Below are positions 1-62,294 of a stretch of DNA of 62,294 nucleotides, piece by piece (the first letter of the stretch is position 1; each line of letters opens with the position of its first letter). The notes beneath the pieces are model-generated. The model worked only from the letters and a program-made list of their open reading frames with translations, searched no databases and was not told the origin of the DNA. A program made the translations under genes and the position numbers. Source of the DNA: an uncultured Clostridia bacterium (GTDB lineage: Bacteria > Bacillota > DTU025 > MWDF01). The stretch covers positions 1 through 62,294 of the forward strand of contig CAZNZD010000003.1 in NCBI GenBank assembly GCA_964577435.1, given 5' to 3'.

Positions 1-1
1 G

Positions 2-1312
<1,311 letters not shown>

Positions 1313-1325
1313 GGAGGCTGGGATT

Positions 1326-1724
1326 ATGGACAGGAAGATCAGGGTACTTGTGGCCAAGCCGGGCCTCGACGGACATGACAGGGGCGCAAAGGTAGTCGCC
1401 CGCGCGCTAAGAGACGCCGGCATGGAGGTAATCTACACCGGCCTCAGGCAGACCCCCGAGCAGATCGTAAACGCCGCTGTACAGGAGGATGTGGACTGCG
1501 TGGCGCTGTCTATCCTCTCCGGCGCGCACAATCACCTCTTCCCTAGGGTAGTCGAGCTGCTTAAGGAGAAGGGCGCAGACGATGTTCTGGTGATAGGCGG
1601 CGGCGTCATCCCCGACGAGGACATACCCGGCCTAATTGCAGGTGGCATCGCCGGCGTTTTCACCCCCGGAACCCCGACCACGAAGACGGCAGAGTTCATC
1701 CGCGAGAATATCAAGAGGAAGTAG
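1326..1724 (+). CDS. Methylmalonyl-CoA mutase cobalamin-binding (small) subunit
   Basis: [12 protein letters not shown] (DxHxxG) B12 motif; AGGAGG SD upstream of ATG 1326. Confidence 0.95.
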
Positions 1725-1725
1725 G

Positions 1726-2709
1726 ATGTGCCCTGCTGACATAGAAGCAAAGGTCAAGGCCCTTGTAGACGGGGCTGCGTCGGGAGACGTCCGCTCCGTC
1801 TCAAGGCTCATTAGCCTTGTAGAGAACGAAGACCACGGCTACAAGCTCGCCTATTCGCTGCTGTATCCGCTCACCGGAAAGGCGAAGGTCATCGGAATCA
1901 CAGGCCCTCCCGGCGGCGGCAAGAGCACCCTCGTGGACAAGTTCGCGATAAGGCTCAGAGACCGCGGTCACAGGGTCGGCATCATTGCCGTCGATCCGAC
2001 ATCCCCGTTCACCGGAGGCGCAGTGCTCGGCGACAGGGTCAGGATGCAGAGGCACAACGCGGACCCCGGCGTCTTTATAAGGAGCATGGGAACGCGCGGT
2101 CACTTAGGCGGCCTGTCAAAGGGCACTTCCGCGGCTGTAGACGTGCTTGATGCCGCAGGATACGATTATGTGCTCATCGAGACTGTGGGCGTCGGCCAGT
2201 CGGAAATCGAGATATCCTCACTCTCAGACCTTGTCATACTCCTCAACGTGCCCGGCCTGGGCGATGAGATACAGATCATCAAGGCTGGCATCATGGAGAT
2301 CGGAGACGTCTTTGTTGTAAACAAGATGGACCGTCCGGGCGCCGACCGGACGAAGGCGGAGCTGGAGTATGCGCTGGATTTGGGACATGAGCTCCCGAGG
2401 CGGCCTAAGGTCCTCATGACCAATGCCGAGACTTCCGAGGGGGTAGACGAGCTTGTGGAGGAAGTCGACGACTACTATGGCTGGCTAAAGGAGACCGGGC
2501 TTCTTGCGAAGAGGCGCTTCAGGCACTCGGAGCTGGTCGTATCCAGGATATTGGCAGACAGGCTCCTTAAACGCCTGAGCTCAGAGGGGGAAGGCGGGAA
2601 AGCGGCCCACGACCTGTACTCCAAGGTGGCCGGAAGGCAGATGACGCCATTTGATGCCGCCGAGAGGCTTTTCAACACAGTGATCGATGAAAGGGAGGTT
2701 CAGCCATGA
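1726..2709 (+). CDS. meaB: MeaB/ArgK GTPase chaperone of methylmalonyl-CoA mutase
   Basis: GITGPPGGGKSTL, AVDPTSPFTGGAVLGDRVRM, ETVGVGQSE, NKMD; operon context. Confidence 0.93.
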   Translation: MCPADIEAKVKALVDGAASGDVRSVSRLISLVENEDHGYKLAYSLLYPLTGKAKVIGITGPPGGGKSTLVDKFAIRLRDRGHRVGIIAVDPTSPFTGGAVLGDRVRMQRHNADPGVFIRSMGTRGHLGGLSKGTSAAVDVLDAAGYDYVLIETVGVGQSEIEISSLSDLVILLNVPGLGDEIQIIKAGIMEIGDVFVVNKMDRPGADRTKAELEYALDLGHELPRRPKVLMTNAETSEGVDELVEEVDDYYGWLKETGLLAKRRFRHSELVVSRILADRLLKRLSSEGEGGKAAHDLYSKVAGRQMTPFDAAERLFNTVIDEREVQP

Positions 2710-3113
2710 AGGCCCTGAAAGTGGACCATATAGGAATAGCGGTTACAAGCCTTGAGGAGAGCGCGAAGATGTACGAGGCCATGGGCCTCAAGATGCACGG
2801 CACCGAGGAGGTGGCGGAGCAGAAGGTCCGCGTAGGTTTCTTCCCCGTGGGAGACACGGAAGTGGAGCTTCTTGAAAGCACCGATCCAGAGGGGCCCATA
2901 GCGAAGTTCATCGAGAAGAACGGCGGAAGGGGCGGCATCCAGCACCTGGCCTTCAGGGTGGACAATGTCGCGGAGGCTATCGAATCGCTGAAGGCCGCAG
3001 GAGTGCCGATGATCGACCAGGCGCCCAGGTACGGGGCAGGAGGCGCGAAGATCGCATTCATCCATCCGAAGGCGACTGGCGGAGTGCTCATAGAATTATC
3101 CGAAAGGGACTGA
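2706..3113 (+). CDS. mce: Methylmalonyl-CoA epimerase (VOC fold)
   Basis: DHIGIAV, GIQHLAFRV, AFIHPKATGGVLIEL; ATGA overlap with meaB. Confidence 0.93.
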   Translation: MKALKVDHIGIAVTSLEESAKMYEAMGLKMHGTEEVAEQKVRVGFFPVGDTEVELLESTDPEGPIAKFIEKNGGRGGIQHLAFRVDNVAEAIESLKAAGVPMIDQAPRYGAGGAKIAFIHPKATGGVLIELSERD

Positions 3114-3180
3114 TATAAGGCTTTATACAGCAAGACCCCGGACTTTGCGGCCCGGGGCCTTATCATTGCCGATTTCTGTG

Positions 3181-3675
3181 TTACAGCGCTTCTCGGACTA
3201 TTCCCTCCATCTTGGCAGAGAACAAGATAATCCCGGCTTCGACCGATCTGGCAAGCTTGTCCGTATCGTCGAAGTCCGGCCGCTCTGCGAGGACTCCCTC
3301 GACAATCGAATCGACGCCGGGAGCCACCCTGGAAAGCTCATATCCTCCAAGGTCATGTCCCTTCAGAAGCTCAATGTACTCGGCCTGGACCTTCCTGTTG
3401 CCGCCTGCGAGCCAGACCTCCAGCCTATTGCCCTCATGGAGGTAGACCACCGCGACCTTGAGCTTCCTTTCATTGAGATAAGGCGGAGTGAAGGAGAAGT
3501 ACGTCATATCCATGTAGCCCTGGTAAAGCGAGCCTGCCGAATGATCAGGATGATTCGTTGCCAGCATATCCCTCAGTCCGGACATGAAAGATATGATGCC
3601 CCTGTATGCTCTCTGAATACTCCCCACCCTAAGCTGGCGGTTGTATTCGCTGACATCCTCGCTCAGAGAAGCCAT
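3181..3675 (-). CDS. Conserved hypothetical protein (DUF7000-like)
   Basis: YQGYMDMTYFSFTP and EVWLAGGNRKVQ resemble a conserved DUF family; GGAGG SD before MASLSED. Confidence 0.6.
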   Translation of the reverse strand: MASLSEDVSEYNRQLRVGSIQRAYRGIISFMSGLRDMLATNHPDHSAGSLYQGYMDMTYFSFTPPYLNERKLKVAVVYLHEGNRLEVWLAGGNRKVQAEYIELLKGHDLGGYELSRVAPGVDSIVEGVLAERPDFDDTDKLARSVEAGIILFSAKMEGIVREAL

Positions 3676-3698
3676 GCCCCCTCCTCCTTCTGCGCATC

Positions 3699-4223
3699 TT
3701 ACCTCTTCGATTCCCAATCCTCGCGGGTTATCTCGTATAGGTCCACCTCTTGGCCGTTAAACAGGGCCGTCTTCCTGAGACCCATCCCCAGCGTTGAAAG
3801 AATCGCCGCAGATTTCCCGTTTTCCCGCTCCACGGTGGCATTCACCTTTGCCAGGCCAAGTGACGCGAATGCGTAGTCAAGGCAGGCGCGGGCGCCCTCG
3901 AGCGCATACCCCTTCCCCCAATGCGCCTTGGCCAGCATATAGGCGAGGCAGTCATGGGCTGAGCCGTCCACGGTCTCCCTGATGATTCCCATCTGCCCGA
4001 TGAACCCGCCACCGTATATGAGCTCCGCAGCCCAGTAATCGTAACCCGGGTCACGGTATGCTTTCATGCACGAAGCGAGCCATTTGTGGGAAGACTCCGC
4101 GTCCAGCGGCCCTGAGCAGTATCTCATCACCTCAGGGTCGGACAGAAGCCCAGCGATGTCTGCCAGGTCGCCGCCTTCGAGGTGCCTGAACAGGATCCTA
4201 TCCGACTTGAACAGCGTACTCAT
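3699..4223 (-). CDS. GNAT N-acetyltransferase, RimJ/RimL type
   Basis: SDPEVMRY, YMLAKAHWGKGYALEG, NGKSAAILSTLGM. Confidence 0.85.
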   Translation of the reverse strand: MSTLFKSDRILFRHLEGGDLADIAGLLSDPEVMRYCSGPLDAESSHKWLASCMKAYRDPGYDYWAAELIYGGGFIGQMGIIRETVDGSAHDCLAYMLAKAHWGKGYALEGARACLDYAFASLGLAKVNATVERENGKSAAILSTLGMGLRKTALFNGQEVDLYEITREDWESKR

Positions 4224-4236
4224 CTCAATCACCCCG

Positions 4237-5373
4237 TCAAGCTTCATCCGGTTTATTGATGACCCCCAGATGCCTTCTGGCTGAGGACGCATACCCATGC
4301 GCCATTAAGTCCGCCCAGAAGGCCGCCCTTCTCGGATTATTCGCGGCAGGACCGTTCAAGCTTGGCTGCTTCCTCGAGCAGTCTGCCATGTCGCTTTCCC
4401 TCATCTCCATTGTATTCCCGATATCATCGAGCATGCACGCTCCTTTGTCCGTGTTCAGCAGTATCACGGACACTCCGAGCTCATCTTTGAGGTCGCTAAA
4501 CTTCCTGCCTGCCCCCCAATAGTCGCCTATAGTGATGTCAGAATGCCTTCTCTTGCCTGCGTACGGGCATTCATAGCATGATGGCCTCAGTATCAGCCTG
4601 GACAGGAACAGCCCCTTCAGAAGCTGGGAATCCTCGCTAGAGCTGTCTGTTGACCCGTCCTCGAAGGTTACCTCCTCACGATGGCCGGACCAGCCGAACT
4701 CCTTGGGGCGGAATCGATAGCCTGAAGCCTTCTTCCCGTGCAGGGCCTCAAGATGGCTGATATGCTCCTTAAGCAGTTTCACGCTATAAGCCCCGTAGCA
4801 GATGAGGTCTACAAGAAGCAGCCCAACGAAGTCGGCGCCTGTCAGCCTTACGAACCGCTTAAGTGCATCTGCCTGGCAGGGAAGCCCGGTGAACATGACC
4901 GGCGTACCGGCTGCAAGATCGCCGGCCACCCGGTTGTACGCTCCCTCGGCATCGCTTTGCGCATACTTCGAACCTCTTAGGCAATCACTGGAAGCCCCAT
5001 CAATAGCCCTAACGTGCCTCACGCTGAAGTCGCCTTCCAGCTTTGCGCCATACACTGCCCCGCCTTTGGCCAGTACTGCATCAGATATTGCGGTGAATGC
5101 GCCGCCGGACGTGCTCCCCAGCCGCGTCTTGTCGTCCTTATGCTTTGCAGCGAACACTTTGGGCTCATGCAGGCTTCCCGACATCTCCCCCGCTTTGGCG
5201 AAGGCGCATGCCCTCCTGCAGAGCCCGCAGTCGATGCAAGTCGAATCATCGATGAAAGGGTACAGAAAACCCTCCTCATCATCGACCATCGAGATGGAAC
5301 CTGAAGGGCAGATGTCCGCGCAGGCTGCGCATCCGCAGCAGGCCTCTTTCCTGTCGTATACGTTGTCCATCAA
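4237..5373 (-). CDS. 4Fe-4S ferredoxin plus coenzyme F420 hydrogenase/dehydrogenase beta-subunit-like protein
   Basis: CCGCAACADICP and CIDCGLCRRAC; STSGGAF, RGSKYAQS, FTGLPCQ, DLICYG, LRPSCYECPY, SDITIGDYWG. Confidence 0.85.
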   Translation of the reverse strand: MMDNVYDRKEACCGCAACADICPSGSISMVDDEEGFLYPFIDDSTCIDCGLCRRACAFAKAGEMSGSLHEPKVFAAKHKDDKTRLGSTSGGAFTAISDAVLAKGGAVYGAKLEGDFSVRHVRAIDGASSDCLRGSKYAQSDAEGAYNRVAGDLAAGTPVMFTGLPCQADALKRFVRLTGADFVGLLLVDLICYGAYSVKLLKEHISHLEALHGKKASGYRFRPKEFGWSGHREEVTFEDGSTDSSSEDSQLLKGLFLSRLILRPSCYECPYAGKRRHSDITIGDYWGAGRKFSDLKDELGVSVILLNTDKGACMLDDIGNTMEMRESDMADCSRKQPSLNGPAANNPRRAAFWADLMAHGYASSARRHLGVINKPDEA

Positions 5374-5569
5374 TAATCAACCCCTCCGGGATGATTGGCT
5401 GAGCTAAGTACGGCCATTCCTTGGGACGGGCCCCGGGTATCCGCAATACATGGTAATCCTTTATCCGCAATCGTCATAATTCCTTCTGAGTGCCTTTCCC
5501 TGAAGGATTCGTCGAAGCTTCATTGAATTATGATTTGTTGTCCAAATCAACAGGAATCGGGGGTTAGAC

Positions 5570-6076
5570 ATGAAGAGAGCTACTTTGGCGGCGATTATCG
5601 CAATGATCATCGTTCTGGCGGCATCATCGGCATCCTCGGCTAAGAACAACTCCCTCAGCCTCACTGGATCGTTCGGCTCGACGTTGCTCGGCCTTGAGTA
5701 TGAAAGGCGCATCGGCCATTTCGGGCTTGGCCTGGAAGCCTCCACGTTCTTGAGCTTCCCGTATTATCAGCAGATCGAGGCTCTTCCTCTCAGGGTCAAC
5801 GGACTTATGAGATACTACCTGGGCGACGTCTCCTGGATCAAGCCCTACATATCACTCGCTCCCGGTGCGTTCTTCTCATTCTTCCCGGCCGAACCGGAAG
5901 GTTTCGATTACAACCTGGCATTCAACATGCATGCCACGGCAGGTGTCGAGATAACCCCAGGGCCGCTAAGGGTGGCGGTAGAGGCAGGATATGAGTTCAT
6001 TGCGGTCTTCCTGTATCCAGAGCCCGTGGCAGAGGGCTGGTTCTTCATGAAGGCGGCCGTCGGATTGAGATTCTAG
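5570..6076 (+). CDS. Putative small outer-membrane beta-barrel protein
   Basis: Signal peptide; amphipathic strands (GLEYERRI, AGVEITP, VEAGYEF); C-terminal KAAVGLRF with terminal Phe typical of BAM substrates. Confidence 0.6.
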   Translation: MKRATLAAIIAMIIVLAASSASSAKNNSLSLTGSFGSTLLGLEYERRIGHFGLGLEASTFLSFPYYQQIEALPLRVNGLMRYYLGDVSWIKPYISLAPGAFFSFFPAEPEGFDYNLAFNMHATAGVEITPGPLRVAVEAGYEFIAVFLYPEPVAEGWFFMKAAVGLRF

Positions 6077-6112
6077 CGTGAAGCCTCAGCGAAGAAAATC
6101 TGAACAATAGGC

Positions 6113-6145
6113 GCGGACCCGGCTTCTCGCCGGGTCCGCCCTTTT
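6113..6145. terminator. Intrinsic terminator hairpin between convergent genes
   Basis: gcggacccggc-ttctc-gccgggtccgc followed by cctttt. Confidence 0.7.
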
Positions 6146-6146
6146 C

Positions 6147-6956
6147 CTACAGCTCGTTCAGGTGCTCGAAGTAGAACGACTCCGGTACGTAGAATGTACT
6201 CCCCTTTACTCCCCTCAGGCTGAAGCGCCTGAAATACATCACGTCGCTCGGCATCCTATCGTTCCCCTCATCGTCCGGAGGAAGCTCCGATTCATAGTGG
6301 CCGCTGTCGGCCGTGACATCCACGGTGATGAGCTCGTTCGGTTCGATGTCCAGCTCGAAGCTCTGATACTCCCGCGCGTTGATGAAAAGGGTGATGGTGT
6401 CGCCGCGCCTTGAAAGCGTGAGCATGTTGATGCCGTTCATTATCGTGCCCGTATCCTCGGTGCGCTCGATTATCGTCTGCCCCTTGAAGAGGACTGCAAG
6501 ATGCGGCTCAGTCGGCTTCTCCACAGGGTTGTTCCTCAGGAAGAAGAACCCCAGCTCGGTCGGAGGCGGACATGCCGCGGGCAGAGTGTAGTCGTCTCCG
6601 AGGCACGGTACGTTCAGGATGTTGATCATGAACACGAAGAAGCCGTTCCAATGCCCGTCATCGGCTCCGGACGGCTTGCAGTCGAGCTCGAACTCCATAG
6701 TGAAGTCGAAGTCGTTGATGAAGGCAAGCGGCGCTATCACCTTGTAATTGTGCAGCGAAAGGCCCTTTCTGGGGACGAAATGGAAACCGGTGGCCATCCC
6801 CTCTTCCTGCTCAGGCCTGAGGCTTGTGCCTCCCCTCCAGCTTAGCACCGGCGTCGCCACGAAGTCGTCCACCCTAGTGCTCAGCAATAGGCAGCCCGAA
6901 AGCATCGAGACCATGGCTAGAAGACATGCGGCTAGAATTAACCTGCGGATTCTCAT
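6147..6956 (-). CDS. Hypothetical lipoprotein, possibly ConA/DUF1080-like beta-sandwich
   Basis: Lipobox MLSG-C after a basic then hydrophobic N-terminus; beta-rich; resembles 36984..37631. Confidence 0.6.
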   Translation of the reverse strand: MRIRRLILAACLLAMVSMLSGCLLLSTRVDDFVATPVLSWRGGTSLRPEQEEGMATGFHFVPRKGLSLHNYKVIAPLAFINDFDFTMEFELDCKPSGADDGHWNGFFVFMINILNVPCLGDDYTLPAACPPPTELGFFFLRNNPVEKPTEPHLAVLFKGQTIIERTEDTGTIMNGINMLTLSRRGDTITLFINAREYQSFELDIEPNELITVDVTADSGHYESELPPDDEGNDRMPSDVMYFRRFSLRGVKGSTFYVPESFYFEHLNEL

Positions 6957-7099
6957 GACCTTTACCTCCCTATATTCACTTCATCGCATCCTTGAAAATG
7001 GCCCTGGCGTCCGACTGCGGACAGGATTTTTATTTCAATTGTAGAATCATATCAATGGTATTCCTTTGATCGATCATATCGCGACTGGAGGCGAGCCTA

Positions 7100-10000
7100 A
7101 TGAGAAGGTCTCTTCTAAGGGTGGTCTGCCTCGCATTTGTTGCCTTCATCCTCATTTTAGCATGCACATCGGCCTATGCATCTGTTTTTTCGGATTTCAA
7201 GTCGGGGATTTCCGGATTCGTGCAGGAATCGGGAATCGCCAAGGCCGTAAGCGCCGCACAGGCCATCCTGACCAAATCAGCGACAAGCGGCATCTCTGTC
7301 CTGAACCGCTTCAAAAACCCCCTTGAGGTCAAACTGGAGGAGGAATTGCCGGCGGTCGCGGGCGAACTTGGCAAGCTTGCCCAGGCGATGGTCTACATAA
7401 CCGGCCCTCAGGTCAAGGCGGCCTATGACAAGATCAGGTCCGCACTGGCATCCATCCCTGACGCTGAGATAGGCTGGAGCTTCCCCGGAGGAAGGTTCGA
7501 GGCTTTCAAGAGGGGAGGCTCCCTTGCCGTGATGGGCATAGTAAGGGCCTCGGGAAGCAGGCTCATTGTGGGCATCTCAAACTCCGACCCGCTTTGCGAC
7601 TACGCCGCGGGCAGGCTTCCCAACCCCACGCCAGGACTACCTTACGCATTCATCGACATAACCGGCGGGGTGAACTCCTCCTTCCAGGCTAGGGCGCCCC
7701 TTGCAGGGGGGCTTCCTTTGATAAGGGCTTCGTCCTCGATGGAAATCGGCGGGCAGCTCTTCAGCATCGACATGTCCGCCTTCGACCTCGTCCCCACCAA
7801 GGTGGAATGCGAGATAGGCCTCGGCATAGAGGCGACATTCGACGCGGAGCTGATGCTTGAGGGCGAACTTGAGGGAAAGCTCTGCTACGAGTGCGAACCT
7901 CATAAGGCCACGGCATTTGCCAGGCAGGCCATGGAGGCGATGCAAAGGTCGGCGCCAATAAAGCCCGGCATGGAGGTTGACGCAAGGACGGCCGCCAATA
8001 TGCTGTATGCAGGCTTCAGGCAGGTGCTTTCGAACCTGACATCATCGGGCGACACCCTAGGCGAGGTAGGCATACAGGTCGAGCTTACCGCCAAAGGGGG
8101 GATTGGGGCCGCCGACACGTCTGCAACAGCCGGAAGCCTGAAAGCAGGGATAGGCTTCATGCTTCCCGTCGGCGACGCCGCCAAGCTCACGCTTGCAGTC
8201 ATTGCCGACGTGATAACAGCCGGCATGGACTCCCTCCCTTACATTCAGAAATACGCAGCGTGTAGGTCCTTCAATGATCCAGAATCCATAGCGAGGGACG
8301 CGGAGAAGCTTCAGCGGATCCTCGCCGACCTTGGCAGAAGCGGCCTGTCAAAGGCCCTGGCGGCCTCATCGAACTCCAAGGCGAAGCTGGAGGTGGCCCT
8401 TGACGCGCTTGGCGAGGGAAAGTCCGATTCCTCCACTTCCCTACGCATGTTCGGGATAGAGGCTGAGATTCCGGCCGGTCGCAGCATTCAGGCTGTCTTC
8501 AAGCCGGAGTTCGTCCGGGAATGCATTAATGCGATAGCCTACATAATCGACCAGATATCCCCGAAGGGCATCTCCGGAAGGCGGGCGGCACCGGAGCCGG
8601 ACTGGAACAGCCTGTTATCCGTGATTCCAACCGGGACCGTGCTTGAATTGGAGCTCAGCCCCGGCATACCAGTCATGACCCTTGAAGCCAAGTTCCCCCT
8701 CTCCTCCCTTGTAGAGACCGTGAAGGCGGGGGGCTCTTCCGCAATCGACCTGCTGACATCGCTTCCCGAGTGCGTGCGAAGCGGCAACTTCACCCCGCTG
8801 ATGAAGAAGGCGGGCAGCTCATTTGCCGGCCTCACCGCTAAGGCGGTCACCGAGTTCAAGAAGGATTCCACCTTCACGCTTAAGCTCGGCGGAGGCTTCG
8901 ACGTATCATTGGGCGCCGAGGCCGCAGCGGAAATCGGCCTCGGGGCGAAGGCCTTCATCAAGACCGACCTTGAACTGCCATGCGTACTGGCCGGGAGCAA
9001 GTTCGACAGCGCTGGCAAGGACGGCGAGGCTTCCGTCGGCCTTCTGTTCGAGTTCGAAGGCGAGGGCAAGGTCGAACCAGGCGAGTTAGTCGAAGTGGAG
9101 GCGTCTGCAGGGATAGACACGAAGCATAAGCTATTCAATGTGACGTTCAAGGAGGTGGACAAGCAGCCCGGAGCCCCTGACGAGGTGATGGTCGCAGGCT
9201 TCCTGGTGACATCCTACAAGGGCACCATAGCCAATGACAGCTCGCTAAGCGGGTCAGGCAAGCTCCACCTTCCGGTAGGTGGCACGGTCGATGCGAACTT
9301 CAAGACCGACAAGGCAGGAAAGGTGCTGTCGGGCACCTGGAAGGGGACAGTAAGGATTGCCGAAAGGACCTTCAGCATAGCCTCAGGGACACTTAAAGAT
9401 GATGGGCTGCACTGGTCCGCAAATCCCGGCCTTCCCTTCATGCCGGCTTCGGCATCGATTGACATGCGCCTGGGACCCGACTTCGAGCTGTCAGGCCAGG
9501 GCGCTGCTACAGCAAGCCTTCTCGGAGTAAGCCAGCAATATGCAGTAGGCATAGACCTATCAACGGGGCAGTTCTACGCGACTGCCAAGCAGGCGGTCAA
9601 AATCGGCCCGTGGACTTTCACCAACGCAGACTTCCGCCTGGACAACTCCGGGATTAAAGGTTCCGGGGAGCTCACCATGCCCGGAGGGACTTCGACCAGG
9701 TGGGACATAAGTGTGACGAGTGACGGCACCATAAGCGGCAGCTACACCAAGGACTTCAAGATAGCCGGCTGGTCGCTGGCAAGGACGCAGCTTGCAATCG
9801 GCAACACTAAGATAACCGGCACAGGATATATAAAACTTCCCGGCACAGCCGCCGAGATGCAATACGGGATAACCATAACATCGGACCTGAAGCTCAGCGC
9901 TAGCTGGTCGGGCTCTGTCGGGTACGGCTCATGGACACTGGCTGAGGCGGCGGTCACGGTGACTGATGGCAGCTTCTCCGGAAGCGCCAAGGCCGGCATC

Positions 10001-11497
10001 CCAGGAAGCTCAAGCATAGCCTTCGGCCTCAGCGGCACGCCTACGAGCTTCACCGCGACAGCGGCCCAAAGCCTCACGCTGTTCGGGTACAACCTCACGA
10101 ACGCATCGCTTGCGCTCAGCACGACTAAGATATCCGGCAACGCTTCAGTGTCGCTGCCTTCGGGGCCAAGCGTGAGCCTGGCATTCAATATCACGCCGAC
10201 GTCCTTCTCCGGGACTGTGACGCAAGACCTTACGATTATGGGATGGACCTTCACGACGATGAAGCTTACGATGACGGATACATCGTTTACGGGCGCCGGC
10301 AAGGTCGACCTGCCCGGAGGAAGCAAGGCCACGGCAGATCTGACATTCACCCCCACGACGGTCACAGGAAGCGCAAGCCTCTCCTCAGGTAAGCTCCTTA
10401 GCTGGACGTCGACTTCCATAAGCGTGAGCTTCAGCAACAACAGCCTTGTCGGGACGGCAAGCCTGAAGCTTGGCACTACCCCGTCGTTCACTCAGTCGTT
10501 CAATGTAACCATAACGCCGACTGGCATATCCGGCTCCGCCACCTTGGCCGGGCCAACCCTGATGGGCTGGACGCTTGCGACGGGCTCGCTGACATTAAAC
10601 GGCCTTGCCGTCACGGGAACCCTCGATATCACGGTGCCGGGAATCGCCAAGACCAGCTATCTTGTGGATGCCTCGCCAACCAAGCTGGACATCACATACG
10701 CAGGAAGCATCACTGTCATGGGCTATGACGTGACCAATGCAGACCTTAGGATCGCCGGCTCCACGATGACAGGAAGCTTCAAGCTGGCCGTGCCCGGGCT
10801 GACGTCCACCCAGTTCACCGTAGCCGCCAGCACCACGAAGTTCGAGGCCACTGCGACCGGCCAGATAACGGTGTGCGGCTGGGATGCCGCTGAGGCCTCA
10901 CTCAAGCTTGCCAACTCGGCGATAACAGGCACGGGCAAGATAGATATCCTGGGAGTGAAGCCCACCTTCGACTTCATCGTGAATCCGACCGGAGCTTCCG
11001 GCAAATACGAGCAGAACATGGACTTCCCGCTGCCCGGAGGAAAGAAGGTGACTATCGAAAACTGCAAGCTCACTCTCGATACCGCAAACGGCATGAGGGG
11101 AACCGGAAGGCTTAAGCTCCAGAATGTGACCCTTGCAAACGCGGACTTCGGCATCGCGAAATCCGGCAGCATAACGGGAATAGCCTATCTGGGACTGGGC
11201 GCAAACAGCGTGAAGTGCAACTTCACCCTGACATCAAGCTCGATTTCGCTTACAGGCAGCATGTCGGCGAGCGCCAGCTGCACCGTGCCGGTTCCGCTCA
11301 TATCCGACCCCACTTTCTCCCTTTCCGCGACCGTATCGGTAGGAATCCAGAACACGAACGAGCTTAAGCTAACTGCATCAGGGACAGTGGACGCGCCTGT
11401 CATCGACCCCAAGTCCGTAAGCGGTTCGGTGGACCTTGCTACTGGCAAGTTCAGCGTCAGCGTCGTAGGCTACAGCCTCGAATTCGACCTGTTCTAG
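7100..11497 (+). CDS. Large (1465 aa) secreted protein with a long C-terminal tandem beta-repeat region
   Basis: Continuous ORF; signal peptide (LILA-C lipobox or AYA cleavage site); GGAGG SD; Ser/Thr/Gly-rich repeats; ends LEFDLF. Confidence 0.8.
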   Translation: MRRSLLRVVCLAFVAFILILACTSAYASVFSDFKSGISGFVQESGIAKAVSAAQAILTKSATSGISVLNRFKNPLEVKLEEELPAVAGELGKLAQAMVYITGPQVKAAYDKIRSALASIPDAEIGWSFPGGRFEAFKRGGSLAVMGIVRASGSRLIVGISNSDPLCDYAAGRLPNPTPGLPYAFIDITGGVNSSFQARAPLAGGLPLIRASSSMEIGGQLFSIDMSAFDLVPTKVECEIGLGIEATFDAELMLEGELEGKLCYECEPHKATAFARQAMEAMQRSAPIKPGMEVDARTAANMLYAGFRQVLSNLTSSGDTLGEVGIQVELTAKGGIGAADTSATAGSLKAGIGFMLPVGDAAKLTLAVIADVITAGMDSLPYIQKYAACRSFNDPESIARDAEKLQRILADLGRSGLSKALAASSNSKAKLEVALDALGEGKSDSSTSLRMFGIEAEIPAGRSIQAVFKPEFVRECINAIAYIIDQISPKGISGRRAAPEPDWNSLLSVIPTGTVLELELSPGIPVMTLEAKFPLSSLVETVKAGGSSAIDLLTSLPECVRSGNFTPLMKKAGSSFAGLTAKAVTEFKKDSTFTLKLGGGFDVSLGAEAAAEIGLGAKAFIKTDLELPCVLAGSKFDSAGKDGEASVGLLFEFEGEGKVEPGELVEVEASAGIDTKHKLFNVTFKEVDKQPGAPDEVMVAGFLVTSYKGTIANDSSLSGSGKLHLPVGGTVDANFKTDKAGKVLSGTWKGTVRIAERTFSIASGTLKDDGLHWSANPGLPFMPASASIDMRLGPDFELSGQGAATASLLGVSQQYAVGIDLSTGQFYATAKQAVKIGPWTFTNADFRLDNSGIKGSGELTMPGGTSTRWDISVTSDGTISGSYTKDFKIAGWSLARTQLAIGNTKITGTGYIKLPGTAAEMQYGITITSDLKLSASWSGSVGYGSWTLAEAAVTVTDGSFSGSAKAGIPGSSSIAFGLSGTPTSFTATAAQSLTLFGYNLTNASLALSTTKISGNASVSLPSGPSVSLAFNITPTSFSGTVTQDLTIMGWTFTTMKLTMTDTSFTGAGKVDLPGGSKATADLTFTPTTVTGSASLSSGKLLSWTSTSISVSFSNNSLVGTASLKLGTTPSFTQSFNVTITPTGISGSATLAGPTLMGWTLATGSLTLNGLAVTGTLDITVPGIAKTSYLVDASPTKLDITYAGSITVMGYDVTNADLRIAGSTMTGSFKLAVPGLTSTQFTVAASTTKFEATATGQITVCGWDAAEASLKLANSAITGTGKIDILGVKPTFDFIVNPTGASGKYEQNMDFPLPGGKKVTIENCKLTLDTANGMRGTGRLKLQNVTLANADFGIAKSGSITGIAYLGLGANSVKCNFTLTSSSISLTGSMSASASCTVPVPLISDPTFSLSATVSVGIQNTNELKLTASGTVDAPVIDPKSVSGSVDLATGKFSVSVVGYSLEFDLF
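9587..11008 (+). repeat. About nine tandem ~52-aa protein repeats (GW/GY-x-x-T-x-A-x-L...G-x-G-x-I-x-LPG...F-x-I-T-P-T-x-FSG)
   Basis: Units include IGPWTFTNADFRL..MPGG, IAGWSLARTQL..LPGT, LFGYNLTNASL..LPSG, IMGWTFTTMKL..LPGG, LMGWTLATGSL..VPGI, VMGYDVTNADL..VPGL, VCGWDAAEASL. DNA is diverged; repeat is visible at protein level only. Confidence 0.75.
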
Positions 11498-11510
11498 ATG
11501 CCTAAATGCC

Positions 11511-11543
11511 AAAAAGGGGCTGCGCATCCTGTGCGCAGCCCCT
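11511..11543 (-). terminator. Intrinsic terminator
   Basis: aaaaa-ggggctgcgca-tcctg-tgcgcagcccct between convergent genes. Confidence 0.75.
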
Positions 11544-11563
11544 CATGCATCATTGATTTTGAG

Positions 11564-12727
11564 TTACGCTCCGTAGACCTTCCTGAACTCGGCAACAGCC
11601 TTAACGGCATCGGCCTTCATGCCCATCTCGCTTAGGACCTCGCCGATAAGCGTGATGGCCTTCTCCAGCATCTCAGGGGTGGTGCTTCCCATGTGCCCGA
11701 GCCTGAACGCCTTTCCGGCGAGGGATGCAAGGGCGCCTGCGACTATCATGCCGCGCTTTGCGAGGGCCGCCCTGAATGCCGCGTCGTCCGTACCCTCGAC
11801 ATGCCTGAAGGTCGTAAGCGTCGGCGCTTCTATGCCGGATTCGGCAAGGGGCTTGAGACCGTATGTGGCAAGCGCCGCCCTTACTGCCTTGCCGTATGCC
11901 CTGTGCCTTGCATAGCGGGCTTTGAGGCCCTCGGCCATGACGGCCTTCATGCCCGCCTCGTATGCGTAGATCATGTTCACGGCGGGAGTCGCGTAGTACT
12001 TGCCGGGGTTCTGCATGACGGGCGTCCACATATTGATGTCTGCGTAGTAGGCGTTGACCCTGCCCATTGCAGCCCTCGCTTCAAGCGCCTTCTTGCCGAA
12101 GGCCACTATAGCAAGGCCCGGCGGCACTCCGATTGCCTTCTGGCTTCCTGTGAGCACCACATCTATCCTGTAGTCCTCGTTGCCTGCATACGCCCTCGAC
12201 ATGTCCTCTTCAATCGCCGCCGTCGCGCAGACGCCGTCAAGTATGAGAAGGGCGCCACTTTTCTTGATTACTGGGACTAGCTTCTCCAGGTCGGACTCGA
12301 CGCCGGTGGAGGTGTCCACGTGAGTCACTGTTACAGCCTTGAAGCCGCCCTCTGCGAGCTTCCTTTCCACTTCCTTTACATCGACGTGCTTTCCCCACTC
12401 GGACTTGATAGCCTCAACCTTGATTCCAAAGGCCTCGCCGAGCTGGATGAACCTGTCTCCGAAATAGCCATGGCTCAATACCAGGAGCTTCTCCCCGGGC
12501 GCTACGGTGTTCACGATGGCGATCTCCATCGAAAGCGTACCGGAGCCCGCCACCACGAATACTTCCCCGTCGCAGTTGAACATCTGCCTGGTCATCGAAA
12601 GGGCATTCTTGTATATCTCGACGAACCTGGGGTCGGTATGGGCGCGGGTTTCTCCTGATAATGCATCGTACACTTCGTCGGCTACCGGAGTCGGGCCCGG
12701 TATGAGCAGCATTTCCTTATTGCGCAT
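11564..12727 (-). CDS. Class V PLP aminotransferase (serine/alanine-glyoxylate or serine-pyruvate type)
   Basis: LLIPGPTPV, THVDTSTGV, ILDGVC, TGSQKAIGVPPGL (PLP Lys), FRLGHMG. Confidence 0.9.
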   Translation of the reverse strand: MRNKEMLLIPGPTPVADEVYDALSGETRAHTDPRFVEIYKNALSMTRQMFNCDGEVFVVAGSGTLSMEIAIVNTVAPGEKLLVLSHGYFGDRFIQLGEAFGIKVEAIKSEWGKHVDVKEVERKLAEGGFKAVTVTHVDTSTGVESDLEKLVPVIKKSGALLILDGVCATAAIEEDMSRAYAGNEDYRIDVVLTGSQKAIGVPPGLAIVAFGKKALEARAAMGRVNAYYADINMWTPVMQNPGKYYATPAVNMIYAYEAGMKAVMAEGLKARYARHRAYGKAVRAALATYGLKPLAESGIEAPTLTTFRHVEGTDDAAFRAALAKRGMIVAGALASLAGKAFRLGHMGSTTPEMLEKAITLIGEVLSEMGMKADAVKAVAEFRKVYGA

Positions 12728-12831
12728 CTGTCTTCCTCCCAAAAATCAAGGCCAGCTCCGGGCCGGCCATATTCGGCAACGGATATAATTATGCTTGAAT
12801 CTCTCCCCTTATTCAACAAGCATGGCACCTG

Positions 12832-13551
12832 CTATGCCCCGCAGACCTTGCAGTTGTCCTTCCTTTGAAGCTCCATCGTCTCGAAGGCCCCGGTGTAGAG
12901 GTCGAAGTATATCAGCCTTCCGGACGGGAAACCGGTTTTCCCGGCGGCAAGGAATTTCACAGCCTCAGCGGCCATTATGGAACCGACTACTCCGGCGGTT
13001 GCCCCCAGAACCGAAGGCGGCTTGCCCTTCTCCTCTGATTCGTCAGGAAGAAGGCACGCCCTGCATGGTCCGACCTTGGGTTCGAAGAAGCCGACCATGC
13101 CCGTATATGCCTCCACTGACCCGTCTATGTATGCCGTGCCGGTCTTCCTGCAGGCCCTGTTGATCACCTGCCTAGCGTGGGGATTGTCGACGGCGCCCAG
13201 GACTATGTCGTAGCCCATGATAAGCTCCGGAGCGTTGTCGTCCTCCAGCCTAAGCGCATGGACCGTCGCCTTGACCTCGGGGTTCAGCTGGGTTATCTTG
13301 AACGCGGCCGAAGAGGCCTTCACCTCGCCAATATCGGGAGTGAAGTGCAGTATCTGCCTGTTCAGGTTCGAAAGCTCTATTACGTCTGAGTCGATTATCC
13401 CGATCCTGCCTACGCCGGCCGCAGCAAGGTAGTATAGAAGCGGCGAGCCGATTCCTCCGGCCCCCACCACGAGCACGCCCGAATCTGCAAGCCTGCCCTG
13501 CGCCCCGTCATCGAAGCCCGGAAGGCCCCGGTGCCTGTCATATCTGCCCAT
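12832..13551 (-). CDS. ThiF/MoeB/HesA family adenylyltransferase
   Basis: GAGGIGS, DSDVIELSNLNRQILH, Zn motifs CRAC and CKVC. Confidence 0.88.
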   Translation of the reverse strand: MGRYDRHRGLPGFDDGAQGRLADSGVLVVGAGGIGSPLLYYLAAAGVGRIGIIDSDVIELSNLNRQILHFTPDIGEVKASSAAFKITQLNPEVKATVHALRLEDDNAPELIMGYDIVLGAVDNPHARQVINRACRKTGTAYIDGSVEAYTGMVGFFEPKVGPCRACLLPDESEEKGKPPSVLGATAGVVGSIMAAEAVKFLAAGKTGFPSGRLIYFDLYTGAFETMELQRKDNCKVCGA

Positions 13552-13680
13552 GCCACACCTCCGCGCCGAATATTCGGCTTAAGAGCCGCCCTTTGATTGG
13601 TGCAATGGCCGCCCCTATGTATTATTCTATCAGTAAGGCGCCGATTGGTGTCCACATACCATAGCATCAGGAGGAATATC

Positions 13681-13971
13681 ATGCCCAAGGGACTGATCTC
13701 CGACCCGGCGGACAACATAGCTACCATGCTGCAGGACGCAAAAGCGGGCGAGGAAGTGCTCGTGGCCGGCAAGGCGGGCATTTCCAGCTTCTCGGTGACG
13801 GCTTCCACTGATGTGCCGATGTACCATAAGATCTCGCTTGCGGACATCCCTGCGGGCGGGACTATAAGTAAGTACGGTAATCCGATGGGAATTGCGACGA
13901 AGCCGATAGCAAAGGGCGAGCATGTGCACATACACAACATAGCAAGTCTTAGGGCCAGGAGGGATTCGTGA
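13681..13971 (+). CDS. SAF-domain small subunit of a UxaA-family dehydratase/lyase (SuyA-like)
   Basis: DNIATML, DVPMYHKISLADIPAGGTISKYG, GEHVHIHN; AGGAGG SD. Confidence 0.85.
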   Translation: MPKGLISDPADNIATMLQDAKAGEEVLVAGKAGISSFSVTASTDVPMYHKISLADIPAGGTISKYGNPMGIATKPIAKGEHVHIHNIASLRARRDS

Positions 13972-15149
13972 TGGCAGACGATAAGATGATGCTCTCCGGA
14001 TACAGAAGGCCCGACGGCAGGCACGGTATAAGAAACCACATGGTCATCATACCGGCCTCCGTATGCGCAGGCGAGGTATCGTCCCGCATCGCATCCGCGG
14101 TTCCTGGCTCAGTGGCGCTCGTGCATTCGAACGGCTGCTGCCAGATGGGCGAGGACTACGCACAGACTGCAAGGACGCTCATAGGCATGGGGACTAACCC
14201 CAATACAGGCGCAGTACTGGTAGTGGGCCTCGGCTGCGAGGGCATGCAACCCTCTGAGCTAGTCGATGGCATATCGAAATCAGGCAAGCAAGTGGACCTG
14301 GTTATCATACAGGAGTGCGGCGGAACCGACGGGGCAGTCGCGGAGGGAATCAAGAAGGCGACGGCGCTTGCCTCCGGCATCTCGGACATGAGGCCAGAAC
14401 CTTTCCCGATATCGGAGCTGGTGCTGGGACTAGAATGCGGAGGCTCCGACCCCACGTCGGGAATAGCCGCGAACCCTTCACTAGGTGTGGCGTCGGACAT
14501 GCTTGTCCAAGCGGGAGGCACCTCAATACTGTCAGAGACCACAGAGCTCATCGGCGCAGAGAGGATACTTGCTCAAAGGTGCTGCTCCGAGGAGACCGCC
14601 AATAAGCTTCTCAGGATAGTGGACGATGTAGAGAAGCGCGCACTGGCGATGGGCTCGGACCTGAGGGGCACGCAGCCTACGCCCGGCAACATCAAAGGCG
14701 GCCTTTCCACCATCGAGGAGAAGTCCCTTGGCTGCATACTCAAGGCGGGCAAGTCGAGGATGATGGGAGTGCTCAGATACGGCGAGGAGCTTCCGAAAGG
14801 TGCAAGGGGCCTTTACATGATGGATAGCCCTGGCCAGGACGTGGATTCGATGATCGGCATGCTTGCGGGAGGCGCCCACATCGTCGTCTTCACCACCGGG
14901 CTAGGCACGCCCACCGGCACGCCCATAGCGCCGGTCATCAAGGTGACCGCAAACGGCAGGACTTACGGCAGGATGAGCGGCAACATAGACATAGACCTAA
15001 GCCCCGTCATGGCCGGGGAGATGACCCTCGATGAGGCCGGCGCGCTTATCTTCTCCGAGATGGTCGATGCAGCAAGGGGCAAGCTTACCAAATCCGAGGT
15101 CACAGGCCACAGGGAGTTCGGCATATACAGGGTGGGGCCCACCTTCTGA
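13968..15149 (+). CDS. UxaA/GarD/SuyB family dehydratase, large subunit
   Basis: GYRRPDGRHGIRN, VGLGCE, LECGGSD, GNIKGGLSTIEEKSLGC, FTTGLGTP. Confidence 0.88.
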   Translation: MMADDKMMLSGYRRPDGRHGIRNHMVIIPASVCAGEVSSRIASAVPGSVALVHSNGCCQMGEDYAQTARTLIGMGTNPNTGAVLVVGLGCEGMQPSELVDGISKSGKQVDLVIIQECGGTDGAVAEGIKKATALASGISDMRPEPFPISELVLGLECGGSDPTSGIAANPSLGVASDMLVQAGGTSILSETTELIGAERILAQRCCSEETANKLLRIVDDVEKRALAMGSDLRGTQPTPGNIKGGLSTIEEKSLGCILKAGKSRMMGVLRYGEELPKGARGLYMMDSPGQDVDSMIGMLAGGAHIVVFTTGLGTPTGTPIAPVIKVTANGRTYGRMSGNIDIDLSPVMAGEMTLDEAGALIFSEMVDAARGKLTKSEVTGHREFGIYRVGPTF

Positions 15150-15172
15150 CGCCGGACGTACTGATCGAGCTT

Positions 15173-15206
15173 AGGCCCGTCCTCCTGTGGCAAGGCGGAC
15201 GGGCTT
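15173..15206 (+). terminator. Probable terminator hairpin
   Basis: aggcccgtcc ... ggacgggctt after the UxaA gene; weak U-tract. Confidence 0.5.
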
Positions 15207-15385
15207 GCTCTTTGCGCCAAGGCTCAAGCGCTATCTTGGTCGATGCCTGCCGATGACATAATCGCTGACGAGTTACACCATGACATTATCGCTGACCAAC
15301 AACACAAGCAAACCGATTTTTCTTGCCGCGCGGTGTTTGTGCTGTTAGAATATATATTCGCCGCTTTGCGGCAGAGGAGGCCGGC

Positions 15386-16774
15386 ATGACAGGCTCTAGG
15401 GTCTACAACAGGATAAGGCCGCACATAGCCGACAAGGCCTTCTATAAGCATGCCCTCGCCGTGATGATGCCGATAATGGCGCAGCAGCTCATCACCACGG
15501 TTGTGAACCTGGTCGACAACCTTCAGGTAGGGCAGCTCGGCTCCCAGTCGATCGCCGGAGTCGGCATCGCCAACCAGTTCTTCTTCATATACTCCCTTAT
15601 GCTCTTCGGTATAGCAGGTGGAGGAGGCATATTCGTCGCACAGTTCTGGGGGGCTAGGGACAATGACGGCATGAAGCAGTCCTACAGGTTCATGCTGATC
15701 TCATCGTCCTTCGTATCGGTGCTGTTCATGCTGCTGGCTTACTTCGGGGCGCCGAGCATAATCGGCTTCTTCACCCAGGATCCCGGGACGATATCGGAAG
15801 GCGTCGCATACCTTAGGGTGGTGCTTTTCACCTTCACGCCGACGGCGTTCAGCATATCCACAGCAGGTTCCTTCAGGAGCATCGGCCAGGCCAAGGTCGC
15901 CATGCTTCCGTCGATCGTGGCGGTGTTCGTGAACATGGTCTTCAACTACATCCTGATATTCGGCAAGTTCGGAGCCCCGAGGCTGGGCGTGCAGGGCGCA
16001 GCCTACGCGACCATCCTGGCAAGGCTTGTCGAGATGACCATGCTCTATATAGCCATGCGCAAGGATACTTGTCCGTTCAGAAGCTCGGTCTCGCGCATGT
16101 TCAAGGTGAAGCCGGCGCTGTTTAGGACGATCCTCGTCAAGTCGCTGCCGCTCATAGCAAACGAGCTTCTTTGGTCGACGGGAGTGACGATGCAGTTTAA
16201 GGCCTATTCCACGCGTGGAGTCGTGGCGCTCGCCGCGCTTAACATAATGAATGCCGTGAACAACATGTTCTTCGTGGTAAACAGCGGGCAGGCGACGGCG
16301 ATTTCCGTAATAATCGGGCATGCGCTGGGTGCAGACCGCCTCGATGAGGCCCGCAGGGACTCAAGGAGGCTCATAGTGTTCGGGATAATGATCTCAGGCT
16401 GCCTCATGCTGCTTCACATAGCATCCGGCCTTGCGATCCCCTCCATCTACAACGTGACGGCGGAGGTGCGGACCACGGCGAGGATCCTGACCTCGCTTTC
16501 GGCGGTCATGATGCCCATATACCTTACCAACGCGGGATTCTTCTTCGTGCTTAGGTCCGGAGGGGACACGAGGTCGGTCATGCTGATGGACTCCCTGTTC
16601 ACCTGGTTCATAACGGTGCCCTACGCGCTTTCGATCGCCTACTTCACGAAGGTGACCCTGCTGCAGCTTTTCCTGCTGGTGCAGGTGACCGAGTTCGTGA
16701 AGCTCACGATAGCATACACCCTCTTCAGGAAGGAACACTGGGTAAAGAACCTGACTACCGACGCAAACCGATAG
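15386..16774 (+). CDS. MATE family efflux transporter
   Basis: About 12 hydrophobic segments; VDNLQVGQLG, IFGKFGAPRLGVQGAAYAT, LRSGGDT. Confidence 0.92.
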   Translation: MTGSRVYNRIRPHIADKAFYKHALAVMMPIMAQQLITTVVNLVDNLQVGQLGSQSIAGVGIANQFFFIYSLMLFGIAGGGGIFVAQFWGARDNDGMKQSYRFMLISSSFVSVLFMLLAYFGAPSIIGFFTQDPGTISEGVAYLRVVLFTFTPTAFSISTAGSFRSIGQAKVAMLPSIVAVFVNMVFNYILIFGKFGAPRLGVQGAAYATILARLVEMTMLYIAMRKDTCPFRSSVSRMFKVKPALFRTILVKSLPLIANELLWSTGVTMQFKAYSTRGVVALAALNIMNAVNNMFFVVNSGQATAISVIIGHALGADRLDEARRDSRRLIVFGIMISGCLMLLHIASGLAIPSIYNVTAEVRTTARILTSLSAVMMPIYLTNAGFFFVLRSGGDTRSVMLMDSLFTWFITVPYALSIAYFTKVTLLQLFLLVQVTEFVKLTIAYTLFRKEHWVKNLTTDANR

Positions 16775-16800
16775 GAAGCTCCCAAAAGGGCTTCCTATCG
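16769..16800 (+). terminator. Terminator-like hairpin
   Basis: cgataggaagc-(tcccaaaagg)-gcttcctatcg. Confidence 0.65.
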
Positions 16801-16919
16801 CTTCTTGCTGGCACAAGGCATTGATTAGTGAATATTCCCATTAAGGTGCGCAACCGGACCTCTTGTGGTATATTTCTACAAAAGCCCGCCCTGAGGCGGA
16901 TAGATATGAGGTCATCCGA

Positions 16920-17498
16920 ATGAACTATGCTTCCTTCTTCTCGTACACCATACTGCAGATCATCACGCCCGGGCCCAACAACATCATGGCCATGAACAAT
17001 GGTATAAGATACGGGGTTGCAAAGAGCCTGGGCTTCAACTTCGGGGTCTTCGCCGGTCAGACCATGAATGTGCTTTTGGCGAGCCTGTTCAGCTCATACC
17101 TCTACAAGCTGGTGCCGCAGGTGAAGCCCTTCGTGACGATAATCGGCGCTGCCTACATCCTTTACCTTGCCTGGAGGACCTGGAATTCGAAGCCCCACTC
17201 GAACTCAGCAGGGGCCAGCATCCATACCTTCCTTCCGGGCGTTGCCGTGCAGTTCATAAACCCCAAGGGCATACTGATGGCGCTTACTGTAGCCTCGGTG
17301 TACATCACCCCGAACTTCACGGAGGTTCTCCCCATCCTCGCGCTCGCGCTTCTCGTCGGAGCGATGTGCATCGCATCGACGCTCATATGGGGAGGCTTCG
17401 GCGCGCTGTTCCAGTCGTTCTATGAGAGGAACTACCGGCCTGTGAACGCGGTCATGTCCATACTTCTTCTGTACTGCGCGGCGTCGCTGTTCCTGTAG
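16920..17498 (+). CDS. LysE family translocator (EamB-like)
   Basis: ITPGPNN, GAAYILYLAW, QFINPKG. Confidence 0.9.
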   Translation: MNYASFFSYTILQIITPGPNNIMAMNNGIRYGVAKSLGFNFGVFAGQTMNVLLASLFSSYLYKLVPQVKPFVTIIGAAYILYLAWRTWNSKPHSNSAGASIHTFLPGVAVQFINPKGILMALTVASVYITPNFTEVLPILALALLVGAMCIASTLIWGGFGALFQSFYERNYRPVNAVMSILLLYCAASLFL

Positions 17499-17534
17499 GC
17501 TTACAAAATCCGGCAAGGGCGAAATCGAAAACGA

Positions 17535-17564
17535 AAGAGGTCCATCTTCCAGGACGGACCTCTT
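17535..17564. terminator. Hairpin between convergent genes
   Basis: aagaggtcc ... ggacctctt. Confidence 0.55.
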
Positions 17565-17587
17565 CTCACGTTCAATCCCAGCGTCTT

Positions 17588-18730
17588 CTATACTACCGCC
17601 GGCTCCACTATCATCTCGCCCCTTTCGAAGCGCCTGTAGTCAAGCATGGATATGTCCATGGAGGTATCGCCGTGCGCGACCATCTCGGCGAGGAGCTTCC
17701 CGGTAAACGGCGCTAGCATGAAGCCGTGCCCTGAGTAGCCGCATGAGATGAAGAAGCCCTCGACCTCGGTCCTCCCGAGAAGCGGCTGCCTGTCGGGCGT
17801 CATATTGTACATTCCGGCCCACTGCCTTACCACCCTGATGTTCCTGGTGCGCGGGAGAAGCTTAGTGAACACGCTCGCCATATGGCCCAGAAAGTCCCAT
17901 GAGACGTTGTTGGCGAAGTCCTGAGGGTGCCCCTCGGGGCTGCAGCCTCCGATTATCGAGCCATGGGGCCTCTGTTGTATGTAGTAGTTTCCGGAGAAGC
18001 TCATCAGCATCGGAGGGCACACTCCCGGATCCACCGGCTCGGTTATGAGTATCTCATGCCTCTCCGAGAACACGGGAAGGTCGACGCCGGCCATCTTCCC
18101 TACCACCTGGGAATAGGGTCCCGCGCAGTTTATCACGGCCTTGGTCCAGACAGTGCCCTTGCTGGTAAGGATCGATTCCACCCTGCCTCCGGTCACGTTA
18201 ATGGCTTGAACCTCGGTGAACCGCTCGAACTCGATGCCAAGCCTCTTGGCCGCCTCTACATAAGCGAAAGTCGTGAGGAAGGGGTCGGCATGGCCGTCCT
18301 TCGAATGGAAGGTGAATCCTACCGCATCCTCGGCCCAAAGCCCAGGGCAGATCTCATATGCCTCTTCTTTTGTCACAACTCTTGAGCCGATGCCGCACGA
18401 ATTCTGGAGGCACACGTTCCTCTGAAGCTGCTCGAACTCGCTTTCCTTATAAGCGACCATGAGGTAGCCGCACTGGTTAAGGCCTATGTCCATGCCGAGC
18501 TCTTCCTTGAGGTTCTCGAAAGTAGAGAGCGCATTGGCGGCGATCTGGCAGTTCATGAGCGTCCCCCACTGTGCCCTTATCCCCGCACCGCACCGCCCGG
18601 TCGAACCTCCGCATATTGTATCGCGCTCGACTACAAGGATATCCTTTACGCCAAGCTTAGCCAGGTTATAGGCGGTCGCCGCCCCATTTATGCCTCCGCC
18701 TATGATCACAACATCCGCCTTCGTCATCAT
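17588..18730 (-). CDS. FAD-dependent amino-acid oxidoreductase (DadA / sarcosine oxidase beta / L-proline dehydrogenase beta type)
   Basis: IIGGGINGA, GSTGRCGAGIR, RQWAGMYNMTPDRQP, GYSGHGFMLAP. Confidence 0.88.
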   Translation of the reverse strand: MMTKADVVIIGGGINGAATAYNLAKLGVKDILVVERDTICGGSTGRCGAGIRAQWGTLMNCQIAANALSTFENLKEELGMDIGLNQCGYLMVAYKESEFEQLQRNVCLQNSCGIGSRVVTKEEAYEICPGLWAEDAVGFTFHSKDGHADPFLTTFAYVEAAKRLGIEFERFTEVQAINVTGGRVESILTSKGTVWTKAVINCAGPYSQVVGKMAGVDLPVFSERHEILITEPVDPGVCPPMLMSFSGNYYIQQRPHGSIIGGCSPEGHPQDFANNVSWDFLGHMASVFTKLLPRTRNIRVVRQWAGMYNMTPDRQPLLGRTEVEGFFISCGYSGHGFMLAPFTGKLLAEMVAHGDTSMDISMLDYRRFERGEMIVEPAVV

Positions 18731-19017
18731 CTGCTCCCGCCGTCCTTTCCGGTGCCGGCGAGAAGGCCGAGCTTAATTGGCTTCGCCGGGGGCCTGAAGC
18801 TCGGAGGCTTGACCTCGCTTACCTCGATGCCCTTAAGGCGCGCGATCTCCCTTACGAGTATGTCGGTGCAGCCCCTGCCCTGGCAGGGCCCCATTCCAAT
18901 CCGCGTTACCCTTTTTAGCTCCTCGGGGGTGTCATAGCCTCTTAGTATCCACTCCCTGACCTCGTCGATGGTGATCTCCTCGCATCTGCAGATATATACC
19001 TTCTCGTTACCTGCCAT
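18727..19017 (-). CDS. BFD-like (2Fe-2S)-binding protein
   Basis: ICRCEEIT and KRVTRIGMGPCQGRGC. Confidence 0.85.
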   Translation of the reverse strand: MAGNEKVYICRCEEITIDEVREWILRGYDTPEELKRVTRIGMGPCQGRGCTDILVREIARLKGIEVSEVKPPSFRPPAKPIKLGLLAGTGKDGGSR

Positions 19018-19528
19018 CGGAGCCCACCACCCTTACCGCCCTTACCTTATCCTTGAACTCCATGGGCACTGGCACCGCCACGACGTAGGTCCGATCCTTG
19101 AAAGGCTCTAATACCTGCTCAATCATCGACCGGTAAACCACATTGCCCTCCCTGTCCAGGCATTCCGCCTCCATGCCCTTAGAGGGCCTGGGAAGCATCT
19201 CATAAGGCAGCTTCATGAGCGCCCAGCCATCCTTCCAGGCGAGGTCGACCACGAAGCAGGCCAGCCCGGGGCATCTGGCGACGCACCTTGCGCATCCTGT
19301 ACACTTCGAGTAATCCACCCTGGGGACGTCGTTTATGTCCTCGAAGGGGAGCACGGCGCCCGTGGGGCAGCTGGTGTGGCACGGGTTGCAGGGTATCCTC
19401 TGCGGGCACTCGATGACCACGTAGCCGTTCCTCTTCTTAAGCCAGGCCGCATCCTCCGGAACGCAGATTCCGGCCCTTCTTCCGGTAAGCACGCCGGAGC
19501 CGTAAAGAAGCTCCTCTGCCGTAGGCAT
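19007..19528 (-). CDS. 4Fe-4S dicluster ferredoxin-like protein
   Basis: CPQRIPCNPCHTSCP and CTGCARCVARCPGLAC. Confidence 0.85.
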   Translation of the reverse strand: MPTAEELLYGSGVLTGRRAGICVPEDAAWLKKRNGYVVIECPQRIPCNPCHTSCPTGAVLPFEDINDVPRVDYSKCTGCARCVARCPGLACFVVDLAWKDGWALMKLPYEMLPRPSKGMEAECLDREGNVVYRSMIEQVLEPFKDRTYVVAVPVPMEFKDKVRAVRVVGSDGR

Positions 19529-19531
19529 CGG

Positions 19532-20620
19532 TCACTCGCCTCCTTCGCAAAGGGCGCATGCGATGCCCGCCCTGATCTTGTCGCAGACTTCCCCGGCCCT
19601 CAGGTGCTCGAGCCTCGCGACGAAGCTTTCATGCCTGCCTGCTATAGGCCCATATCCTAGAGATGCGGCGGCTCCGAGCCCGGCAAGCCTTCCTTCCACC
19701 ATGGCCGAGCTCGCCTCCTCTATCCCGGAGGCGTCGCCGGCGACCCAGATGTCCCTGTTAGTGGTCCTAAGGCCGCAGTCTCTTACCGGCACATAGCCGC
19801 AAAGCTGAGGTATGTATCTCATCTGGCATCCAGCCTGCCAAAGCATCTCCACCGTGGGAGTCAGCCCTACGGCAAGGCAGATGGTGTCGCAATCGACGGC
19901 GAATTCCCTTCCTGTGGGCCTGAACCTCTCGTCGAGCTCCATCACTTCCGCCCCTGTTACCACCGTGTCTCCCAGCGCCCTCTTTATGCTGTGCATGAGG
20001 TGGATCGGCACGCCCAGGCGCCTGATCTTCGCAGCGTGCACCCAATAGCCGCCCACCCTGGGCATGGCCTCCAGAACACCAGCGACTTCGACTCCCGCCT
20101 GCATGAGCTGATAGGCGACTATTATGCCGATGTTGCCGGCGCCGACCATGAGCACCCTCTTTCCGGGCGCCACGCCGTACACATTCATCAGAGTCTGCAC
20201 CGCGCCCGCCCCGTATACCCCGGGCAGGTCGTTTCCGGGGAAAGGTATAAGCCTCTCCTGCGCGCCTGCGGCAAGTACGATCTTCCTGGGCCTAACGAGG
20301 AAGTACTCCTCCTCGCCTCTTGTAAGGGCCACGGTGCCATCCTCGCGGTAATAGCCTGTGGCAGTCGTGTCCGTCATCGCGCAAACCTTGCCGGAGAGCC
20401 CCCTAAGCTCCTCAAGCAATATGTCCGAAATCCTGTAGCCCCTGGTGCCGGCATACTCGTCCCGGCTTCCGAAGAACTTATGAGTCTGCTTGATGAGCTG
20501 CCCTCCCAGCATCGGGGCGCTGTCCACCAGCATCACCCCAGCTCCCATCGATGCCGCCTCGCAAGCCGCCGAAAGGCCCGCCGGCCCTCCCCCAATAACG
20601 AGGATTTCCGTCTCAAGCAT
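19532..20620 (-). CDS. FAD/NAD(P)-dependent oxidoreductase (sarcosine oxidase alpha-like core)
   Basis: VIGGGPAGLSAA, GGQLIKQTHKFFG, FPGNDLPGVYGAGA, GAGNIG, WVAGDASG. Confidence 0.88.
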   Translation of the reverse strand: MLETEILVIGGGPAGLSAACEAASMGAGVMLVDSAPMLGGQLIKQTHKFFGSRDEYAGTRGYRISDILLEELRGLSGKVCAMTDTTATGYYREDGTVALTRGEEEYFLVRPRKIVLAAGAQERLIPFPGNDLPGVYGAGAVQTLMNVYGVAPGKRVLMVGAGNIGIIVAYQLMQAGVEVAGVLEAMPRVGGYWVHAAKIRRLGVPIHLMHSIKRALGDTVVTGAEVMELDERFRPTGREFAVDCDTICLAVGLTPTVEMLWQAGCQMRYIPQLCGYVPVRDCGLRTTNRDIWVAGDASGIEEASSAMVEGRLAGLGAAASLGYGPIAGRHESFVARLEHLRAGEVCDKIRAGIACALCEGGE

Positions 20621-20951
20621 CGTCGCGTCCCCCCGTCTCCGCAGGAGGCAGGGATCCCCTGCCATGCTGGGTCTGAACCTCCATGCCTTCGCGCAATGGC
20701 GTCACGCAGGTCCTTACGTTCGGGATGCCGTCTACGACCATGAAGCACGAGCTGCATTTCCCGATGGCGCAGAAAAAGCCCCGCGGCCTTTTATCCACGG
20801 GGCTATGCCTGTACACCTTCACGCCGTTGGCGTGCAGAGCCACGGCTATCGGCTCACCTTCGAAGCCCTGCAAGAGGGATCCGTCGAAAGTGAACTCCAC
20901 TTTCCTTCCATGCTTGAATTCCAGTATAGGGTGTGAATCGATCAACTCCAC
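20613..20951 (-). CDS. (2Fe-2S)-binding protein (sarcosine oxidase alpha N-terminal-like)
   Basis: EGEPIAVAL, RPRGFFCAIGKCSSC, NVRTC; AGGAGG SD before GTG 20951. Confidence 0.85.
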   Translation of the reverse strand: MELIDSHPILEFKHGRKVEFTFDGSLLQGFEGEPIAVALHANGVKVYRHSPVDKRPRGFFCAIGKCSSCFMVVDGIPNVRTCVTPLREGMEVQTQHGRGSLPPAETGGRDDA

Positions 20952-21046
20952 CTTATCCCTCCTGATCATCTGCATGCTGACTTTTCCGATGGGTGAGAAA
21001 CAAACCGGGCCATGGGCCATGGCCCGGCGATTACACTGCCTTAAGG

Positions 21047-22975
21047 TTACCTCTCCTCTGCCGCGGGTTTGTTGAGGGGTGCGGAGAGCGGCTCCTTATC
21101 CGTAGTCCCTGAGCCGGATGATTCCTGCTGGGCTGCCGGCTCCGGCATCGGAACCTGCATGGGCGGAAGCTCCTTCCCCTCAAGGACGAGGTCGAGCTCG
21201 CTTCCTTCGAGGTTCTCGCGCTCTTTGAGCACAGCCGCGACCCTCTTCAGAAGCTCCATGTTGTCGGACAGAAGCTGCTTGGCCTTGGAGTAGCACTGGT
21301 CCACTATGGCCTTTACTTCCTTGTCTATCTGGGCGGCGACTTCCTCGGAGTAGTTCCTCTCGCGGGAGATGTCCCTTCCAAGGAAGACGTTCTGTGTCTC
21401 GGGCCTGCCGTAGGTTATGAGGCCGAGGCTGCTCATCCCGTATTCGACTACCATCTTCCTGGCAAGGCTCGTCGCCCTCTCCAGGTCCTTCGACGCTCCG
21501 GTGGAGACGTCGTCCAGGCATAGCTCCTCTGCGACGCGCCCGCCCAGCGACATGGTGATGTTGTTTATGATGTCCTCCTTGGATGAGTACCTGAATTTCC
21601 TCTCATCCTCGGGAATTACCAGCGTGAAGCCGCCTGCGCTTCCTCTTCCCACTATGGAGACCTTCACGACAGGGTCGGCGTCGGGCAGGAGCTTCGCGAG
21701 AAGCGCGTGCCCCGTCTCGTGGTAAGCTACAAGGTCCTTCTCCTTATCGGTGAGAAGGCGCCCCTTCTTGGCGGGTCCCATCACTATCCTTTCGATGGCC
21801 TCGTCCATGAGGTCCATCGATATCTTCTTCCTTCTGTAGCGCACTGTGAGAAGCGCGGCCTCGTTCAGAAGGTTCTCAAGGTCTGCCCCCGTGAAACCGG
21901 GCGTGCGCCTTGCCAGCTCCTTGAGGTTTATCTCGGAGAGCTGCTTGTTTCTCGCATAGATCTTCAGTATCTCCTCGCGCCCCTTAGCGTCGGGGACATC
22001 GAGCGTTATCTGCCTGTCGAACCTGCCTGGCCTGAGAAGCGCGGGGTCAAGCACGTCCGGCCTGTTGGTCGCGGCGACCACTATCACCCCGGAGTTGTTC
22101 TCGAAGCCGTCCATCTCCACTAGCAGCTGGTTTAATGTCTGCTCCCTCTCGTCGTGCCCGCCGCCCAGGCCTGCGCCCCTCTGGCGGCCGACGGCGTCTA
22201 TCTCGTCAATAAAGATGATGCAGGGGGCGGCCTTCTTGGCCTGCGTGAACATGTCGCGGACCCTGCTTGCGCCCACGCCTACGAACATCTCGACGAAGTC
22301 GGAGCCCGATATGAAGAAGAAGGGCACGCCCGCTTCTCCCGCCAAGGCCCTAGTCACATGGGTCTTGCCCGTGCCGGGAGGCCCCATGAGCAGTATGCCC
22401 TTGGGTATCCTTGCGCCCATCTCGGTGAAGCGCCTGGGGTACTTCAGGTAGTCAACGATCTCCGCTAGCTCCTCCATGACCTCGTCTATGCCGGCCACGT
22501 CGGCGAAGGTGACCTTGCCCCGCCCGTCGGACTGCAGGCGCGCCCTGCTCTTTCCGAACTGCATGGCGCGGTTGTTGGAGCCCTGCATCTGGTTGAGCAT
22601 GAACATGAAGAACAGGCCCAGGGCCACTATGAAGAAGATGTTGGGAAGAAGCGTCAGGAGCCAGTCGTTCGTCTTGGGCTTCTCAGATATGGTCAGTCCG
22701 GCGAACTTCTCGGGGTTGCTTTTGACATCCTCGATAAGCCCCGCCGAATTCGTGTAATAGAGCTCGAACTTCTTCCCGTCCTTCAGCTCTCCGCTTATTA
22801 TCCCCTCGGGCAGTATCTCAAGCACCTTGACGTTGCCGGCGTTCCATTCGGTGATGAAGCCGTCCGCAGTCATCTCTTCGGCCTTGTTCTGCGATCCGAG
22901 GAAGTTCTGTCCTATTGTTACGGCGATTAGGAAAATAAGTATCCATAACGCCGCCCTTTGAAAACCACGGTTCAA
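21047..22975 (-). CDS. ftsH: ATP-dependent zinc metalloprotease FtsH
   Basis: Two TM helices, [44 protein letters not shown]. Confidence 0.97.
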
Positions 22976-23028
22976 ATCGATATCCTCCTTACGGGTCAGA
23001 CGCGCATTACCTTAATATTATACCATCA

Positions 23029-24588
23029 TCAGGCCCCGCATCGGCCAGACCGCTTCTTCCATTCTATGCCAAGCACGAGAGCTGCGGCCGTCTCGGGCCC
23101 CAGCTTGGCGACGCTTGCCTGCCTGATGCCTGGCACCCATGCGATTGTTCCGTCGGAAAGCGTGACCACAGGCCATAGCGACCTTCTGTCCTTAGGCACC
23201 TTGGCGTCCGTGAAGAGGTCCTGCAGCTTTTTCTTCCCCCTCATTCCGAACGGCGTGACGGCGTCCCCGGGTTCCCATGCCCTTATGCCAGGCTCTCCTG
23301 CGAGGTCCAGGTCGAAGACGGCCCATTCTGTCCCGGCACCCTCCTCGGCGGCATAGCCCGGCCCCATCGCCCTTGACGCGATGGCGGCAAGCTCGGCATG
23401 AGTGTAGCGCCTCCTGCCGGAGAGCTCCTCGGGCATCTCAATGGATGCCGCCCTGATCCTCATAAGAGGCGTGTCGGTTATACCCGGCACCTCTATCCTC
23501 ATGCCGTGAAGCTTTGCCAGGCCGCTCTCACCGCTCCGCCTTTCGATCGTCAGCTCCCTGCCGCTTCTTGCTGCCCTGACTCCTCCGGGAAGGTAAAGGG
23601 ACCTCGCCCTTCCGGTGGAAGTGGCAAGCCTTGCAAGGTAGGTCTGGTTCGAGGCATAAAGGTCGGACGCGCTCCCCCTCACATAGGCGAACGCGATCCT
23701 AAGGCATCTGGCGACAACCGCGGCAGGTATGCCCTTTAATGAGTCGAGGTCCAGCACCGCCCCCTCGTTGGGCGCGCCTGACCTGAACGACTTCCTGAAG
23801 GCCTTCTCGCCGAGCTCGTCAAGGGCTGCCGATTCGTCTCTGGCAAGCTCCGCCGTCCTGCAGAGCACGTCGACTATGCTCGCCGAGTAGCTCTTCTCAA
23901 GAAGGGGCATCAGCTCGTGCCTCACCTTGTTCCTCAGATACCCGGTGTCTAGGTTGCTGGCATCCTCCCTGTATTCAAGGCCGCTGGCTTCCGCGTAGTA
24001 GGCGACGTCCTGCTTCCTTACGGATATGAGGGGCCTTACTATGAAAATCCCGCCGGAGCTCCTGATGGCCGGCATCGCGCCCATGCCCCTGGTCCCGGTG
24101 CCCCTGATGATCCTCATGAGGACCGTCTCGGCCTGGTCGTCGGCATGGTGAGCAAGGGCTGCATACCTTGCGCCGAACTCCTCGGCCACCTCCCTGTAAA
24201 AGGAGTACCTCGCACGCCTTCCCGCATCCTCTAGGTTAAGCCCGCGGTCGGATGCCTCCCTTGCGATGTCCTTCGTAACAGACCTGAAGGGTATGCCCCT
24301 CTTCTCACAGAAGGCCCTGCAGTGCTCCTGGTCAGCATCCGAATCCGCGCCCCTTAACCCGTGGTTCAGGTGCGCAGCCACAGGCTGGATTCCGATTTCC
24401 GGTCCCAGCTCGTACAGCACATAGAGGAGCACAGTGGAATCAACTCCACCGGAGAAGCCCACGACGACGGGCTCCACTGCCCCTTCCTCTCTGTCCTTGA
24501 ACAGGGCGACGAAGAACTCCCGGACGGCCTTCTCCGCGCAACCGGATGGGCCGCCGGGGCTTCCGGCGCAAGCCAGTCCTCTTTTCAA
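23029..24588 (-). CDS. tilS: tRNA(Ile)-lysidine synthase
   Basis: SGGVDS PP-loop, HLNHGLRG, AHHADDQAET, DASN, RNKVRH, KKKLQDLFTDAKVP; start codon uncertain. Confidence 0.93.
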   Translation of the reverse strand: MKRGLACAGSPGGPSGCAEKAVREFFVALFKDREEGAVEPVVVGFSGGVDSTVLLYVLYELGPEIGIQPVAAHLNHGLRGADSDADQEHCRAFCEKRGIPFRSVTKDIAREASDRGLNLEDAGRRARYSFYREVAEEFGARYAALAHHADDQAETVLMRIIRGTGTRGMGAMPAIRSSGGIFIVRPLISVRKQDVAYYAEASGLEYREDASNLDTGYLRNKVRHELMPLLEKSYSASIVDVLCRTAELARDESAALDELGEKAFRKSFRSGAPNEGAVLDLDSLKGIPAAVVARCLRIAFAYVRGSASDLYASNQTYLARLATSTGRARSLYLPGGVRAARSGRELTIERRSGESGLAKLHGMRIEVPGITDTPLMRIRAASIEMPEELSGRRRYTHAELAAIASRAMGPGYAAEEGAGTEWAVFDLDLAGEPGIRAWEPGDAVTPFGMRGKKKLQDLFTDAKVPKDRRSLWPVVTLSDGTIAWVPGIRQASVAKLGPETAAALVLGIEWKKRSGRCGA

Positions 24589-24591
24589 GTC

Positions 24592-25074
24592 CTATCTCCC
24601 CTTCTGAAAGAAGGTCGCAAGCCCCAGTACGATCAGTATGACGGGCCAATAGGTCCCAAGGTCGAAGTCCACCCTGAACAGCCCGAACTTGTCGGCAAGC
24701 AGCACGAAGCCGACAGCCGCGTACACAAGCCCGATGAGAAGCCCGCGGACCGTCCCGGACATAAGAGAGTTGGACATGAAGGCCAATCCCAGTATGATGA
24801 CGAAGACGGGCCACAGCTTGTTAATCCCTCCGGTAAGGTATCCGCTTTCCGTAAGAAGAAACAGAAGGCCCACGAAGAACAGGATCACCGCACCGAAGAG
24901 CGGATCCTTCTCTCCCCTGCGGACGGCGTCGGCGCCTATCGCAGCTCCGAGTGCCATCAGAAGCACGGGCCAGAGCACCAGCTTATTGGGCAGGACCCCC
25001 ATGCCCAGGTTGTTAAGAAGAAGCACGACGCCCACAGCTATGAGGGCCAGCGCCAAGAACACCCTGCCTCTCAT
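24592..25074 (-). CDS. Membrane protein with duplicated LiaI/LiaF-like (DUF5668) TM units
   Basis: Repeated 'G..L..N.G.....LWPV.L..LG' units. Confidence 0.7.
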   Translation of the reverse strand: MRGRVFLALALIAVGVVLLLNNLGMGVLPNKLVLWPVLLMALGAAIGADAVRRGEKDPLFGAVILFFVGLLFLLTESGYLTGGINKLWPVFVIILGLAFMSNSLMSGTVRGLLIGLVYAAVGFVLLADKFGLFRVDFDLGTYWPVILIVLGLATFFQKGR

Positions 25075-25099
25075 TTTCTCCCCTCCAAGAACAAGATTT

Positions 25100-25378
25100 T
25101 TAGACTTCGTCCTCGTCGTCGTCATCGTCATTCGCGGCGATGATCTCCTCAGGTTCCACCTTCGTCGCGGGCTCTCCCGCCTTGCCGGTGGAGAAGCTCA
25201 CTTCCACGGTGGTCTTCTTGGGTTCGTCCCTTCTAATGAAGACCCACAGGCCGATTATGATGAGCACCACAGGCCACAGCCTGATTATGTAGCTCAGCCT
25301 GAACAAGCCGAGGTTGTCCCCCAGAAGCACGAGCCCGAGGAGAACCAGCACCAGCGCGAACCAGTCCTTACCCTTCAT
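25100..25378 (-). CDS. Small LiaI/LiaF-like (DUF5668) membrane protein with acidic tail
   Basis: LVLLGLVLLGDNLGLF...RLWPVVLIIIG; C-terminal DDDDEDEV. Confidence 0.7.
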   Translation of the reverse strand: MKGKDWFALVLVLLGLVLLGDNLGLFRLSYIIRLWPVVLIIIGLWVFIRRDEPKKTTVEVSFSTGKAGEPATKVEPEEIIAANDDDDDEDEV

Positions 25379-25423
25379 CTTACGCACCTCCCAGGCGGCC
25401 CCGCCGCCCATGTTGTCTTAGGA

Positions 25424-26797
25424 TTATATGTTGATGGCCAACCCGTAGGCGGCCTCAGCGGCCTCAAGCACTGACTCGGCGAGCGTCGGATGCGCATGGA
25501 CCGTATGGCCGACTTCCTTAAGCGTAAGGCCGGCAGTCACGGCAAGCGTCACCTCGGCGATTATGTCCGACGCGTGGGCTCCCACTACGGTTCCGCCTAT
25601 CACCCTGCCGGAACCGTCTGCGACCAGCTTCGCGAAGCCCTCGGGCTCTCCCATCGCGGATGCCTTGCCCAGCGCCGAGTAGGGGAACCTTCCTACCGTG
25701 TACTCGATTCCTGAAGACTTCGCGCCGTCCTCGCTCACTCCGACCTGGGCAACCTCGGGATGAGTGAAGATGCAGTTAGGTACGGCATAATAATCCATCG
25801 TGCGGTTTCCGCCGGCCATGTTAGCCGCGCAGACCATGCCCTGGTAAGAGGCCACATGGGCGAGCTGCATCCTATTATTCACGTCGCCGATGGCCCAGAT
25901 TCCGGGCACGTTCGTCCTCATCGAGTTGTCGACGACGATCTCCCCGGCCTCGCCGATCTCGACTCCTGCATCCGCAGCTCCTGCTGACGATCCGTTAGGC
26001 CCTCTTCCGATGGACAGGAGCATCCTGTCCGCCTCGATGCGCCTTCCGTCCTCCAGGACCGCGGCTACCCTGCCTTCCGCCTTCTCCACGGATTTTACGC
26101 CTACTCCTGTTATGACCTCCATGCCCCTCTTCCTGAAAGAGGCCGCCACTGTGGCTGCCGCCTCCTCGTCCACCATGGGAAGTATCCTCGGCATAACGTC
26201 GACTAGGGTCACCTTGCTGCCGAACGTGCCGTAGATGCTCGCGAACTCGCATCCGATGACTCCGGCGCCTACTACCAGCAGCTCCCCCGGCACTTCCTTC
26301 AGGGCCAGCATCTCGTCGGAGGTGAGGACCAGGCTCCCGTCGTAGCCGAACATTTTCGGGGTTACGGGCGAAGAGCCGGTAGCTATCACGATGTTCTTTG
26401 TTTCATACAATTGTTTGGTGCCGTCTGCGGCGGTCACTTCGACCTTCCCGGCGGATTCCACCCTGGCGTCGCCGTTTATCACGGTGATCCCGTTCTTCTT
26501 CATCAGGTAGCCCACACCGGCTTTTAGCTTGGCTGTTACCCTGTCCTTCCTGGACATCGCCTTTGCTATGTCGAAGCTTACTCCCTCGGAGTTGATGCCG
26601 TACTCGGCCCCCCTCCTTGCGTTTGCCAGCATCTCCGCAGTGTGCGAGAGCGCCTTGGTGGGGATGCATCCCCAGTTAAGGCAAATGCCCCCCAAGTGCT
26701 TCCTCTCAGCGACCGCCACTTTGAGCCCGAGCTGGGCCGACCTTATCGCGCAGGTGTAACCTCCGGGTCCTCCGCCTATGACCAGAACATCGAACAT
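25424..26797 (-). CDS. lpdA: Dihydrolipoyl dehydrogenase (L-protein/E3)
   Basis: GGGPGGY, GGICLNWGCIPTK redox disulfide, HAHPTLAE; divergent from the gcv operon. Confidence 0.96.
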   Translation of the reverse strand: MFDVLVIGGGPGGYTCAIRSAQLGLKVAVAERKHLGGICLNWGCIPTKALSHTAEMLANARRGAEYGINSEGVSFDIAKAMSRKDRVTAKLKAGVGYLMKKNGITVINGDARVESAGKVEVTAADGTKQLYETKNIVIATGSSPVTPKMFGYDGSLVLTSDEMLALKEVPGELLVVGAGVIGCEFASIYGTFGSKVTLVDVMPRILPMVDEEAAATVAASFRKRGMEVITGVGVKSVEKAEGRVAAVLEDGRRIEADRMLLSIGRGPNGSSAGAADAGVEIGEAGEIVVDNSMRTNVPGIWAIGDVNNRMQLAHVASYQGMVCAANMAGGNRTMDYYAVPNCIFTHPEVAQVGVSEDGAKSSGIEYTVGRFPYSALGKASAMGEPEGFAKLVADGSGRVIGGTVVGAHASDIIAEVTLAVTAGLTLKEVGHTVHAHPTLAESVLEAAEAAYGLAINI

Positions 26798-26962
26798 CGC
26801 GAAACCTCCATGGATATATTAACGAAGCGGAGAGGCTCCCAGTTGTGCTATTCGCCGCATCCTCCGCTATGTCCTATTAGCCCAAGGAGTATTATATAAT
26901 AGTAAGCGGCAAGAACCGCACTTTATTCGTATGCACAAGTTGTACACATCACAATATCGGAG

Positions 26963-28090
26963 GTGTCCCGATTGTCTGGATTGAAGAGGACCCCGCTTTA
27001 CGAGATGCACATTAAATACGGCGGCATGATTGTAGACTTCGGCGGCTGGGAGCTGCCCGTAAGGTACAAGGGGAAGGGCGACCTTGAGGAGCACAGGACA
27101 GTAAGGGAGGCAGTCGGCCTCTTCGACGTGTCCCATATGGGCGAGATAAGGGTCAAGGGGCCGGCCACGCTCAAGTTCGTAGACAACCTCATAACGAACG
27201 ATGTAGCAGGCGCCGAGATGAACCAGGTCACATACGCCCAGATGTGCTACCCCGAAGGCGGCATAGTGGACGACCTTCTGGCCTACAAGCTCTCCGACGA
27301 GGAGTTCTTCCTCGTGGTCAACGCCTCCAACTCCGACAAGGACTTCGAATGGATAAGAAAGCAGGCCGAGGGCTGGGATTGCACGGTCGTAAACGAATCA
27401 GCCGCATGGGCTGAAATCGCGGTGCAGGGCCCCAAGGCGCAGGAGCTGGTGCAGAGGCTCACCGACTACAATCTGGACGAGCTGAAGTTCTTCTACTGCA
27501 TGGAAAATGTGAGCATAGCAGGCGCGAAGTGCGTCATCTCGCGCACAGGCTACACCGGCGAGGACGGCTTCGAGATCTACATGAGGCCGGAGGATGCGGT
27601 GAATGTCTGGGAGAGCGCGATGAAGGCCGGCGAGGACCTCGGGGTATCGCCCTGCGGCCTCGGCTCGAGGGATTCGCTGAGGTTCGAGGCATGCCTGCCG
27701 CTTTACGGCCATGAGCTTTCGAAGGACATCACCCCCCTTGAAGCATCGCTCGGATACTTCGTGAAGCTGGACAAGCCCTCCTTCATAGGCAAGGACGCCT
27801 TAGTCGCCCAGAAGGAGAAGGGCCTGACAAGAAGGCAGGTAGGATTAGAGCTCATCGACAGGGGCATTCCCAGAAACGGCTACAAGGTCCTATCCCCCGA
27901 AGGCGCGGAGATAGGCTGGGTCACAAGCGGGCTTCCAAGCCCGACTCTGGGCAAGAACCTCGCAATGGCCCAGGTAGCCATGGCGTATGCCAAGGCCGGC
28001 ACGGAGATAGCGGTGCAGATTAGGGATAAGGCCATGAAGGCAGTAGTCGTAAAGACCCCGTTCTACAAGAAGGCTTATAAGAAGCCCTGA
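26963..28090 (+). CDS. gcvT: Glycine cleavage system T protein (aminomethyltransferase)
   Basis: KRTPLY, DFGGWELPVRY, FDVSHMGE, SRTGYTGEDGFE, GLGSRDSLRFEA. True start may be TTG 26972 (GGAGG SD). Confidence 0.96.
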   Translation: MSRLSGLKRTPLYEMHIKYGGMIVDFGGWELPVRYKGKGDLEEHRTVREAVGLFDVSHMGEIRVKGPATLKFVDNLITNDVAGAEMNQVTYAQMCYPEGGIVDDLLAYKLSDEEFFLVVNASNSDKDFEWIRKQAEGWDCTVVNESAAWAEIAVQGPKAQELVQRLTDYNLDELKFFYCMENVSIAGAKCVISRTGYTGEDGFEIYMRPEDAVNVWESAMKAGEDLGVSPCGLGSRDSLRFEACLPLYGHELSKDITPLEASLGYFVKLDKPSFIGKDALVAQKEKGLTRRQVGLELIDRGIPRNGYKVLSPEGAEIGWVTSGLPSPTLGKNLAMAQVAMAYAKAGTEIAVQIRDKAMKAVVVKTPFYKKAYKKP

Positions 28091-28128
28091 TGGACAGCAC
28101 ATTAAATTCACATACGGAGGTTATTGAT

Positions 28129-28500
28129 ATGTTCAAGTACGCAGACAGCCATGAATGGGCAAAGGCAGATGGCAAGCTCGTCACAGTGGGTATAAGCGAT
28201 TACGCGGCCGAGCACCTCGGCGATGTGATCTTCGCGGAGCTTCCCGCGGTCGGCTCGACCGTGAAGAAGGGCGCAAAGCTGGTCGACCTCGAATCGGTTA
28301 AGGCGGTTGCCGAGGTGTTCTCGCCTGTAAGCGGCAAGGTCGTGGAAGTCAACGGCAAAGTCGGCGACAACGCCGGGTTGATCAACGAGTCCCCCCAAGG
28401 CGACGGATGGATAGTGAAGATCGAGGCGGCCGACCCCGCCGAGCTGGATGCGCTGATGGACGAGGCAGCTTACCGCAAGTTCCTCGAGTCGCAGCATTAA
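28129..28500 (+). CDS. gcvH: Glycine cleavage system H protein
   Basis: SHEW, GISDYAAEHLGD, ESVKAV (lipoyl Lys), INESPQGDGW. Confidence 0.96.
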   Translation: MFKYADSHEWAKADGKLVTVGISDYAAEHLGDVIFAELPAVGSTVKKGAKLVDLESVKAVAEVFSPVSGKVVEVNGKVGDNAGLINESPQGDGWIVKIEAADPAELDALMDEAAYRKFLESQH

Positions 28501-28519
28501 GATTAGGAGGTAGCCGAAC

Positions 28520-29872
28520 ATGGGAGCTCCTCGCCATTACCTTCCTGCGACGGAGCAGGAAGTCCGCGAGATGCTGGATGCGATAGGCGCAAAGAGCATC
28601 GACGACCTTTTCTCCGACATCCCGGAGGGCCTGAGGTTCACTGGAAAGCTTGACATCCCAGAATCGCTCTCAGAGCCCGAGCTGGCCGCCGAACTGGACA
28701 GGATGGCCGGCATGAACGATGCTTGCGCGGTCTGCTTCGCAGGAGGCGGCATCTACGACCACTTCGTCCCCTCTGTTGTGGACCACATGCTAAGGCGCGG
28801 CGAGTTCTACACCGCCTACACCCCATACCAGCCCGAGGTCAGCCAGGGGACGCTTACCGCGATCTTCCAGTACCAGACAATGATATGCGAGCTTACAGGC
28901 ATGGACCAGGCAAATGCGTCGATGTACGACGCCGGCACGGCCGCTGCGGAAGCCTCCATCATGTGCGCAAGCCAGTCCGGCAGGAAGAAGGTAGTCGTCA
29001 CAAGGGCCACAAACCCTCGCTACCGCGACGTCATCAAGACCTATGCGGAGCCTAGGGAATATGAGGTCGTGGAGGTACCCTTCGACCCCAAGACGGGCCA
29101 GACCGACGCCGTAGAGCTCAGAAGGGCTGCGGCCGGAGCGGCCTGCGTTATAGCCCAGAACCCGAACTACCTGGGAGTGATTGAGGACATGCACGGCCTT
29201 TCGGAGGCCGCCCACTCGGACGGGGGCTTCTTCGTCGCGGTGGTCAATCCGGTGAGCCTTGCGGTGCTTGAGGCGCCCAGGGGCTACGGCGCCGACATCG
29301 CAGTCGGCGAGGGCCAGTCGATGGGTAACGGCATGAGCTTCGGAGGGCCCCTGCTCGGCTTCATGGCGGCGACCCAGCAGCTTATCAGGCGCATGCCGGG
29401 AAGGCTCGTAGGCCAGACGCTCGACAACCGCGGACAGAGGGCATTCGTGCTCACGCTCCAGACCAGGGAGCAGCATATAAGGCGCGAGAACGCCACGAGC
29501 AACATCTGCTCCAACGAGGCGCTGTGCGCGCTGGCGGCGACCATACACCTAAGCCTCATGGGTCCCAAGGGTCTAAGGAAGGCAGCCGAGCTTTCGATGT
29601 GGAAGGCCCATTACCTCGCAAAGAGCATCTCTGAGAAGACACCCTTCAAGCTTAAGTTCGCGGGCCCCTTCTTCAACGAGTTCGCCATCGAGGGCGAAGG
29701 CTGCGCGGCAGAGCTTAGAGACCGGCTGCTGGACGAGGGCATCCTCGGCGGAATACCCCTTTCAACCGCATATCCGGAGCTTAAGCACAACGCCCTCTGG
29801 GCGGTGACCGAGCTTCGCACCAGGGAGCAGATGGATAGGCTCGTATCCCTACTGGAGGTGAGCGCAAGATGA
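28520..29872 (+). CDS. gcvPA: Glycine dehydrogenase (decarboxylating) subunit 1
   Basis: [40 protein letters not shown]. Confidence 0.96.
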
Positions 29873-31338
29873 AGAGGCTCATGCCATTGATATTCGAGAT
29901 GAGCAGGCCCGGAAGGATGGGCGTAAGCCTTCCCTCCTCGGACGTGCCGGAGCTCGCCGCTGAGTCCATGGTGCCTGACACCATGCTGAGGAAGCAGGCC
30001 CCGCATCTGCCGGAAGTCTCAGAAGTCGACGTGGTGAGGCACTTCGTGAACCTCTCCAACCTGAACCACGGAGTCGATACCGGCTTCTACCCTCTGGGCA
30101 GCTGTACGATGAAGTACAATCCCAAGATAAACGAGGATGCGGCAAGGCTTCCCGGGTTTGCCAGGCTCCATCCCGACATGCCGGAGCGCGGCGCGCAGGG
30201 CGCGCTTAAGGTCATACACGACCTCGACCTCTGGCTTTCAGAGATCTGCGGAATGGACAGGTTCACGCTCCAGCCCGTAGCAGGCGCCCACGGCGAGCTT
30301 ACGGGCCTGTTCATCATACGCGCCTACCACTTCAGCAGGATGGACTGCAAGAGGGACAAGATACTCGCTCCCGACTCTTCCCATGGCACCAACCCCGCAA
30401 GCGCGGCGGCGGCCGGCATGACGGTGGTGCAGGTGGCATCGGACGCAAGGGGCAACGTTGACATTGAGGACCTTAAGGCTAAGGTCGGCCCCGACACCGC
30501 GGCGCTCATGCTCACGAACCCCAACACCCTCGGGCTTTTCGACGAGAACATCTGCGAGATAACCGAGATAGTCCATAACGCGGGCGGCCTGGTCTACTAC
30601 GACGGGGCGAACGCCAACGCCATCATGGGCAAATCAAGGCCCGGCGACATGGGATTCGACGTGGTCCACCTGAACCTGCACAAGACGTTCTCGACCCCGC
30701 ACGGCGGAGGAGGGCCGGGTGCAGGCCCTGTCGGCGTGAAGAAGTTCCTGGAGCCGTTCCTTCCCAAGCCTCTTGTGGAGCTGACCGGCGGGATGTACAG
30801 GTGGGACAACGACAGGCCCGATTCCATCGGCCACGTGCACTCCTTCAACGGAAACTTCGGCGTGCTCCTCAGGACATGGACCTACATCAGGACTATGGGC
30901 CCGGACGGCCTTAAGGCTGCCTCCGAGCTTGCAGTCCTGAACGCCAACTACCTCATGCAAGAGCTTAAGGGCGACTTCCAGCTCAACTTCGACAGGACCT
31001 GCAAGCACGAGTTCGTGCTCTCCGGTGTCAAGCAGAAGAAGGAGAGCGGCGTAAGGACCCTCGATATGGCAAAGAGGCTCCTGGACTACGGCTACCATGC
31101 CCCCACCGTCTACTTCCCCCTCATAGTCGAGGAGGCGATAATGATCGAGCCCACCGAGACCGAGAGCAAGGAGACTTTGGACTCGTTCATAGGCGCGATG
31201 AGGGAAATCGCGAAGGAAGCGAAGGAGAACCCCGAGAACCTGCACTCGGCGCCCCATAACACGCCTGTTGGAAGGCTCGATGAGACGCTTGCGGCAAGGA
31301 AACCGATACTGAGGTGGACAAAAGCGGACAATGAGTAG
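29869..31338 (+). CDS. gcvPB: Glycine dehydrogenase (decarboxylating) subunit 2
   Basis: [37 protein letters not shown] (PLP Lys). Confidence 0.96.
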
Positions 31339-32194
31339 GAAGGTCATCTTCGCGCGCCCCACGGCCACCGCGGCGATATCCGTCACCGGCGAGGCCTGCG
31401 GGCTTAACTGCGCCCACTGCGGCGCTAGATATCTTAAGGGGATGAGGCCGCCGGATGAAGCGCTGGCGGCCTTTTCCGACCCGTCGGCAAGAAGCGTGCT
31501 CATCTCGGGGGGAAGCGACGCCTACGGCCATGTCCCCATAGAGGGCTGGCCGGAGAGGGTCTCCCGGGAGCATCCTGGCCTTTCCATCAACTGCCATACA
31601 GGCATAATGGACGAGGAGGGAGCGCTAAGGCTCAAGGGGATCGCCGACGTGATCTCATTCGACTTCGTCAGCGACAAGAGGATAACCGATGGTATATATG
31701 GTTCTTGGTCGGCACCGGAAGACTACGTAAGAAGCTTCATCCTCGCGTCAAACGCCCTGCCCACCGTCCCCCATATCACCGTAGGCCTCCTGGGTCCCGA
31801 TTCCGAGCCGTCATTCTCAGTCGGCGCCTTGGATGAGATCAGGGCCCTGGCCGATGATGGCATGATTCCCGAACCGCCCGGGATAGTCGTGATAGTCTTC
31901 AGGCCGACGAAGGGCACGAGGATGGAAGGCATGGCGCCTCCCGGCGAGGCCGCCGTAGCCGATGTCATCAGGCATGCGAAGGCCGCCTTCCCCGCTTCTC
32001 CCGTCTCCCTGGGCTGCATGAGGCCGGCCGGGGGATACCGCTCAAGGCTCGATGTGCTTGCATTGCAGGCAGGCGCCGACATCATAGTCATGCCGGCGAA
32101 GGAGGCGGTGCTCTTCGCGCTGTCCGAAGGCTATGAAGTTATTGCGGCGGATGAGTGCTGCGTCTTCCCGGCCCTCGGAAAGGGGGTAAGTTAG
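31331..32194 (+). CDS. lipS1: Radical SAM protein, LipS1-type lipoyl synthase subunit
   Basis: CGLNCAHC (CxxxCxxC); GCMR and C-terminal CC match the GC(M/A)R and CC motifs described for LipS1; directly after gcvPB. Confidence 0.8.
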
Positions 32195-32195
32195 G

Positions 32196-33194
32196 ATGGA
32201 TGAGAGAAGGCAGACCCTAAGGTTCAGGCTGTCATCCGGCACCATGGCCGCCCTTGGGCTTAAGGAAATCAAGGCCGACGCCCTTCCGACCACCGCCTAT
32301 ATCATGCTGGGTGAGAAGTGCGTAAGAGACTGCGCGTTCTGCGCCCAGGCAAGAAACAGCGGAGCGGGCGCGGGAAGGTTATCCAGGGTCACCTGGCCGG
32401 AGGCCGAGGAGAAGGATCTTATGGATGCCCTTGGCGTGGCCACCAGGAATGGCATCATACTGCGCGTCTGCATCCAGACCGTCGGAGGAAGCTCATCTTT
32501 GAAGGCAGTCGTGGATGCGGTGGGCAGGCTGAAGGCAGCCTGCGTGGAAGGAACTCCGATATCCGTGTCCTTCAGCGCGACGTCGGGCTTGGGAGACATC
32601 GGAAGCATAATCGATGCAGGCGCCGACAAGGTTGCCCTCTCGATAGACGCCTGCAATCCTGAGTTGCACCTGTTGCTCAAGAAATCATCGATGGACTTAT
32701 CGATGAGGCTCATCTCCGAAGCCTCCGCGAAGTACCCCGGGAGGATCTCGACCCACCTGATCTCAGGCATGGGTGAAAGCGAGAGGGACCTCCTGCTTCT
32801 TGCCACGGAGATGAAGGAGATGGGAGTGGGCCTCGGCCTGTTCGCATTCACCCCCCTTCGGGGCACGGAGATGGAAGGCCATCCTAAGCCCGACATCCGC
32901 TCCTACAGGAGGGTGCAGCTCGCCTTCTGGCTAATCAAGCACCATGGACTCAAGGCAGGCGGCATGCGCTTCGGGGAGGACGGCAGGCTTGCGGCTATAT
33001 CTCTGAAGGGGCTCGACATAAGCTCGCTGCCGGAAGACGGCTCCCCGTTTCTTACCTCCGGCTGCGGCTTCTGCAACAGGCCCTATTACAACGAGAGCCC
33101 GGGCACGGAGCTCTACAACTACCCGAAGGCGCTGACAGGCGAAGAGGCCTCGAAGGCCCTTTCCATGGCCCTTGACGGCATCAAGCTGGACTGA
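32196..33194 (+). CDS. lipS2: Radical SAM protein, LipS2-type lipoyl synthase subunit
   Basis: CVRDCAFC; TSGCGFCNRP closely matches the LipS2 motif TxGCPxC(N/D)RP. Confidence 0.8.
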   Translation: MDERRQTLRFRLSSGTMAALGLKEIKADALPTTAYIMLGEKCVRDCAFCAQARNSGAGAGRLSRVTWPEAEEKDLMDALGVATRNGIILRVCIQTVGGSSSLKAVVDAVGRLKAACVEGTPISVSFSATSGLGDIGSIIDAGADKVALSIDACNPELHLLLKKSSMDLSMRLISEASAKYPGRISTHLISGMGESERDLLLLATEMKEMGVGLGLFAFTPLRGTEMEGHPKPDIRSYRRVQLAFWLIKHHGLKAGGMRFGEDGRLAAISLKGLDISSLPEDGSPFLTSGCGFCNRPYYNESPGTELYNYPKALTGEEASKALSMALDGIKLD

Positions 33195-33208
33195 CTGGAG
33201 GAGTTCGA

Positions 33209-34003
33209 TTGGCACAGTGGAGGCTTATCATATCGCCGGCATCGGACGGCGCCTGGAACATGGCGGTCGATGAGGCGGTGCTTGAATCCGTAATAGCCGG
33301 CTCATCACCCCCTACCCTCAGGTTCTATACCTGGGATCCGCCCTGCCTGTCCTTGGGCTACAACCAGAGGGCGGCAGAATCATGCGACATGGAGGCAGTG
33401 CGCTTAAGGGGTTACACGATGGTCAGAAGGAGGACCGGAGGGCGCGCGGTGCTCCACGACGACGAGCTTACCTACAGCGTCATCGCCGACTCCCTTCTAT
33501 TCGGGGGAGGGGCGGTCCTCGACGTCTACATGATGATCAGCAGCGCGCTGGCAGACGGGCTGAAGTCCTTCGGAATCGCGGCTGACCTGGTGCCGGCTTA
33601 CAGCGACAGGGGCAAGGAGAAGACGGCGGCCTGCTTCGACGTGCCGTCCAGCTTCGAGGTCGCCTGGAAGGGCAGGAAGATAATCGGAAGCGCGCAGTTC
33701 AGGTCGGGAAGGCACTTCCTGCAGCACGGCTCCATTCTCATGTCGGCTGACATCGATGCCCTGCTTAAGGTATGCGCGCTGCCTGATTCCATGAAAGCCA
33801 GGCTAATTGGCGGGATTGCCACGGTGGACGAGGCCCTGGCTAGGAAAACCGGGGCTTATGAGCTGGCAGGGCCCATCTCTGAGGAGTTCGGCAGGCTGGT
33901 GGGTTCGACCCTTGAGGAGTCGGGACTTAGCGAAACCGAGTTAAGACGGGCATCGGAGCTGCTGGCGAAATACAGGTCCGATGAGTGGAATCTCCTTAAA
34001 TAG
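33209..34003 (+). CDS. Lipoate/octanoate-protein ligase catalytic domain (LipM/LplA-like, no accessory domain)
   Basis: NMAVDEA, PPTLRFYTW, SLGYNQ, RRRTGGRAVLHD, KIIGSAQ, QHGS. Confidence 0.88.
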   Translation: MAQWRLIISPASDGAWNMAVDEAVLESVIAGSSPPTLRFYTWDPPCLSLGYNQRAAESCDMEAVRLRGYTMVRRRTGGRAVLHDDELTYSVIADSLLFGGGAVLDVYMMISSALADGLKSFGIAADLVPAYSDRGKEKTAACFDVPSSFEVAWKGRKIIGSAQFRSGRHFLQHGSILMSADIDALLKVCALPDSMKARLIGGIATVDEALARKTGAYELAGPISEEFGRLVGSTLEESGLSETELRRASELLAKYRSDEWNLLK

Positions 34004-34018
34004 ACGGGAGGCGGCAAG

Positions 34019-34924
34019 ATGCTTCGGGTGCCCAAGGAGAGATCGGTAGGCGCGTTCACCCCGGCCATGAGCCCTGTGGCCTTCTCAAAGCAGGGTGAGC
34101 TGATTCTTTTCGAGACCAACGACTGCTGGCACGGGCAGATAAGCTCCGAGGCAGAGGACATCGGCAAGCTGGATTTCTCCTGCCTGAACCCCGCCACGGG
34201 GCCCGTCTCAATTGACGGGGCCAAGCCCGGCGACGTGCTTTTAGTCTCAGTGCTGTCAATCAAGGTAGCCTCCCGCGGCGTCATTAACGTCATCCCCGGC
34301 GCGGGGCTTCTCGGCGGAAAAGTAAAGAAATCTGTTACCAGAATCATCCCAGTCTCCTCCGGGATGGCAAGCTTCGAGGGAAGGCTGCTGCCCGTCTCGC
34401 CGATGATAGGCGTAATCGGGGTCGCGACGTCTTCCGATCAGGGCTCAGTATCCACAGGCGTTCCCGGTAGGCACGGCGGGAACATGGATACCAAGGACAT
34501 CTCCGAGGGTTCCACCCTGTACCTTCCCGTAAGCCAGGAGGGGGCGATGCTCGCCATGGGCGACGTCCATGCCCTTATGGCTGACGGAGAGGCCTGCGTA
34601 ACCGGCCTTGAGATAGCCGCTGAAGTGCTCGTGCGGGTAGGAGTGATAAAGGACAGGATCATCAGCTGGCCTGCGATCAGGCGCGGAAGCGAACTGATGG
34701 TTGTGGCAACAGGGGCGACTTTGGAGGATGCGGCGCGGTCGGCGACAGATTCCGCTGTCAGATACATCTCAAAGGCATGCGGCATAGGATGGGAAGAGGC
34801 CTATATGATGGCAAGCCTTCTCGTCGACCTTAGGATAAGCCAGTGCGTGGACCCCCAGATGACCGTGAGGGCTGTCATACCTCTGGATAAGCTGGGCATC
34901 TCCGGGGAGCTGATGGATTTCTGA
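34019..34924 (+). CDS. Acetamidase/formamidase family protein
   Basis: NPATGPV, AKPGDVL, PMIGVIGV, HGGNMD, GDVHALMADGE. Confidence 0.9.
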   Translation: MLRVPKERSVGAFTPAMSPVAFSKQGELILFETNDCWHGQISSEAEDIGKLDFSCLNPATGPVSIDGAKPGDVLLVSVLSIKVASRGVINVIPGAGLLGGKVKKSVTRIIPVSSGMASFEGRLLPVSPMIGVIGVATSSDQGSVSTGVPGRHGGNMDTKDISEGSTLYLPVSQEGAMLAMGDVHALMADGEACVTGLEIAAEVLVRVGVIKDRIISWPAIRRGSELMVVATGATLEDAARSATDSAVRYISKACGIGWEEAYMMASLLVDLRISQCVDPQMTVRAVIPLDKLGISGELMDF

Positions 34925-34957
34925 GTGACCTGTTTCCGGATAGGGGGGTGTGACCTC

Positions 34958-35866
34958 TTGAAAGCAGTCGAGCTTGATGCAGCCCGCCTTGGGGATTTCA
35001 AGGCGTTTTGCGTCGCAAGCCGGGATAAGGTGGACGGTTCGTATCTCACCGACGAGGACCTTCAGGGTTTCATCGCCGGTGAGGCTGACCCGACATTTGT
35101 TCTTCTGGGATGTGACGGGTCCATCTCTGGCGCCGGCTCCCTCATGCTCACACGAAAGGCGCTTGCCGCAAGTAAGGCGCGTCTCAGGATCCTTTGGTGC
35201 CCCAAAGGGGCCGAAGAGGACTACTCCTGCCTTCTCGCCGCACTGTTCAGGAACTCCGCCGGCATCGATTCGGCCTACCTTTTCGCGCTTCTTGAGGACG
35301 CGCACCTGAGCGGCATACTAGACGCTTTGGGCTTCAATGTCGAAAGGAACGTCTATTCCCTGATGAGAGACGCTGCTCTTCCGCTAGGCAAGGTTTTTCT
35401 TCCCCCGGGCTTCGCGATAAGGTCCTTTGCATTGGGTGCAGATGAGGATGAATGGTGCAGAATCAGAAACGCCGCGTTCGCAGCTGTGAAGGGCAATGAG
35501 GCGCCGCAGTCTCCTGCCGACATCCTGCAGATGGCCTCCTCGGCCGACAGAATCGACGGAGCCATGCTGGTGCTCGAGGAATCCGGCCGGGCTGTCGCCG
35601 TGGCCAGGGGTTCAAGAGACGAGCTTGAAGGCAATCCTGTGATGAACATCGGGCCGATTGCGGTAATGCCTGAAAGGCAGGGCATGGGGCTCGGCAGGGC
35701 GCTTCTCAGAAGCCTGGTTTCGCTGGCCTCGCAGAAGGGTTTCAGCGTGACGACGCTCAGCGTTAACGCGGATAACGAGACCGCGCTCAGGCTCTATATA
35801 AGCGAGGGCTTCACGAAGCTGCGCTGCTTTGCCTGCAGGTCCGTGAAGCGCCCATTGCCCCTATAG
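34958..35866 (+). CDS. Tandem GNAT acetyltransferase (MshD-like architecture)
   Basis: VMPERQGMGLGRALL, NADNETALRLYISEGF; degenerate N-terminal GNAT domain; start approximate (TTG). Confidence 0.78.
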   Translation: MKAVELDAARLGDFKAFCVASRDKVDGSYLTDEDLQGFIAGEADPTFVLLGCDGSISGAGSLMLTRKALAASKARLRILWCPKGAEEDYSCLLAALFRNSAGIDSAYLFALLEDAHLSGILDALGFNVERNVYSLMRDAALPLGKVFLPPGFAIRSFALGADEDEWCRIRNAAFAAVKGNEAPQSPADILQMASSADRIDGAMLVLEESGRAVAVARGSRDELEGNPVMNIGPIAVMPERQGMGLGRALLRSLVSLASQKGFSVTTLSVNADNETALRLYISEGFTKLRCFACRSVKRPLPL

Positions 35867-36952
35867 CTTGATCTTCGCCACGAATCCACTGCCGACCACT
35901 ATGACCGCGTCGTCATCAGGAATCAGGATGCTGCCTTGACCTATCCTGTCGTCTCGGACCTCCGAGATAACCTCCAGGTCCCATGAGAGCAGCGCGACTG
36001 CTCCCTGCCCTGCGATCGCCATCCCTTTTACCCCAATGGATGCAGGCCTGGCGATGATATCAAATGGCAGGGGGGCGCCCGCTTTGACCGTCCCGTCAGA
36101 GAGCATGACCGGAAACGCCGTCCTCATGTCATCAGCCACCGCAAGCACGCTGTCCTTGTCCTTCTTCACGATGTACGAAGGGATTGCTGTTGATACCTGC
36201 CAGCTCACCGTAGTGCCGCTTACGCCGTTCCATCTGCAGACCCTCCGGTAGTCGGCAGACACCACGATCGCATCCCTTGCCACTACCACGGCCTCATAGA
36301 GGTTGAAGGGCCACAGGTAGTTGCAGTCGAACGATGTGTCCCCGTATTTGACGCTCACCACCGTAAGGTAGTCAAGCGCATCCATGTCGCTGTAAATGCC
36401 GAAGACCTGCCCGAGGAAGAGTATGTCGTCTCCGCCTAGGTATTCCATGGACCTTACAGGCCCAAGAATAATCGGTATTCAGGTGTCGCAACCGGTGGCC
36501 GGGTCATACAGCCATACGAATTTGCCATCCTCGTCAAGCAGGAAGCCTCCAAGCTCGGTTCCCACAAGGATCCTTCCGTCGGGAAGCGGCTCCAGGCAGG
36601 TTACCTGCTCATCGCAGCGATACGTCCATGAGACCTTCCCTGACGGCAGCACCCTTGCGACGGCTTTATCGAAGGCCGACCAGCATCCTCCCTTTGAGTC
36701 CGCCTCCAGGAACTTCACTTCCTCGCCCAGCTTGATACTCCATTGCTGAAGGCCGGCGCCGGTGAGCCTCAATAGCTGCCCACCGTCTGCTATAAGGACG
36801 GAACCGTCGCCGCTTACGGCTGCCAGCGGAGCCGCAAGCCCATCCTTGACCCATTCGTAGCTGAGCCCTTTGTCGGCGGCAAGGGCTAAATGCGGCATGA
36901 ATGCATAAATCAGGATAACGAGTATGGCCAGCCTAACACTAAGATGCTTCAA
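35861..36952 (-). CDS. Secreted beta-propeller (PQQ/WD-like) protein, 363 aa, with an in-frame TGA at 36481-36479 interpreted as selenocysteine (CDTU)
   Basis: ORFs 36479..36952 and 35861..36448 share a frame: ...ATGCDT-TGA-IPIILGPVRS-MEYLGG... Signal peptide ending ALA-A; blade motifs QWSIKLG, SWTYRCD, VWLYDP; SECIS-like hairpin right after the TGA. Confidence 0.75.
36441..36470 (-). promoter_or_regulatory. Candidate bacterial SECIS element
   Basis: mRNA: UGA AUACCGAU UAUUC U U GGGCCU GUA AGGUCC A UG GAAUA. Upper stem UGGGCCU/AGGUCCA, loop GUA with G 22 nt after the UGA, lower stem UAUUC/GAAUA. Confidence 0.65.
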
Positions 36953-36983
36953 TTAGATCACCGCTTTCCAAGTTGTCCTTCCT

Positions 36984-37631
36984 TTAAGGCAGGGGAACCA
37001 TCTCTCCCTCGTAATCCACCTTGATCTTCGTGTAGTAGATCTCCACATCGGAAGTGTCTGGCGTGACGAACGCCACGAAGCACGCCTCAGGGGCGAAGTA
37101 GAGCGCATCGAAGCTTGCAAGAAGCGCCCCGTTCATGGTTATCCGATAGTGGTCCCCGCTCCTGGCGACCTTGAATACATTTTCCCCGGCCTTCAGGCCC
37201 GGAATCGGATCCAGAACGTCCACATCCCTGTAGCCCAGGCCTTCCCCGTCCTCGTGGATGAGCACCTCCTCATTATCCTCGTCGCCCGCTTCCGAGAAGA
37301 CGCATTCGATGTAGTGCTCCGGGTAATCGCTCTCATCTCCCGCGATCCATATCCTGAAATCCGCGTTGTTGATCTCGCTGATCTCCATAGTCATCCAGAT
37401 CGTAAGAGTGAAGTCCGAAGGGAAGCCGACCGGTGTCATCACGTAATCATAGGGCACAGTAAGGCCAGTGCCTTCAGGCTCGTTCAGAGCCCAAGATGAG
37501 AAGCCGCCCCAGTCTGCCAGGTCCTCAGACTCCGCCTCCGTGAAATCGACCACCCAGGTCGCCCTGCAGCCGGCAAGCGTAACCAGGACCGCCAGTACGA
37601 AAATCGTCGCTATCAAGCGCATGCCCTTCAT
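36984..37631 (-). CDS. Hypothetical acidic lipoprotein, ConA/DUF1080-like
   Basis: Lipobox TLAG-C; Asp/Glu-rich, beta-rich; resembles 6147..6956. Confidence 0.65.
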   Translation of the reverse strand: MKGMRLIATIFVLAVLVTLAGCRATWVVDFTEAESEDLADWGGFSSWALNEPEGTGLTVPYDYVMTPVGFPSDFTLTIWMTMEISEINNADFRIWIAGDESDYPEHYIECVFSEAGDEDNEEVLIHEDGEGLGYRDVDVLDPIPGLKAGENVFKVARSGDHYRITMNGALLASFDALYFAPEACFVAFVTPDTSDVEIYYTKIKVDYEGEMVPLP

Positions 37632-37755
37632 TCGGTCACCCCTCCTTTGCAAAATCAGGAATGAACCCTAATTCAATAATCCCGACCGGAATCCTCCGTC
37701 TTCCTATGCTTGGCCTCCGGAAAGAAACAGGCGGCGCTTGCCGCACCGCCTGTAA

Positions 37756-38484
37756 TCAGCTTATGAACATGACGTCGCATATCTCAAGGAAGCCCAGCTT
37801 CCGGACAAGCGGCAGCGACATCGAGTTGCCCTTAGATATATGGACTATCGGGACCTCGCCTTTCTGCCTCATCTTCCTGATGAGCGCAAGGGTCATGTCG
37901 TAGGCGATGCCCTGCCTTCTGTACTCAGGCAGGACCGTCAGCATGCCCATGGCCATGTCGTCGTGGGTCATCGCCCACCCCGCCAGGGCGCCATCCCTGA
38001 AAACCCCAACAGCAGGGCCCTCGGAGAGCCTCTCCCTGATATAGTCCCTGTTCACCAGCTCTGCCCTGGCGTAGTTGGTGTAGACCGTCTCGGTGTGCTC
38101 GTCCCCGATGTCAACGACCTCGCCTGACGGCTCGCCCACCGTGACCGCCTCCGGCAGGTAGAGCATCGCCGCGTGAAGGACGTTTGCAGGCAACCTGTCC
38201 CCCAGGGCGGCATCTATGCTCCAGTCGAAGGCAGGCTCTATCGCAAGGTCGGTGATGCCCTCGAAGACCTTGCAGACCTTCCGCGCCTCATCCTCATCCC
38301 TTGAGTACAGCGCCCCGAACCTCTCGTCTCCGAAACCGAAGACGGCGGCGCAGGATCCCCCGCACACCGCCGACCTCTTAACCTCATATTTCCCCAGGTA
38401 CTTGATGAACCCGTAGTTTACTATGGGCTCCTTCCTGAGAAGCTCCAGGAGCATATCCCGGGCTTTTCCGCCTACTTCCTGCAT
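37756..38484 (-). CDS. GNAT acetyltransferase (FR47-like)
   Basis: [28 protein letters not shown]; start may be 38454. Confidence 0.8.
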
Positions 38485-39338
38485 TCCTGTATGGCCTTGG
38501 CCGCTTTAAGGGTGTTGCTCATGAGCATCGTTATCGTCATCGGCCCCACTCCTCCGGGAACTGGGGTGATCCAGCCTGCGACCTCCTTGGCCTCGTCGAA
38601 GTCCACGTCGCCTACAAGTTTCTTGGAGCCTTCGACCTTGTTGGTTCCGACGTCTATCACGACCGCGCCCGGTTTGATCCAGTCGCCCTTGATGAGCTTG
38701 GCCTTTCCAACCGCCGCCACGAGCACGTCAGCCCTGCGGCAGGCTTCGGCGAGGTCCTTCGTCCTTGAATGGCATATCGTAACCGTGGCGTGCTTCTCGA
38801 GAAGAAGCAGCGAGACGGGCTTTCCGACTATGTTGCTCCTTCCTACTACGACCGCGTTCTTTCCGGTGAGGTCCTGGCCGCTTCTTCTGATGAGCTCCAT
38901 TATCCCCGCGGGGGTGCACGACTTAAGGCACGGCCTTCCTATCATGAGGTTGCCTACGCTTACGGGATGGAACCCGTCGACGTCCTTCATAGGGTCTATA
39001 GTGCTTATGACCGCATCTGCGTCCATGTGCTTTGGAAGAGGCAGCTGCACTAGGATGCCGTCGATCTTCGGGTCGCAGTTGAGCCTGTTTACCAGGTCCA
39101 CCAGCTCGCACTGCGTAGTCGTGTCCGGCAGGGCATGCTCCTCGGAGTACATCCCCAGCTCAGCGCAGCCCTTCTTCTTGTTGTTCACATATGTCCTGCT
39201 GGCCGGGTCCTCACCTACGATGACTACTGCAAGTCCCGGGGGCCTTTTGTAAGTTTCGGCGAACTTCTCAACCTCGCACTTCAGGCCCTCCCTGATTTCG
39301 GCAGCGACTGCCTTCCCGTCGATTATAATGGCGGACAT
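38472..39338 (-). CDS. folD: Methylene-THF dehydrogenase/cyclohydrolase
   Basis: [50 protein letters not shown]. Confidence 0.96.
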
Positions 39339-39342
39339 CCTG

Positions 39343-40773
39343 TTACCTCCCTTTTCCTGTAATCTCCCCGGCAAGCTGCTTGAAACGCCTGCCGCGCTCC
39401 TCGAAGTTGTTGAACATGTCGTAGCTCGCGCATGCAGGCGACATAAGCACCACATCGCCTTCTACAGCAGCCTTTGATGCCGCCATCACGGCATCGTCGA
39501 AAGTCGCAGCCCTCTCGATTTCGGGAAGCGCCCTTCCGGTCCTTGCCGCCGCTGAGGCGAATGCCTCTTCTATCTTTCCAGCCGTGATTCCGAGCGTGAC
39601 CAGATGCCTCACCTTGCCGAGGGCGATTTCCGCCATCCCGTCGAACGGAAGGTGCTTGTCGTATCCTCCCGCGATGAGGACTATGGGCCTGTCGAAGGCC
39701 TTAAGTGCCGCGATGGTCCTGGCGGGGCTGGTCGCTATCGAGTCGTTCACGTAAAGGACGCCGCCAGTCTCCCCAGCATGCTCCAGCCTGTGCTCGACTC
39801 CCGTGAAACCAAGCACTGCAGCGCGCATGTCCGAGGCCTCGGCCCCTGCCGCGGCCGATATCGCCATCGCCGCCAGCACGTTCAGTACGTTGTGCATCCC
39901 CGGTATCCTGATATCGTCCCTTGACATCACGGCCTCATCCGCACGGCCGGGCATCCTCAGGATAAGCTCGCCGCCTCTGAGGAAGGCGCCCGCGTCGACC
40001 TCGGTTTCTGAAGAGAACCAAAGCACGCGGCCCTTGCAGGCGGTGGAGAGGGATGCTGCCACAGGATCGTCCGCACCAAGCACCGCAGTAGAATCCTTCC
40101 CCTGGAAGGCGAGTATGTTCGCCTTCGACGATATGTAGTCCTCCATGCTCGGATGCACATCCAGGTGGTTCGGGGTGATGTTGAGCACCGCGGATATGTC
40201 GGGGCTTGTTCGGATGAACTTCAGCTGGAAGCTGGACATCTCAAGTACGGCGAAATCGCCCGCCGCGCCCTTGAGCACCTCCTCCACCAGCGGCTTTCCG
40301 ATGTTTCCCCCGACCATGACGGAGCCCTTGCCGCGGCGCCTGCAAGCTTGTTCGAGCATGAGGCCCACAAGGGTCGTCGTAGTGGTCTTGCCAGAGCTTC
40401 CCGTGATGCCGATCACCGGACATTCCGCAAGCTCTATCGTAAGCTCTATCTCGTAGGCGAACTTGACGCCCGCCGCCTTTGCTGAGAGGAAGTCCGGCCT
40501 GTCGGGGTTTATGCCGGGAGACGGGAAGAAGTAATCGAAGCAGCTTATCCCATCTAAGGAATCAGTGCCGGCCCGAAGCTCGTAGACCGAGCCTCTCAGC
40601 TGGTCCAGCTGCGAGGCGAGCTCCTGCTGGCTTTTCTTGTCGAATACGGTAACTCTTGCCCCTGAGCCGGAAAGAAGCCTCACCAGGGGCACGCTTGTGC
40701 GGCCGAGCCCCGCTATCGCTACCCTCTTGCCCTCGAATGCCCTAAGTATCCTTCTTTGCCTCTCAGTAGCCAT
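39343..40773 (-). CDS. murD: UDP-MurNAc-L-Ala:D-Glu ligase
   Basis: [51 protein letters not shown]. Confidence 0.94.
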
Positions 40774-40813
40774 GTAATCCTCCGGCAGTCCAATCGGCAT
40801 GGGCTGCTTGTTC

Positions 40814-41956
40814 CTATAGCCCCTTGCCTGCGGCGAACAGCCTGACCGCGTTTTCCGCCGTGTCCGCCAGAAGCGCCTCAGCGTCCTTGAGGGAAGACTC
40901 AAGCGTCATCGGCCCGCTGGGTATGGCGAAAAGGGCCTCGACACCGAGCTCGTACAGGTCCCTCGCTCCGGCGGCTATGCTGCCGCTGATAAGTATAACA
41001 GGAATCTTGTGCACCTTGGCCGCCTTGGCCACTCCCATGGGCGTTTTTCCGAACTTGGTCTGGAAGTCGGTCCTGCCCTCGCCGCTTATTACGAGGTCGG
41101 CTCCTTTGCACTTCTCCGTAAGGCCTGTTGCCTCGACGACTATCTCGACGCCCCTTCGCAGGGTCGCGCCGCAGAAGGTCATGAGGCCTGCTCCCAAGCC
41201 CCCGGCGGCCCCTGCGCCCGGCACTTCCGATACGTCCCTGCCGAGCTGCCTTTTCACCACATGGGCGTAATTTGCAAGGGCCGCGTCCAGGTACTCGACG
41301 TCAGAGGGAGTCGCGCCCTTCTGGGGACCATAGACTGCAGATGCGCCCTTCGGACCTGTAAGAGGGTTGTCGACGTCGCATGCTACGATGAACTCCACCC
41401 CGGATAGCCTCTTATCTAGGCCGCTTATATCGATTGACGCAAGTCCGTGAAGCGCAGCCCCACCCGGTTCAGGAAGCGGTCTGCCGTCGGATCCGAGGAA
41501 CCTTGCTCCCAGCGCCTCCGCCATCCCCCTGCCCCCGTCATTGGTGGCAGAGCCCCCTATTCCCATGATCACCCTTCTGGCTCCCATGCCGATGGCCTCG
41601 AGAATCAGCTCGCCGGTGCCTATGGTGCTGGTTATCCTCGGGTTCCTCTCCCCCTGCCTAAGCATGGGCAGGCCCGATGCCGCCGCCATCTCTATGACCG
41701 CCGTCCTGCCGTCACCCATCATCCCGAAGAAGGACTTGACCCTCCTTCCCAGCGGGTCATGGACCGTCTTCTCGACCACCTTGCCGCCGGAGACGTCCAC
41801 CAGGGACTGCACAGTGCCCTCCCCGCCGTCTGCCATGGGGACTTTGACCACCTCCGCCTCCGGAAACCGCCTTCTTATCCCATTCTCCAGGGCGTCGCAC
41901 ACTTCGACCGCCGTAAGGCAGCCCTTGAAAGAGTCGGGGGCAAGCACGATCTTCAT
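40814..41956 (-). CDS. glxK: Glycerate kinase (GlxK/GarK family)
   Basis: APDSFKG, PMADGGEGT, IGGSATNDGG, GAGAAGGLG, GEGRTDFQT. Confidence 0.93.
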   Translation of the reverse strand: MKIVLAPDSFKGCLTAVEVCDALENGIRRRFPEAEVVKVPMADGGEGTVQSLVDVSGGKVVEKTVHDPLGRRVKSFFGMMGDGRTAVIEMAAASGLPMLRQGERNPRITSTIGTGELILEAIGMGARRVIMGIGGSATNDGGRGMAEALGARFLGSDGRPLPEPGGAALHGLASIDISGLDKRLSGVEFIVACDVDNPLTGPKGASAVYGPQKGATPSDVEYLDAALANYAHVVKRQLGRDVSEVPGAGAAGGLGAGLMTFCGATLRRGVEIVVEATGLTEKCKGADLVISGEGRTDFQTKFGKTPMGVAKAAKVHKIPVILISGSIAAGARDLYELGVEALFAIPSGPMTLESSLKDAEALLADTAENAVRLFAAGKGL

Positions 41957-43254
41957 TGCGGCAATCCTCCTTCGTCTCCTTTGATGTACATCCAGGCGAG
42001 CATAAGAAGCTTCTGCCTGTCGTTAAGCTCCGGCGAATCCAATACGTCGAGGTAGATCCTGTTCATGACGGCCTTGACCCTCGGGCCCTTCTCGCCGTTA
42101 AGAAGGCTGACTACATCAGACCCTCTTATCTTAAGCTCCTCCATAGAAAGGGGCGGATCCTCGGCAAGCACCGATTCCACCCTCCTAGCCTCCGCCCTCC
42201 AGTCGGAATCCGGGCGGAACAGGCTGTCATACCAGCCTCTTAGGGTGAGCCCCTCCTTGACGGATTCCTTGCCAATGAGCGCTGCCCACCTTCTGACCGA
42301 CGGCCCGTCCGTGAGCTCATATCCCTCGTATAACCCCTCGGCAAGCCTGACAGCGTGAAGCCTGGCGGCCTTAGGCAGCCTCAGGGAGTCGAGCCTTCCT
42401 GCCAGCGCCGACTGCACCCTCTGAGGACCTCCGGGCTCGGATGAGGAGATGAACGCCGCAATACGCATGAGGGCATCCTCAGGGAGCAGCGCGATGCTGC
42501 GGGCTGCTGTCATCATGAGCGCCTTATCCAGGCCGGGGAAGACCGCCTCCGCAAGCCCCAGCTCGACTAGCAAGCCCAGGGCCTCCGAGGCGCAGGGGCC
42601 CAGCACCATCCTTCCCAGCTCCATGGCCTTCCGTTCCCCGGAGATGTGCACGATGCCATGGCTTTCAGACCTGATCGCCTCCTTGACGCCGCCGTCCACC
42701 CCGAAACAGAGCACCGAGCAGAACCTTAGTGCCCGAAGCATCCTCAAAGCATCCTCTGAGAACCTCTCCCGGGGGTCCCCCACCGCCCTTATGAGCCTTG
42801 CTTCGATATCCCTCAGGCCTCCGAAGGGGTCGATAAGGCGGCCCTCGAACGGGTCCCAGGCCATTGCGTTCATGGTGAAGTCGCGTCGGGAGAGGTCCTG
42901 CTCTACCTCCCCTACATACCCCACGCTGTCCGGCCTTCTGGAATCGCTGTATGCCCCCTCGGTCCTGAAAGTGGTGATGTCTACGGTCCCGTCGCCGAAT
43001 ATCGCCATGACGGAGCCATGCCGCTCCCCAAGAGGAGCATTATGAGGAAATAGCTGCTTGACCCTTTCAGGCCGGGCGGATGTGGCGATGTCCCAGTCGT
43101 CGGTTCCACCTCTGACATAGATGTCCCTTATGGCCCCTCCGACGATGAAGGCGCTGTGACCGTCCTCCTTGAGGCGCAGCAGCGCCTCCCTCACCCTTTG
43201 AGGAAGCTCAGACGGCTCAGGGAGCCTTCTTTCCATCATGTCCGGAACATGCAT
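41953..43254 (-). CDS. cca: CCA tRNA nucleotidyltransferase (class II)
   Basis: VGGAIRD, DWDIAT, DLSRRDFTMNA, EDALRMLRALRF; flexible loop YSDSRRP present; no poly(A)-polymerase GRRF signature seen. Confidence 0.85.
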   Translation of the reverse strand: MHVPDMMERRLPEPSELPQRVREALLRLKEDGHSAFIVGGAIRDIYVRGGTDDWDIATSARPERVKQLFPHNAPLGERHGSVMAIFGDGTVDITTFRTEGAYSDSRRPDSVGYVGEVEQDLSRRDFTMNAMAWDPFEGRLIDPFGGLRDIEARLIRAVGDPRERFSEDALRMLRALRFCSVLCFGVDGGVKEAIRSESHGIVHISGERKAMELGRMVLGPCASEALGLLVELGLAEAVFPGLDKALMMTAARSIALLPEDALMRIAAFISSSEPGGPQRVQSALAGRLDSLRLPKAARLHAVRLAEGLYEGYELTDGPSVRRWAALIGKESVKEGLTLRGWYDSLFRPDSDWRAEARRVESVLAEDPPLSMEELKIRGSDVVSLLNGEKGPRVKAVMNRIYLDVLDSPELNDRQKLLMLAWMYIKGDEGGLPQ

Positions 43255-43277
43255 GCCATGCCGCCTTCCGCGCCTGT

Positions 43278-43306
43278 TTCACGCCTTCGCCGATACGCAC
43301 TATAAT
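43278..43306 (+). promoter_or_regulatory. Possible sigma-A promoter for the ECF operon
   Basis: TTCACG-N17-TATAAT. Confidence 0.4.
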
Positions 43307-43312
43307 GATTAC

Positions 43313-43340
43313 GGGAACAACTTTCGATTCCCTGTCGTTA
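43313..43340 (+). promoter_or_regulatory. ECF sigma-type promoter (autoregulatory candidate)
   Basis: GGGAACA-N16-CGTTA, matching the GGAAC...CGTT consensus of SigE/SigH/SigR-type ECF sigmas, ~65 nt upstream of the ECF gene. Confidence 0.65.
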
Positions 43341-43405
43341 TTCTGAACTGAACGACATCTCTAGTCAATTTCGGGCCCATATGCCCAAGCAATGGAGGAA
43401 ATCGA

Positions 43406-44008
43406 ATGCTCAATATTCTTGCCGAGCGGACTTTGGCCACAGCCGCCGGCGGGATGTCCCGGGCCGAGGAATTCGAGCAGCTAATGCGCAAGCATCAGGG
43501 CTCGGTATATAACGCCGCGCTCAGGATGACGGGAAACCCCGAGGACGCTAAGGACCTGGCTCAGGACGCCTTCGTCAGGGCATACCGCTCCTTCGACAGC
43601 TACAAAAAGGATACGGCCTTCGACAAATGGCTGTACAGGATAGTGACCAACCTTTTCATAGACGAGGTAAGGAAGAGAAAGAGGCGCCCCGAGACCGAAT
43701 CGTACGACGCTCCGGTCAGGACCGAGGAGGGCAGCATGCAAAGGGAGCTGCCAGACCACGGGGCGGACCCCTTCATAGTACTGGACAAGAATGCGATGGA
43801 CAGCAGGGTATCGGCGGCGCTTCAGGCGCTTCAGCCGGAGTTCAGGATGGTAGTGATCCTTTGCGACATCGAGGGTTTCTCCTACGAGGAGATCGCAGGG
43901 ATCATGAACACATCCATAGGCACGGTAAGAAGCAGGCTCCACAGGGCCAGGAAGGCCCTTAGGGAGGCGCTGGCGCCCCACTTCGATGCCCAAAGGAGGA
44001 TCAATTAG
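43406..44008 (+). CDS. ECF RNA polymerase sigma factor
   Basis: DAKDLAQDAFVRAY, FDKWLYRIVTN, EGFSYEEIA, GTVRSRLHRAR. Confidence 0.93.
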   Translation: MLNILAERTLATAAGGMSRAEEFEQLMRKHQGSVYNAALRMTGNPEDAKDLAQDAFVRAYRSFDSYKKDTAFDKWLYRIVTNLFIDEVRKRKRRPETESYDAPVRTEEGSMQRELPDHGADPFIVLDKNAMDSRVSAALQALQPEFRMVVILCDIEGFSYEEIAGIMNTSIGTVRSRLHRARKALREALAPHFDAQRRIN

Positions 44009-44650
44009 ATGACTTGCAGCAAGTATGAGAGGCTGCTTTCCGCCTTCCTCGACAGGGAGCTGACAAGCGAGGAGACGGCGATGGTCAAAAGGCATGTCAT
44101 CGAGTGCGCCAGCTGCGCAAGGCTGCTCGATGAGTTCGAAAGGATCAAAGAGGCGCTGGAGCAGCTGGAGCCCGCCGAGGAGCCGGATGGCGCCTTCGAC
44201 ATGGGCATAATACGCACCAGGGCCCTGCAGCTTGAGATGGAGGAGGAGGGCGCAACAGGCGGCACAAGGCGATACGGGCTGTTCTCCTTCCTTGGAAGGG
44301 CTCTGCTTCCTGCGGCGCTGGTAGGCACGCTCATCGCCATCCCGATCCTGCAGTTTGCGTTCAACGTCAATATAACGGGGGCCATAGCGGGCCTTGTGAC
44401 AAGGCAGCCCCTGGAGGACCAGCTGGATGAGACCGCCGAGGTGATACTCCCGGACCTCAATCCCGGCGGCATAGGGACCCTGGGCACGCCTGTAGTCAGC
44501 AGCGCATCCTACGGCACGCTTACCCTGGGCTCCTCCCAGGCGCAGTCCGACCTTATACTGACGATAGACGACCCAAGGCTTTCAAGGTATGTGCAGACCT
44601 TCGAGACTTCGGGCTCATACAGCCCGGCTTCATACAGAAGCAATTGGTGA
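44009..44650 (+). CDS. Zinc-finger (ZAS, zf-HC2) anti-sigma factor with TM helix
   Basis: HVIECASC (HxxxCxxC); TM ALLPAALVGTLIAIPILQF; directly after the sigma gene. Confidence 0.85.
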   Translation: MTCSKYERLLSAFLDRELTSEETAMVKRHVIECASCARLLDEFERIKEALEQLEPAEEPDGAFDMGIIRTRALQLEMEEEGATGGTRRYGLFSFLGRALLPAALVGTLIAIPILQFAFNVNITGAIAGLVTRQPLEDQLDETAEVILPDLNPGGIGTLGTPVVSSASYGTLTLGSSQAQSDLILTIDDPRLSRYVQTFETSGSYSPASYRSNW

Positions 44651-44672
44651 GTAAGAAAACGGGAGTGATAGA

Positions 44673-45884
44673 ATGTCCGAAAAGGGCGGAGTATACAAGG
44701 TTGTAGCATTCATAGTCATTGTCGCATGCCTTCTGGCGGTCGGCATGGTTCTTTACGACGGATGGGACAGGCTTGCGCTGAGCAGGCAATCAAACGAGGC
44801 GGGGGAGACAGAAGACGGCTCCGGTGACGGGCTTGAGGGTTCAGGCGGCCTATTTGAAGGTGGAGCAGCGCTTCCCTCCTCAGGGACGAGTTACGCATCG
44901 GCCCTTCCTCCTATAGCGGACGTGGCGGAGGCGGTAAGCCCGGCGGTGGTGAGAATCGACGTCACCAAGACCGTATCCCAGTCCCCAGAGGGCAATTACG
45001 GCATCCTTGGGGACATATTCAGAAACTTCGGCGACTACCAGTACGAGCAGCAGGGCTCAGGCTCAGGCTTCATCATATCCTCCGACGGTTACATAGTGAC
45101 CAACCACCACGTGATTGACGGCATGAACGAGATAAAGGTCACGCTTCTGGACGGAAGGACCTACGACGCGAAGCTCATCGGAAGCTACTCAGCCTACGAC
45201 GTCGCGGTAATAAAGGTGGAGGCCAGCGGCCTTCCGTATGCGGTGCTTGGCAACTCCAAGGACCTGCGTCCCGGGGAGTGGGTCGTAGCCATAGGGAACC
45301 CCCACGGCTTCGAGCACACGGTCACAGCCGGGATAGTAAGCGCCATCGAGAGGAACCTTGCAAACGTCGAAGGGGCTGAGGATATCTCGCAGGCCGAGCT
45401 GATACAGACAGACGCTGCGATCAACTCCGGAAACAGCGGCGGGCCCCTTATCAACATGGACGGCAAGATAGTCGGCATCAATACTGCGATAATCCCGTAC
45501 GCCCAGGGCATCAGCTTCGCGATTTCCATCGATTCGGTCAAGGATGCCATTCAGTCGCTGAAGCAGACCGGCAAATACGCAAGGCCCTGGATCGGCATCT
45601 GGTATTACGCTCTGGACGCAGATGCGGCGGAGCAGCTCGGCATCAAGGAGACGGCCGGCATATACGTCGCTGATGTCGCAGAAGACGGCCCGGCCTCGAG
45701 GGCGGGGATGAAGAAGGGCGACGTCATCAAGGCGTTTGACGGGGTCTCCACAGAGGGCAAGTTCAACCTGGCCCTGAAGGTCAGGGAGAAACAGATAGGC
45801 GACAGCATCAAGCTGACAATAGTGAGAAACGGGAAGAAGATGGACATAAACCTGACTTTAGCTGCAGCACCCGACGAGCAGTAA
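44673..45884 (+). CDS. htrA: HtrA/DegP serine protease with PDZ domain and N-terminal anchor
   Basis: GSGFII, TNHHV, DVAVIK, QTDAAINSGNSGGPL; PDZ (GPASRAGMKKGDVI). Confidence 0.93.
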   Translation: MSEKGGVYKVVAFIVIVACLLAVGMVLYDGWDRLALSRQSNEAGETEDGSGDGLEGSGGLFEGGAALPSSGTSYASALPPIADVAEAVSPAVVRIDVTKTVSQSPEGNYGILGDIFRNFGDYQYEQQGSGSGFIISSDGYIVTNHHVIDGMNEIKVTLLDGRTYDAKLIGSYSAYDVAVIKVEASGLPYAVLGNSKDLRPGEWVVAIGNPHGFEHTVTAGIVSAIERNLANVEGAEDISQAELIQTDAAINSGNSGGPLINMDGKIVGINTAIIPYAQGISFAISIDSVKDAIQSLKQTGKYARPWIGIWYYALDADAAEQLGIKETAGIYVADVAEDGPASRAGMKKGDVIKAFDGVSTEGKFNLALKVREKQIGDSIKLTIVRNGKKMDINLTLAAAPDEQ

Positions 45885-45903
45885 CCAGGGCTTGGAAAGA
45901 GCA

Positions 45904-45934
45904 AGGCGCCGCGGGCATGATGCCAGCGGCGCCT
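45904..45934. terminator. Hairpin between convergent genes
   Basis: aggcgccgc ... gcggcgcct. Confidence 0.55.
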
Positions 45935-45952
45935 CTCTTATTGATTATATTG

Positions 45953-46576
45953 CTATTTGTCGTCCGGCCTTACATAACCGCCCGAGACAATCAGCTTCAG
46001 CGCCTCCTCGACGCTCACGTTGAGGGTTATCAGGTCCTCATCGGGCACGAGTATCAGCCAGCCGGTCGTCGGGTTCGGAGAAGACACCATGAACACGGAG
46101 CATAGGTGCTTTCCCATCTTGGCCTCCATCTGCCTGCCAAGCTCCCCCATATCCTCGGAGGTGACGAAGCCTATGCTCCAGACGCCCGCCTTGGGGTACT
46201 CGAGCATCACGACGCGCTTGAACATGTTCTTGTCGCTTCCGGAGAGCAGGGCATTGGTAAGCTGCTTCAAGGTGCCGTAGAGGGGCCTGATGAGAGGAAG
46301 CTTCGAGACTGTAAGCTCCATCCACTTCATGACCTTCTTTGTGATCCACCCTCTTGTGAGCATGCCGGCCACAAGCGTGATGATAAGCCCGGATACCAGC
46401 CCGACGCCAGGAAGCGGCTTCCCCGCTATCTTGATGACGATTGGGCTCAAGACCCCGTCCAGAAGGTTGAACGACCATATGAGGACATAGATTGTCAGGA
46501 CTATCGGGGCAACCAGGAGCAGGCCCGCTATCAGATAGTCCTTGAGCCTTACCAGGAAAGTGGGCGGCTTGACCAT
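45953..46576 (-). CDS. DUF502 membrane protein
   Basis: AGLLLVAPIVLT, LPLIRPLY, LEYPKAGVWSIGFVT, SPNPTTGW, VEEALKLIVSGG. Confidence 0.88.
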   Translation of the reverse strand: MVKPPTFLVRLKDYLIAGLLLVAPIVLTIYVLIWSFNLLDGVLSPIVIKIAGKPLPGVGLVSGLIITLVAGMLTRGWITKKVMKWMELTVSKLPLIRPLYGTLKQLTNALLSGSDKNMFKRVVMLEYPKAGVWSIGFVTSEDMGELGRQMEAKMGKHLCSVFMVSSPNPTTGWLILVPDEDLITLNVSVEEALKLIVSGGYVRPDDK

Positions 46577-46585
46577 TAAATCACC

Positions 46586-46978
46586 TTATTCCATGGAAAG
46601 GGTGATTTCGGGGTTCTTCTCGATGGTCACTGAGACGGTGCAGTACTTCTTCGTTATCTGAACAATCCTTGCCTTGGTGTCCGCATCAAGTTCGGGAGCT
46701 CCTTCGAGGCTCAGAGTGCACTTTATCCTGTTGCCGTACCTGATCTTCTCGTCGACCATGTAGAGAAGGGCGTTCATGACGATCTTCTCATACCCTATCT
46801 GCATCTTCCCAAGAATCGACTGCGCAGTAAGCCCCAAACAGCTTAAAAGCCCCACAAGCAGGTAGCCTACAGGATTTTCGGGCTTATCGAGCTCGCCTGT
46901 CTCATTGAATATTCGGGTACTCCCATCCTTGTCGATCTTCAGCGTGTAATTGTAGACGTCCTTGTTTGCCATTCTCAT
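46586..46978 (-). CDS. OsmC/Ohr family protein
   Basis: NPVGYLLVGLLSCLG ... KKYCTVSVTI (two conserved Cys). Confidence 0.8.
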   Translation of the reverse strand: MRMANKDVYNYTLKIDKDGSTRIFNETGELDKPENPVGYLLVGLLSCLGLTAQSILGKMQIGYEKIVMNALLYMVDEKIRYGNRIKCTLSLEGAPELDADTKARIVQITKKYCTVSVTIEKNPEITLSME

Positions 46979-46987
46979 CCCTCCACC

Positions 46988-47437
46988 CTATCTTCTCTTG
47001 TAAAGAATCCTGCCATCCTGGATGATCTTCATCGCCGCCCCCTGCGCCACGAGACCTGAAAGGCCTGACATTATCTCATCCGCATTGGCCAGGCCGCTGA
47101 GCTTCTCTTCAAGCGAATACGCGCTCACAGGCTTCACTCCGAGGTGCGCTCTCACGACCGTGCCCACGGACGTCCTCCTTGATGGCAGCAGCTCATCGGG
47201 GATTACCACCGTGACCCCCTTGTTTCCGATCATCTCACCACTAATATATCTTACCTTGTCCGGGTATGCATCCATGAGGACCATGAGGGCGCTTCTTATG
47301 TCCCCTCCAACCCCCGAGGAGCCGTAGCCGTGCACTACCTCGAGCCTCTCCCCTCCTTCCGAAAGAAGCCTGTTGTAATGGGCTATGAAAAGCTCTATCG
47401 CATCCCTTGTCCTCATTCCGTGCAGGTCGATCTTCAT
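46988..47437 (-). CDS. Smr/MutS2 domain protein with C-terminal extension
   Basis: KIDLHGM, EVVHGYGS, GNKGVTVV; GGAGG SD before ATG 47437. Confidence 0.82.
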   Translation of the reverse strand: MKIDLHGMRTRDAIELFIAHYNRLLSEGGERLEVVHGYGSSGVGGDIRSALMVLMDAYPDKVRYISGEMIGNKGVTVVIPDELLPSRRTSVGTVVRAHLGVKPVSAYSLEEKLSGLANADEIMSGLSGLVAQGAAMKIIQDGRILYKRR

Positions 47438-47502
47438 GCCGCCCTCCAGCTTATGTAAGACAAAGCCGCAGGGCCGTACGACCTCCGCGGCTGTTATTCC
47501 TA

Positions 47503-47577
47503 TGGAGCCGGTGATGGGAGTTGAACCCGCGACCCGCGCATTACGAATGCGCTGCTCTACCACTGAGCTACACCGGC
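47503..47577 (-). tRNA. tRNA-Thr(CGT)
   Basis: gccggtg acceptor stem, gcgca-tt-CGT-aa-tgcgc anticodon arm, TTCAA T-loop, encoded CCA. Confidence 0.95.
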
Positions 47578-47656
47578 AGACCCTATAGCAAAGATGATTT
47601 TACCAACTGGATGCAAGCATGTCAATTTGCAGCATCCATAAGCGATGCTGGCGCGG

Positions 47657-48598
47657 CTATATACTGAAGCCCGCCCCTGTCGATCCAAGCAGCATCCCGA
47701 AGGCCCTGTCGAAACCCTTGTAGCTCATGTTTATCGGGCCAGCGAAGAACGACTGGAAGGCGGAAGGGCGCGCTCCGGGTATCCAATGTCCCTGCTTGTC
47801 AACGTAATCGGCAATGAGCATAACTTTGCCGAACGCATCCTTGTATTGAAGTCGGTAGCCCCCCTCCTTCAGCTCTGTCCGGGAGGCGGATGCCTCAAGC
47901 CCCATAGCGGATGCCCAATACTCGATGTTCTCCTGGGCGGCGGGCACGTTCTGCTGCGGGGACGTCCCTTCCTTCCCCTCGATGGGAAGTATCGAATCCT
48001 GAAGCCCGTTTATTATAAGCGTCGGGATGGGAGGTATGGCTTTGGGCACGGTGAGCTTGTAGAACCTTCCCATTATCGACGCCAGGCCAGCGAACCTGCC
48101 GGGGTTCAGCCCCGCCAGGTAATGCGCGAAGAAGGCGCCGTTCGAATGCCCGCCGAGGAATACCCTTCCGGCGTCGGCCCCGTTCTGGGCTATGAAGTCG
48201 TTTATAAGCCAGCTTACGAAGCCGGCATCATCAACGAACTCGTTTCTGTCCTGCACCTGGCCCATGTCCCATACCCTGGGATTAAGGATCCATGGAGCGG
48301 ATTTAACCTTAAGTGCCAGCCCGTTGGGCATTAGAAGCGCGATCGAGTGCTTGTCGGCCGCCTCAAGCATGCCGGTGCCCTTCCTGTAGTCCCTGAAGCC
48401 CAGCGTGAAGCCATGGAAAAACACCATGACAGGGCCTCCCCTCTTCCAGGAGGCCGGGATATAGGTGGCATATTCCCTCTCATACCCGTCATATTTGACC
48501 TTGGCCTCGGTCCATGTGCCGTCAGCCGCGTATGCCGATGCGGCGGATGATGCCACAACCGCTGCAACCAGAAGCAGTATAAGAATCCTAGAGCGCAT
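47657..48598 (-). CDS. Secreted PHB-depolymerase/LpqC-like esterase (alpha/beta hydrolase)
   Basis: Signal peptide; FFHG, DDAGFVS, GHSNGA nucleophile elbow, INGLQD, GHWIP. Confidence 0.85.
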   Translation of the reverse strand: MRSRILILLLVAAVVASSAASAYAADGTWTEAKVKYDGYEREYATYIPASWKRGGPVMVFFHGFTLGFRDYRKGTGMLEAADKHSIALLMPNGLALKVKSAPWILNPRVWDMGQVQDRNEFVDDAGFVSWLINDFIAQNGADAGRVFLGGHSNGAFFAHYLAGLNPGRFAGLASIMGRFYKLTVPKAIPPIPTLIINGLQDSILPIEGKEGTSPQQNVPAAQENIEYWASAMGLEASASRTELKEGGYRLQYKDAFGKVMLIADYVDKQGHWIPGARPSAFQSFFAGPINMSYKGFDRAFGMLLGSTGAGFSI

Positions 48599-48734
48599 CA
48601 GTGCACCTCCGTAGGCAGTCTAACCAATAAAACGATTCTACCATCACGGGCATTCCATAGTAACCAAGTTTCACGAAATCCCTTATGGGAGCGCTTCAAC
48701 CGCATGCGTGATAGAATTATCTCATTGAGGAGGG

Positions 48735-49325
48735 ATGATCATGGATTTGCTGGAAATGCTTGCCGGCGGGCTCATGAACCCCGAGACGCTTAATAAAGTG
48801 GGGGGAAAGGTCCAAGCCAAACCCGACCAGGTCATGCAGATGGCGCAGCTGGCGCTGCCCACGCTTCTTACCGCGATGTCCAGGAACGCCAGCACCCAGG
48901 AGGGGGCGGAATCCCTTTCGAGGGCGCTAGACAGGCACGCCGACGCAAAGGTGGACGATATAGGCAGCTTCTTCGATTCTGTGGACACCGACGATGGCGC
49001 AAAGATACTAAACCACGTGTTCTCCGGAAAGGCCTCGAAAGTGGAAACTGGCATCGCACGCAACACCGGCCTTGACCTAACCCAGGTTACTGGGCTTCTG
49101 ACTCAGTTCGCGCCGCTTCTTCTCGGACTTCTCGGCCAGCAGAAGAAGCGCAACAACATCGGAACCGATGGAATCTCCGGCCTGCTGTCTTCCCTTGCCG
49201 GTTCGGCAAACAAGCTCGGTGGCGGTAACGTGGCAGGGCTTGCGACGAGGCTCCTTGATGCTGACGGAGACGTCGACATCATGGACGACATCGGGGGGCT
49301 TCTAGGTTCTCTGGGAAGGAAGTAG
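48735..49325 (+). CDS. DUF937 family protein
   Basis: ALPTLLTAMSRNAS, DGAKILNHVF, LLTQFAPLLLGLLG, LLDADGD. Confidence 0.82.
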   Translation: MIMDLLEMLAGGLMNPETLNKVGGKVQAKPDQVMQMAQLALPTLLTAMSRNASTQEGAESLSRALDRHADAKVDDIGSFFDSVDTDDGAKILNHVFSGKASKVETGIARNTGLDLTQVTGLLTQFAPLLLGLLGQQKKRNNIGTDGISGLLSSLAGSANKLGGGNVAGLATRLLDADGDVDIMDDIGGLLGSLGRK

Positions 49326-49329
49326 CCGC

Positions 49330-49548
49330 GTGAAAGAGGTTGAAGTCGATGCCCGCGGACTTGACAGGAAGCTGGCGGGAGAGATCGTCAGGCGGGCCAT
49401 CGCCATATCAGGCGTCTGCCCTGTAATAGTGACAGTCGATGCGGGAGAACCGGAGGAAGCGGTCCGAAGGGCGGCTGCGTCAAGGAAGCGCAATGTGCTC
49501 CTAAAAGGCTCCGGACAAGGCTTCCTAGTCCTTGAGCTTGTAAGATAG
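49330..49548 (+). CDS. Small TusA/SirA-like protein lacking the CPxP motif
   Basis: EVDARGL start and IVTVD core resemble the TusA fold; 72 aa; GTG start. Confidence 0.45.
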   Translation: MKEVEVDARGLDRKLAGEIVRRAIAISGVCPVIVTVDAGEPEEAVRRAAASRKRNVLLKGSGQGFLVLELVR

Positions 49549-49589
49549 GCACCTGCGCCATGAGGGTCTCTATCCCTTATGGCGCGTTT

Positions 49590-50021
49590 TCATTTCTTCC
49601 TTCCTATCTGATGCTTGGGCGATGCGTTCTTCTTAATATAATCCACCCTGTTTTTGGTCCATTCGGCCATCGAAGCCTCATCGAGATCCTTTAGCGCCAT
49701 CATGGCGCGGACAACGGCCTTGCCCTCGCCGGTGGATGTATCGATTCCTTCCCTCAAGCTGATAAGGTTCGCCCCCTTGGCATCCAGGGCTGCAATGATG
49801 CTTATAAGAAGCTGCGAGGATCCGGCTATCTCGGAGAAAGAGGCCGTGACCAGTGTATCCCCCTCCGCGATGTCCGCCATGAGCCTGTTAAGCCCCGGCC
49901 TGCCTGCCGGATTGGTTGAGCGCTCCTCGATGAAGACCACATCCGAGAGCCCTTTCACCCTATCTGAAGAAGGACTCGACCCGCCTGCCTCAGCCTCCCT
50001 GATATAGCCCAACCTGGCCAT
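49590..50021 (-). CDS. Resolvase/serine recombinase catalytic-domain homolog, apparently inactive, no HTH
   Basis: GYIR, RPGLNRL, EGDTLV, LISLREGIDTSTGEG; catalytic Ser and the DRLxR motif are replaced. Confidence 0.75.
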   Translation of the reverse strand: MARLGYIREAEAGGSSPSSDRVKGLSDVVFIEERSTNPAGRPGLNRLMADIAEGDTLVTASFSEIAGSSQLLISIIAALDAKGANLISLREGIDTSTGEGKAVVRAMMALKDLDEASMAEWTKNRVDYIKKNASPKHQIGRKK

Positions 50022-50318
50022 TGCCCCAGCCTCCCCGCTTCTTGATTAATCATTCCCCTGCCTCCATGATACTACTGACCGGCATAGAGCTCCTATGTCA
50101 GGGCACGATGATTAGTGCAGCCGGAGACTCCTTACATGGAACCTTCGTCCCCCATGCAAGCGTTTGGCTTCCTGGGGCCTCTGGGTGGCATACAGGATGG
50201 GGCGCCTGGTTGGCATGACGGCAAAGCGGAAGTATCATTGTCTGGTGCCTTCTCAATCGCCTAAGGTGTTATGCCTGCCGCACAAGGGAAAGGCGTCCAT
50301 CACTTCGGGGAGGACAGC

Positions 50319-51455
50319 ATGGAGTTCAAGGGAATCAGGGCGCAGTACGAAGCCCTTAAAGATAGTATCGAGCCCGCTGCATTGTCCGCACTATTGCAGG
50401 GAGATTACATACTAGGCGCCCAGGTAGAAAAGCTCGAGCATGAGCTGGCTTCATATGCAGGAAGGCAGCATTGCGTGGCGTGCGGCAACGGGACGGATGC
50501 GCTTATTCTGGCTATGATGCTTAAGGGCATAGGTTCCGGCGACGGAGTCCTTATGCCCGCCTTCACGTGTTTTGCTCCTGCGGCCGCCGTACTGGCCAGG
50601 GCGGCGGTGCCCATCCTCGTGGATATCGATGCGGAGACGTTCAATATGTCACCGAAGTCTCTTGAGAATGCCATAGGCGAAGCCATGGCAGATGGTTCCA
50701 CTTTGCCAAAGGCGGCCTTAGTCATCGACATGTTCGGCCTACCTGCTGATTTCCCTAAGATCGACAGTATCGTAAGAAGCCATGGTTTAGTTCTTATAGA
50801 GGATGCCGCGCAGGGTTTGGGGGGCAGCATCGGCGGGAGGATGGCCTGCTCCTTCGGCGACCTGGCGATAACCTCTTTCTATCCCGGAAAGCCCCTCAGC
50901 TGCGCAGGAGATGGCGGCGCCGTTTTCACGGACTCCGACGAGGACGCGTCGGCACTGCGCTCTCTAAGGGCCTTCGGTAGTACAGGTGAGGACAGGTATG
51001 TGAACGTAAGGGCCGGCGTGAATTCCAGGCTGGATACTGTGCAGGCAGCTATCCTGCTTGAGAAGCTTGGGCCATTCAGGGAGGCGGAGCTTCCCAAAAT
51101 GTCCTCGATAGCCTCGATATACGGGGATTCTCTGAGGGACTTCGTGAAGGTGCCGAGGGTGCCTGAAGGATTCTCCACCAGCTGGGCGCAGTATACGATT
51201 ATGACGGGGAGCCGGAGCGAGAGGGACGGGCTTAAGCGCCACCTTGACCGGCTCGGGGTGCCGTCCGTGGTGCATTATCCTTTGCCTTTGCATCTTCAGG
51301 GGGCGATGAGCGGCAAGTTCGCACGGCCGGTAAGCCTTGCGGAATCCGAAAGGGCTGCAGCTTGCTCATTATCCCTTCCGATCCACGCCTACCTGAGCGA
51401 CTGCGACATAGACGCCGTCATCGGTGCCGTCATCAGCTATTACCGCAGCAGGTAG
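50319..51455 (+). CDS. DegT/DnrJ/EryC1/StrS aminotransferase
   Basis: NGTDALILA, IEDAAQGLG, TSFYPGKPL (PLP Lys), GDGGAV, NSRLDTVQAAIL. Confidence 0.92.
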   Translation: MEFKGIRAQYEALKDSIEPAALSALLQGDYILGAQVEKLEHELASYAGRQHCVACGNGTDALILAMMLKGIGSGDGVLMPAFTCFAPAAAVLARAAVPILVDIDAETFNMSPKSLENAIGEAMADGSTLPKAALVIDMFGLPADFPKIDSIVRSHGLVLIEDAAQGLGGSIGGRMACSFGDLAITSFYPGKPLSCAGDGGAVFTDSDEDASALRSLRAFGSTGEDRYVNVRAGVNSRLDTVQAAILLEKLGPFREAELPKMSSIASIYGDSLRDFVKVPRVPEGFSTSWAQYTIMTGSRSERDGLKRHLDRLGVPSVVHYPLPLHLQGAMSGKFARPVSLAESERAAACSLSLPIHAYLSDCDIDAVIGAVISYYRSR

Positions 51456-51474
51456 TCCTGTAAAAGCATGAAAA

Positions 51475-51549
51475 TGGAGCGGATGACGGGATTCGAACCC
51501 GCGACACATGGCTTGGGAAGCCATTGCCCTACCACTGGGCTACATCCGC
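51475..51549 (-). tRNA. tRNA-Gly(CCC)
   Basis: gcggatg acceptor stem, atggc-tt-CCC-aa-gccat anticodon arm, TTCGAAT, encoded CCA. Confidence 0.95.
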
Positions 51550-51676
51550 TCGGCAGAAGATATTATAGACCCTGGACTGCCATCGAGGCAAGGTGCGAGC
51601 GTTGGCGAAACAGGCGGCAGAATCCTATTGGTCCGCTTCCCCTGCTGTTCCGCCTCACACCTTTCGAAGCTCCCGT

Positions 51677-52654
51677 TCATCCCACAATAACGTTCTTTCC
51701 CTTCCTTTTGGCCTCCAGAAGGTTCAGATCAGCTGAGTGGACGAAGCTTGCCAGCTCGCCTCCCTCGTATTGCTTTACTCCCCCGCTTACTGTCACCCTG
51801 ATGCCCTCAGCGAAGCCATGGGATTCGAGGGCCTTTCTTATCCGATCCGAGATCTTCCATGCCCCGTCCAGCTTAGTGTCGGGGAAGACCACCATGAACT
51901 CCTCCCCGCCGTATCTTCCGGGGAAGTCGGAGCCTCTTATGCTGCCCCTGATGATCTCAGCGAAGCCAGCCAGCACCTGGTCTCCGTAGATGTGCCCCCT
52001 GCTGTCGTTCACCTTCTTGAAATCATCTATGTCGAACATGGCGATCGAAAGCGGCCTTTTTGTCCTCTGGGCCTCCATGATCTCAGATTTAAGGTGCTCC
52101 AGCAGGGTCCGGTGATTGAACACCTTGGTAAGCCCGTCCATTGCGGCCATATTGGCAAGAATCTCGTTCTTCGCCGCAAGTTCGGTCTCCACGCTCTTCC
52201 TTTCGGTTACATCGAATACGATTCCGGCCAGAAACTGCGGCTTGCCCTCAGAGTCGTATTGCGTGATCTTGCCGCGGTCGTAATACCATCTGTAGGTTCC
52301 GTCCTTAGCGCGTATCCTGTACTCCGCCTCATATACGGCGGCCCTGCCGTAGAGGTGGGCACGCATCGCCTCCATCGCACCCTCCAGGTCTTCAGGGTGA
52401 AGCTTATCGGTAAAGTACTGGTAGTCGACGCGATCCGGCACCTCCCCCCTGTCATATCCAAGCGTAGTCACCTTGAGGGGGTTGAAGGTCACCGTGTTGG
52501 TTTTCACGTCCCAAAACCAATGGCCGAGGTTGCCTGTCCATGCATATTCCAGCTTTACCTCTAGTTCGTCCTCCCTCAGAAGCTCCCGGTTGAGCCTTTC
52601 GAGCTCCTCTATCCGCTCCATCAGCTGCTTTCTTACGCGCTCGCAGTCGTCCAA
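51677..52654 (-). CDS. PAS-GGDEF diguanylate cyclase
   Basis: PAS_3 (LHPED, YRIRAKDGTYRW); DGLT, DIDDFKKVNDSRGHIYGD, I-site RGSD, GGEEF. Confidence 0.92.
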   Translation of the reverse strand: MDDCERVRKQLMERIEELERLNRELLREDELEVKLEYAWTGNLGHWFWDVKTNTVTFNPLKVTTLGYDRGEVPDRVDYQYFTDKLHPEDLEGAMEAMRAHLYGRAAVYEAEYRIRAKDGTYRWYYDRGKITQYDSEGKPQFLAGIVFDVTERKSVETELAAKNEILANMAAMDGLTKVFNHRTLLEHLKSEIMEAQRTKRPLSIAMFDIDDFKKVNDSRGHIYGDQVLAGFAEIIRGSIRGSDFPGRYGGEEFMVVFPDTKLDGAWKISDRIRKALESHGFAEGIRVTVSGGVKQYEGGELASFVHSADLNLLEAKRKGKNVIVG

Positions 52655-52897
52655 GTCCCCAGCCCCCCATCGGTCCTTATGTGCTGCTTACGGCTTATGC
52701 AAACAGGTTTGCACAATGACCGTATTCTACACGCACCTTCCATATCCTTGCATTGACGGATGCTCATCATGCACTTTAAAAGCGTTTGGCTGTTCTCCAT
52801 GACGATGAAGCGGGGCTGCGGCGGCGCCGACAGTGTATGCCTTCTGGCTTCTGGCATGCTGCCTTTCGGGCAACCCGGATCATGTGGACCGAAGGGA

Positions 52898-52925
52898 AAC
52901 TGAAGCCCGCCTACTTCGGCGGGCT
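52898..52925 (-). terminator. Terminator downstream of tRNA-Asp
   Basis: agcccgcc-tacttc-ggcgggct; on the minus strand followed by tcagttt. Confidence 0.6.
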
Positions 52926-52949
52926 GTTATAGGATATTGCCAACAAATA

Positions 52950-53026
52950 TGGCGGAAGCGACGGGAGTCGAACCCGCGGTCTCCTGCGTGACAGGCAGGC
53001 ATGTTGGACCACTACACCACGCCTCC
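52950..53026 (-). tRNA. tRNA-Asp(GTC)
   Basis: ggaggcg/cgcttcc acceptor stem, cctgc-ct-GTC-ac-gcagg anticodon arm, TTCGACT, encoded CCA. Confidence 0.95.
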
Positions 53027-53148
53027 GCATTGCACGAGTATTATACAATAATATGCGCAAGCAGGGAACAGGGAAGGAAAACGCATTCGCATATAGTATA
53101 TTCACTTAAAGGTATCTCAATGCCCGAAATGACGGAAAGGCGAAGGCC

Positions 53149-55257
53149 ATGAACGAGAAGAATGTTACGCCCATATTCACGAATGTTGATCTTCCTGGGT
53201 TGATCAACGTTTTCGGCTACTTCAATCAGCCCGCTGTCATCCTGGGCAAGAAGGAATCAACCGTCGAATGGATCAGCCCCTCAATGGCGGAGGAGCTTGG
53301 CCTCGGTGAGAAAGAAGTCGTGGGCAAGCCTTGTGACAGGCTGTTGGGTCCTGACGGCCTTCCGATCTGCCCTTCGGTTACGCAGCATGACGACCAGGGA
53401 AGCATCGGCGAAGGTTTAATCGCGGGGTTCTCAGGCAAGCCTTCCGTTACGAGGAAGCAACTGCGCTTCGTTTGCTCAGGTGAGGAGTACCTGCTTGTTA
53501 CCTACAACAGCCACGCGACTGCAGAAAATGCAGCACAGGAGCCCAATTCAGAAAGCAGGGTGGAAGGCGCGTTTCATAACCTTCTGCTTGGCGCCGATGG
53601 GCGCATACAGCATGCAAGCAGATCGTTTGCCGACCTTATCGGCGAAAGCGGGGATTCGCTTGTCGGCAGAAGCCTGACGGATTTCATACCCGAAGACCTG
53701 GCTAAGATGGCTGCCATCGAGCTAAGGGAGCTCCTAGGAACCAGCCCCAGGACATTCGACCTTCCCTTGAGATCAGGACCTGACAGAAGAAGCTGGTTCC
53801 AGGCTTATTGCACACAAATCGGGACCGATTCCTACATGATGAACCTGAGGACGATGGATCCAAGCAGCCGTAGCTCTGAAGGGGGGCTTGGGGCGGCAAT
53901 TCTTGAGCAGCTGTTCGAGAACTACCCTATGGCTATTATGCTTGCCGAGAACGATGGCTCGATCATCAACGTCAACAGGGCCTGCACTAATATGTTCGGT
54001 TACGAGAAATCCGAATTCATCGGCCTTAAGGCGGATGATCTCATCGTGCCCGAAGATGAGCAGGACACGGCAGCAGAGCTGACGCGCAAGAGCGCCTTGG
54101 GTCATGCCCTTTCGGCGGCGGGTAAAAGGAGAAGGAAGGACGGCAGGCTCCTGGATGTGAACTTCGTCGGGCTCCCCATAACCTATAAGGAGCAGGAGGT
54201 CGCCTTCTTTGCCATATACCAGGACATAAGCGAGAGCAAGCTGTTCGAGGAGGAACTGACGAAGGCCTTCGCATTTGTAAGGTCCCTTTTCGAGGTAGCC
54301 CCTGACGGCATCTTCTATAAGGACACAGAGGGCAGGTTCCAGATGGTAAGCAAGACCCTTGCGGACAGGCGCGGCCTTCCACCGTCGCAGCTTGTCGGGA
54401 TGACCTACTACGACATACTGCCGAAAAGAAACGCCGACAGGCTGAGCGTGCTTGATAAGAAGGTACTGGAGGGCGTCGAGAACATCGTCATCGAAGACAG
54501 GCTGCCGACTCTGACAGGCGAAAGGGATTTCGAGATAACCCTCTCCCCCGTTAAAGACAATGCAGGCAAGATCACCGGCATAATCGGAATGAGCCATGAC
54601 ATCACCGACCGCAAGAGCACGGAAAGGCTGGTACGCGACGTAAACGAGAGGCTGATAAACCAGGTCAAGCAGCTTGAGCGGACATGGATGCAGACCATCA
54701 GCGTCCTTGCCACCGCATCTGAAGCCCGCGACCTATATACTGCAGGGCACCAGAGAAGGGTGGCCCAGCTAGCCAAAGCTATAGGAGGCAAGCTCGGGCT
54801 CTCCGCAGATACCCTCAAGGGCCTTGAACTGGCAGGCATAGTGCATGACATAGGAAAGATCGACATACCGATCGAAATTCTCACCAAGCCCGGAAGGCTG
54901 GAGGAGGTCGAAATGGAGATCCTGAGGACGCACAGCGAGATGAGCTGGCGGATACTTAAGGACATCGATTTCCCGTGGCCTCTTGCAGAGATTGCCTACC
55001 AGCACCATGAGAGGATAGATGGTTCAGGCTATCCCAACAGGCTTAAGGGGGATCAGATCCTTAAAGAGGCCAGGATACTTGCCGTCGCAGACGTGGTTGA
55101 GGCCATGTCCTCCAACAGGCCCTACAGGCCGGCGCTGGGCATCAAGGCCGCGCTTGATGAGATCGCCTCCAAATCGGCCATCACCTTCGACAGGGATGTA
55201 GTTGAAGCCTGCGTCTCCGTTTTTACCAAGGAAGGTTTCGAGTTCATCGCTTTGTAA
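53149..55257 (+). CDS. Multi-PAS HD-GYP phosphodiesterase (cytoplasmic)
   Basis: Several PAS domains; YTAGHQRRV, HDIGK, HHERIDGSGYP, RPYR. Confidence 0.92.
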   Translation: MNEKNVTPIFTNVDLPGLINVFGYFNQPAVILGKKESTVEWISPSMAEELGLGEKEVVGKPCDRLLGPDGLPICPSVTQHDDQGSIGEGLIAGFSGKPSVTRKQLRFVCSGEEYLLVTYNSHATAENAAQEPNSESRVEGAFHNLLLGADGRIQHASRSFADLIGESGDSLVGRSLTDFIPEDLAKMAAIELRELLGTSPRTFDLPLRSGPDRRSWFQAYCTQIGTDSYMMNLRTMDPSSRSSEGGLGAAILEQLFENYPMAIMLAENDGSIINVNRACTNMFGYEKSEFIGLKADDLIVPEDEQDTAAELTRKSALGHALSAAGKRRRKDGRLLDVNFVGLPITYKEQEVAFFAIYQDISESKLFEEELTKAFAFVRSLFEVAPDGIFYKDTEGRFQMVSKTLADRRGLPPSQLVGMTYYDILPKRNADRLSVLDKKVLEGVENIVIEDRLPTLTGERDFEITLSPVKDNAGKITGIIGMSHDITDRKSTERLVRDVNERLINQVKQLERTWMQTISVLATASEARDLYTAGHQRRVAQLAKAIGGKLGLSADTLKGLELAGIVHDIGKIDIPIEILTKPGRLEEVEMEILRTHSEMSWRILKDIDFPWPLAEIAYQHHERIDGSGYPNRLKGDQILKEARILAVADVVEAMSSNRPYRPALGIKAALDEIASKSAITFDRDVVEACVSVFTKEGFEFIAL

Positions 55258-55287
55258 CGTCATCCGCCTTAGGGCGATGGAGGCTGC

Positions 55288-58200
55288 ATGCTAGAGAGAA
55301 TAAAATCCCACGTCATATGGGGGATCTCGGCGATAGCCATCATGTCGGCAATCGTCCTTATTAGCCTTCAAGGAAGTGTAGACACTCATATCTTCTTCGG
55401 GTTCTGTTCGATGGCCATCGCGATAATCGCTATGCTGACCCTCTATTACCTGAACCGCAACAGCAGGGACGTCTATACCTACTCCCTTCTTACGGCAGCC
55501 ACTGCAACCTGGCTGTCCATCTTCATACACCTGCTCAGCGAGATGGGCTACCTCGGCTTCCTCAGATACTCGGCACAATCGGGCATGCAGATCCAATATG
55601 TGACCAGAACCGCCCAGAGCTTCGTAATCCTTGCCTATATGGCTCTAAGGAATAGGGAGGACAGGATCTGGCTGATGCAGCCCATGACTCATACATTCAT
55701 GTTCATCTGCTATGCGCTCATCTATTACGGAGCCTTTCCTCAGATTGTGGACAGCTCATCGAATCCTACTTTCCTCGCTGTATCGTTCAATGTAGTGCAG
55801 CTATTATCGATCTCCGGACTGCTTGCAGTGATTCTAATGAAGAAGTTCCTCAAGCCATACCTGGCGTCGTTCACAGTCGGCGGCCTGCTGCTGATAATCG
55901 GCAGCGCCCTGTCGCTGCTGGGTCTTAGGGCTAAAGACCCCGCCTTCCATGTCGCCGAGTCGCTTTCCTATATGTTCGCCTATCTCGCTTTCTTCATTGG
56001 CTTCACCGTACCGGCCACTAGAGGCAATCTTGAGATGGGACTATTGCCTCTTCTCTCCGACAGGTCCTCGCTGATAACCGCCTTGGCCCATCCTGCCTTC
56101 ATCACCGATCAGGACATGCTCATCGTGTCCGTGAACAGGGAGGCTGAACGATGGCTTGTCAGAAGCCGGATGGATCTCATCGGCAAGCCCCTGTATTCCA
56201 TCCTGCCTGAAGCGGAGCAGCTTCTTAAGGATATGGTCGCGGAGTCGAGGATGACCTCCAAGGAGGCGACAAGGCCCACCCGAAGCTTTGCAGGAAGGTA
56301 TGTGAGCTTCACCCTTTATCCCAGCATCAACCAGAGCAACCAGGCTACCAGGTATACATTCGTGGGTTGGGATGTGACCGGCGAGATAGAGGCCGAGGAG
56401 GGCTTGGAAAGAAGCGAGCGCATGTACAAGAGCCTCTTTCTTAATATCGGCACCGGTTTCATGCTTTACAGGCTGGCAGGAAGCTCCTCCTCCAAGGAGA
56501 TAGAGGTGATCGACGTCAACCCGGCCTTCGAAAGGAATACGGGAGAGAAGGGGCCTTTCCCTGCCGGGAAGAGGCTGAGGGAGGTAACCGGCTTCCTGAA
56601 CGCAGGCTGGTACGACATGATAGTACGGGCGGCCCTGGACAGGCGTTCTGTCGTCATAGACGGCTTCTCCTCAGGTGCACAGAGATGGCTGTCCATCTCC
56701 GCTTTCCCCGTGACGGAAGAGACCCTCGGAATGGTGATCACCGATCAGACCTCGATAAGGAACTTCCAAAGGGAGATATCGGCAAGCGAGCTCAAGTACC
56801 GAAGCCTCGTCGAGGGAATGCCACTGTTCGTCCTTTCCCTTGATTCAGACTTCCGCGTTACTTACATTAATGACTCCTTAAGGGAATCGACCGGCCTTGG
56901 AAGCCCGGAGGAATACCTGGGAAGGGCCATTGATGAGGTCTTCAACCAGGATTACTGCCAGTTGCTCTCCAAGATGCGTAGTAACGTCAGCACAGGTAAT
57001 GAACTGCTCTCCGAAGAGCTTGAGGTATCAGTAAGAGGCAGGGCTTGCTGGCAGAGATGGATAGCGAAGACGGTAAGGGACAACGACGAGACCCTAGGTT
57101 ATATATTCCTCGGCCAGGACATCACCGAGCAGAAGGAGGCCGCGCAAAGCATATCGCTGTCTGAGGAGCGCTTCAGGACCCTCTTCATGGACAACTACCT
57201 GCCCATGCTGATTGTTGATCCTGAGGACCTTACCATACTTATGGCCAACAAGGCGTCCCAGTCCTTCTACGGCTTCTCAGAGAAGGACCTTGTTGGAAGA
57301 TCCCTGATAAGCTTCTCATCGGCGGGAGATTCAGACAGCATACGGCTTATGGCCAAATCAACGAGAGATTCCGGCTTTGGCTCGATGCCGTTAAGGCAGC
57401 TGGCGCATGGCGGCTCAATCAAGGACGTCGACCTCTTTGCCAGCACGCTTTTCCTCGCCGATAAGATGGTGCTTTCCTTCACTGTCAACGATGTGTCGGA
57501 GCGCAGGCAGATGGAAGACAGGCTGGAAAAGGAGAGGACCTACCTTGACAGCCTGTTCGAGAACAATCCTGACGCGGTGGCCGTTGTTGACGGCAGCTTC
57601 AGAGTGACCCGTTCGAATATCGCTTTCAGGAAGCTCTTCGAACTTTCCGGAAGACCGATCGTCGGCGAGAAGATGTCAGAGCTCATTGGCAGCAGGCACA
57701 ATGCGCAGGATATTGAGGATAATATCAGGGAATCCCTTGAGGGAAACCAGCTTGACTTCACGGCAAGAAGACAGAAACAGGACGGGACTTCTATACCGGT
57801 CCGCGTGATCTGCATCCCGATGACGCTTTCGGATGGCTCCAGGAACGTCTATGCAATCTACCATGACCTCTCAGAGCTGGCTCAGAGCCAGGAGATGCTG
57901 GGGCTTGCCAATGAAGTGGTTAAAGAAAGCCCGGCGGTGCTTTTCAAATGGGCAAATCAGACCGACTGGCCCATAGAGTACGTGTCGGCAAACGTATCCC
58001 GCTGGGGCTACAATCCTGACGACCTTCTGGGGCGAAAGCTCAGGTTCTCCGAGCTTGTGGAGGAGGAGGACCTGGTCAGGGTAACTAAAGAAGTCGAAGA
58101 TAACCTCAAGAAGGGTATTTCAGAATACGTCCAGGAGTACAGGCTCAGGAAGGCAGACGGGCAGTTCATATGGGTCGAGGACCATACGAGGATAGTCAGC

Positions 58201-58878
58201 TCTCCTGAAGGTGAGATCCTTGGCATCCAAGGCGTCATAATCGACAACAATGAGAAGAAGCTTGCTGAGATCGAAAGGATCAAAACTCACGAGGAGCTTA
58301 AGCTAGCTTGGAATAAGAGCCTTGACGTCCTCTCATCCATAACCGAATTCAAGGACCCTTACACCGCCGGGCATCAGAGGGGGGTCGCCGAGATCGCAGA
58401 GAGCATAGCAAGGCACATGGGCTTCTCGGAGGGCAGGATAGAGGCCATCTCCAAGTCCGCGCTAGTCCACGATATCGGCAAGCTGCACATCCCAGCCGAC
58501 ATACTTAACAGGCCCAGGGCTCTTACCCCTCTTGAATACAAGCTTGTTAAGATGCATTGCCAATCGGGAAGGGATATCCTCTCAAACATCAAGCTTCCGT
58601 GGCCTCTTGCGGAAATCGTCTATCAGCACCATGAAAGGATGGACGGAAGTGGTTACCCAAGGGGGCTTAAGGGTGATGAGATCCTCCTAGAGGCGAGGAT
58701 TATAGCGGTCTCGGACATAGTCGACGCGATGACTTCCCACAGGCCGTACAGACCTGCCTGCTCGCTTTCCGATGCGTTGAAGGAGATCATGATGCTTAGG
58801 GGCACCTCCTTGGATACTGATGTCGTAGATGCCTGCATAGGAGCCTACAAAGACAAGGGTGTCAGCCCTGCCGCCTGA
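55288..58878 (+). CDS. Membrane sensor (MASE3-like) multi-PAS HD-GYP phosphodiesterase
   Basis: About 7 N-terminal TM helices with MASE3-like spacing; about five PAS domains; HDIGK, HHERMDGSGYP, HRPYR. Confidence 0.88.
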   Translation: MLERIKSHVIWGISAIAIMSAIVLISLQGSVDTHIFFGFCSMAIAIIAMLTLYYLNRNSRDVYTYSLLTAATATWLSIFIHLLSEMGYLGFLRYSAQSGMQIQYVTRTAQSFVILAYMALRNREDRIWLMQPMTHTFMFICYALIYYGAFPQIVDSSSNPTFLAVSFNVVQLLSISGLLAVILMKKFLKPYLASFTVGGLLLIIGSALSLLGLRAKDPAFHVAESLSYMFAYLAFFIGFTVPATRGNLEMGLLPLLSDRSSLITALAHPAFITDQDMLIVSVNREAERWLVRSRMDLIGKPLYSILPEAEQLLKDMVAESRMTSKEATRPTRSFAGRYVSFTLYPSINQSNQATRYTFVGWDVTGEIEAEEGLERSERMYKSLFLNIGTGFMLYRLAGSSSSKEIEVIDVNPAFERNTGEKGPFPAGKRLREVTGFLNAGWYDMIVRAALDRRSVVIDGFSSGAQRWLSISAFPVTEETLGMVITDQTSIRNFQREISASELKYRSLVEGMPLFVLSLDSDFRVTYINDSLRESTGLGSPEEYLGRAIDEVFNQDYCQLLSKMRSNVSTGNELLSEELEVSVRGRACWQRWIAKTVRDNDETLGYIFLGQDITEQKEAAQSISLSEERFRTLFMDNYLPMLIVDPEDLTILMANKASQSFYGFSEKDLVGRSLISFSSAGDSDSIRLMAKSTRDSGFGSMPLRQLAHGGSIKDVDLFASTLFLADKMVLSFTVNDVSERRQMEDRLEKERTYLDSLFENNPDAVAVVDGSFRVTRSNIAFRKLFELSGRPIVGEKMSELIGSRHNAQDIEDNIRESLEGNQLDFTARRQKQDGTSIPVRVICIPMTLSDGSRNVYAIYHDLSELAQSQEMLGLANEVVKESPAVLFKWANQTDWPIEYVSANVSRWGYNPDDLLGRKLRFSELVEEEDLVRVTKEVEDNLKKGISEYVQEYRLRKADGQFIWVEDHTRIVSSPEGEILGIQGVIIDNNEKKLAEIERIKTHEELKLAWNKSLDVLSSITEFKDPYTAGHQRGVAEIAESIARHMGFSEGRIEAISKSALVHDIGKLHIPADILNRPRALTPLEYKLVKMHCQSGRDILSNIKLPWPLAEIVYQHHERMDGSGYPRGLKGDEILLEARIIAVSDIVDAMTSHRPYRPACSLSDALKEIMMLRGTSLDTDVVDACIGAYKDKGVSPAA

Positions 58879-58912
58879 GAAGGGGGAGGCTTATGCAGAG
58901 TCTGGGCTGATA

Positions 58913-58958
58913 AAAGAGAGCTGAGGAAGCTTCGTGAATGGAAGCTTCCTCAGCTTTT
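58913..58958. terminator. Bidirectional intrinsic terminator
   Basis: aaaagag-agctgaggaagcttc-gtgaatg-gaagcttcctcagct-ttt. Confidence 0.8.
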
Positions 58959-59060
58959 AGAATGCCTTATTTAAGCATCTGTACCGCTCTTCTTACCAGT
59001 CCGACATGTTAATTGCGCACTATCCTCTGGTTTCATCACAATGCCGCTTAGTGCTCCTAC

Positions 59061-62000
59061 TTATTCCTCCTGTAGGCTTCCTGAGAGCACCTTCTCAACC
59101 TTTTCGTGAAGCTGAGCCATCGTGAAAGGTTTCTGCAGGAAGCCGATGCCTTTATCTATCGACATGCGCTTTTCTATCGCCTCCGGGAAATGCCCCGATA
59201 TGAACATGATCCTGATGCCGGGCACCGTCGACTTGACCGCCTCGGCCAGCTCCGATCCATTCATCTCGGGCATTATCAGGTCGCTTATCAGAAGGGCGAT
59301 GTCCTTCCTCTGCTTTACAAGCTCTATAGCCTGGGTCGGCGTCTCTGCGGTCACCACGCTGTAGCCGCCCCTCTCCAGCATTGTCTTTGCAAGCCTGAGT
59401 ATCGCAGGCTCATCCTCGACAAGTAGTATCAAATCGCCTTTGCCCTCCGGTTGCGTCCTGCCCTCCTGGCTCCTTGCTTCCTTCCTGTCAGTGTACCTTG
59501 GCAGATAGACCTTGAAGGTAGAGCCTTTGTCGGGCAAGCTTTCCACCTCGACGAAGCCACCGTTTTGCCTGACGGTGCCATAAAGTATGGCCATGTTCAT
59601 GCTGCCTGCAGGGTCCGACTTGTTCGGCGAGAAGGGTTCGAAGACACTTGCGAGCTCCTCATCATTGAGCCCCTTGCCGTCGTCTTCGACCTTGATCACC
59701 ACAAAATCGCCACCTCTGCTTCCTCCCCGACTTGCCGCGGTTTCCGGCCCAACTTTCTCCATCGAGGTTGAAACGGAGATCTCCCCTGCCCCCTGCACTG
59801 CCTTGTTTGCCCTTGTGCAAAGGTCCGACAGCACCTGTTCGGCTTGTCCCTTGTCCATCATCACATATGATATGCCCTTACCAGGTGCCCATGAGATCGA
59901 TACTTCCTTGCCCAGCTTGCCCCTGCAGCTTTCGAGCTTGCCTTCAATAAGGTCGTTTAGGTCTATCAGCTCTGGACTTATGCTCTGCTTGCCTGCGAAA
60001 GCGAACAGCTGCTTGGTCGTAGCCGATGCCCTCAGTGCAGCCTCGTGTATCGCCTCCAGGCTGCTGTGGCATTCATCGGTGGCCTCTGACTGCTCTAAAG
60101 CGATCTCCGAGTTACCGATGATGACACCCAGCATGTTGTTATAATCATGCGCGATACCCTCAGCCAGCCTGCCGATCGACTCCATCTTCTGCGATTGTGC
60201 GTACAGGCCCTGCAACCTTTGGTTCTCCTCCAGCATGGCCCTGCTCGCCTCATCGTTCTTGATTGCATGCAACCCGAATGATATGTCGTTTGCCATCTCC
60301 GCGAACAACGCCTTCTCCTCGTTGTCCACCAAGCTCTCACTCGCCGATATCACCACGAAGTAGCCGTAATCGGTCCCGGCGTAGGACAACTTGGCGCAGA
60401 GCCCTCTCATCCCTTCGCCGCCCTCGCACCCATCCAACGCCTTATCAAGCAGCATTATCCCTTCCTTTGCCTCTTGCGCCCTTCTGAAGCATTCGGGGTA
60501 GCTTCCGGCGGCGACTCCTATTGCAAGCTTCTCAAGGCATCCTCCCTTGATTCCCGAGCTCCACATCCTGTAGATGCCGTCATCACCTCTAAGGACGATC
60601 AAGGAATCGGCGTACCCATGGTCCCTTACCAGTATTCGGGTCGCTTCGGTTATCAGGGATTCGGGATCTTTCACCCTGGTAAGAAGCTTGCCGATGTTTC
60701 TTATGGAGCTTAACACCCTGTTCATGTGGGTGATCCTGTTTAACATCTGCATCGTTTCCGTGATGTCCTGCAATGATCCATGGAGGCCTTTTACCTTGCC
60801 ATCATGGCTCCTGTTTGCCTGAATCCTAATAAGCAGCATCCTGCCTGCGGCTTCTCCCTCCGAGACGGAGATGTTCAGGCTCTTGCTTTCGCCGGAGGCA
60901 ACGACTTCCTCGAAGGATTCCCTTAATGCATCCAGAGTCGATGTCCCGAACACCTCTGCTAGTTTGAAGAACGGTGCGATGTCCGGAGCCGGGACTTTCC
61001 CCAGGATCCTGAACACCTCATCCGAGCAGTTCATCTTCTCCGAACCCTTCTCCCACTCCCAGCTTCCGATGTGGGATATCGACTCCGTCTCCGAGAGCAT
61101 GGACTGATTCTTGGTTATCTCATCCTCAGATAGTTTGCGCTCCGTCACATCATGGTAGACTTCCAGAGACGAGACCGACCCATCTTCGTTTACCAATGGG
61201 ATGTCGGTTACGTCATAATAGCAACCGTTTCGCTCAAAATACTTGCCCATCCTGATTATCTTCCCAGGAATTGACATCTCGTGCCTGCATCTTGTGCACT
61301 TCTGTTCCAGCTCGTTGAGGTATTGGTAGCATTTCCTGCCCGCAGGGTCGCCGAACTGCTTGATCATCACCGGATTTGCGTACTCCACCTCGTAATCGGC
61401 GTTTACGATGCACACACCGCTTGGAAACTCGTCCAGGATCTGGTTCATCCTCTTCTGTTGCTTGTCAAGCGCCTTCTGCGTCCTTTTTAGGTCTGTTATC
61501 TCGAGCATTGCTCCCACGCTGCCGAGGGCCTTTCCCTTGTCGTCCCTGTATATGGACTTAGTAACCAGGTAACTTGCCTCCTGGCCGTCTGATCCTGTTA
61601 TCGACGCCTCATAGGTCGGGACGGTCCTTTGACCGGGGAGGAGCTCGTCCCACCTGGAAAGGACCTCACGAAGCTGCCCGCTCGCAACTTCATCGTCCTT
61701 CTTTCCCTTCATCTGCTCCGAGCTAAGGCCGACCAGCTGTGCGAAGGACCTGTTGCAGCCGAGATACTTTCCGTCGGGATCCTTGAAGAAGACCGGAGCT
61801 GCAATGGAATCGATGACGTCATCTAGCAGCTTGCCGCTTGCCTTGAGCTGCTCTGTCCTAAGTCCAACCTGCTCTCTTAGCGTCCTCACCCAAACAAGGG
61901 CAAGAAGCCCAAGGGCGGCGAAGGGAAGGATGCCGATCAAGGCGAACTTGACCAGGGAAGCGGCATCAAAGCTCTTCGGCTCGTAGACTCCGAGCCATTT

Positions 62001-62294
62001 ATCATATAGCTTCCTCAGCTCGCCGCTCTCTTCAAGGGCTTTGAGTCCCTCGTCGATTATGTTGACAAGGGCCAAGTTGCCCTTGCTCACCGCTATAGCG
62101 TATCCGGCGCTCCAAAAGGATTTCGTCCCTACGATAAGGTTCTCGATGCCTTCCTCCCTTATGACGCTCCTTGCTACCGTTCCGATCAGCATCGCGTAGT
62201 CACCTTCGCCTGAGGAGAGCATCTCAATGGCCTTCACGTGGGATTCCGCAAGTATAAGCGAAACATCCTCACCGCTGCTTGTAAGAAGGTTATG
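59061..62294 (-). CDS. Hybrid sensor histidine kinase/response regulator: periplasmic amino-acid-binding (SBP family 3) domain, TM, PAS/GAF, HisKA, HATPase-like, REC; 5' end outside the window
   Basis: Frame is open to the window edge. GLKALEESGELRKLYDKW (SBP3 end), IAHDYNNML H-box, LLVEDE...SDLIMPEMNG...LQKPF receiver. Confidence 0.9.
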   Translation of the reverse strand, partial: HNLLTSSGEDVSLILAESHVKAIEMLSSGEGDYAMLIGTVARSVIREEGIENLIVGTKSFWSAGYAIAVSKGNLALVNIIDEGLKALEESGELRKLYDKWLGVYEPKSFDAASLVKFALIGILPFAALGLLALVWVRTLREQVGLRTEQLKASGKLLDDVIDSIAAPVFFKDPDGKYLGCNRSFAQLVGLSSEQMKGKKDDEVASGQLREVLSRWDELLPGQRTVPTYEASITGSDGQEASYLVTKSIYRDDKGKALGSVGAMLEITDLKRTQKALDKQQKRMNQILDEFPSGVCIVNADYEVEYANPVMIKQFGDPAGRKCYQYLNELEQKCTRCRHEMSIPGKIIRMGKYFERNGCYYDVTDIPLVNEDGSVSSLEVYHDVTERKLSEDEITKNQSMLSETESISHIGSWEWEKGSEKMNCSDEVFRILGKVPAPDIAPFFKLAEVFGTSTLDALRESFEEVVASGESKSLNISVSEGEAAGRMLLIRIQANRSHDGKVKGLHGSLQDITETMQMLNRITHMNRVLSSIRNIGKLLTRVKDPESLITEATRILVRDHGYADSLIVLRGDDGIYRMWSSGIKGGCLEKLAIGVAAGSYPECFRRAQEAKEGIMLLDKALDGCEGGEGMRGLCAKLSYAGTDYGYFVVISASESLVDNEEKALFAEMANDISFGLHAIKNDEASRAMLEENQRLQGLYAQSQKMESIGRLAEGIAHDYNNMLGVIIGNSEIALEQSEATDECHSSLEAIHEAALRASATTKQLFAFAGKQSISPELIDLNDLIEGKLESCRGKLGKEVSISWAPGKGISYVMMDKGQAEQVLSDLCTRANKAVQGAGEISVSTSMEKVGPETAASRGGSRGGDFVVIKVEDDGKGLNDEELASVFEPFSPNKSDPAGSMNMAILYGTVRQNGGFVEVESLPDKGSTFKVYLPRYTDRKEARSQEGRTQPEGKGDLILLVEDEPAILRLAKTMLERGGYSVVTAETPTQAIELVKQRKDIALLISDLIMPEMNGSELAEAVKSTVPGIRIMFISGHFPEAIEKRMSIDKGIGFLQKPFTMAQLHEKVEKVLSGSLQEE

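Follow-up and report, generated by a model that had tools for sequence, protein, structure and literature searches.

How a bacterium might use a secreted protein in which a mixed α/β head is followed by one very long array of short β-strands is the question raised by a gene of an uncultured Clostridia bacterium. The gene lies in a window of 62,294 nucleotides, this being the whole stretch of DNA that was analysed, and the frame at 7100-11497 on the + strand is, as first annotated, open throughout and encodes a protein of 1465 aa (P0001). The following features can be assigned to the gene and its upstream region.

7018..7047, + strand: weak sigma-70-like promoter match (9/12), a consensus match only and not above shuffle expectation
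7087..7091, + strand: ribosome-binding site GGAGG, 8 nt 5' of the ATG, from direct reading of the sequence
7100..7180, + strand: signal peptide, aa 1-27, with a lipobox-like ILAC (Cys22) and an AYA/S signal peptidase I site
7181..9169, + strand: head module, aa 28-690, α/β (AF2 pLDDT 78, pTM 0.74)
9170..9598, + strand: adapter, aa 691-833, the first and most conserved ribbon units (unit HMM matches at aa 698-750 and 756-801)
9599..11020, + strand: nine clear 52-aa units, aa 834-1307, by unit HMM (AF2 pLDDT 85-94)
11021..11494, + strand: C-terminal cap, aa 1308-1465, with degenerate units and the conserved end ...V.L.TG.F.V...G....FDLF

Export signal and N-terminal head

The promoter match sits in a divergent intergenic region of 143 nt. 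The N-terminus of P0001 reads MRRSLLRVVCLAFVAFILILAC-TSAYA-S, with an AxA site at 27/28, and the signal peptide of the initial annotation, with its possible LILA-C lipobox, can be read directly from these residues, both the lipobox-like ILAC and the AxA site being present. ILAC fits the lipobox pattern [LVI][ASTVI][GAS]C in P0001, P0002, and P0003. Among the homologues, only the three closest orthologues retain Cys22, which is missing in P0005 (the 59% orthologue), P0006, and the distant homologues; within its own clade, P0001 may be lipid-anchored at this cysteine. Judged by its residues, the protein begins with a cleavable signal peptide or a lipobox and not with a membrane anchor. The signal peptide has a dN/dS of 0.3-0.5, compared to ~0.06 in the rest of the gene.

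The AF2 model agrees with the earlier description of the N-terminal half as mixed α/β. The head contains five long amphipathic β-hairpins (aa 235-265, 322-356, 427-458, 591-623, and 643-685) of 13-19 residues, four of which show weak mutual homology. Near-invariant residues (N175, G334/G336/D339, G438, P458, and G599/G605/E607/G613) are found at the Gly-/acid-rich tips of the hairpins, and these tips are the most conserved residues of the head, yet they have the lowest confidence in the AF2 model. The conserved Gly, Asp, and Glu residues at the tips are probably the working surface of the head, which is kept as a single unit in ~45 family members. No fold match was found by a Foldseek comparison of the head model with the PDB, nor did the head profile match any PDB sequence. 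As modelled, the ~660-aa head would be novel, with a fold that has no counterpart in the PDB.

A predicted ribbon built from 26-residue hairpins

Nine ~52-aa units with degenerate flanks had been noted by eye at 9587..11008, and a unit HMM, first built from hand-cut units and then iterated over the family, places them at 9599-11020, 12 nt away. With the HMM of hand-cut units, the nine strong units have i-Evalues of 1e-19 to 5e-25, with weak units flanking both sides; after the family-wide iteration, 13 units are recognized from aa 698 to 1389. Each 52-aa unit has four strands, arranged as two ~26-aa hairpins, and contains both a GW and an LPG turn. These turns and the alternating hydrophobic residues, both described at the outset, recur in the consensus of 283 units (G4-[F/W]5, L27-P28-G29, and alternating hydrophobic positions), in which a mid-strand Gly is near-invariant (G21 in 243/283 units). 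The unit is itself an internally duplicated hairpin, as the self-correlation of its profile is r=0.45 at shifts of 25/27 and <=0.24 elsewhere, and the ribbon comprises about 30 copies of the 26-residue hairpin. Since the pairwise identity among units is only 19-35%, the repeat is old and does not stem from a recent expansion.

The array is bounded by conserved ends. The adapter has the pattern VAGFxV..F.G....DGS.SGSG.L.LP.GG...G.W.G.....SGT..D.GLHW, with V9, G11, F12, G31, G60, G74, and G80 as invariant columns of its alignment (A2), and occurs without the head in P0045, P0047, P0048, and P0050. The cap is conserved in P0007, P0008, P0037, P0047, P0048, P0045, P0025, and P0051, has the lowest dN/dS in the gene (0.04), and ends with the final Phe of LEFDLF that was remarked upon earlier. 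Between adapter and cap, relatives carry 2 to 13 repeat units per protein.

For aa 690-1465, AF2 predicts 61 consecutive antiparallel strands (pLDDT 89), in which as many as 11 strands follow one another with turns of 2-4 residues between them, in line with the continuous antiparallel sheet that had been proposed for the repeats. The pTM of 0.54 indicates that the global arrangement of the ribbon is uncertain, and nothing more; the predicted flat length of its ~775 aa would be about 29 nm. The sheet is two-faced, one side being greasy (L/A/G/V/I/F) and the other Ser/Thr-rich, and the difference in hydrophobicity between the faces is 3.03 KD units versus 1.45 +/- 0.15 in shuffles. Gly and Ala make up 29% of the greasy face. 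In comparison with the 59% orthologue, identity is 73% for the greasy face, 74% for the turns, and 55% for the polar face.

The initial annotation named a string of Ig-like domains, a parallel β-helix, or a match to a characterised family as findings that would speak against its view, and none of these was encountered. A stalk of Ig-like, cadherin-like, or parallel β-helical type is rejected because there is no Pfam domain and AF2 yields an uninterrupted antiparallel meander with its 2-4-residue turns. The sole significant Foldseek match of the ribbon in the PDB is the β-belt of apoB100 (9ea7/9e9r, E 2e-4, prob 0.96), a match that is generic for long single sheets.

Family, domain partners, and host

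Pfam (at E<=1) and NCBIfam scans of P0001 each returned 0 families, and no match was found among PHROG or PDB sequences, so the repeat, for which no family could be named by eye, has none in these collections either. The family is rare and unannotated: an exhaustive HMMER search across 1.84 billion representatives recovered only 54 clusters. It ranges over Bacillota, Myxococcota, Armatimonadota, and other lineages. The head and the adapter-repeat-cap module are found together and also separately. In two other Bacillota genomes (G221 and G359), the head is N-terminal in proteins of 2452 and 4319 aa that carry cadherin-like, CBM_X2, HYR, Big_3/Big_5, and Flg_new domains and, at the C-terminus, three SLH domains. 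In other proteins, the head is joined to ricin-type lectin, LamG, Big_13/HYR, and OmpL47-type domains. By eye, some tails of head-bearing relatives look GlyGly-CTERM-like, a reading that no model match backs. In some relatives the repeats lie mid-protein, before coiled coils and Ig-like domains. P0001 itself contains no SLH, Ig-like, cadherin-like, or CBM domain according to Pfam.

The gene is present in 5/7 congeners, being missing from G017 (98% complete) and G015, in 0/14 genomes from other genera of the order, and in 3/277 genera (~1%) of the phylum sample. No conserved gene neighbours were found across clades, and the gene is accessory and stand-alone. Nevertheless, it is under strong purifying selection, with a dN/dS of 0.04-0.08 in all parts outside the signal peptide (~0.06 overall), and orthologue length is exactly 1465 aa at a dS of ~1.2. 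The host is diderm, with BamA and an OmpM-like protein encoded in its genome. Its bamA is on contig C66, where its neighbours are Skp-like and Lpt genes and not the head-ribbon gene. TamB is not detectable in 7/7 genomes of the genus, whereas other genera of the order have TamB beside bamA.

A proposed head on a stalk and the competing readings

The reading preferred here, although held with somewhat less than even confidence, is that P0001 is an extracellular or cell-surface protein in which the ribbon serves the head as a self-packed stalk or anchor. We infer the location outside of the cell, the self-packing of the greasy face, and the role of the head alike. The Sec-exported protein would consist of two independent modules, the ~660-aa head and a ~775-aa antiparallel β-meander ribbon, the ends of which would be closed by the conserved adapter and the C-terminal cap. 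The greasy face is the best conserved, which suggests that it packs inside a specific protein-protein core. Such a core could arise if the ribbon coils up or if two or three ribbons pair, with the variable Ser/Thr face turned to solvent. Ribbon and cap would form a spacer or anchor, the counterpart of the Ig-like, cadherin-like, and SLH domains of head-bearing relatives, and the head might have an external target, for instance a glycan or a cell surface, to which it binds or on which it acts. Conserved ends around a variable number of units are suggestive of a capping logic, and the core-like conservation of the greasy face and the SLH/lectin context of the head likewise favor a stalk. Of the two possibilities raised initially, the extended surface filament or adhesin is a better match to the data than the lipid-transfer groove of the TamB/AsmA/YhdP type, and is retained provisionally.

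Several observations sit less easily with a stalk. The 29% Gly and Ala and the near-invariant mid-strand Gly are odd for an ordinary core, and a Gly/Ala-rich greasy face would also be in keeping with a sheet that faces lipid or is sharply bent. P0001 lacks any recognised domain for anchoring or adhesion. A Sec substrate of a diderm bacterium remains periplasmic unless it is exported further, and the gene has no linked export partner. The low dN/dS and fixed repeat number are tighter than usual for adhesins. With SLH-anchored surface proteins of Bacillota, P0001 shares a signal peptide, an N-terminal head, and a long all-β part after the head, but it has one continuous hairpin ribbon in place of separate domains, and its host is diderm. 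Rhs/YD-repeat and teneurin YD shells also form one sheet from long antiparallel hairpin repeats and gave weak Foldseek matches (7pq5, 8fjp, and 9g41). However, the probabilities of these matches are <=0.13, P0001 lacks YD motifs, an Rhs core, and a toxin tip, and the low ribbon pTM gives no hint of a shell that is closed and well determined.

An alternative with a low likelihood is that the ribbon is a belt or groove that binds lipid or another hydrophobic surface, either as an envelope conduit that replaces TamB or, like apoB100, on a membrane or lipid particle, with the head loading or docking it. ApoB100 combines a globular N-terminal domain with a continuous amphipathic sheet of ~11-residue strands (PMC11839476). 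P0001 resembles it in the order of these parts and in strands of ~10-11 residues, and apoB100 is the only significant look-alike of the ribbon in the PDB. The two are nevertheless far apart, with a TM-score of ~0.19, 12% identity, no sequence homology, unrelated heads, and no interstrand inserts in the P0001 ribbon. Membership of the LLTP group (apoB/vitellogenin/MTP) is not supported, as Foldseek of the head found no LLTP structure and Pfam no vitellogenin_N match. The strongly two-faced strands, with a greasy side that is Gly/Ala-rich like lipid-facing barrels, and the diderm host with TamB undetected throughout its genus are consistent with a belt. The identity of the greasy face, on the other hand, is the opposite of what is usual for lipid-facing residues. 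Like TamB and AsmA, P0001 is long, all-β, has a hydrophobic face, and comes from a diderm bacterium, but its unit is a 26/52-aa hairpin and not five strands plus a loop. TamB, AsmA, and YhdP Pfam matches are lacking, as are an N-terminal membrane anchor and linkage to bamA, and the gene is dispensable in the genus, so that the TamB/AsmA/YhdP-like groove of the initial annotation is not upheld. No TamB, VPS13, or Lpt structure is among the top 50 PDB matches of the ribbon model, and a distant relative, P0007, has a YhdP match at noise level (E 0.0099; 14 bits, where the cut-off is 46). A TamB/AsmA bridge is further disfavored because the head lies N-terminal in SLH-anchored, CBM-bearing extracellular giants, and conservation of the TamB type across the diderm lineage because the gene is absent in 2/7 congeners and in 14/14 genomes of the order's other genera, including four genera that are TamB-less. 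A bacterial design of the apoB kind, in which the head loads or docks and a ~29-nm belt wraps a membrane or lipid particle, rests on one, or bridges the envelope of TamB-less diderm Clostridia, is by analogy conceivable and very unlikely.

The remaining readings turn on the head or on the end of the chain. That the head is a new catalytic domain displayed at the surface, acting for instance on polysaccharide, with the ribbon merely a spacer or anchor, is improbable. Its relatives are ordered as signal peptide, N-terminal domain, CBM_X2/cadherin-like/Ig-like spacers, and three SLH domains, an SLH-ended build that wall-anchored enzymes of Bacillota usually share, and N175, D339, and E607 are near-invariant family-wide. 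The invariant acids, however, are on Gly-flanked, low-confidence tips and do not line a well-formed cleft, no enzyme family or fold was matched, and no pathway or transporter genes are linked within the window. Unlikely as well is a secreted protein of the pore-forming-toxin type, with the amphipathic, Ser/Thr/Gly-rich head hairpins and maybe the ribbon rearranging and oligomerising into a β-barrel in a target-cell membrane and the lectin and Ig domains of relatives providing targeting. Five amphipathic hairpins with conserved, least confidently modelled tips would suit loops that insert or undergo a conformational change. Ricin-type and LamG lectin fusions in relatives (lectin fusions occur in lectin-bearing cytolysins) and the rare, patchy distribution across phyla that is usual for accessory weapons point the same way. 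Yet no structure or sequence match to aerolysin, haemolysin, MACPF/CDC, or Tc was found, known β-pore formers are not built with five hairpins per chain, the wall that holds the SLH-anchored relatives is that of the producer itself, the gene has no linked partner for immunity or activation, and dN/dS is very low. Finally, a giant outer-membrane β-barrel or autotransporter-like anchor inserted by BamA, with the terminal Phe as β-signal, is extremely unlikely. Alternating hydrophobic and polar strands, aromatics at turns, the last Phe, BamA in the genome, and FhuA, PapC, and SprA among the weak Foldseek matches are what such a barrel would predict. These matches are not significant (E >=0.07), and in ...YSLEFDLF the hydrophobics are at -2, -4, and -6 from the end, out of register with the -3, -5, and -7 of the canonical β-signal with its terminal Phe or Trp; the last residue of several relatives is L, R, Q, or W. 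A range of 2 to 13 units is intolerable for any closed barrel, the ribbon pTM is only 0.54, loops are short on both edges, repeats can lie mid-protein, and conservation is highest on the greasy face.

Both modules of this putative head-on-stalk protein are without a Pfam, NCBIfam, or PHROGs entry or a convincing PDB relative, and the family is multi-phylum and under housekeeping-grade purifying selection despite having no database entry. If the lipid-belt reading were true, it would bear on how the outer membrane is built in TamB-less diderm Bacillota, and the family would be a previously unrecognised class of prokaryotic lipid-handling β-belt proteins. As a stalk or anchor, the single, confidently predicted sheet of ~60 strands from a 26-residue hairpin would be a design unlike Ig strings and β-helices, and how such a ribbon hides its greasy face is the structural question that the family raises. 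The function of the head is testable because it tips SLH-anchored giants in closed genomes of the cultured type.

The repeat array and its family

The protein studied here (P0001) is encoded by a single open reading frame, and two small genes lie upstream of it:

7100-11497, + strand: single open reading frame of 1465 codons, encoding P0001
5570-6076, + strand: 168-aa protein with a signal peptide, an alternating hydrophobic pattern and the end ...AAVGLRF
6147-6956, - strand: predicted lipoprotein of 269 aa, its signal peptide ending in LSGC, transcribed divergently from the target gene

A GGAGG stands 8 nt 5' of the ATG, and the gene has its own intergenic region of 143 nt with a weak promoter-like match. 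Because the upstream neighbor is divergent and the downstream neighbor convergent, the gene is most likely monocistronic. Housekeeping genes surround it (methylmalonyl-CoA mutase, MeaB, aminotransferase, ThiF, UxaA-type dehydratase, MATE, FtsH, TilS and glycine cleavage). The 168-aa protein resembles a small outer-membrane barrel of 8 strands and has no Pfam match at E<=1; the 269-aa lipoprotein has none in Pfam either. Both genes are retained at the locus of the closest orthologue only, and are not found at the loci of P0005 (an orthologue with 59% identity), Myxococcales, Armatimonadota or the family member P0062. A comparison of all these loci found no gene neighborhood shared between clades.

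The N-terminus, MRRSLLRVVCLAFVAFILILAC followed by TSAYA and S, is a signal peptide; within it are a lipobox-like ILAC as well as an AxA site. The lipobox Cys is retained in the three closest orthologues only, which leaves lipidation a possibility for this clade but not a trait of the family. Behind the signal peptide follow a head (aa 28-690), an adapter (aa 691-833), the clear repeat units and a C-terminal cap (aa 1308-1465). Nine units were cut by hand, and the HMM made from them recovered all nine (aa 834-1307, nt 9599-11020; i-Evalues 1e-19 to 5e-25) along with weak units on either side. The iterated unit HMM finds 283 units across the family, 13 of them in P0001 between aa 698 and 1389, and their consensus is V-A-G-[FW]-T-L-x-N-A-x-L-T-L-x-N-G-G-L-S-G-S-G-x-L-x-L-P-G-G-x-x-V-x-F-x-L-x-V-x-P-x-x-L-S-G-S-A-S-G. 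The initial annotation thus described the protein correctly: the array of ~52-aa repeats with degenerate units on both sides is recovered by profile, and the GW and LPG turns that it placed in each unit appear in the family consensus. Correlating the unit profile with itself gives r=0.45 at shifts of 25 and 27 and at most 0.24 at other shifts, indicating that the 52-aa unit consists of a ~26-aa hairpin in duplicate. Protein-level identity between units is 19-35%; the array is old and is not undergoing homogenization.

P0001 has no match in Pfam, NCBIfam or PHROGs, nor among PDB sequences by phmmer; family profiles searched against the PDB gave coiled-coil noise only, from regions that P0001 lacks. 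A word-indexed search of 5.8 billion clusters returned four close homologues, all labeled hypothetical, and an exhaustive HMMER search of 1.84 billion representatives defined a family of 54 clusters. By the titles of their records, the members come from metagenome-assembled genomes (MAGs) of uncultured Clostridia/Bacillota (one a sludge-digester bin) and Myxococcales, and from Armatimonadota, with one partial copy in a bin labeled Thaumarchaeota. Two modules recur independently of each other. In ~45 sequences the head is a single unit. The adapter-repeat-cap module (aa 691-1465 in P0001) stands behind this head in P0001, P0007, P0008, P0010 and P0037, behind a Cu_amine_oxidN1 domain in P0047 and behind unknown beta domains in P0048, and makes up P0045 (368 aa) nearly by itself. 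The head in turn is joined to other partners:

P0013: head and ricin-type lectin repeats
P0025: head and two LamG domains
P0015-P0024: head, a few hairpin units, a coiled coil, OmpL47-type/Ig-like domains and a tail that is GlyGly-CTERM-like by eye
P0028-P0031: head, cadherin-like repeats and SLH domains

In one subfamily (P0014-P0024, P0032-P0035 and P0038-P0040), a few hairpin units are succeeded by a ~350-aa helical region in which the motif ...L[DN]xWYNGL... is conserved. Downstream Ig-like or OmpL47-type domains follow, and the tails are GlyGly-CTERM-like by eye or are C-terminal domains typical of Verrucomicrobia-like proteins.

Predicted fold of the ribbon and conservation of its faces

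The AF2 model of aa 690-1465, built from 17 aligned sequences, has a mean pLDDT of 89 and a pTM of 0.54, and is all-beta, with 61 strands mostly of 8-13 residues, up to 11 of them in a run with 2-4-residue turns between them. The 2-residue turns, together with the N-G-type consensus of the B-to-C turn of the unit, indicate that neighboring strands lie within the same sheet; a two-layer hairpin sandwich was set aside on these grounds. A beta-propeller, with four strands per ~52 aa, was also rejected: its Foldseek matches are insignificant, and the strands have two strictly distinct faces. The continuous antiparallel sheet that had been proposed from the repeats is supported by the model, in which the strands form one uninterrupted meander rather than a sandwich of alternating hairpins. 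With 0.48 nm per strand, such a ribbon would measure ~29 nm in length if it were flat.

Alternate residues of each strand define a greasy face (L17/A15/G14/V12/I11/F9 %, mean KD +1.9) and a polar face (S24/T21/K8/D7 %, mean KD -1.0), and the mean difference between the faces is 3.03, compared with 1.45 +/- 0.15 after within-strand shuffling of residues. In Foldseek against the PDB, the ribbon has two significant matches, both to apoB100 (9ea7 and 9e9r; E 2e-4, prob 0.96, TM 0.19), which we take to reflect a similar overall shape rather than common descent; the insignificant matches include Rhs, SGS1, teneurin, propellers and large outer-membrane barrels, and BFVD gave no match. In apoB100 itself, a globular N-terminal domain precedes the belt, whose amphipathic sheet comprises 120 strands with an average of 11 residues and extends over 61 nm (PMC11839476).

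The protein is under strong purifying selection, with dN/dS of 0.04-0.08 in head, adapter, repeats and cap (two orthologues, dS 0.6-1.2), and all three compared genes are exactly 4395 nt long. Identity to the 59% orthologue is 73% on the greasy face, 74% in turns and 55% on the polar face, a contrast like that between core and surface. In membrane barrels the residues that face lipid usually show the reverse, and an outer-membrane barrel, a class met among the insignificant fold matches, is a very improbable reading of the ribbon.

The gene is present in 5/7 genomes of the genus, is not found in a 98%-complete congener and occurs in 0/14 genomes from the other genera of the order. In one of the five, the congener G018 (G018:C10:212523-216872, loci L014/L015), the reading frame is broken into three pieces (aa 2-688, 692-1004 and 1000-1465), implying two frameshifts; either this copy is a pseudogene, or the assembly, which has 10 contigs and may come from long reads, contains indel errors.

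The lipid-bridge idea in a diderm host

The host is diderm. Its genome holds an Omp85/BamA gene (contig C66, 4619-6433), adjoined by Skp-like, LptFG-like and LptC-like genes. The barrel-like 168-aa neighbor of the target gene, which ends in GLRF, also fits a diderm envelope. Two further products were noted by eye: an OmpM-like protein of 1061 aa with an SLH domain, a coiled coil, a porin-like C-terminus and the end ...STKF (C47, 6298-9483, -), and a 1340-aa exported protein, possibly a large outer-membrane protein, with the end ...ITVTLRF (C26, 106-4128, -).

The initial annotation had offered a TamB/AsmA-like groove as one role for the sheet. Neither family models nor an anchor helix, fold matches or linkage place the protein in that class. 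In three other genera of the order, tamB lies directly upstream of bamA; in 7/7 genomes of this genus TamB is not Pfam-detectable, and jackhmmer searches started from the TamBs of those three genera gave no match in the host genome. The genus could be a TamB-less diderm lineage, or its TamB could have diverged beyond recognition, and this gap keeps the idea of a lipid bridge alive. Against it, the genus can dispense with the gene, neither TamB nor the target protein occurs in four genera, and other family members are extracellular. A lipid belt or bridge is an unlikely reading.

The head and its probable location

The AF2 model of the head (aa 28-800, 33 sequences; pLDDT 78, pTM 0.74) begins with a helical region at the N-terminus and continues with five long hairpins that have helices between them. 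Segments with pLDDT <50 are hairpin tips, and three tips hold most of the near-invariant family residues (G334/G336/D339; G438; G605/E607). Four head hairpins are weakly homologous to one another (hhalign 94, 52, 44 and 42%), and none is homologous to the ribbon unit (probability <2%). Foldseek against the PDB gave no counterpart to the head fold, the best matches being porins (E 2e-3, prob 0.25).

In a 401-genome sample of the phylum, the head occurs in 3/277 genera, and two of these three carry it as the N-terminal domain in giant proteins anchored to the wall:

G221:C1, ORF 1357-8715, - strand: giant L022, 2452 aa; N-terminal ~700 aa = head, then six cadherin-like matches, two CBM_X2, two HYR and three SLH
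G359:C2, ORF 1270-14229, - strand: giant L023, 4319 aa; N-terminal ~700 aa = head, then cadherin-like, HYR, Big_5, Flg_new, Big_3 and three SLH

These giants are the strongest evidence on location: by their sequences, the head is predicted to be extracellular, at the distal end of the protein, in organisms with SLH-anchored giants. The most economical reading of P0001, put forward tentatively, is a secreted or surface protein with its head on a stalk. Conserved end units close the hairpin ribbon, which would take the place of the Ig/cadherin/SLH stalk of relatives and would pack on its conserved greasy face. Candidate roles for the head are binding, catalysis or membrane attack. A catalytic head, which overlaps the head-on-stalk reading as to location, has a small chance of being correct, and a pore-former is slightly less probable. 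The G221 organism is a candidate setting for study of the head, since its genome is closed (3.1 Mb) and it is therefore probably cultured.

What the first reader, a model, noticed from the sequence alone, without database searches (positions are those of the whole stretch)
35861..36952. Hidden exported beta-propeller selenoprotein with a CxxU motif
Seen: the ORF track splits this gene into 157-aa and 195-aa pieces, but both lie in one frame, joined by a single TGA plus 10 sense codons: FVWLYDPATG-C-D-T-[TGA]-IPIILGPVRS-MEYLGG. Read through, it gives a 363-aa protein with a signal peptide and PQQ/WD-like propeller blades. The N-terminal piece alone is too short to close a propeller. Established: CxxU is the commonest redox motif of bacterial selenoproteins, and Sec is inserted at UGA when a SECIS hairpin follows. 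Inference: this is an exported propeller selenoprotein with the CxxU probably in a surface loop. The bacterial selenoprotein families I know are mostly oxidoreductase or thioredoxin-fold enzymes; I do not recognise this one, and ordinary annotation would call it two hypotheticals or a pseudogene.
Basis: partly seen in the sequence, partly recalled or inferred. Interest (0 to 1): 0.92.

Follow-up and report, generated by a model that had tools for sequence, protein, structure and literature searches.

The report
Secreted beta-propeller selenoprotein, new family
A gene that annotation splits into two "hypothetical proteins" most likely encodes one exported eight-bladed propeller protein with a selenocysteine, the first member seen of a small, unannotated family from uncultured Bacillota in which every copy uses selenocysteine and none uses cysteine.

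Summary
Window 35861-36952 (minus strand) is one reading frame broken by a single TGA at 36479-36481: ...WLYDPATG-C-D-T-[TGA]-IPIILGPVRS.... The same 1092 bases, TGA included, occur in three independent read-set assemblies. TGA is an ordinary stop elsewhere in the window (22 of 54 long ORFs).

All 12 further distinct homologous genes I could read as DNA (20-78% identical) carry TGA at the same codon, always six codons before a conserved Gly-Pro-Val. The most conserved stretch of the protein straddles the TGA.

A 17-18 nt hairpin starts 14-15 nt after the UGA. Gly-Pro codons pair with Arg/Trp-Ser/Ala codons, and the Val codon GUN forms the loop. It meets the published bacterial SECIS constraints in 11 of 12 sequences and shows compensatory changes.

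AlphaFold2 (pLDDT 89) gives an eight-bladed PQQ-like/BamB-like propeller behind a signal peptide. Sec replaces the second Ser of the "S-S-P" motif that opens the innermost strand of blade 4. One invariant Cys lies 3 residues (CxxU) or 1 residue (CU) before it.

Three large protein searches found only N- or C-terminal fragments and no Cys form. Pfam, NCBIfam and Rfam have no model.

Not shown: selABCD/tRNA-Sec in the genome (absent from the window), selenium incorporation, and function.

The parts
35861..36952 (-). Complete selenoprotein gene (363 codons plus TAG stop), TTG start. Encodes a signal peptide and an 8-bladed PQQ-like propeller with Sec at residue 158.
   Evidence: frame; TGA conserved in homologues; fold
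36878..36952 (-). Signal peptide, residues 1-25 (MKHLSVRLAILVILIYAFMPHLALA|ADKG). Has a K/R n-region, a hydrophobic core and A-x-A before the predicted cleavage site, and no lipobox.
   Evidence: Read directly from the sequence. Helix 2-21 in the AF2 model. Equivalent N-termini in all family members. No signal-peptide predictor was run.
36488..36490 (-). Cys155 codon (TGC), the only Cys invariant across the whole family. It lies 3 residues (types 1 and 2) or 1 residue (type 3) before Sec.
   Evidence: C155 invariant in alignment A6
36479..36481 (-). In-frame UGA, read as selenocysteine 158.
   Evidence: conserved in all 13 distinct DNA sequences; identical in 3 independent read sets
36448..36464 (-). 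Core SECIS-like hairpin UGGGCCU-GUA-AGGUCCA: 7 bp, 3-nt loop, loop starts 21 nt after UGA, dG -8.4 kcal/mol. It is built from the Leu-Gly-Pro / Val / Arg-Ser-Met codons. In the window a lower stem extends it to about 36441-36470.
36479..36952 (-). N-terminal ORF as ordinary annotation would call it (157 aa): signal peptide plus blades 1-3, ending at Cys-Asp-Thr-UGA.
   Evidence: database homologues are called the same way
35861..36448 (-). C-terminal ORF as ordinary annotation would call it (195 aa): the remainder of blade 4 and blades 5-8. The family-specific half.
36984..37652 (-). Upstream gene, 31 nt away on the same strand. It encodes a ~215-aa lipoprotein (lipobox LAGC, Cys29) with one further invariant Cys (Cys117) and belongs to no known family. 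It sits directly upstream of the selenoprotein gene in every type-1 locus and is a probable operon partner.

Best explanation
Window 35861-36952 (minus) is a single gene for an exported selenoprotein.

Recoding (inferred from sequence). When the ribosome reaches UGA158, a SelB-type factor bound to the hairpin that starts 14-15 nt downstream delivers Sec-tRNA(Sec). Translation then continues, giving a 363-aa precursor.

Export and fold (predicted). A Sec-type signal peptide (residues 1-25) directs export. The mature ~338-aa protein folds into an eight-bladed PQQ-like/BamB-like beta-propeller.

Position of the motif. Sec158 takes the place of the second Ser of the canonical 'S-S-P' that opens the innermost strand (A) of blade 4, at the end of the D3-to-A4 connection. 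From propeller topology this puts it at the mouth of the central channel; no coordinates were measured. The only invariant Cys of the family lies 3 residues (CxxU) or 1 residue (CU) before it.

Function (inferred, about 50-60% likely). The Cys/Sec pair is the functional centre. It would act either as a reversible selenenylsulfide redox couple or as a bidentate S/Se ligand for a soft metal or metalloid, outside the cytoplasmic membrane. In the window's clade it may work together with the co-transcribed membrane-anchored lipoprotein, which carries one invariant free Cys.

Shown here: the conserved in-frame UGA, coding conservation across it, the conserved and covarying hairpin, the predicted fold, and the lack of Cys forms.

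Inferred: Sec as the inserted residue, export, the channel-mouth position, and the chemistry.
For: (1) One frame with a single TGA. The identical gene occurs in 3 independent read sets.

(2) TGA is a normal stop in this genome: 22 of 54 long ORFs.

(3) TGA sits at the same codon in all 12 other distinct homologous DNA sequences. These fall into three clades that are 20-30% identical to one another (pairwise identities across the set run from 20% to 78%): DPATGCDT-U-IPI, HEECDT-U-VPK and YRPEDC-U-FPT. The TGA is always 6 codons before Gly-Pro-Val.

(4) The best-conserved 21 residues of the protein straddle the TGA. Changes in the codons just after it are mostly synonymous. No start codon is conserved there.

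(5) Hairpin: 94% of cells are paired across 12 sequences and 0 of 500 shuffles reach that. Two pairs show double compensatory changes (GC:6/UA:4/AU:2 and UA:4/GC:2/GU:2), including covariation between a codon third position and the first position of a codon five codons away. 11 of 12 sequences meet all four published bSECIS constraints (PMC13188914, Fig. 2 legend), against 2.2% of all TGA trinucleotides in the window.

(6) An invariant Cys lies next to the UGA as CxxU or CU. Both are motifs listed for known bacterial selenoproteins.

(7) The AF2 model has pLDDT 89.3 and pTM 0.83. Foldseek matches 8-bladed propellers: Cake8, BamB, YxaL, TM about 0.7. The family profile hits PQQ-like repeat structures at E 1e-52.

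(8) Generic PQQ-repeat proteins align S-S-P to T-U-I-P.
Against: - No selA, selB, selD or tRNA-Sec in the 62-kb window or in the flanks of the related loci. The rest of the genome could not be searched.
- No other recognisable selenoprotein gene in the window.
- No Cys-containing homologue exists, so the standard Sec/Cys-pair criterion is not met.
- The hairpin stem is built from codons of a conserved peptide (GPVRS), so part of its conservation could be protein-level.
- No Rfam SECIS model matches.
- The Sec loop is the least confident part of the model (pLDDT about 60), and coordinates could not be inspected.
- Gene neighbourhood differs between the three clades, so context gives no functional lead.
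- There is no experimental evidence of any kind.
Confidence: 0.8

Rival explanations
1. Pseudogene or sequencing/assembly error: a nonsense mutation or miscalled base inside an ordinary propeller gene.
For: A single in-frame stop is what a fresh nonsense mutation looks like. Public annotation treats the pieces as separate hypothetical proteins.
Against: The identical TGA occurs in three independent read-set assemblies. TGA is at the same codon in 12 other distinct homologues down to 20% identity. Both halves and the junction are under strong purifying selection.
Confidence: 0.01
2. Two real genes: translation stops at TGA and restarts, giving a 3-blade and a 5-blade polypeptide that assemble into a split propeller.
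For: Gene callers always produce two ORFs. The break falls between blades 3 and 4, a place where a split would be structurally tolerable. In type 2 a GTG follows the TGA directly.
Against: The 10-30 codons after the TGA are the best-conserved part of the protein, yet they precede any usable start. The first start differs in position and kind between clades: ATG 11 codons down in the window, about 30 codons down in type 3. No Shine-Dalgarno-like sequence lies upstream of the TGA. The downstream piece has no signal peptide of its own although the protein is exported. A conserved, covarying hairpin sits at SECIS distance.
Confidence: 0.04
3. Programmed UGA read-through that inserts a standard amino acid (Trp, Cys, Arg or Gly) rather than Sec, either by near-cognate suppression stimulated by the hairpin or by a dedicated suppressor tRNA.
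For: The Sec machinery was not found in the sequence available. No Cys-form relatives exist to anchor a Sec/Cys pair. Stimulatory 3' hairpins for read-through are known (own knowledge).
Against: TGA is kept in every member across three deep clades and no sense codon ever replaces it. That is hard to explain if a standard amino acid were wanted, because a one-base change to TGG or TGC would be simpler. The hairpin matches the bSECIS geometry and the G-U loop rule. The neighbouring invariant Cys forms CxxU or CU, typical of selenoproteins. The hosts are Bacillota/Clostridia, a group in which Sec use is common (own knowledge).
Confidence: 0.08
4. Genuine selenoprotein, but the Cys/Sec pair is structural rather than catalytic or metal-binding, for example a selenenylsulfide staple or a covalent tether to the partner lipoprotein's Cys117.
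For: PQQ-like/BamB/YxaL-type propellers of this size are mostly scaffolds, not enzymes (own knowledge). The partner lipoprotein has exactly one invariant free Cys.
Against: Sec is costly, and structural cross-links are served well by Cys. The partner lipoprotein is confined to one of the three clades. A Sec-only family argues for chemistry that Cys cannot supply.
Confidence: 0.15

Closest known systems
Bacterial SECIS/SelB-dependent selenoproteins with CxxU or CU motifs (e.g. GrdA CxxU, exported DsbA/TlpA-like selenoproteins, MerB-like SaoL and SaoC with CU), as tabulated in PMC13188914
   Same: In-frame UGA followed within the coding region by a small G-U-loop hairpin at 20-21 nt. Sec is paired with a nearby Cys in CxxU or CU spacing. 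Some members of this group are also extracytoplasmic.
   Different: No sequence or fold relationship to any of them: no Pfam or NCBIfam hit, and a beta-propeller instead of a thioredoxin-like, rhodanese, AhpD or other small redox fold. No Cys-containing homologues exist, whereas 'nearly all' known families have many.
PQQ-like repeat eight-bladed propellers: Bacillus YxaL (7dxn), BamB (3q54 and others), archaeal cell-surface PQQ-like repeat proteins (3hxj) and the Cake/Scone/Tako designs derived from them
   Same: About 40-residue blades with the G...W signature. Eight blades with N-terminal strand closure. Size about 340 aa. Secreted or envelope location. Foldseek TM about 0.7 and profile E down to 1e-52.
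   Different: Those proteins have S-S-P, or no reactive residue, where this family has C-x-x-U-I-P or C-U-F-P. None is a selenoprotein. The C-terminal five blades are family-specific and hit no Pfam model. Unlike BamB there is no lipobox, and the hosts are Bacillota.
PQQ-dependent methanol/alcohol dehydrogenases with the vicinal Cys-Cys disulfide above the cofactor (own knowledge; not tested here beyond a weak PDB hit, 22vi)
   Same: An eight-bladed propeller of the same superfamily carrying an unusual adjacent redox-active chalcogen pair. The type-3 members have adjacent Cys-Sec.
   Different: Those enzymes are about 600 aa with PQQ and Ca-binding residues and PF01011 repeats. This protein is half that size and has no PF01011 match and no evidence of a cofactor site. 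The resemblance is an analogy, not a membership.

Membership tests
Bacterial selenoprotein gene (SelB/bSECIS-dependent UGA recoding) | In-frame UGA conserved at the same codon among orthologues, with protein-level conservation on both sides | tested here: met
   13 distinct DNA sequences in three clades (20-78% pairwise identity) all have TGA 6 codons before GPV. The most conserved block straddles it.
Bacterial selenoprotein gene (SelB/bSECIS-dependent UGA recoding) | [quoted passage not shown] | tested here: met
   11 of 12 sequences satisfy all four constraints: stem 6-7 bp, loop GUN/NGUNN, spacing 20-21 nt, dG -8.4 to -11.9. Background is 2.2% of TGA trinucleotides. 94% of cells are paired, with two covarying pairs. 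The exception, L005, is a 1.9x-coverage contig with one C>U in the stem.
Bacterial selenoprotein gene (SelB/bSECIS-dependent UGA recoding) | UGA is otherwise a stop codon in the same genome (recoding, not reassignment) | tested here: met
   22 of 54 long ORFs in the window end in TGA.
Bacterial selenoprotein gene (SelB/bSECIS-dependent UGA recoding) | Sec/Cys pair: homologues with Cys aligned to the UGA (the usual computational criterion; not strictly defining) | tested here: not met
   Exhaustive phmmer against 1.84 billion representatives and three word-indexed searches of 5.8 billion proteins return only 99-166-aa N-fragments and 136-207-aa C-fragments. The only spanning proteins (P0011; cluster-mate P0170 has the same CW junction) are annotated with W at the junction; P0011's DNA has TGA there.
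Bacterial selenoprotein gene (SelB/bSECIS-dependent UGA recoding) | selA, selB, selC (tRNA-Sec) and selD present in the genome | not testable with these tools
   None in the 62-kb window or in the flanks of related loci.
Bacterial selenoprotein gene (SelB/bSECIS-dependent UGA recoding) | Selenium actually incorporated at the UGA position | not testable with these tools
   Needs 75Se labelling or mass spectrometry.
Any already described selenoprotein family (NCBIfam/Pfam/Rfam models; review table of more than 110 families) | Match to a curated protein model above cut-off, or to a family-specific SECIS RNA model | tested here: not met
   Pfam: only SGL at E 0.075. NCBIfam release 20: only BamB at 15 bits against a cut-off of 285. 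Rfam: nothing, even at E <= 10. The review PMC13188914 contains no 'propeller' or 'PQQ'.
PQQ-like repeat / BamB-like eight-bladed beta-propeller fold | Tandem ~40-aa four-stranded blades with the G...W motif, closing into an 8-bladed ring | tested here: met
   Family profile against PDB: Cake10/9/8 at E 1e-52 to 5e-29, 3hxj 5e-29, BamB about 1e-7. AF2 pLDDT 89.3 with 31 strands. Foldseek Cake8, BamB, YxaL, Tako8 at TM 0.66-0.72. This is a prediction, not a solved structure.
BamB (outer-membrane protein assembly lipoprotein) | Lipobox Cys and membership of TIGR03300 | tested here: not met
   The signal peptide ends ALA|AD with no Cys. TIGR03300 scores 15 bits against a cut-off of 285. Host MAGs are labelled Clostridia/Bacillota.
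PQQ-dependent dehydrogenase (quinoprotein) | PF01011 PQQ repeats in a ~600-aa enzyme | tested here: not met
   No PF01011 hit. The mature protein is about 338 aa. There is only one weak PDB hit to an ADH (E 1.3e-4).
Thioredoxin-fold CxxU/UxxC oxidoreductases | Thioredoxin-like alpha/beta fold with the motif at the N-terminus of helix 1 | tested here: not met
   The model is all-beta apart from the signal-peptide helix. There are no thioredoxin-family hits.

The most novel reading that the evidence does not exclude
This is the first selenoprotein built on a beta-propeller scaffold, and a family that exists only in the Sec form. A structural Ser at the mouth of the propeller's central channel would have been replaced by Sec next to an invariant Cys. 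That would create an extracytoplasmic selenol/thiol centre whose chemistry (soft-metal or metalloid capture, or a low-potential selenenylsulfide relay to a membrane-anchored lipoprotein) cannot be supplied by Cys. The SECIS would have been carved out of the codons of the following strand: GP-DGT in generic PQQ-like repeats, GP-VRS here. Because current selenoprotein finders depend on Cys homologues, more such Sec-only families may be hidden in metagenomes.
Probability: 0.5. Interest if true: 0.8.

Novelty: new variant of a known kind. Interest (0 to 1): 0.72.

Why it matters
Bacterial selenoproteins are almost all small redox-fold enzymes with abundant Cys-containing relatives, and the main discovery methods rely on those relatives. 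A secreted propeller family that is Sec-only would do three things:

- It would widen the structural range of selenoproteins.
- It would give a natural case in which Sec appears irreplaceable, which bears on the long-standing "why Sec rather than Cys" question.
- It would show a blind spot of Cys-pair-based finders and of routine annotation. NCBI, JGI, ENA and Logan all call fragments or translate the UGA as Trp.

It also provides a compact, well-defined SECIS (17-18 nt, encoded by Gly-Pro-Val-Arg-Ser) from uncultured Bacillota that could be tested directly.

Tried and rejected
- **Single-sequence AlphaFold2** of the read-through protein: pLDDT 35, useless.
- **Read-through DNA reference or U-to-C sequence handed to the gated tools:** X at the Sec position is accepted.
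A6 was used only for the PDB and protein searches. It contains 18 artificial N+X+C joins of fragments from different contigs, so it says nothing about co-variation between the two halves.
- **Mixing N- and C-fragments in MAFFT:** one set is placed on the wrong blades. Duplicating rows and X-padding did not help. A workable set was found by trial (A8: 18 N-fragments, 5 C-fragments, P0011) and its placement was verified.
- **Rfam at gathering and at E <= 10:** no SECIS family match.
- **Pfam/NCBIfam on the gene and on the partner lipoprotein:** nothing above cut-off, only a 3-keto-disaccharide-hydrolase-like hint at E 0.064.
- **Other in-frame-TGA ORF pairs in the window as independent evidence of Sec use:** the only long pair (19007-20701, Pyr_redox_2 plus a 4Fe-4S protein) looks like two adjacent genes that happen to share a frame.
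- **sel genes or tRNA-Sec in the window and loci:** none.
- **Gene-neighbourhood inference of function:** contexts differ between clades.
- **Literature searches** for a propeller or PQQ-like selenoprotein: nothing relevant.
Full report
**1. The observation**

On the minus strand, ORF 36479..36952 (157 aa, TTG start) ends in TGA. ORF 35861..36448 (195 aa) lies in the same frame, 10 sense codons further on. The junction reads FVWLYDPATG-C-D-T-[TGA]-IPIILGPVRS-MEYLGG. The TGA occupies window 36479-36481. Read through, the product is 363 aa.

The same 1092 nt, with the TGA and no mismatch, are found in three independent Logan assemblies of different sequencing runs (SRR10083294, SRR10083292, SRR31366797). 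The stop is therefore not a read or assembly error.

TGA is a regular stop in this genome: 22 of 54 long non-overlapping ORFs end in it. The case is one of local recoding, not a changed genetic code.

**2. Relatives**

A search of 5.8 billion proteins with the read-through sequence gave only two hits, both about 200-aa C-terminal pieces. In both source contigs the upstream ORF is in the same frame and separated by one TGA at the identical position.

Scans of genome and metagenome collections added six loci. These include MAGs labelled 'uncultured Clostridia bacterium' and 'Bacillota bacterium', and an activated-sludge contig. All have ...DPATGCDT-TGA-IPI....

An exhaustive phmmer search of 1.84 billion representatives then showed a wider family. 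There are many 99-166-aa proteins that end at or within a few residues of query residue 157, and many 179-207-aa proteins that begin at residues 160-190.

Their ends define three clades:
- type 1: ...WLYDPATG-C-D-T-stop
- type 2: ...WEHYAHEE-C-D-T-stop
- type 3: ...WEYYRPED-C-stop

DNA for types 2 and 3 (L009-L013) shows one TGA in frame followed by VPKAPGPVRA or FPTLTGPVRS.

The only database protein that spans the junction and could be read as DNA, P0011 from JGI, shows 'W' there. Its DNA has TGA, so the W comes from the gene caller. Its cluster-mate P0170 carries the same CW junction.

In all 13 distinct sequences the TGA lies exactly six codons before Gly-Pro-Val. Pairwise identities among the nine full-length sequences run from 20% to 78%. 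The most conserved 21-residue window of the protein (0.64 against 0.35 overall) is residues 153-173, across the TGA. Differences in the codons just after the TGA between close relatives are mostly synonymous: CCG/CCT and ATT/ATC/ATA. There is no conserved start codon. In type 3 the first ATG is about 30 conserved codons downstream.

Two further searches, one with a C-domain profile and one with a family profile, again returned only fragments. No Cys-form or any other full-length form was found.

**3. The RNA element**

RNAalifold on type-1 sequences predicts one conserved hairpin after the UGA.

I aligned 12 distinct sequences without gaps (A5). Seven pairs (columns 30-36 with 40-46) are formed in 94% of cells, and none of 500 shuffles reaches this. 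Sliding the 3' arm by one column drops pairing to 64-67%.

The stem is made of the last base of the preceding codon plus the Gly and Pro codons (N-GGN-CCN). These pair with the Arg/Trp and Ser/Ala codons plus the first base of the next codon. The Val codon GUN forms the apical loop.

The outer pair is GC in 6 sequences, UA in 4 and AU in 2. It links a codon third position with the first base of a codon five codons away, which protein constraints do not explain. The loop-closing pair is UA:4, GC:2, GU:2.

The published bacterial SECIS model requires a loop of 3-9 nt with G then G/U in the first positions, a stem of 4-16 bp, 16-37 nt from the UGA, and MFE <= -7.5 kcal/mol (PMC13188914, Fig. 2 legend). 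Against this model, 11 of 12 sequences pass with an ungapped 17-18-nt hairpin (dG -8.4 to -11.9, spacing 20-21 nt). Of all 1948 TGA trinucleotides in the window, 2.2% pass. The one failure, L005, is a 1.9x-coverage contig with a single C>U in the stem.

Rfam has no matching model. That is expected, because (from my own knowledge) its bacterial SECIS families are family-specific.

**4. The protein**

All family members start with a basic n-region, a hydrophobic core and a small-x-small site. In the window this is ...HLALA|ADKG, with no lipobox.

Pfam and NCBIfam give nothing above threshold, only faint SGL, PQQ_2 and BamB similarity.

A family profile searched against PDB sequences hits designed PQQ-like propellers (Cake10, E 1.5e-52), the natural template 3hxj, YxaL-type proteins, and BamB with the C-terminal half.

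AlphaFold2 without an alignment failed (pLDDT 35). With alignment A8 (window protein with X at Sec, P0011, 18 N-fragments and 5 C-fragments, placement checked) it gave pLDDT 89.3 and pTM 0.83. The model has a signal-peptide helix and 31 strands. The weakest block is residues 151-160, the C-D-T-U loop.

Foldseek finds eight-bladed propellers: Cake8, BamB, YxaL and Tako8 at TM 0.66-0.72.

Counting strands, residues 145-149 (the W147 strand) form the outer strand D of blade 3, and 161-173 form the inner strand A of blade 4. Generic PQQ-repeat proteins align W-x-f-x-T-G-x-x-I-x-S-S-P to W-L-Y-D-P-A-T-G-C-D-T-U-I-P. Sec therefore replaces the second Ser of the 'S-S-P' that opens strand A, and none of those proteins has Cys there. 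From propeller topology this is the mouth of the central channel.

Cys155 is the only Cys invariant in the family. It lies 3 residues before Sec in types 1 and 2, and directly before it in type 3.

**5. Surroundings**

In the window the gene sits between a convergent GNAT gene, whose end it overlaps by 6 nt, and an upstream same-strand gene 31 nt away. That upstream gene encodes a ~215-aa lipoprotein of no known family.

The lipoprotein gene precedes the selenoprotein gene in every type-1 locus (39-78% identity). It has a lipobox Cys and one further invariant Cys, Cys117.

The wider synteny is conserved within type 1: MurD-like ligase, FolD, GNAT / lipoprotein, selenoprotein / GNAT, FmdA, LplA, radical SAM, and the glycine-cleavage genes.

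Type 3 genes instead lie beside DUF1295, YjbR, SnoaL, SDR, amine-oxidase and squalene-hopene-cyclase genes. Type 2 lies beside a SurA_N-like gene and rplM-rpsI. Context therefore gives no common functional lead.

No selA, selB, selD or tRNA-Sec is present in the window or in any flank.

**6. Interpretation**

The standard computational criteria for a bacterial selenoprotein gene are met, with one exception: a conserved in-frame UGA, conserved coding sequence on both sides, a conserved SECIS-like hairpin at the right distance, and a neighbouring Cys in a CxxU or CU arrangement. The exception is the Sec/Cys pair, which cannot be met because no Cys form exists.

A pseudogene or an error is excluded by conservation and by independent read sets. 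Two separate genes are very unlikely, because the best-conserved codons lie between the stop and any start. Read-through with a standard amino acid cannot be excluded without the sel genes or proteomics. It is disfavoured because no member has ever replaced TGA by a sense codon one mutation away.

I put about 0.8-0.85 on 'genuine Sec codon'.

Function is open. The most economical reading is a Cys/Sec centre on the channel face of an extracytoplasmic propeller. It would act either as a selenenylsulfide redox couple or as a soft-metal or metalloid ligand, and in type 1 it may work with the membrane-anchored lipoprotein's single free Cys. This part is inference.

**7. Comparison with what is known**

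The recoding works like any SelB/bSECIS selenoprotein gene.

As a protein family it belongs to none of the described selenoprotein families. There is no model match in NCBIfam release 20 or Pfam. A 2026 review that tabulates more than 110 families never mentions a propeller or PQQ-like protein.

By fold it belongs with PQQ-like/BamB/YxaL eight-bladed propellers. It is neither BamB (no lipobox; TIGR03300 far below cut-off) nor a quinoprotein dehydrogenase (half the size; no PF01011).

Public records call its pieces 'hypothetical protein'.

The deep-Sep paper states that current methods may miss selenoproteins lacking Cys homologues. That would explain why this family has gone unnoticed.

**8. 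Verdict**

It is a new selenoprotein family on an unusual scaffold: exported, Sec-only, with a compact covarying SECIS. It is confined, so far as seen, to uncultured Bacillota from digesters and sludge.

The Sec machinery, selenium incorporation and function remain to be shown.

Noticed in passing
L009 770-1798 (protein P0011; cluster-mate P0170): The JGI/IMG gene call translates the in-frame TGA as Trp, giving a 342-aa 'hypothetical protein' with ...EDCWFPT.... Short contigs called under a TGA=Trp code can hide selenoproteins as apparently normal Trp-containing proteins.
   Followed up: yes
window 36984-37652 (-): Lipoprotein of no known family (lipobox LAGC; faint 3-keto-disaccharide-hydrolase/jelly-roll hint at E 0.064 in one orthologue). 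It has exactly one invariant non-lipobox Cys (Cys117) and always lies directly upstream of the type-1 selenoprotein gene. It is a possible thiol partner of the Cys/Sec centre.
   Followed up: partly
window 19007-20701 (-): A 377-aa Pyr_redox_2 flavoprotein ORF and a 173-aa 4Fe-4S ORF are in the same frame, separated by one TGA and one codon (...CALCEGGE-TGA-P-MPTAEE...), followed by a DAO-family gene. This is most likely two adjacent subunit genes of a multi-subunit flavoprotein dehydrogenase that share a frame by chance. No hairpin or homologue check was done.
   Followed up: partly
window 7100-11497 (+): A 1465-aa ORF with no Pfam match at E <= 1e-5.
   Followed up: no
L005 136-210: On a 1.9x-coverage activated-sludge contig, the SECIS stem has C>U (Pro>Leu, GPVRS>GLVRS). 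This turns a C-G pair into U-G and drops the simple hairpin energy below the bSECIS threshold. It is either a sequencing error or a tolerated variant.
   Followed up: partly
L011 9400-10570: The type-3 gene on a 167-kb contig has frameshifts near both ends of the gene but keeps EDC-TGA-FPTLTGPVWS. Its close relative L012 is intact. This looks like long-read assembly indel errors rather than decay.
   Followed up: partly
L011 and L012 flanks: Type-3 genes sit in a conserved block with DUF1295/steroid-reductase-like, YjbR, SnoaL-like, SDR, amine-oxidase-like and squalene-hopene-cyclase-like genes. L011 also has an SLH-domain protein nearby. This neighbourhood, which suggests envelope lipid (hopanoid-type) metabolism, differs from that of the window.
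   Followed up: no
window 43406-45884 (+): ECF sigma factor, zf-HC2 anti-sigma factor and an HtrA-like Trypsin_2/PDZ protease in a row, a typical envelope-stress module.
   Followed up: no
window 49590-50021 (-): A 143-aa ORF matching only the C-terminal two thirds of the resolvase N-terminal domain (profile positions 36-142 of 145), between tRNA genes. Possibly a remnant of a mobile element.
   Followed up: no
window 53149-62237: Three large signalling proteins in a row: two multi-PAS HD-GYP-type (HD_5) proteins of 702 and 1196 aa, and a 1058-aa PAS/histidine-kinase/receiver hybrid. A PAS-GGDEF gene lies just upstream at 51677-52654.
   Followed up: no
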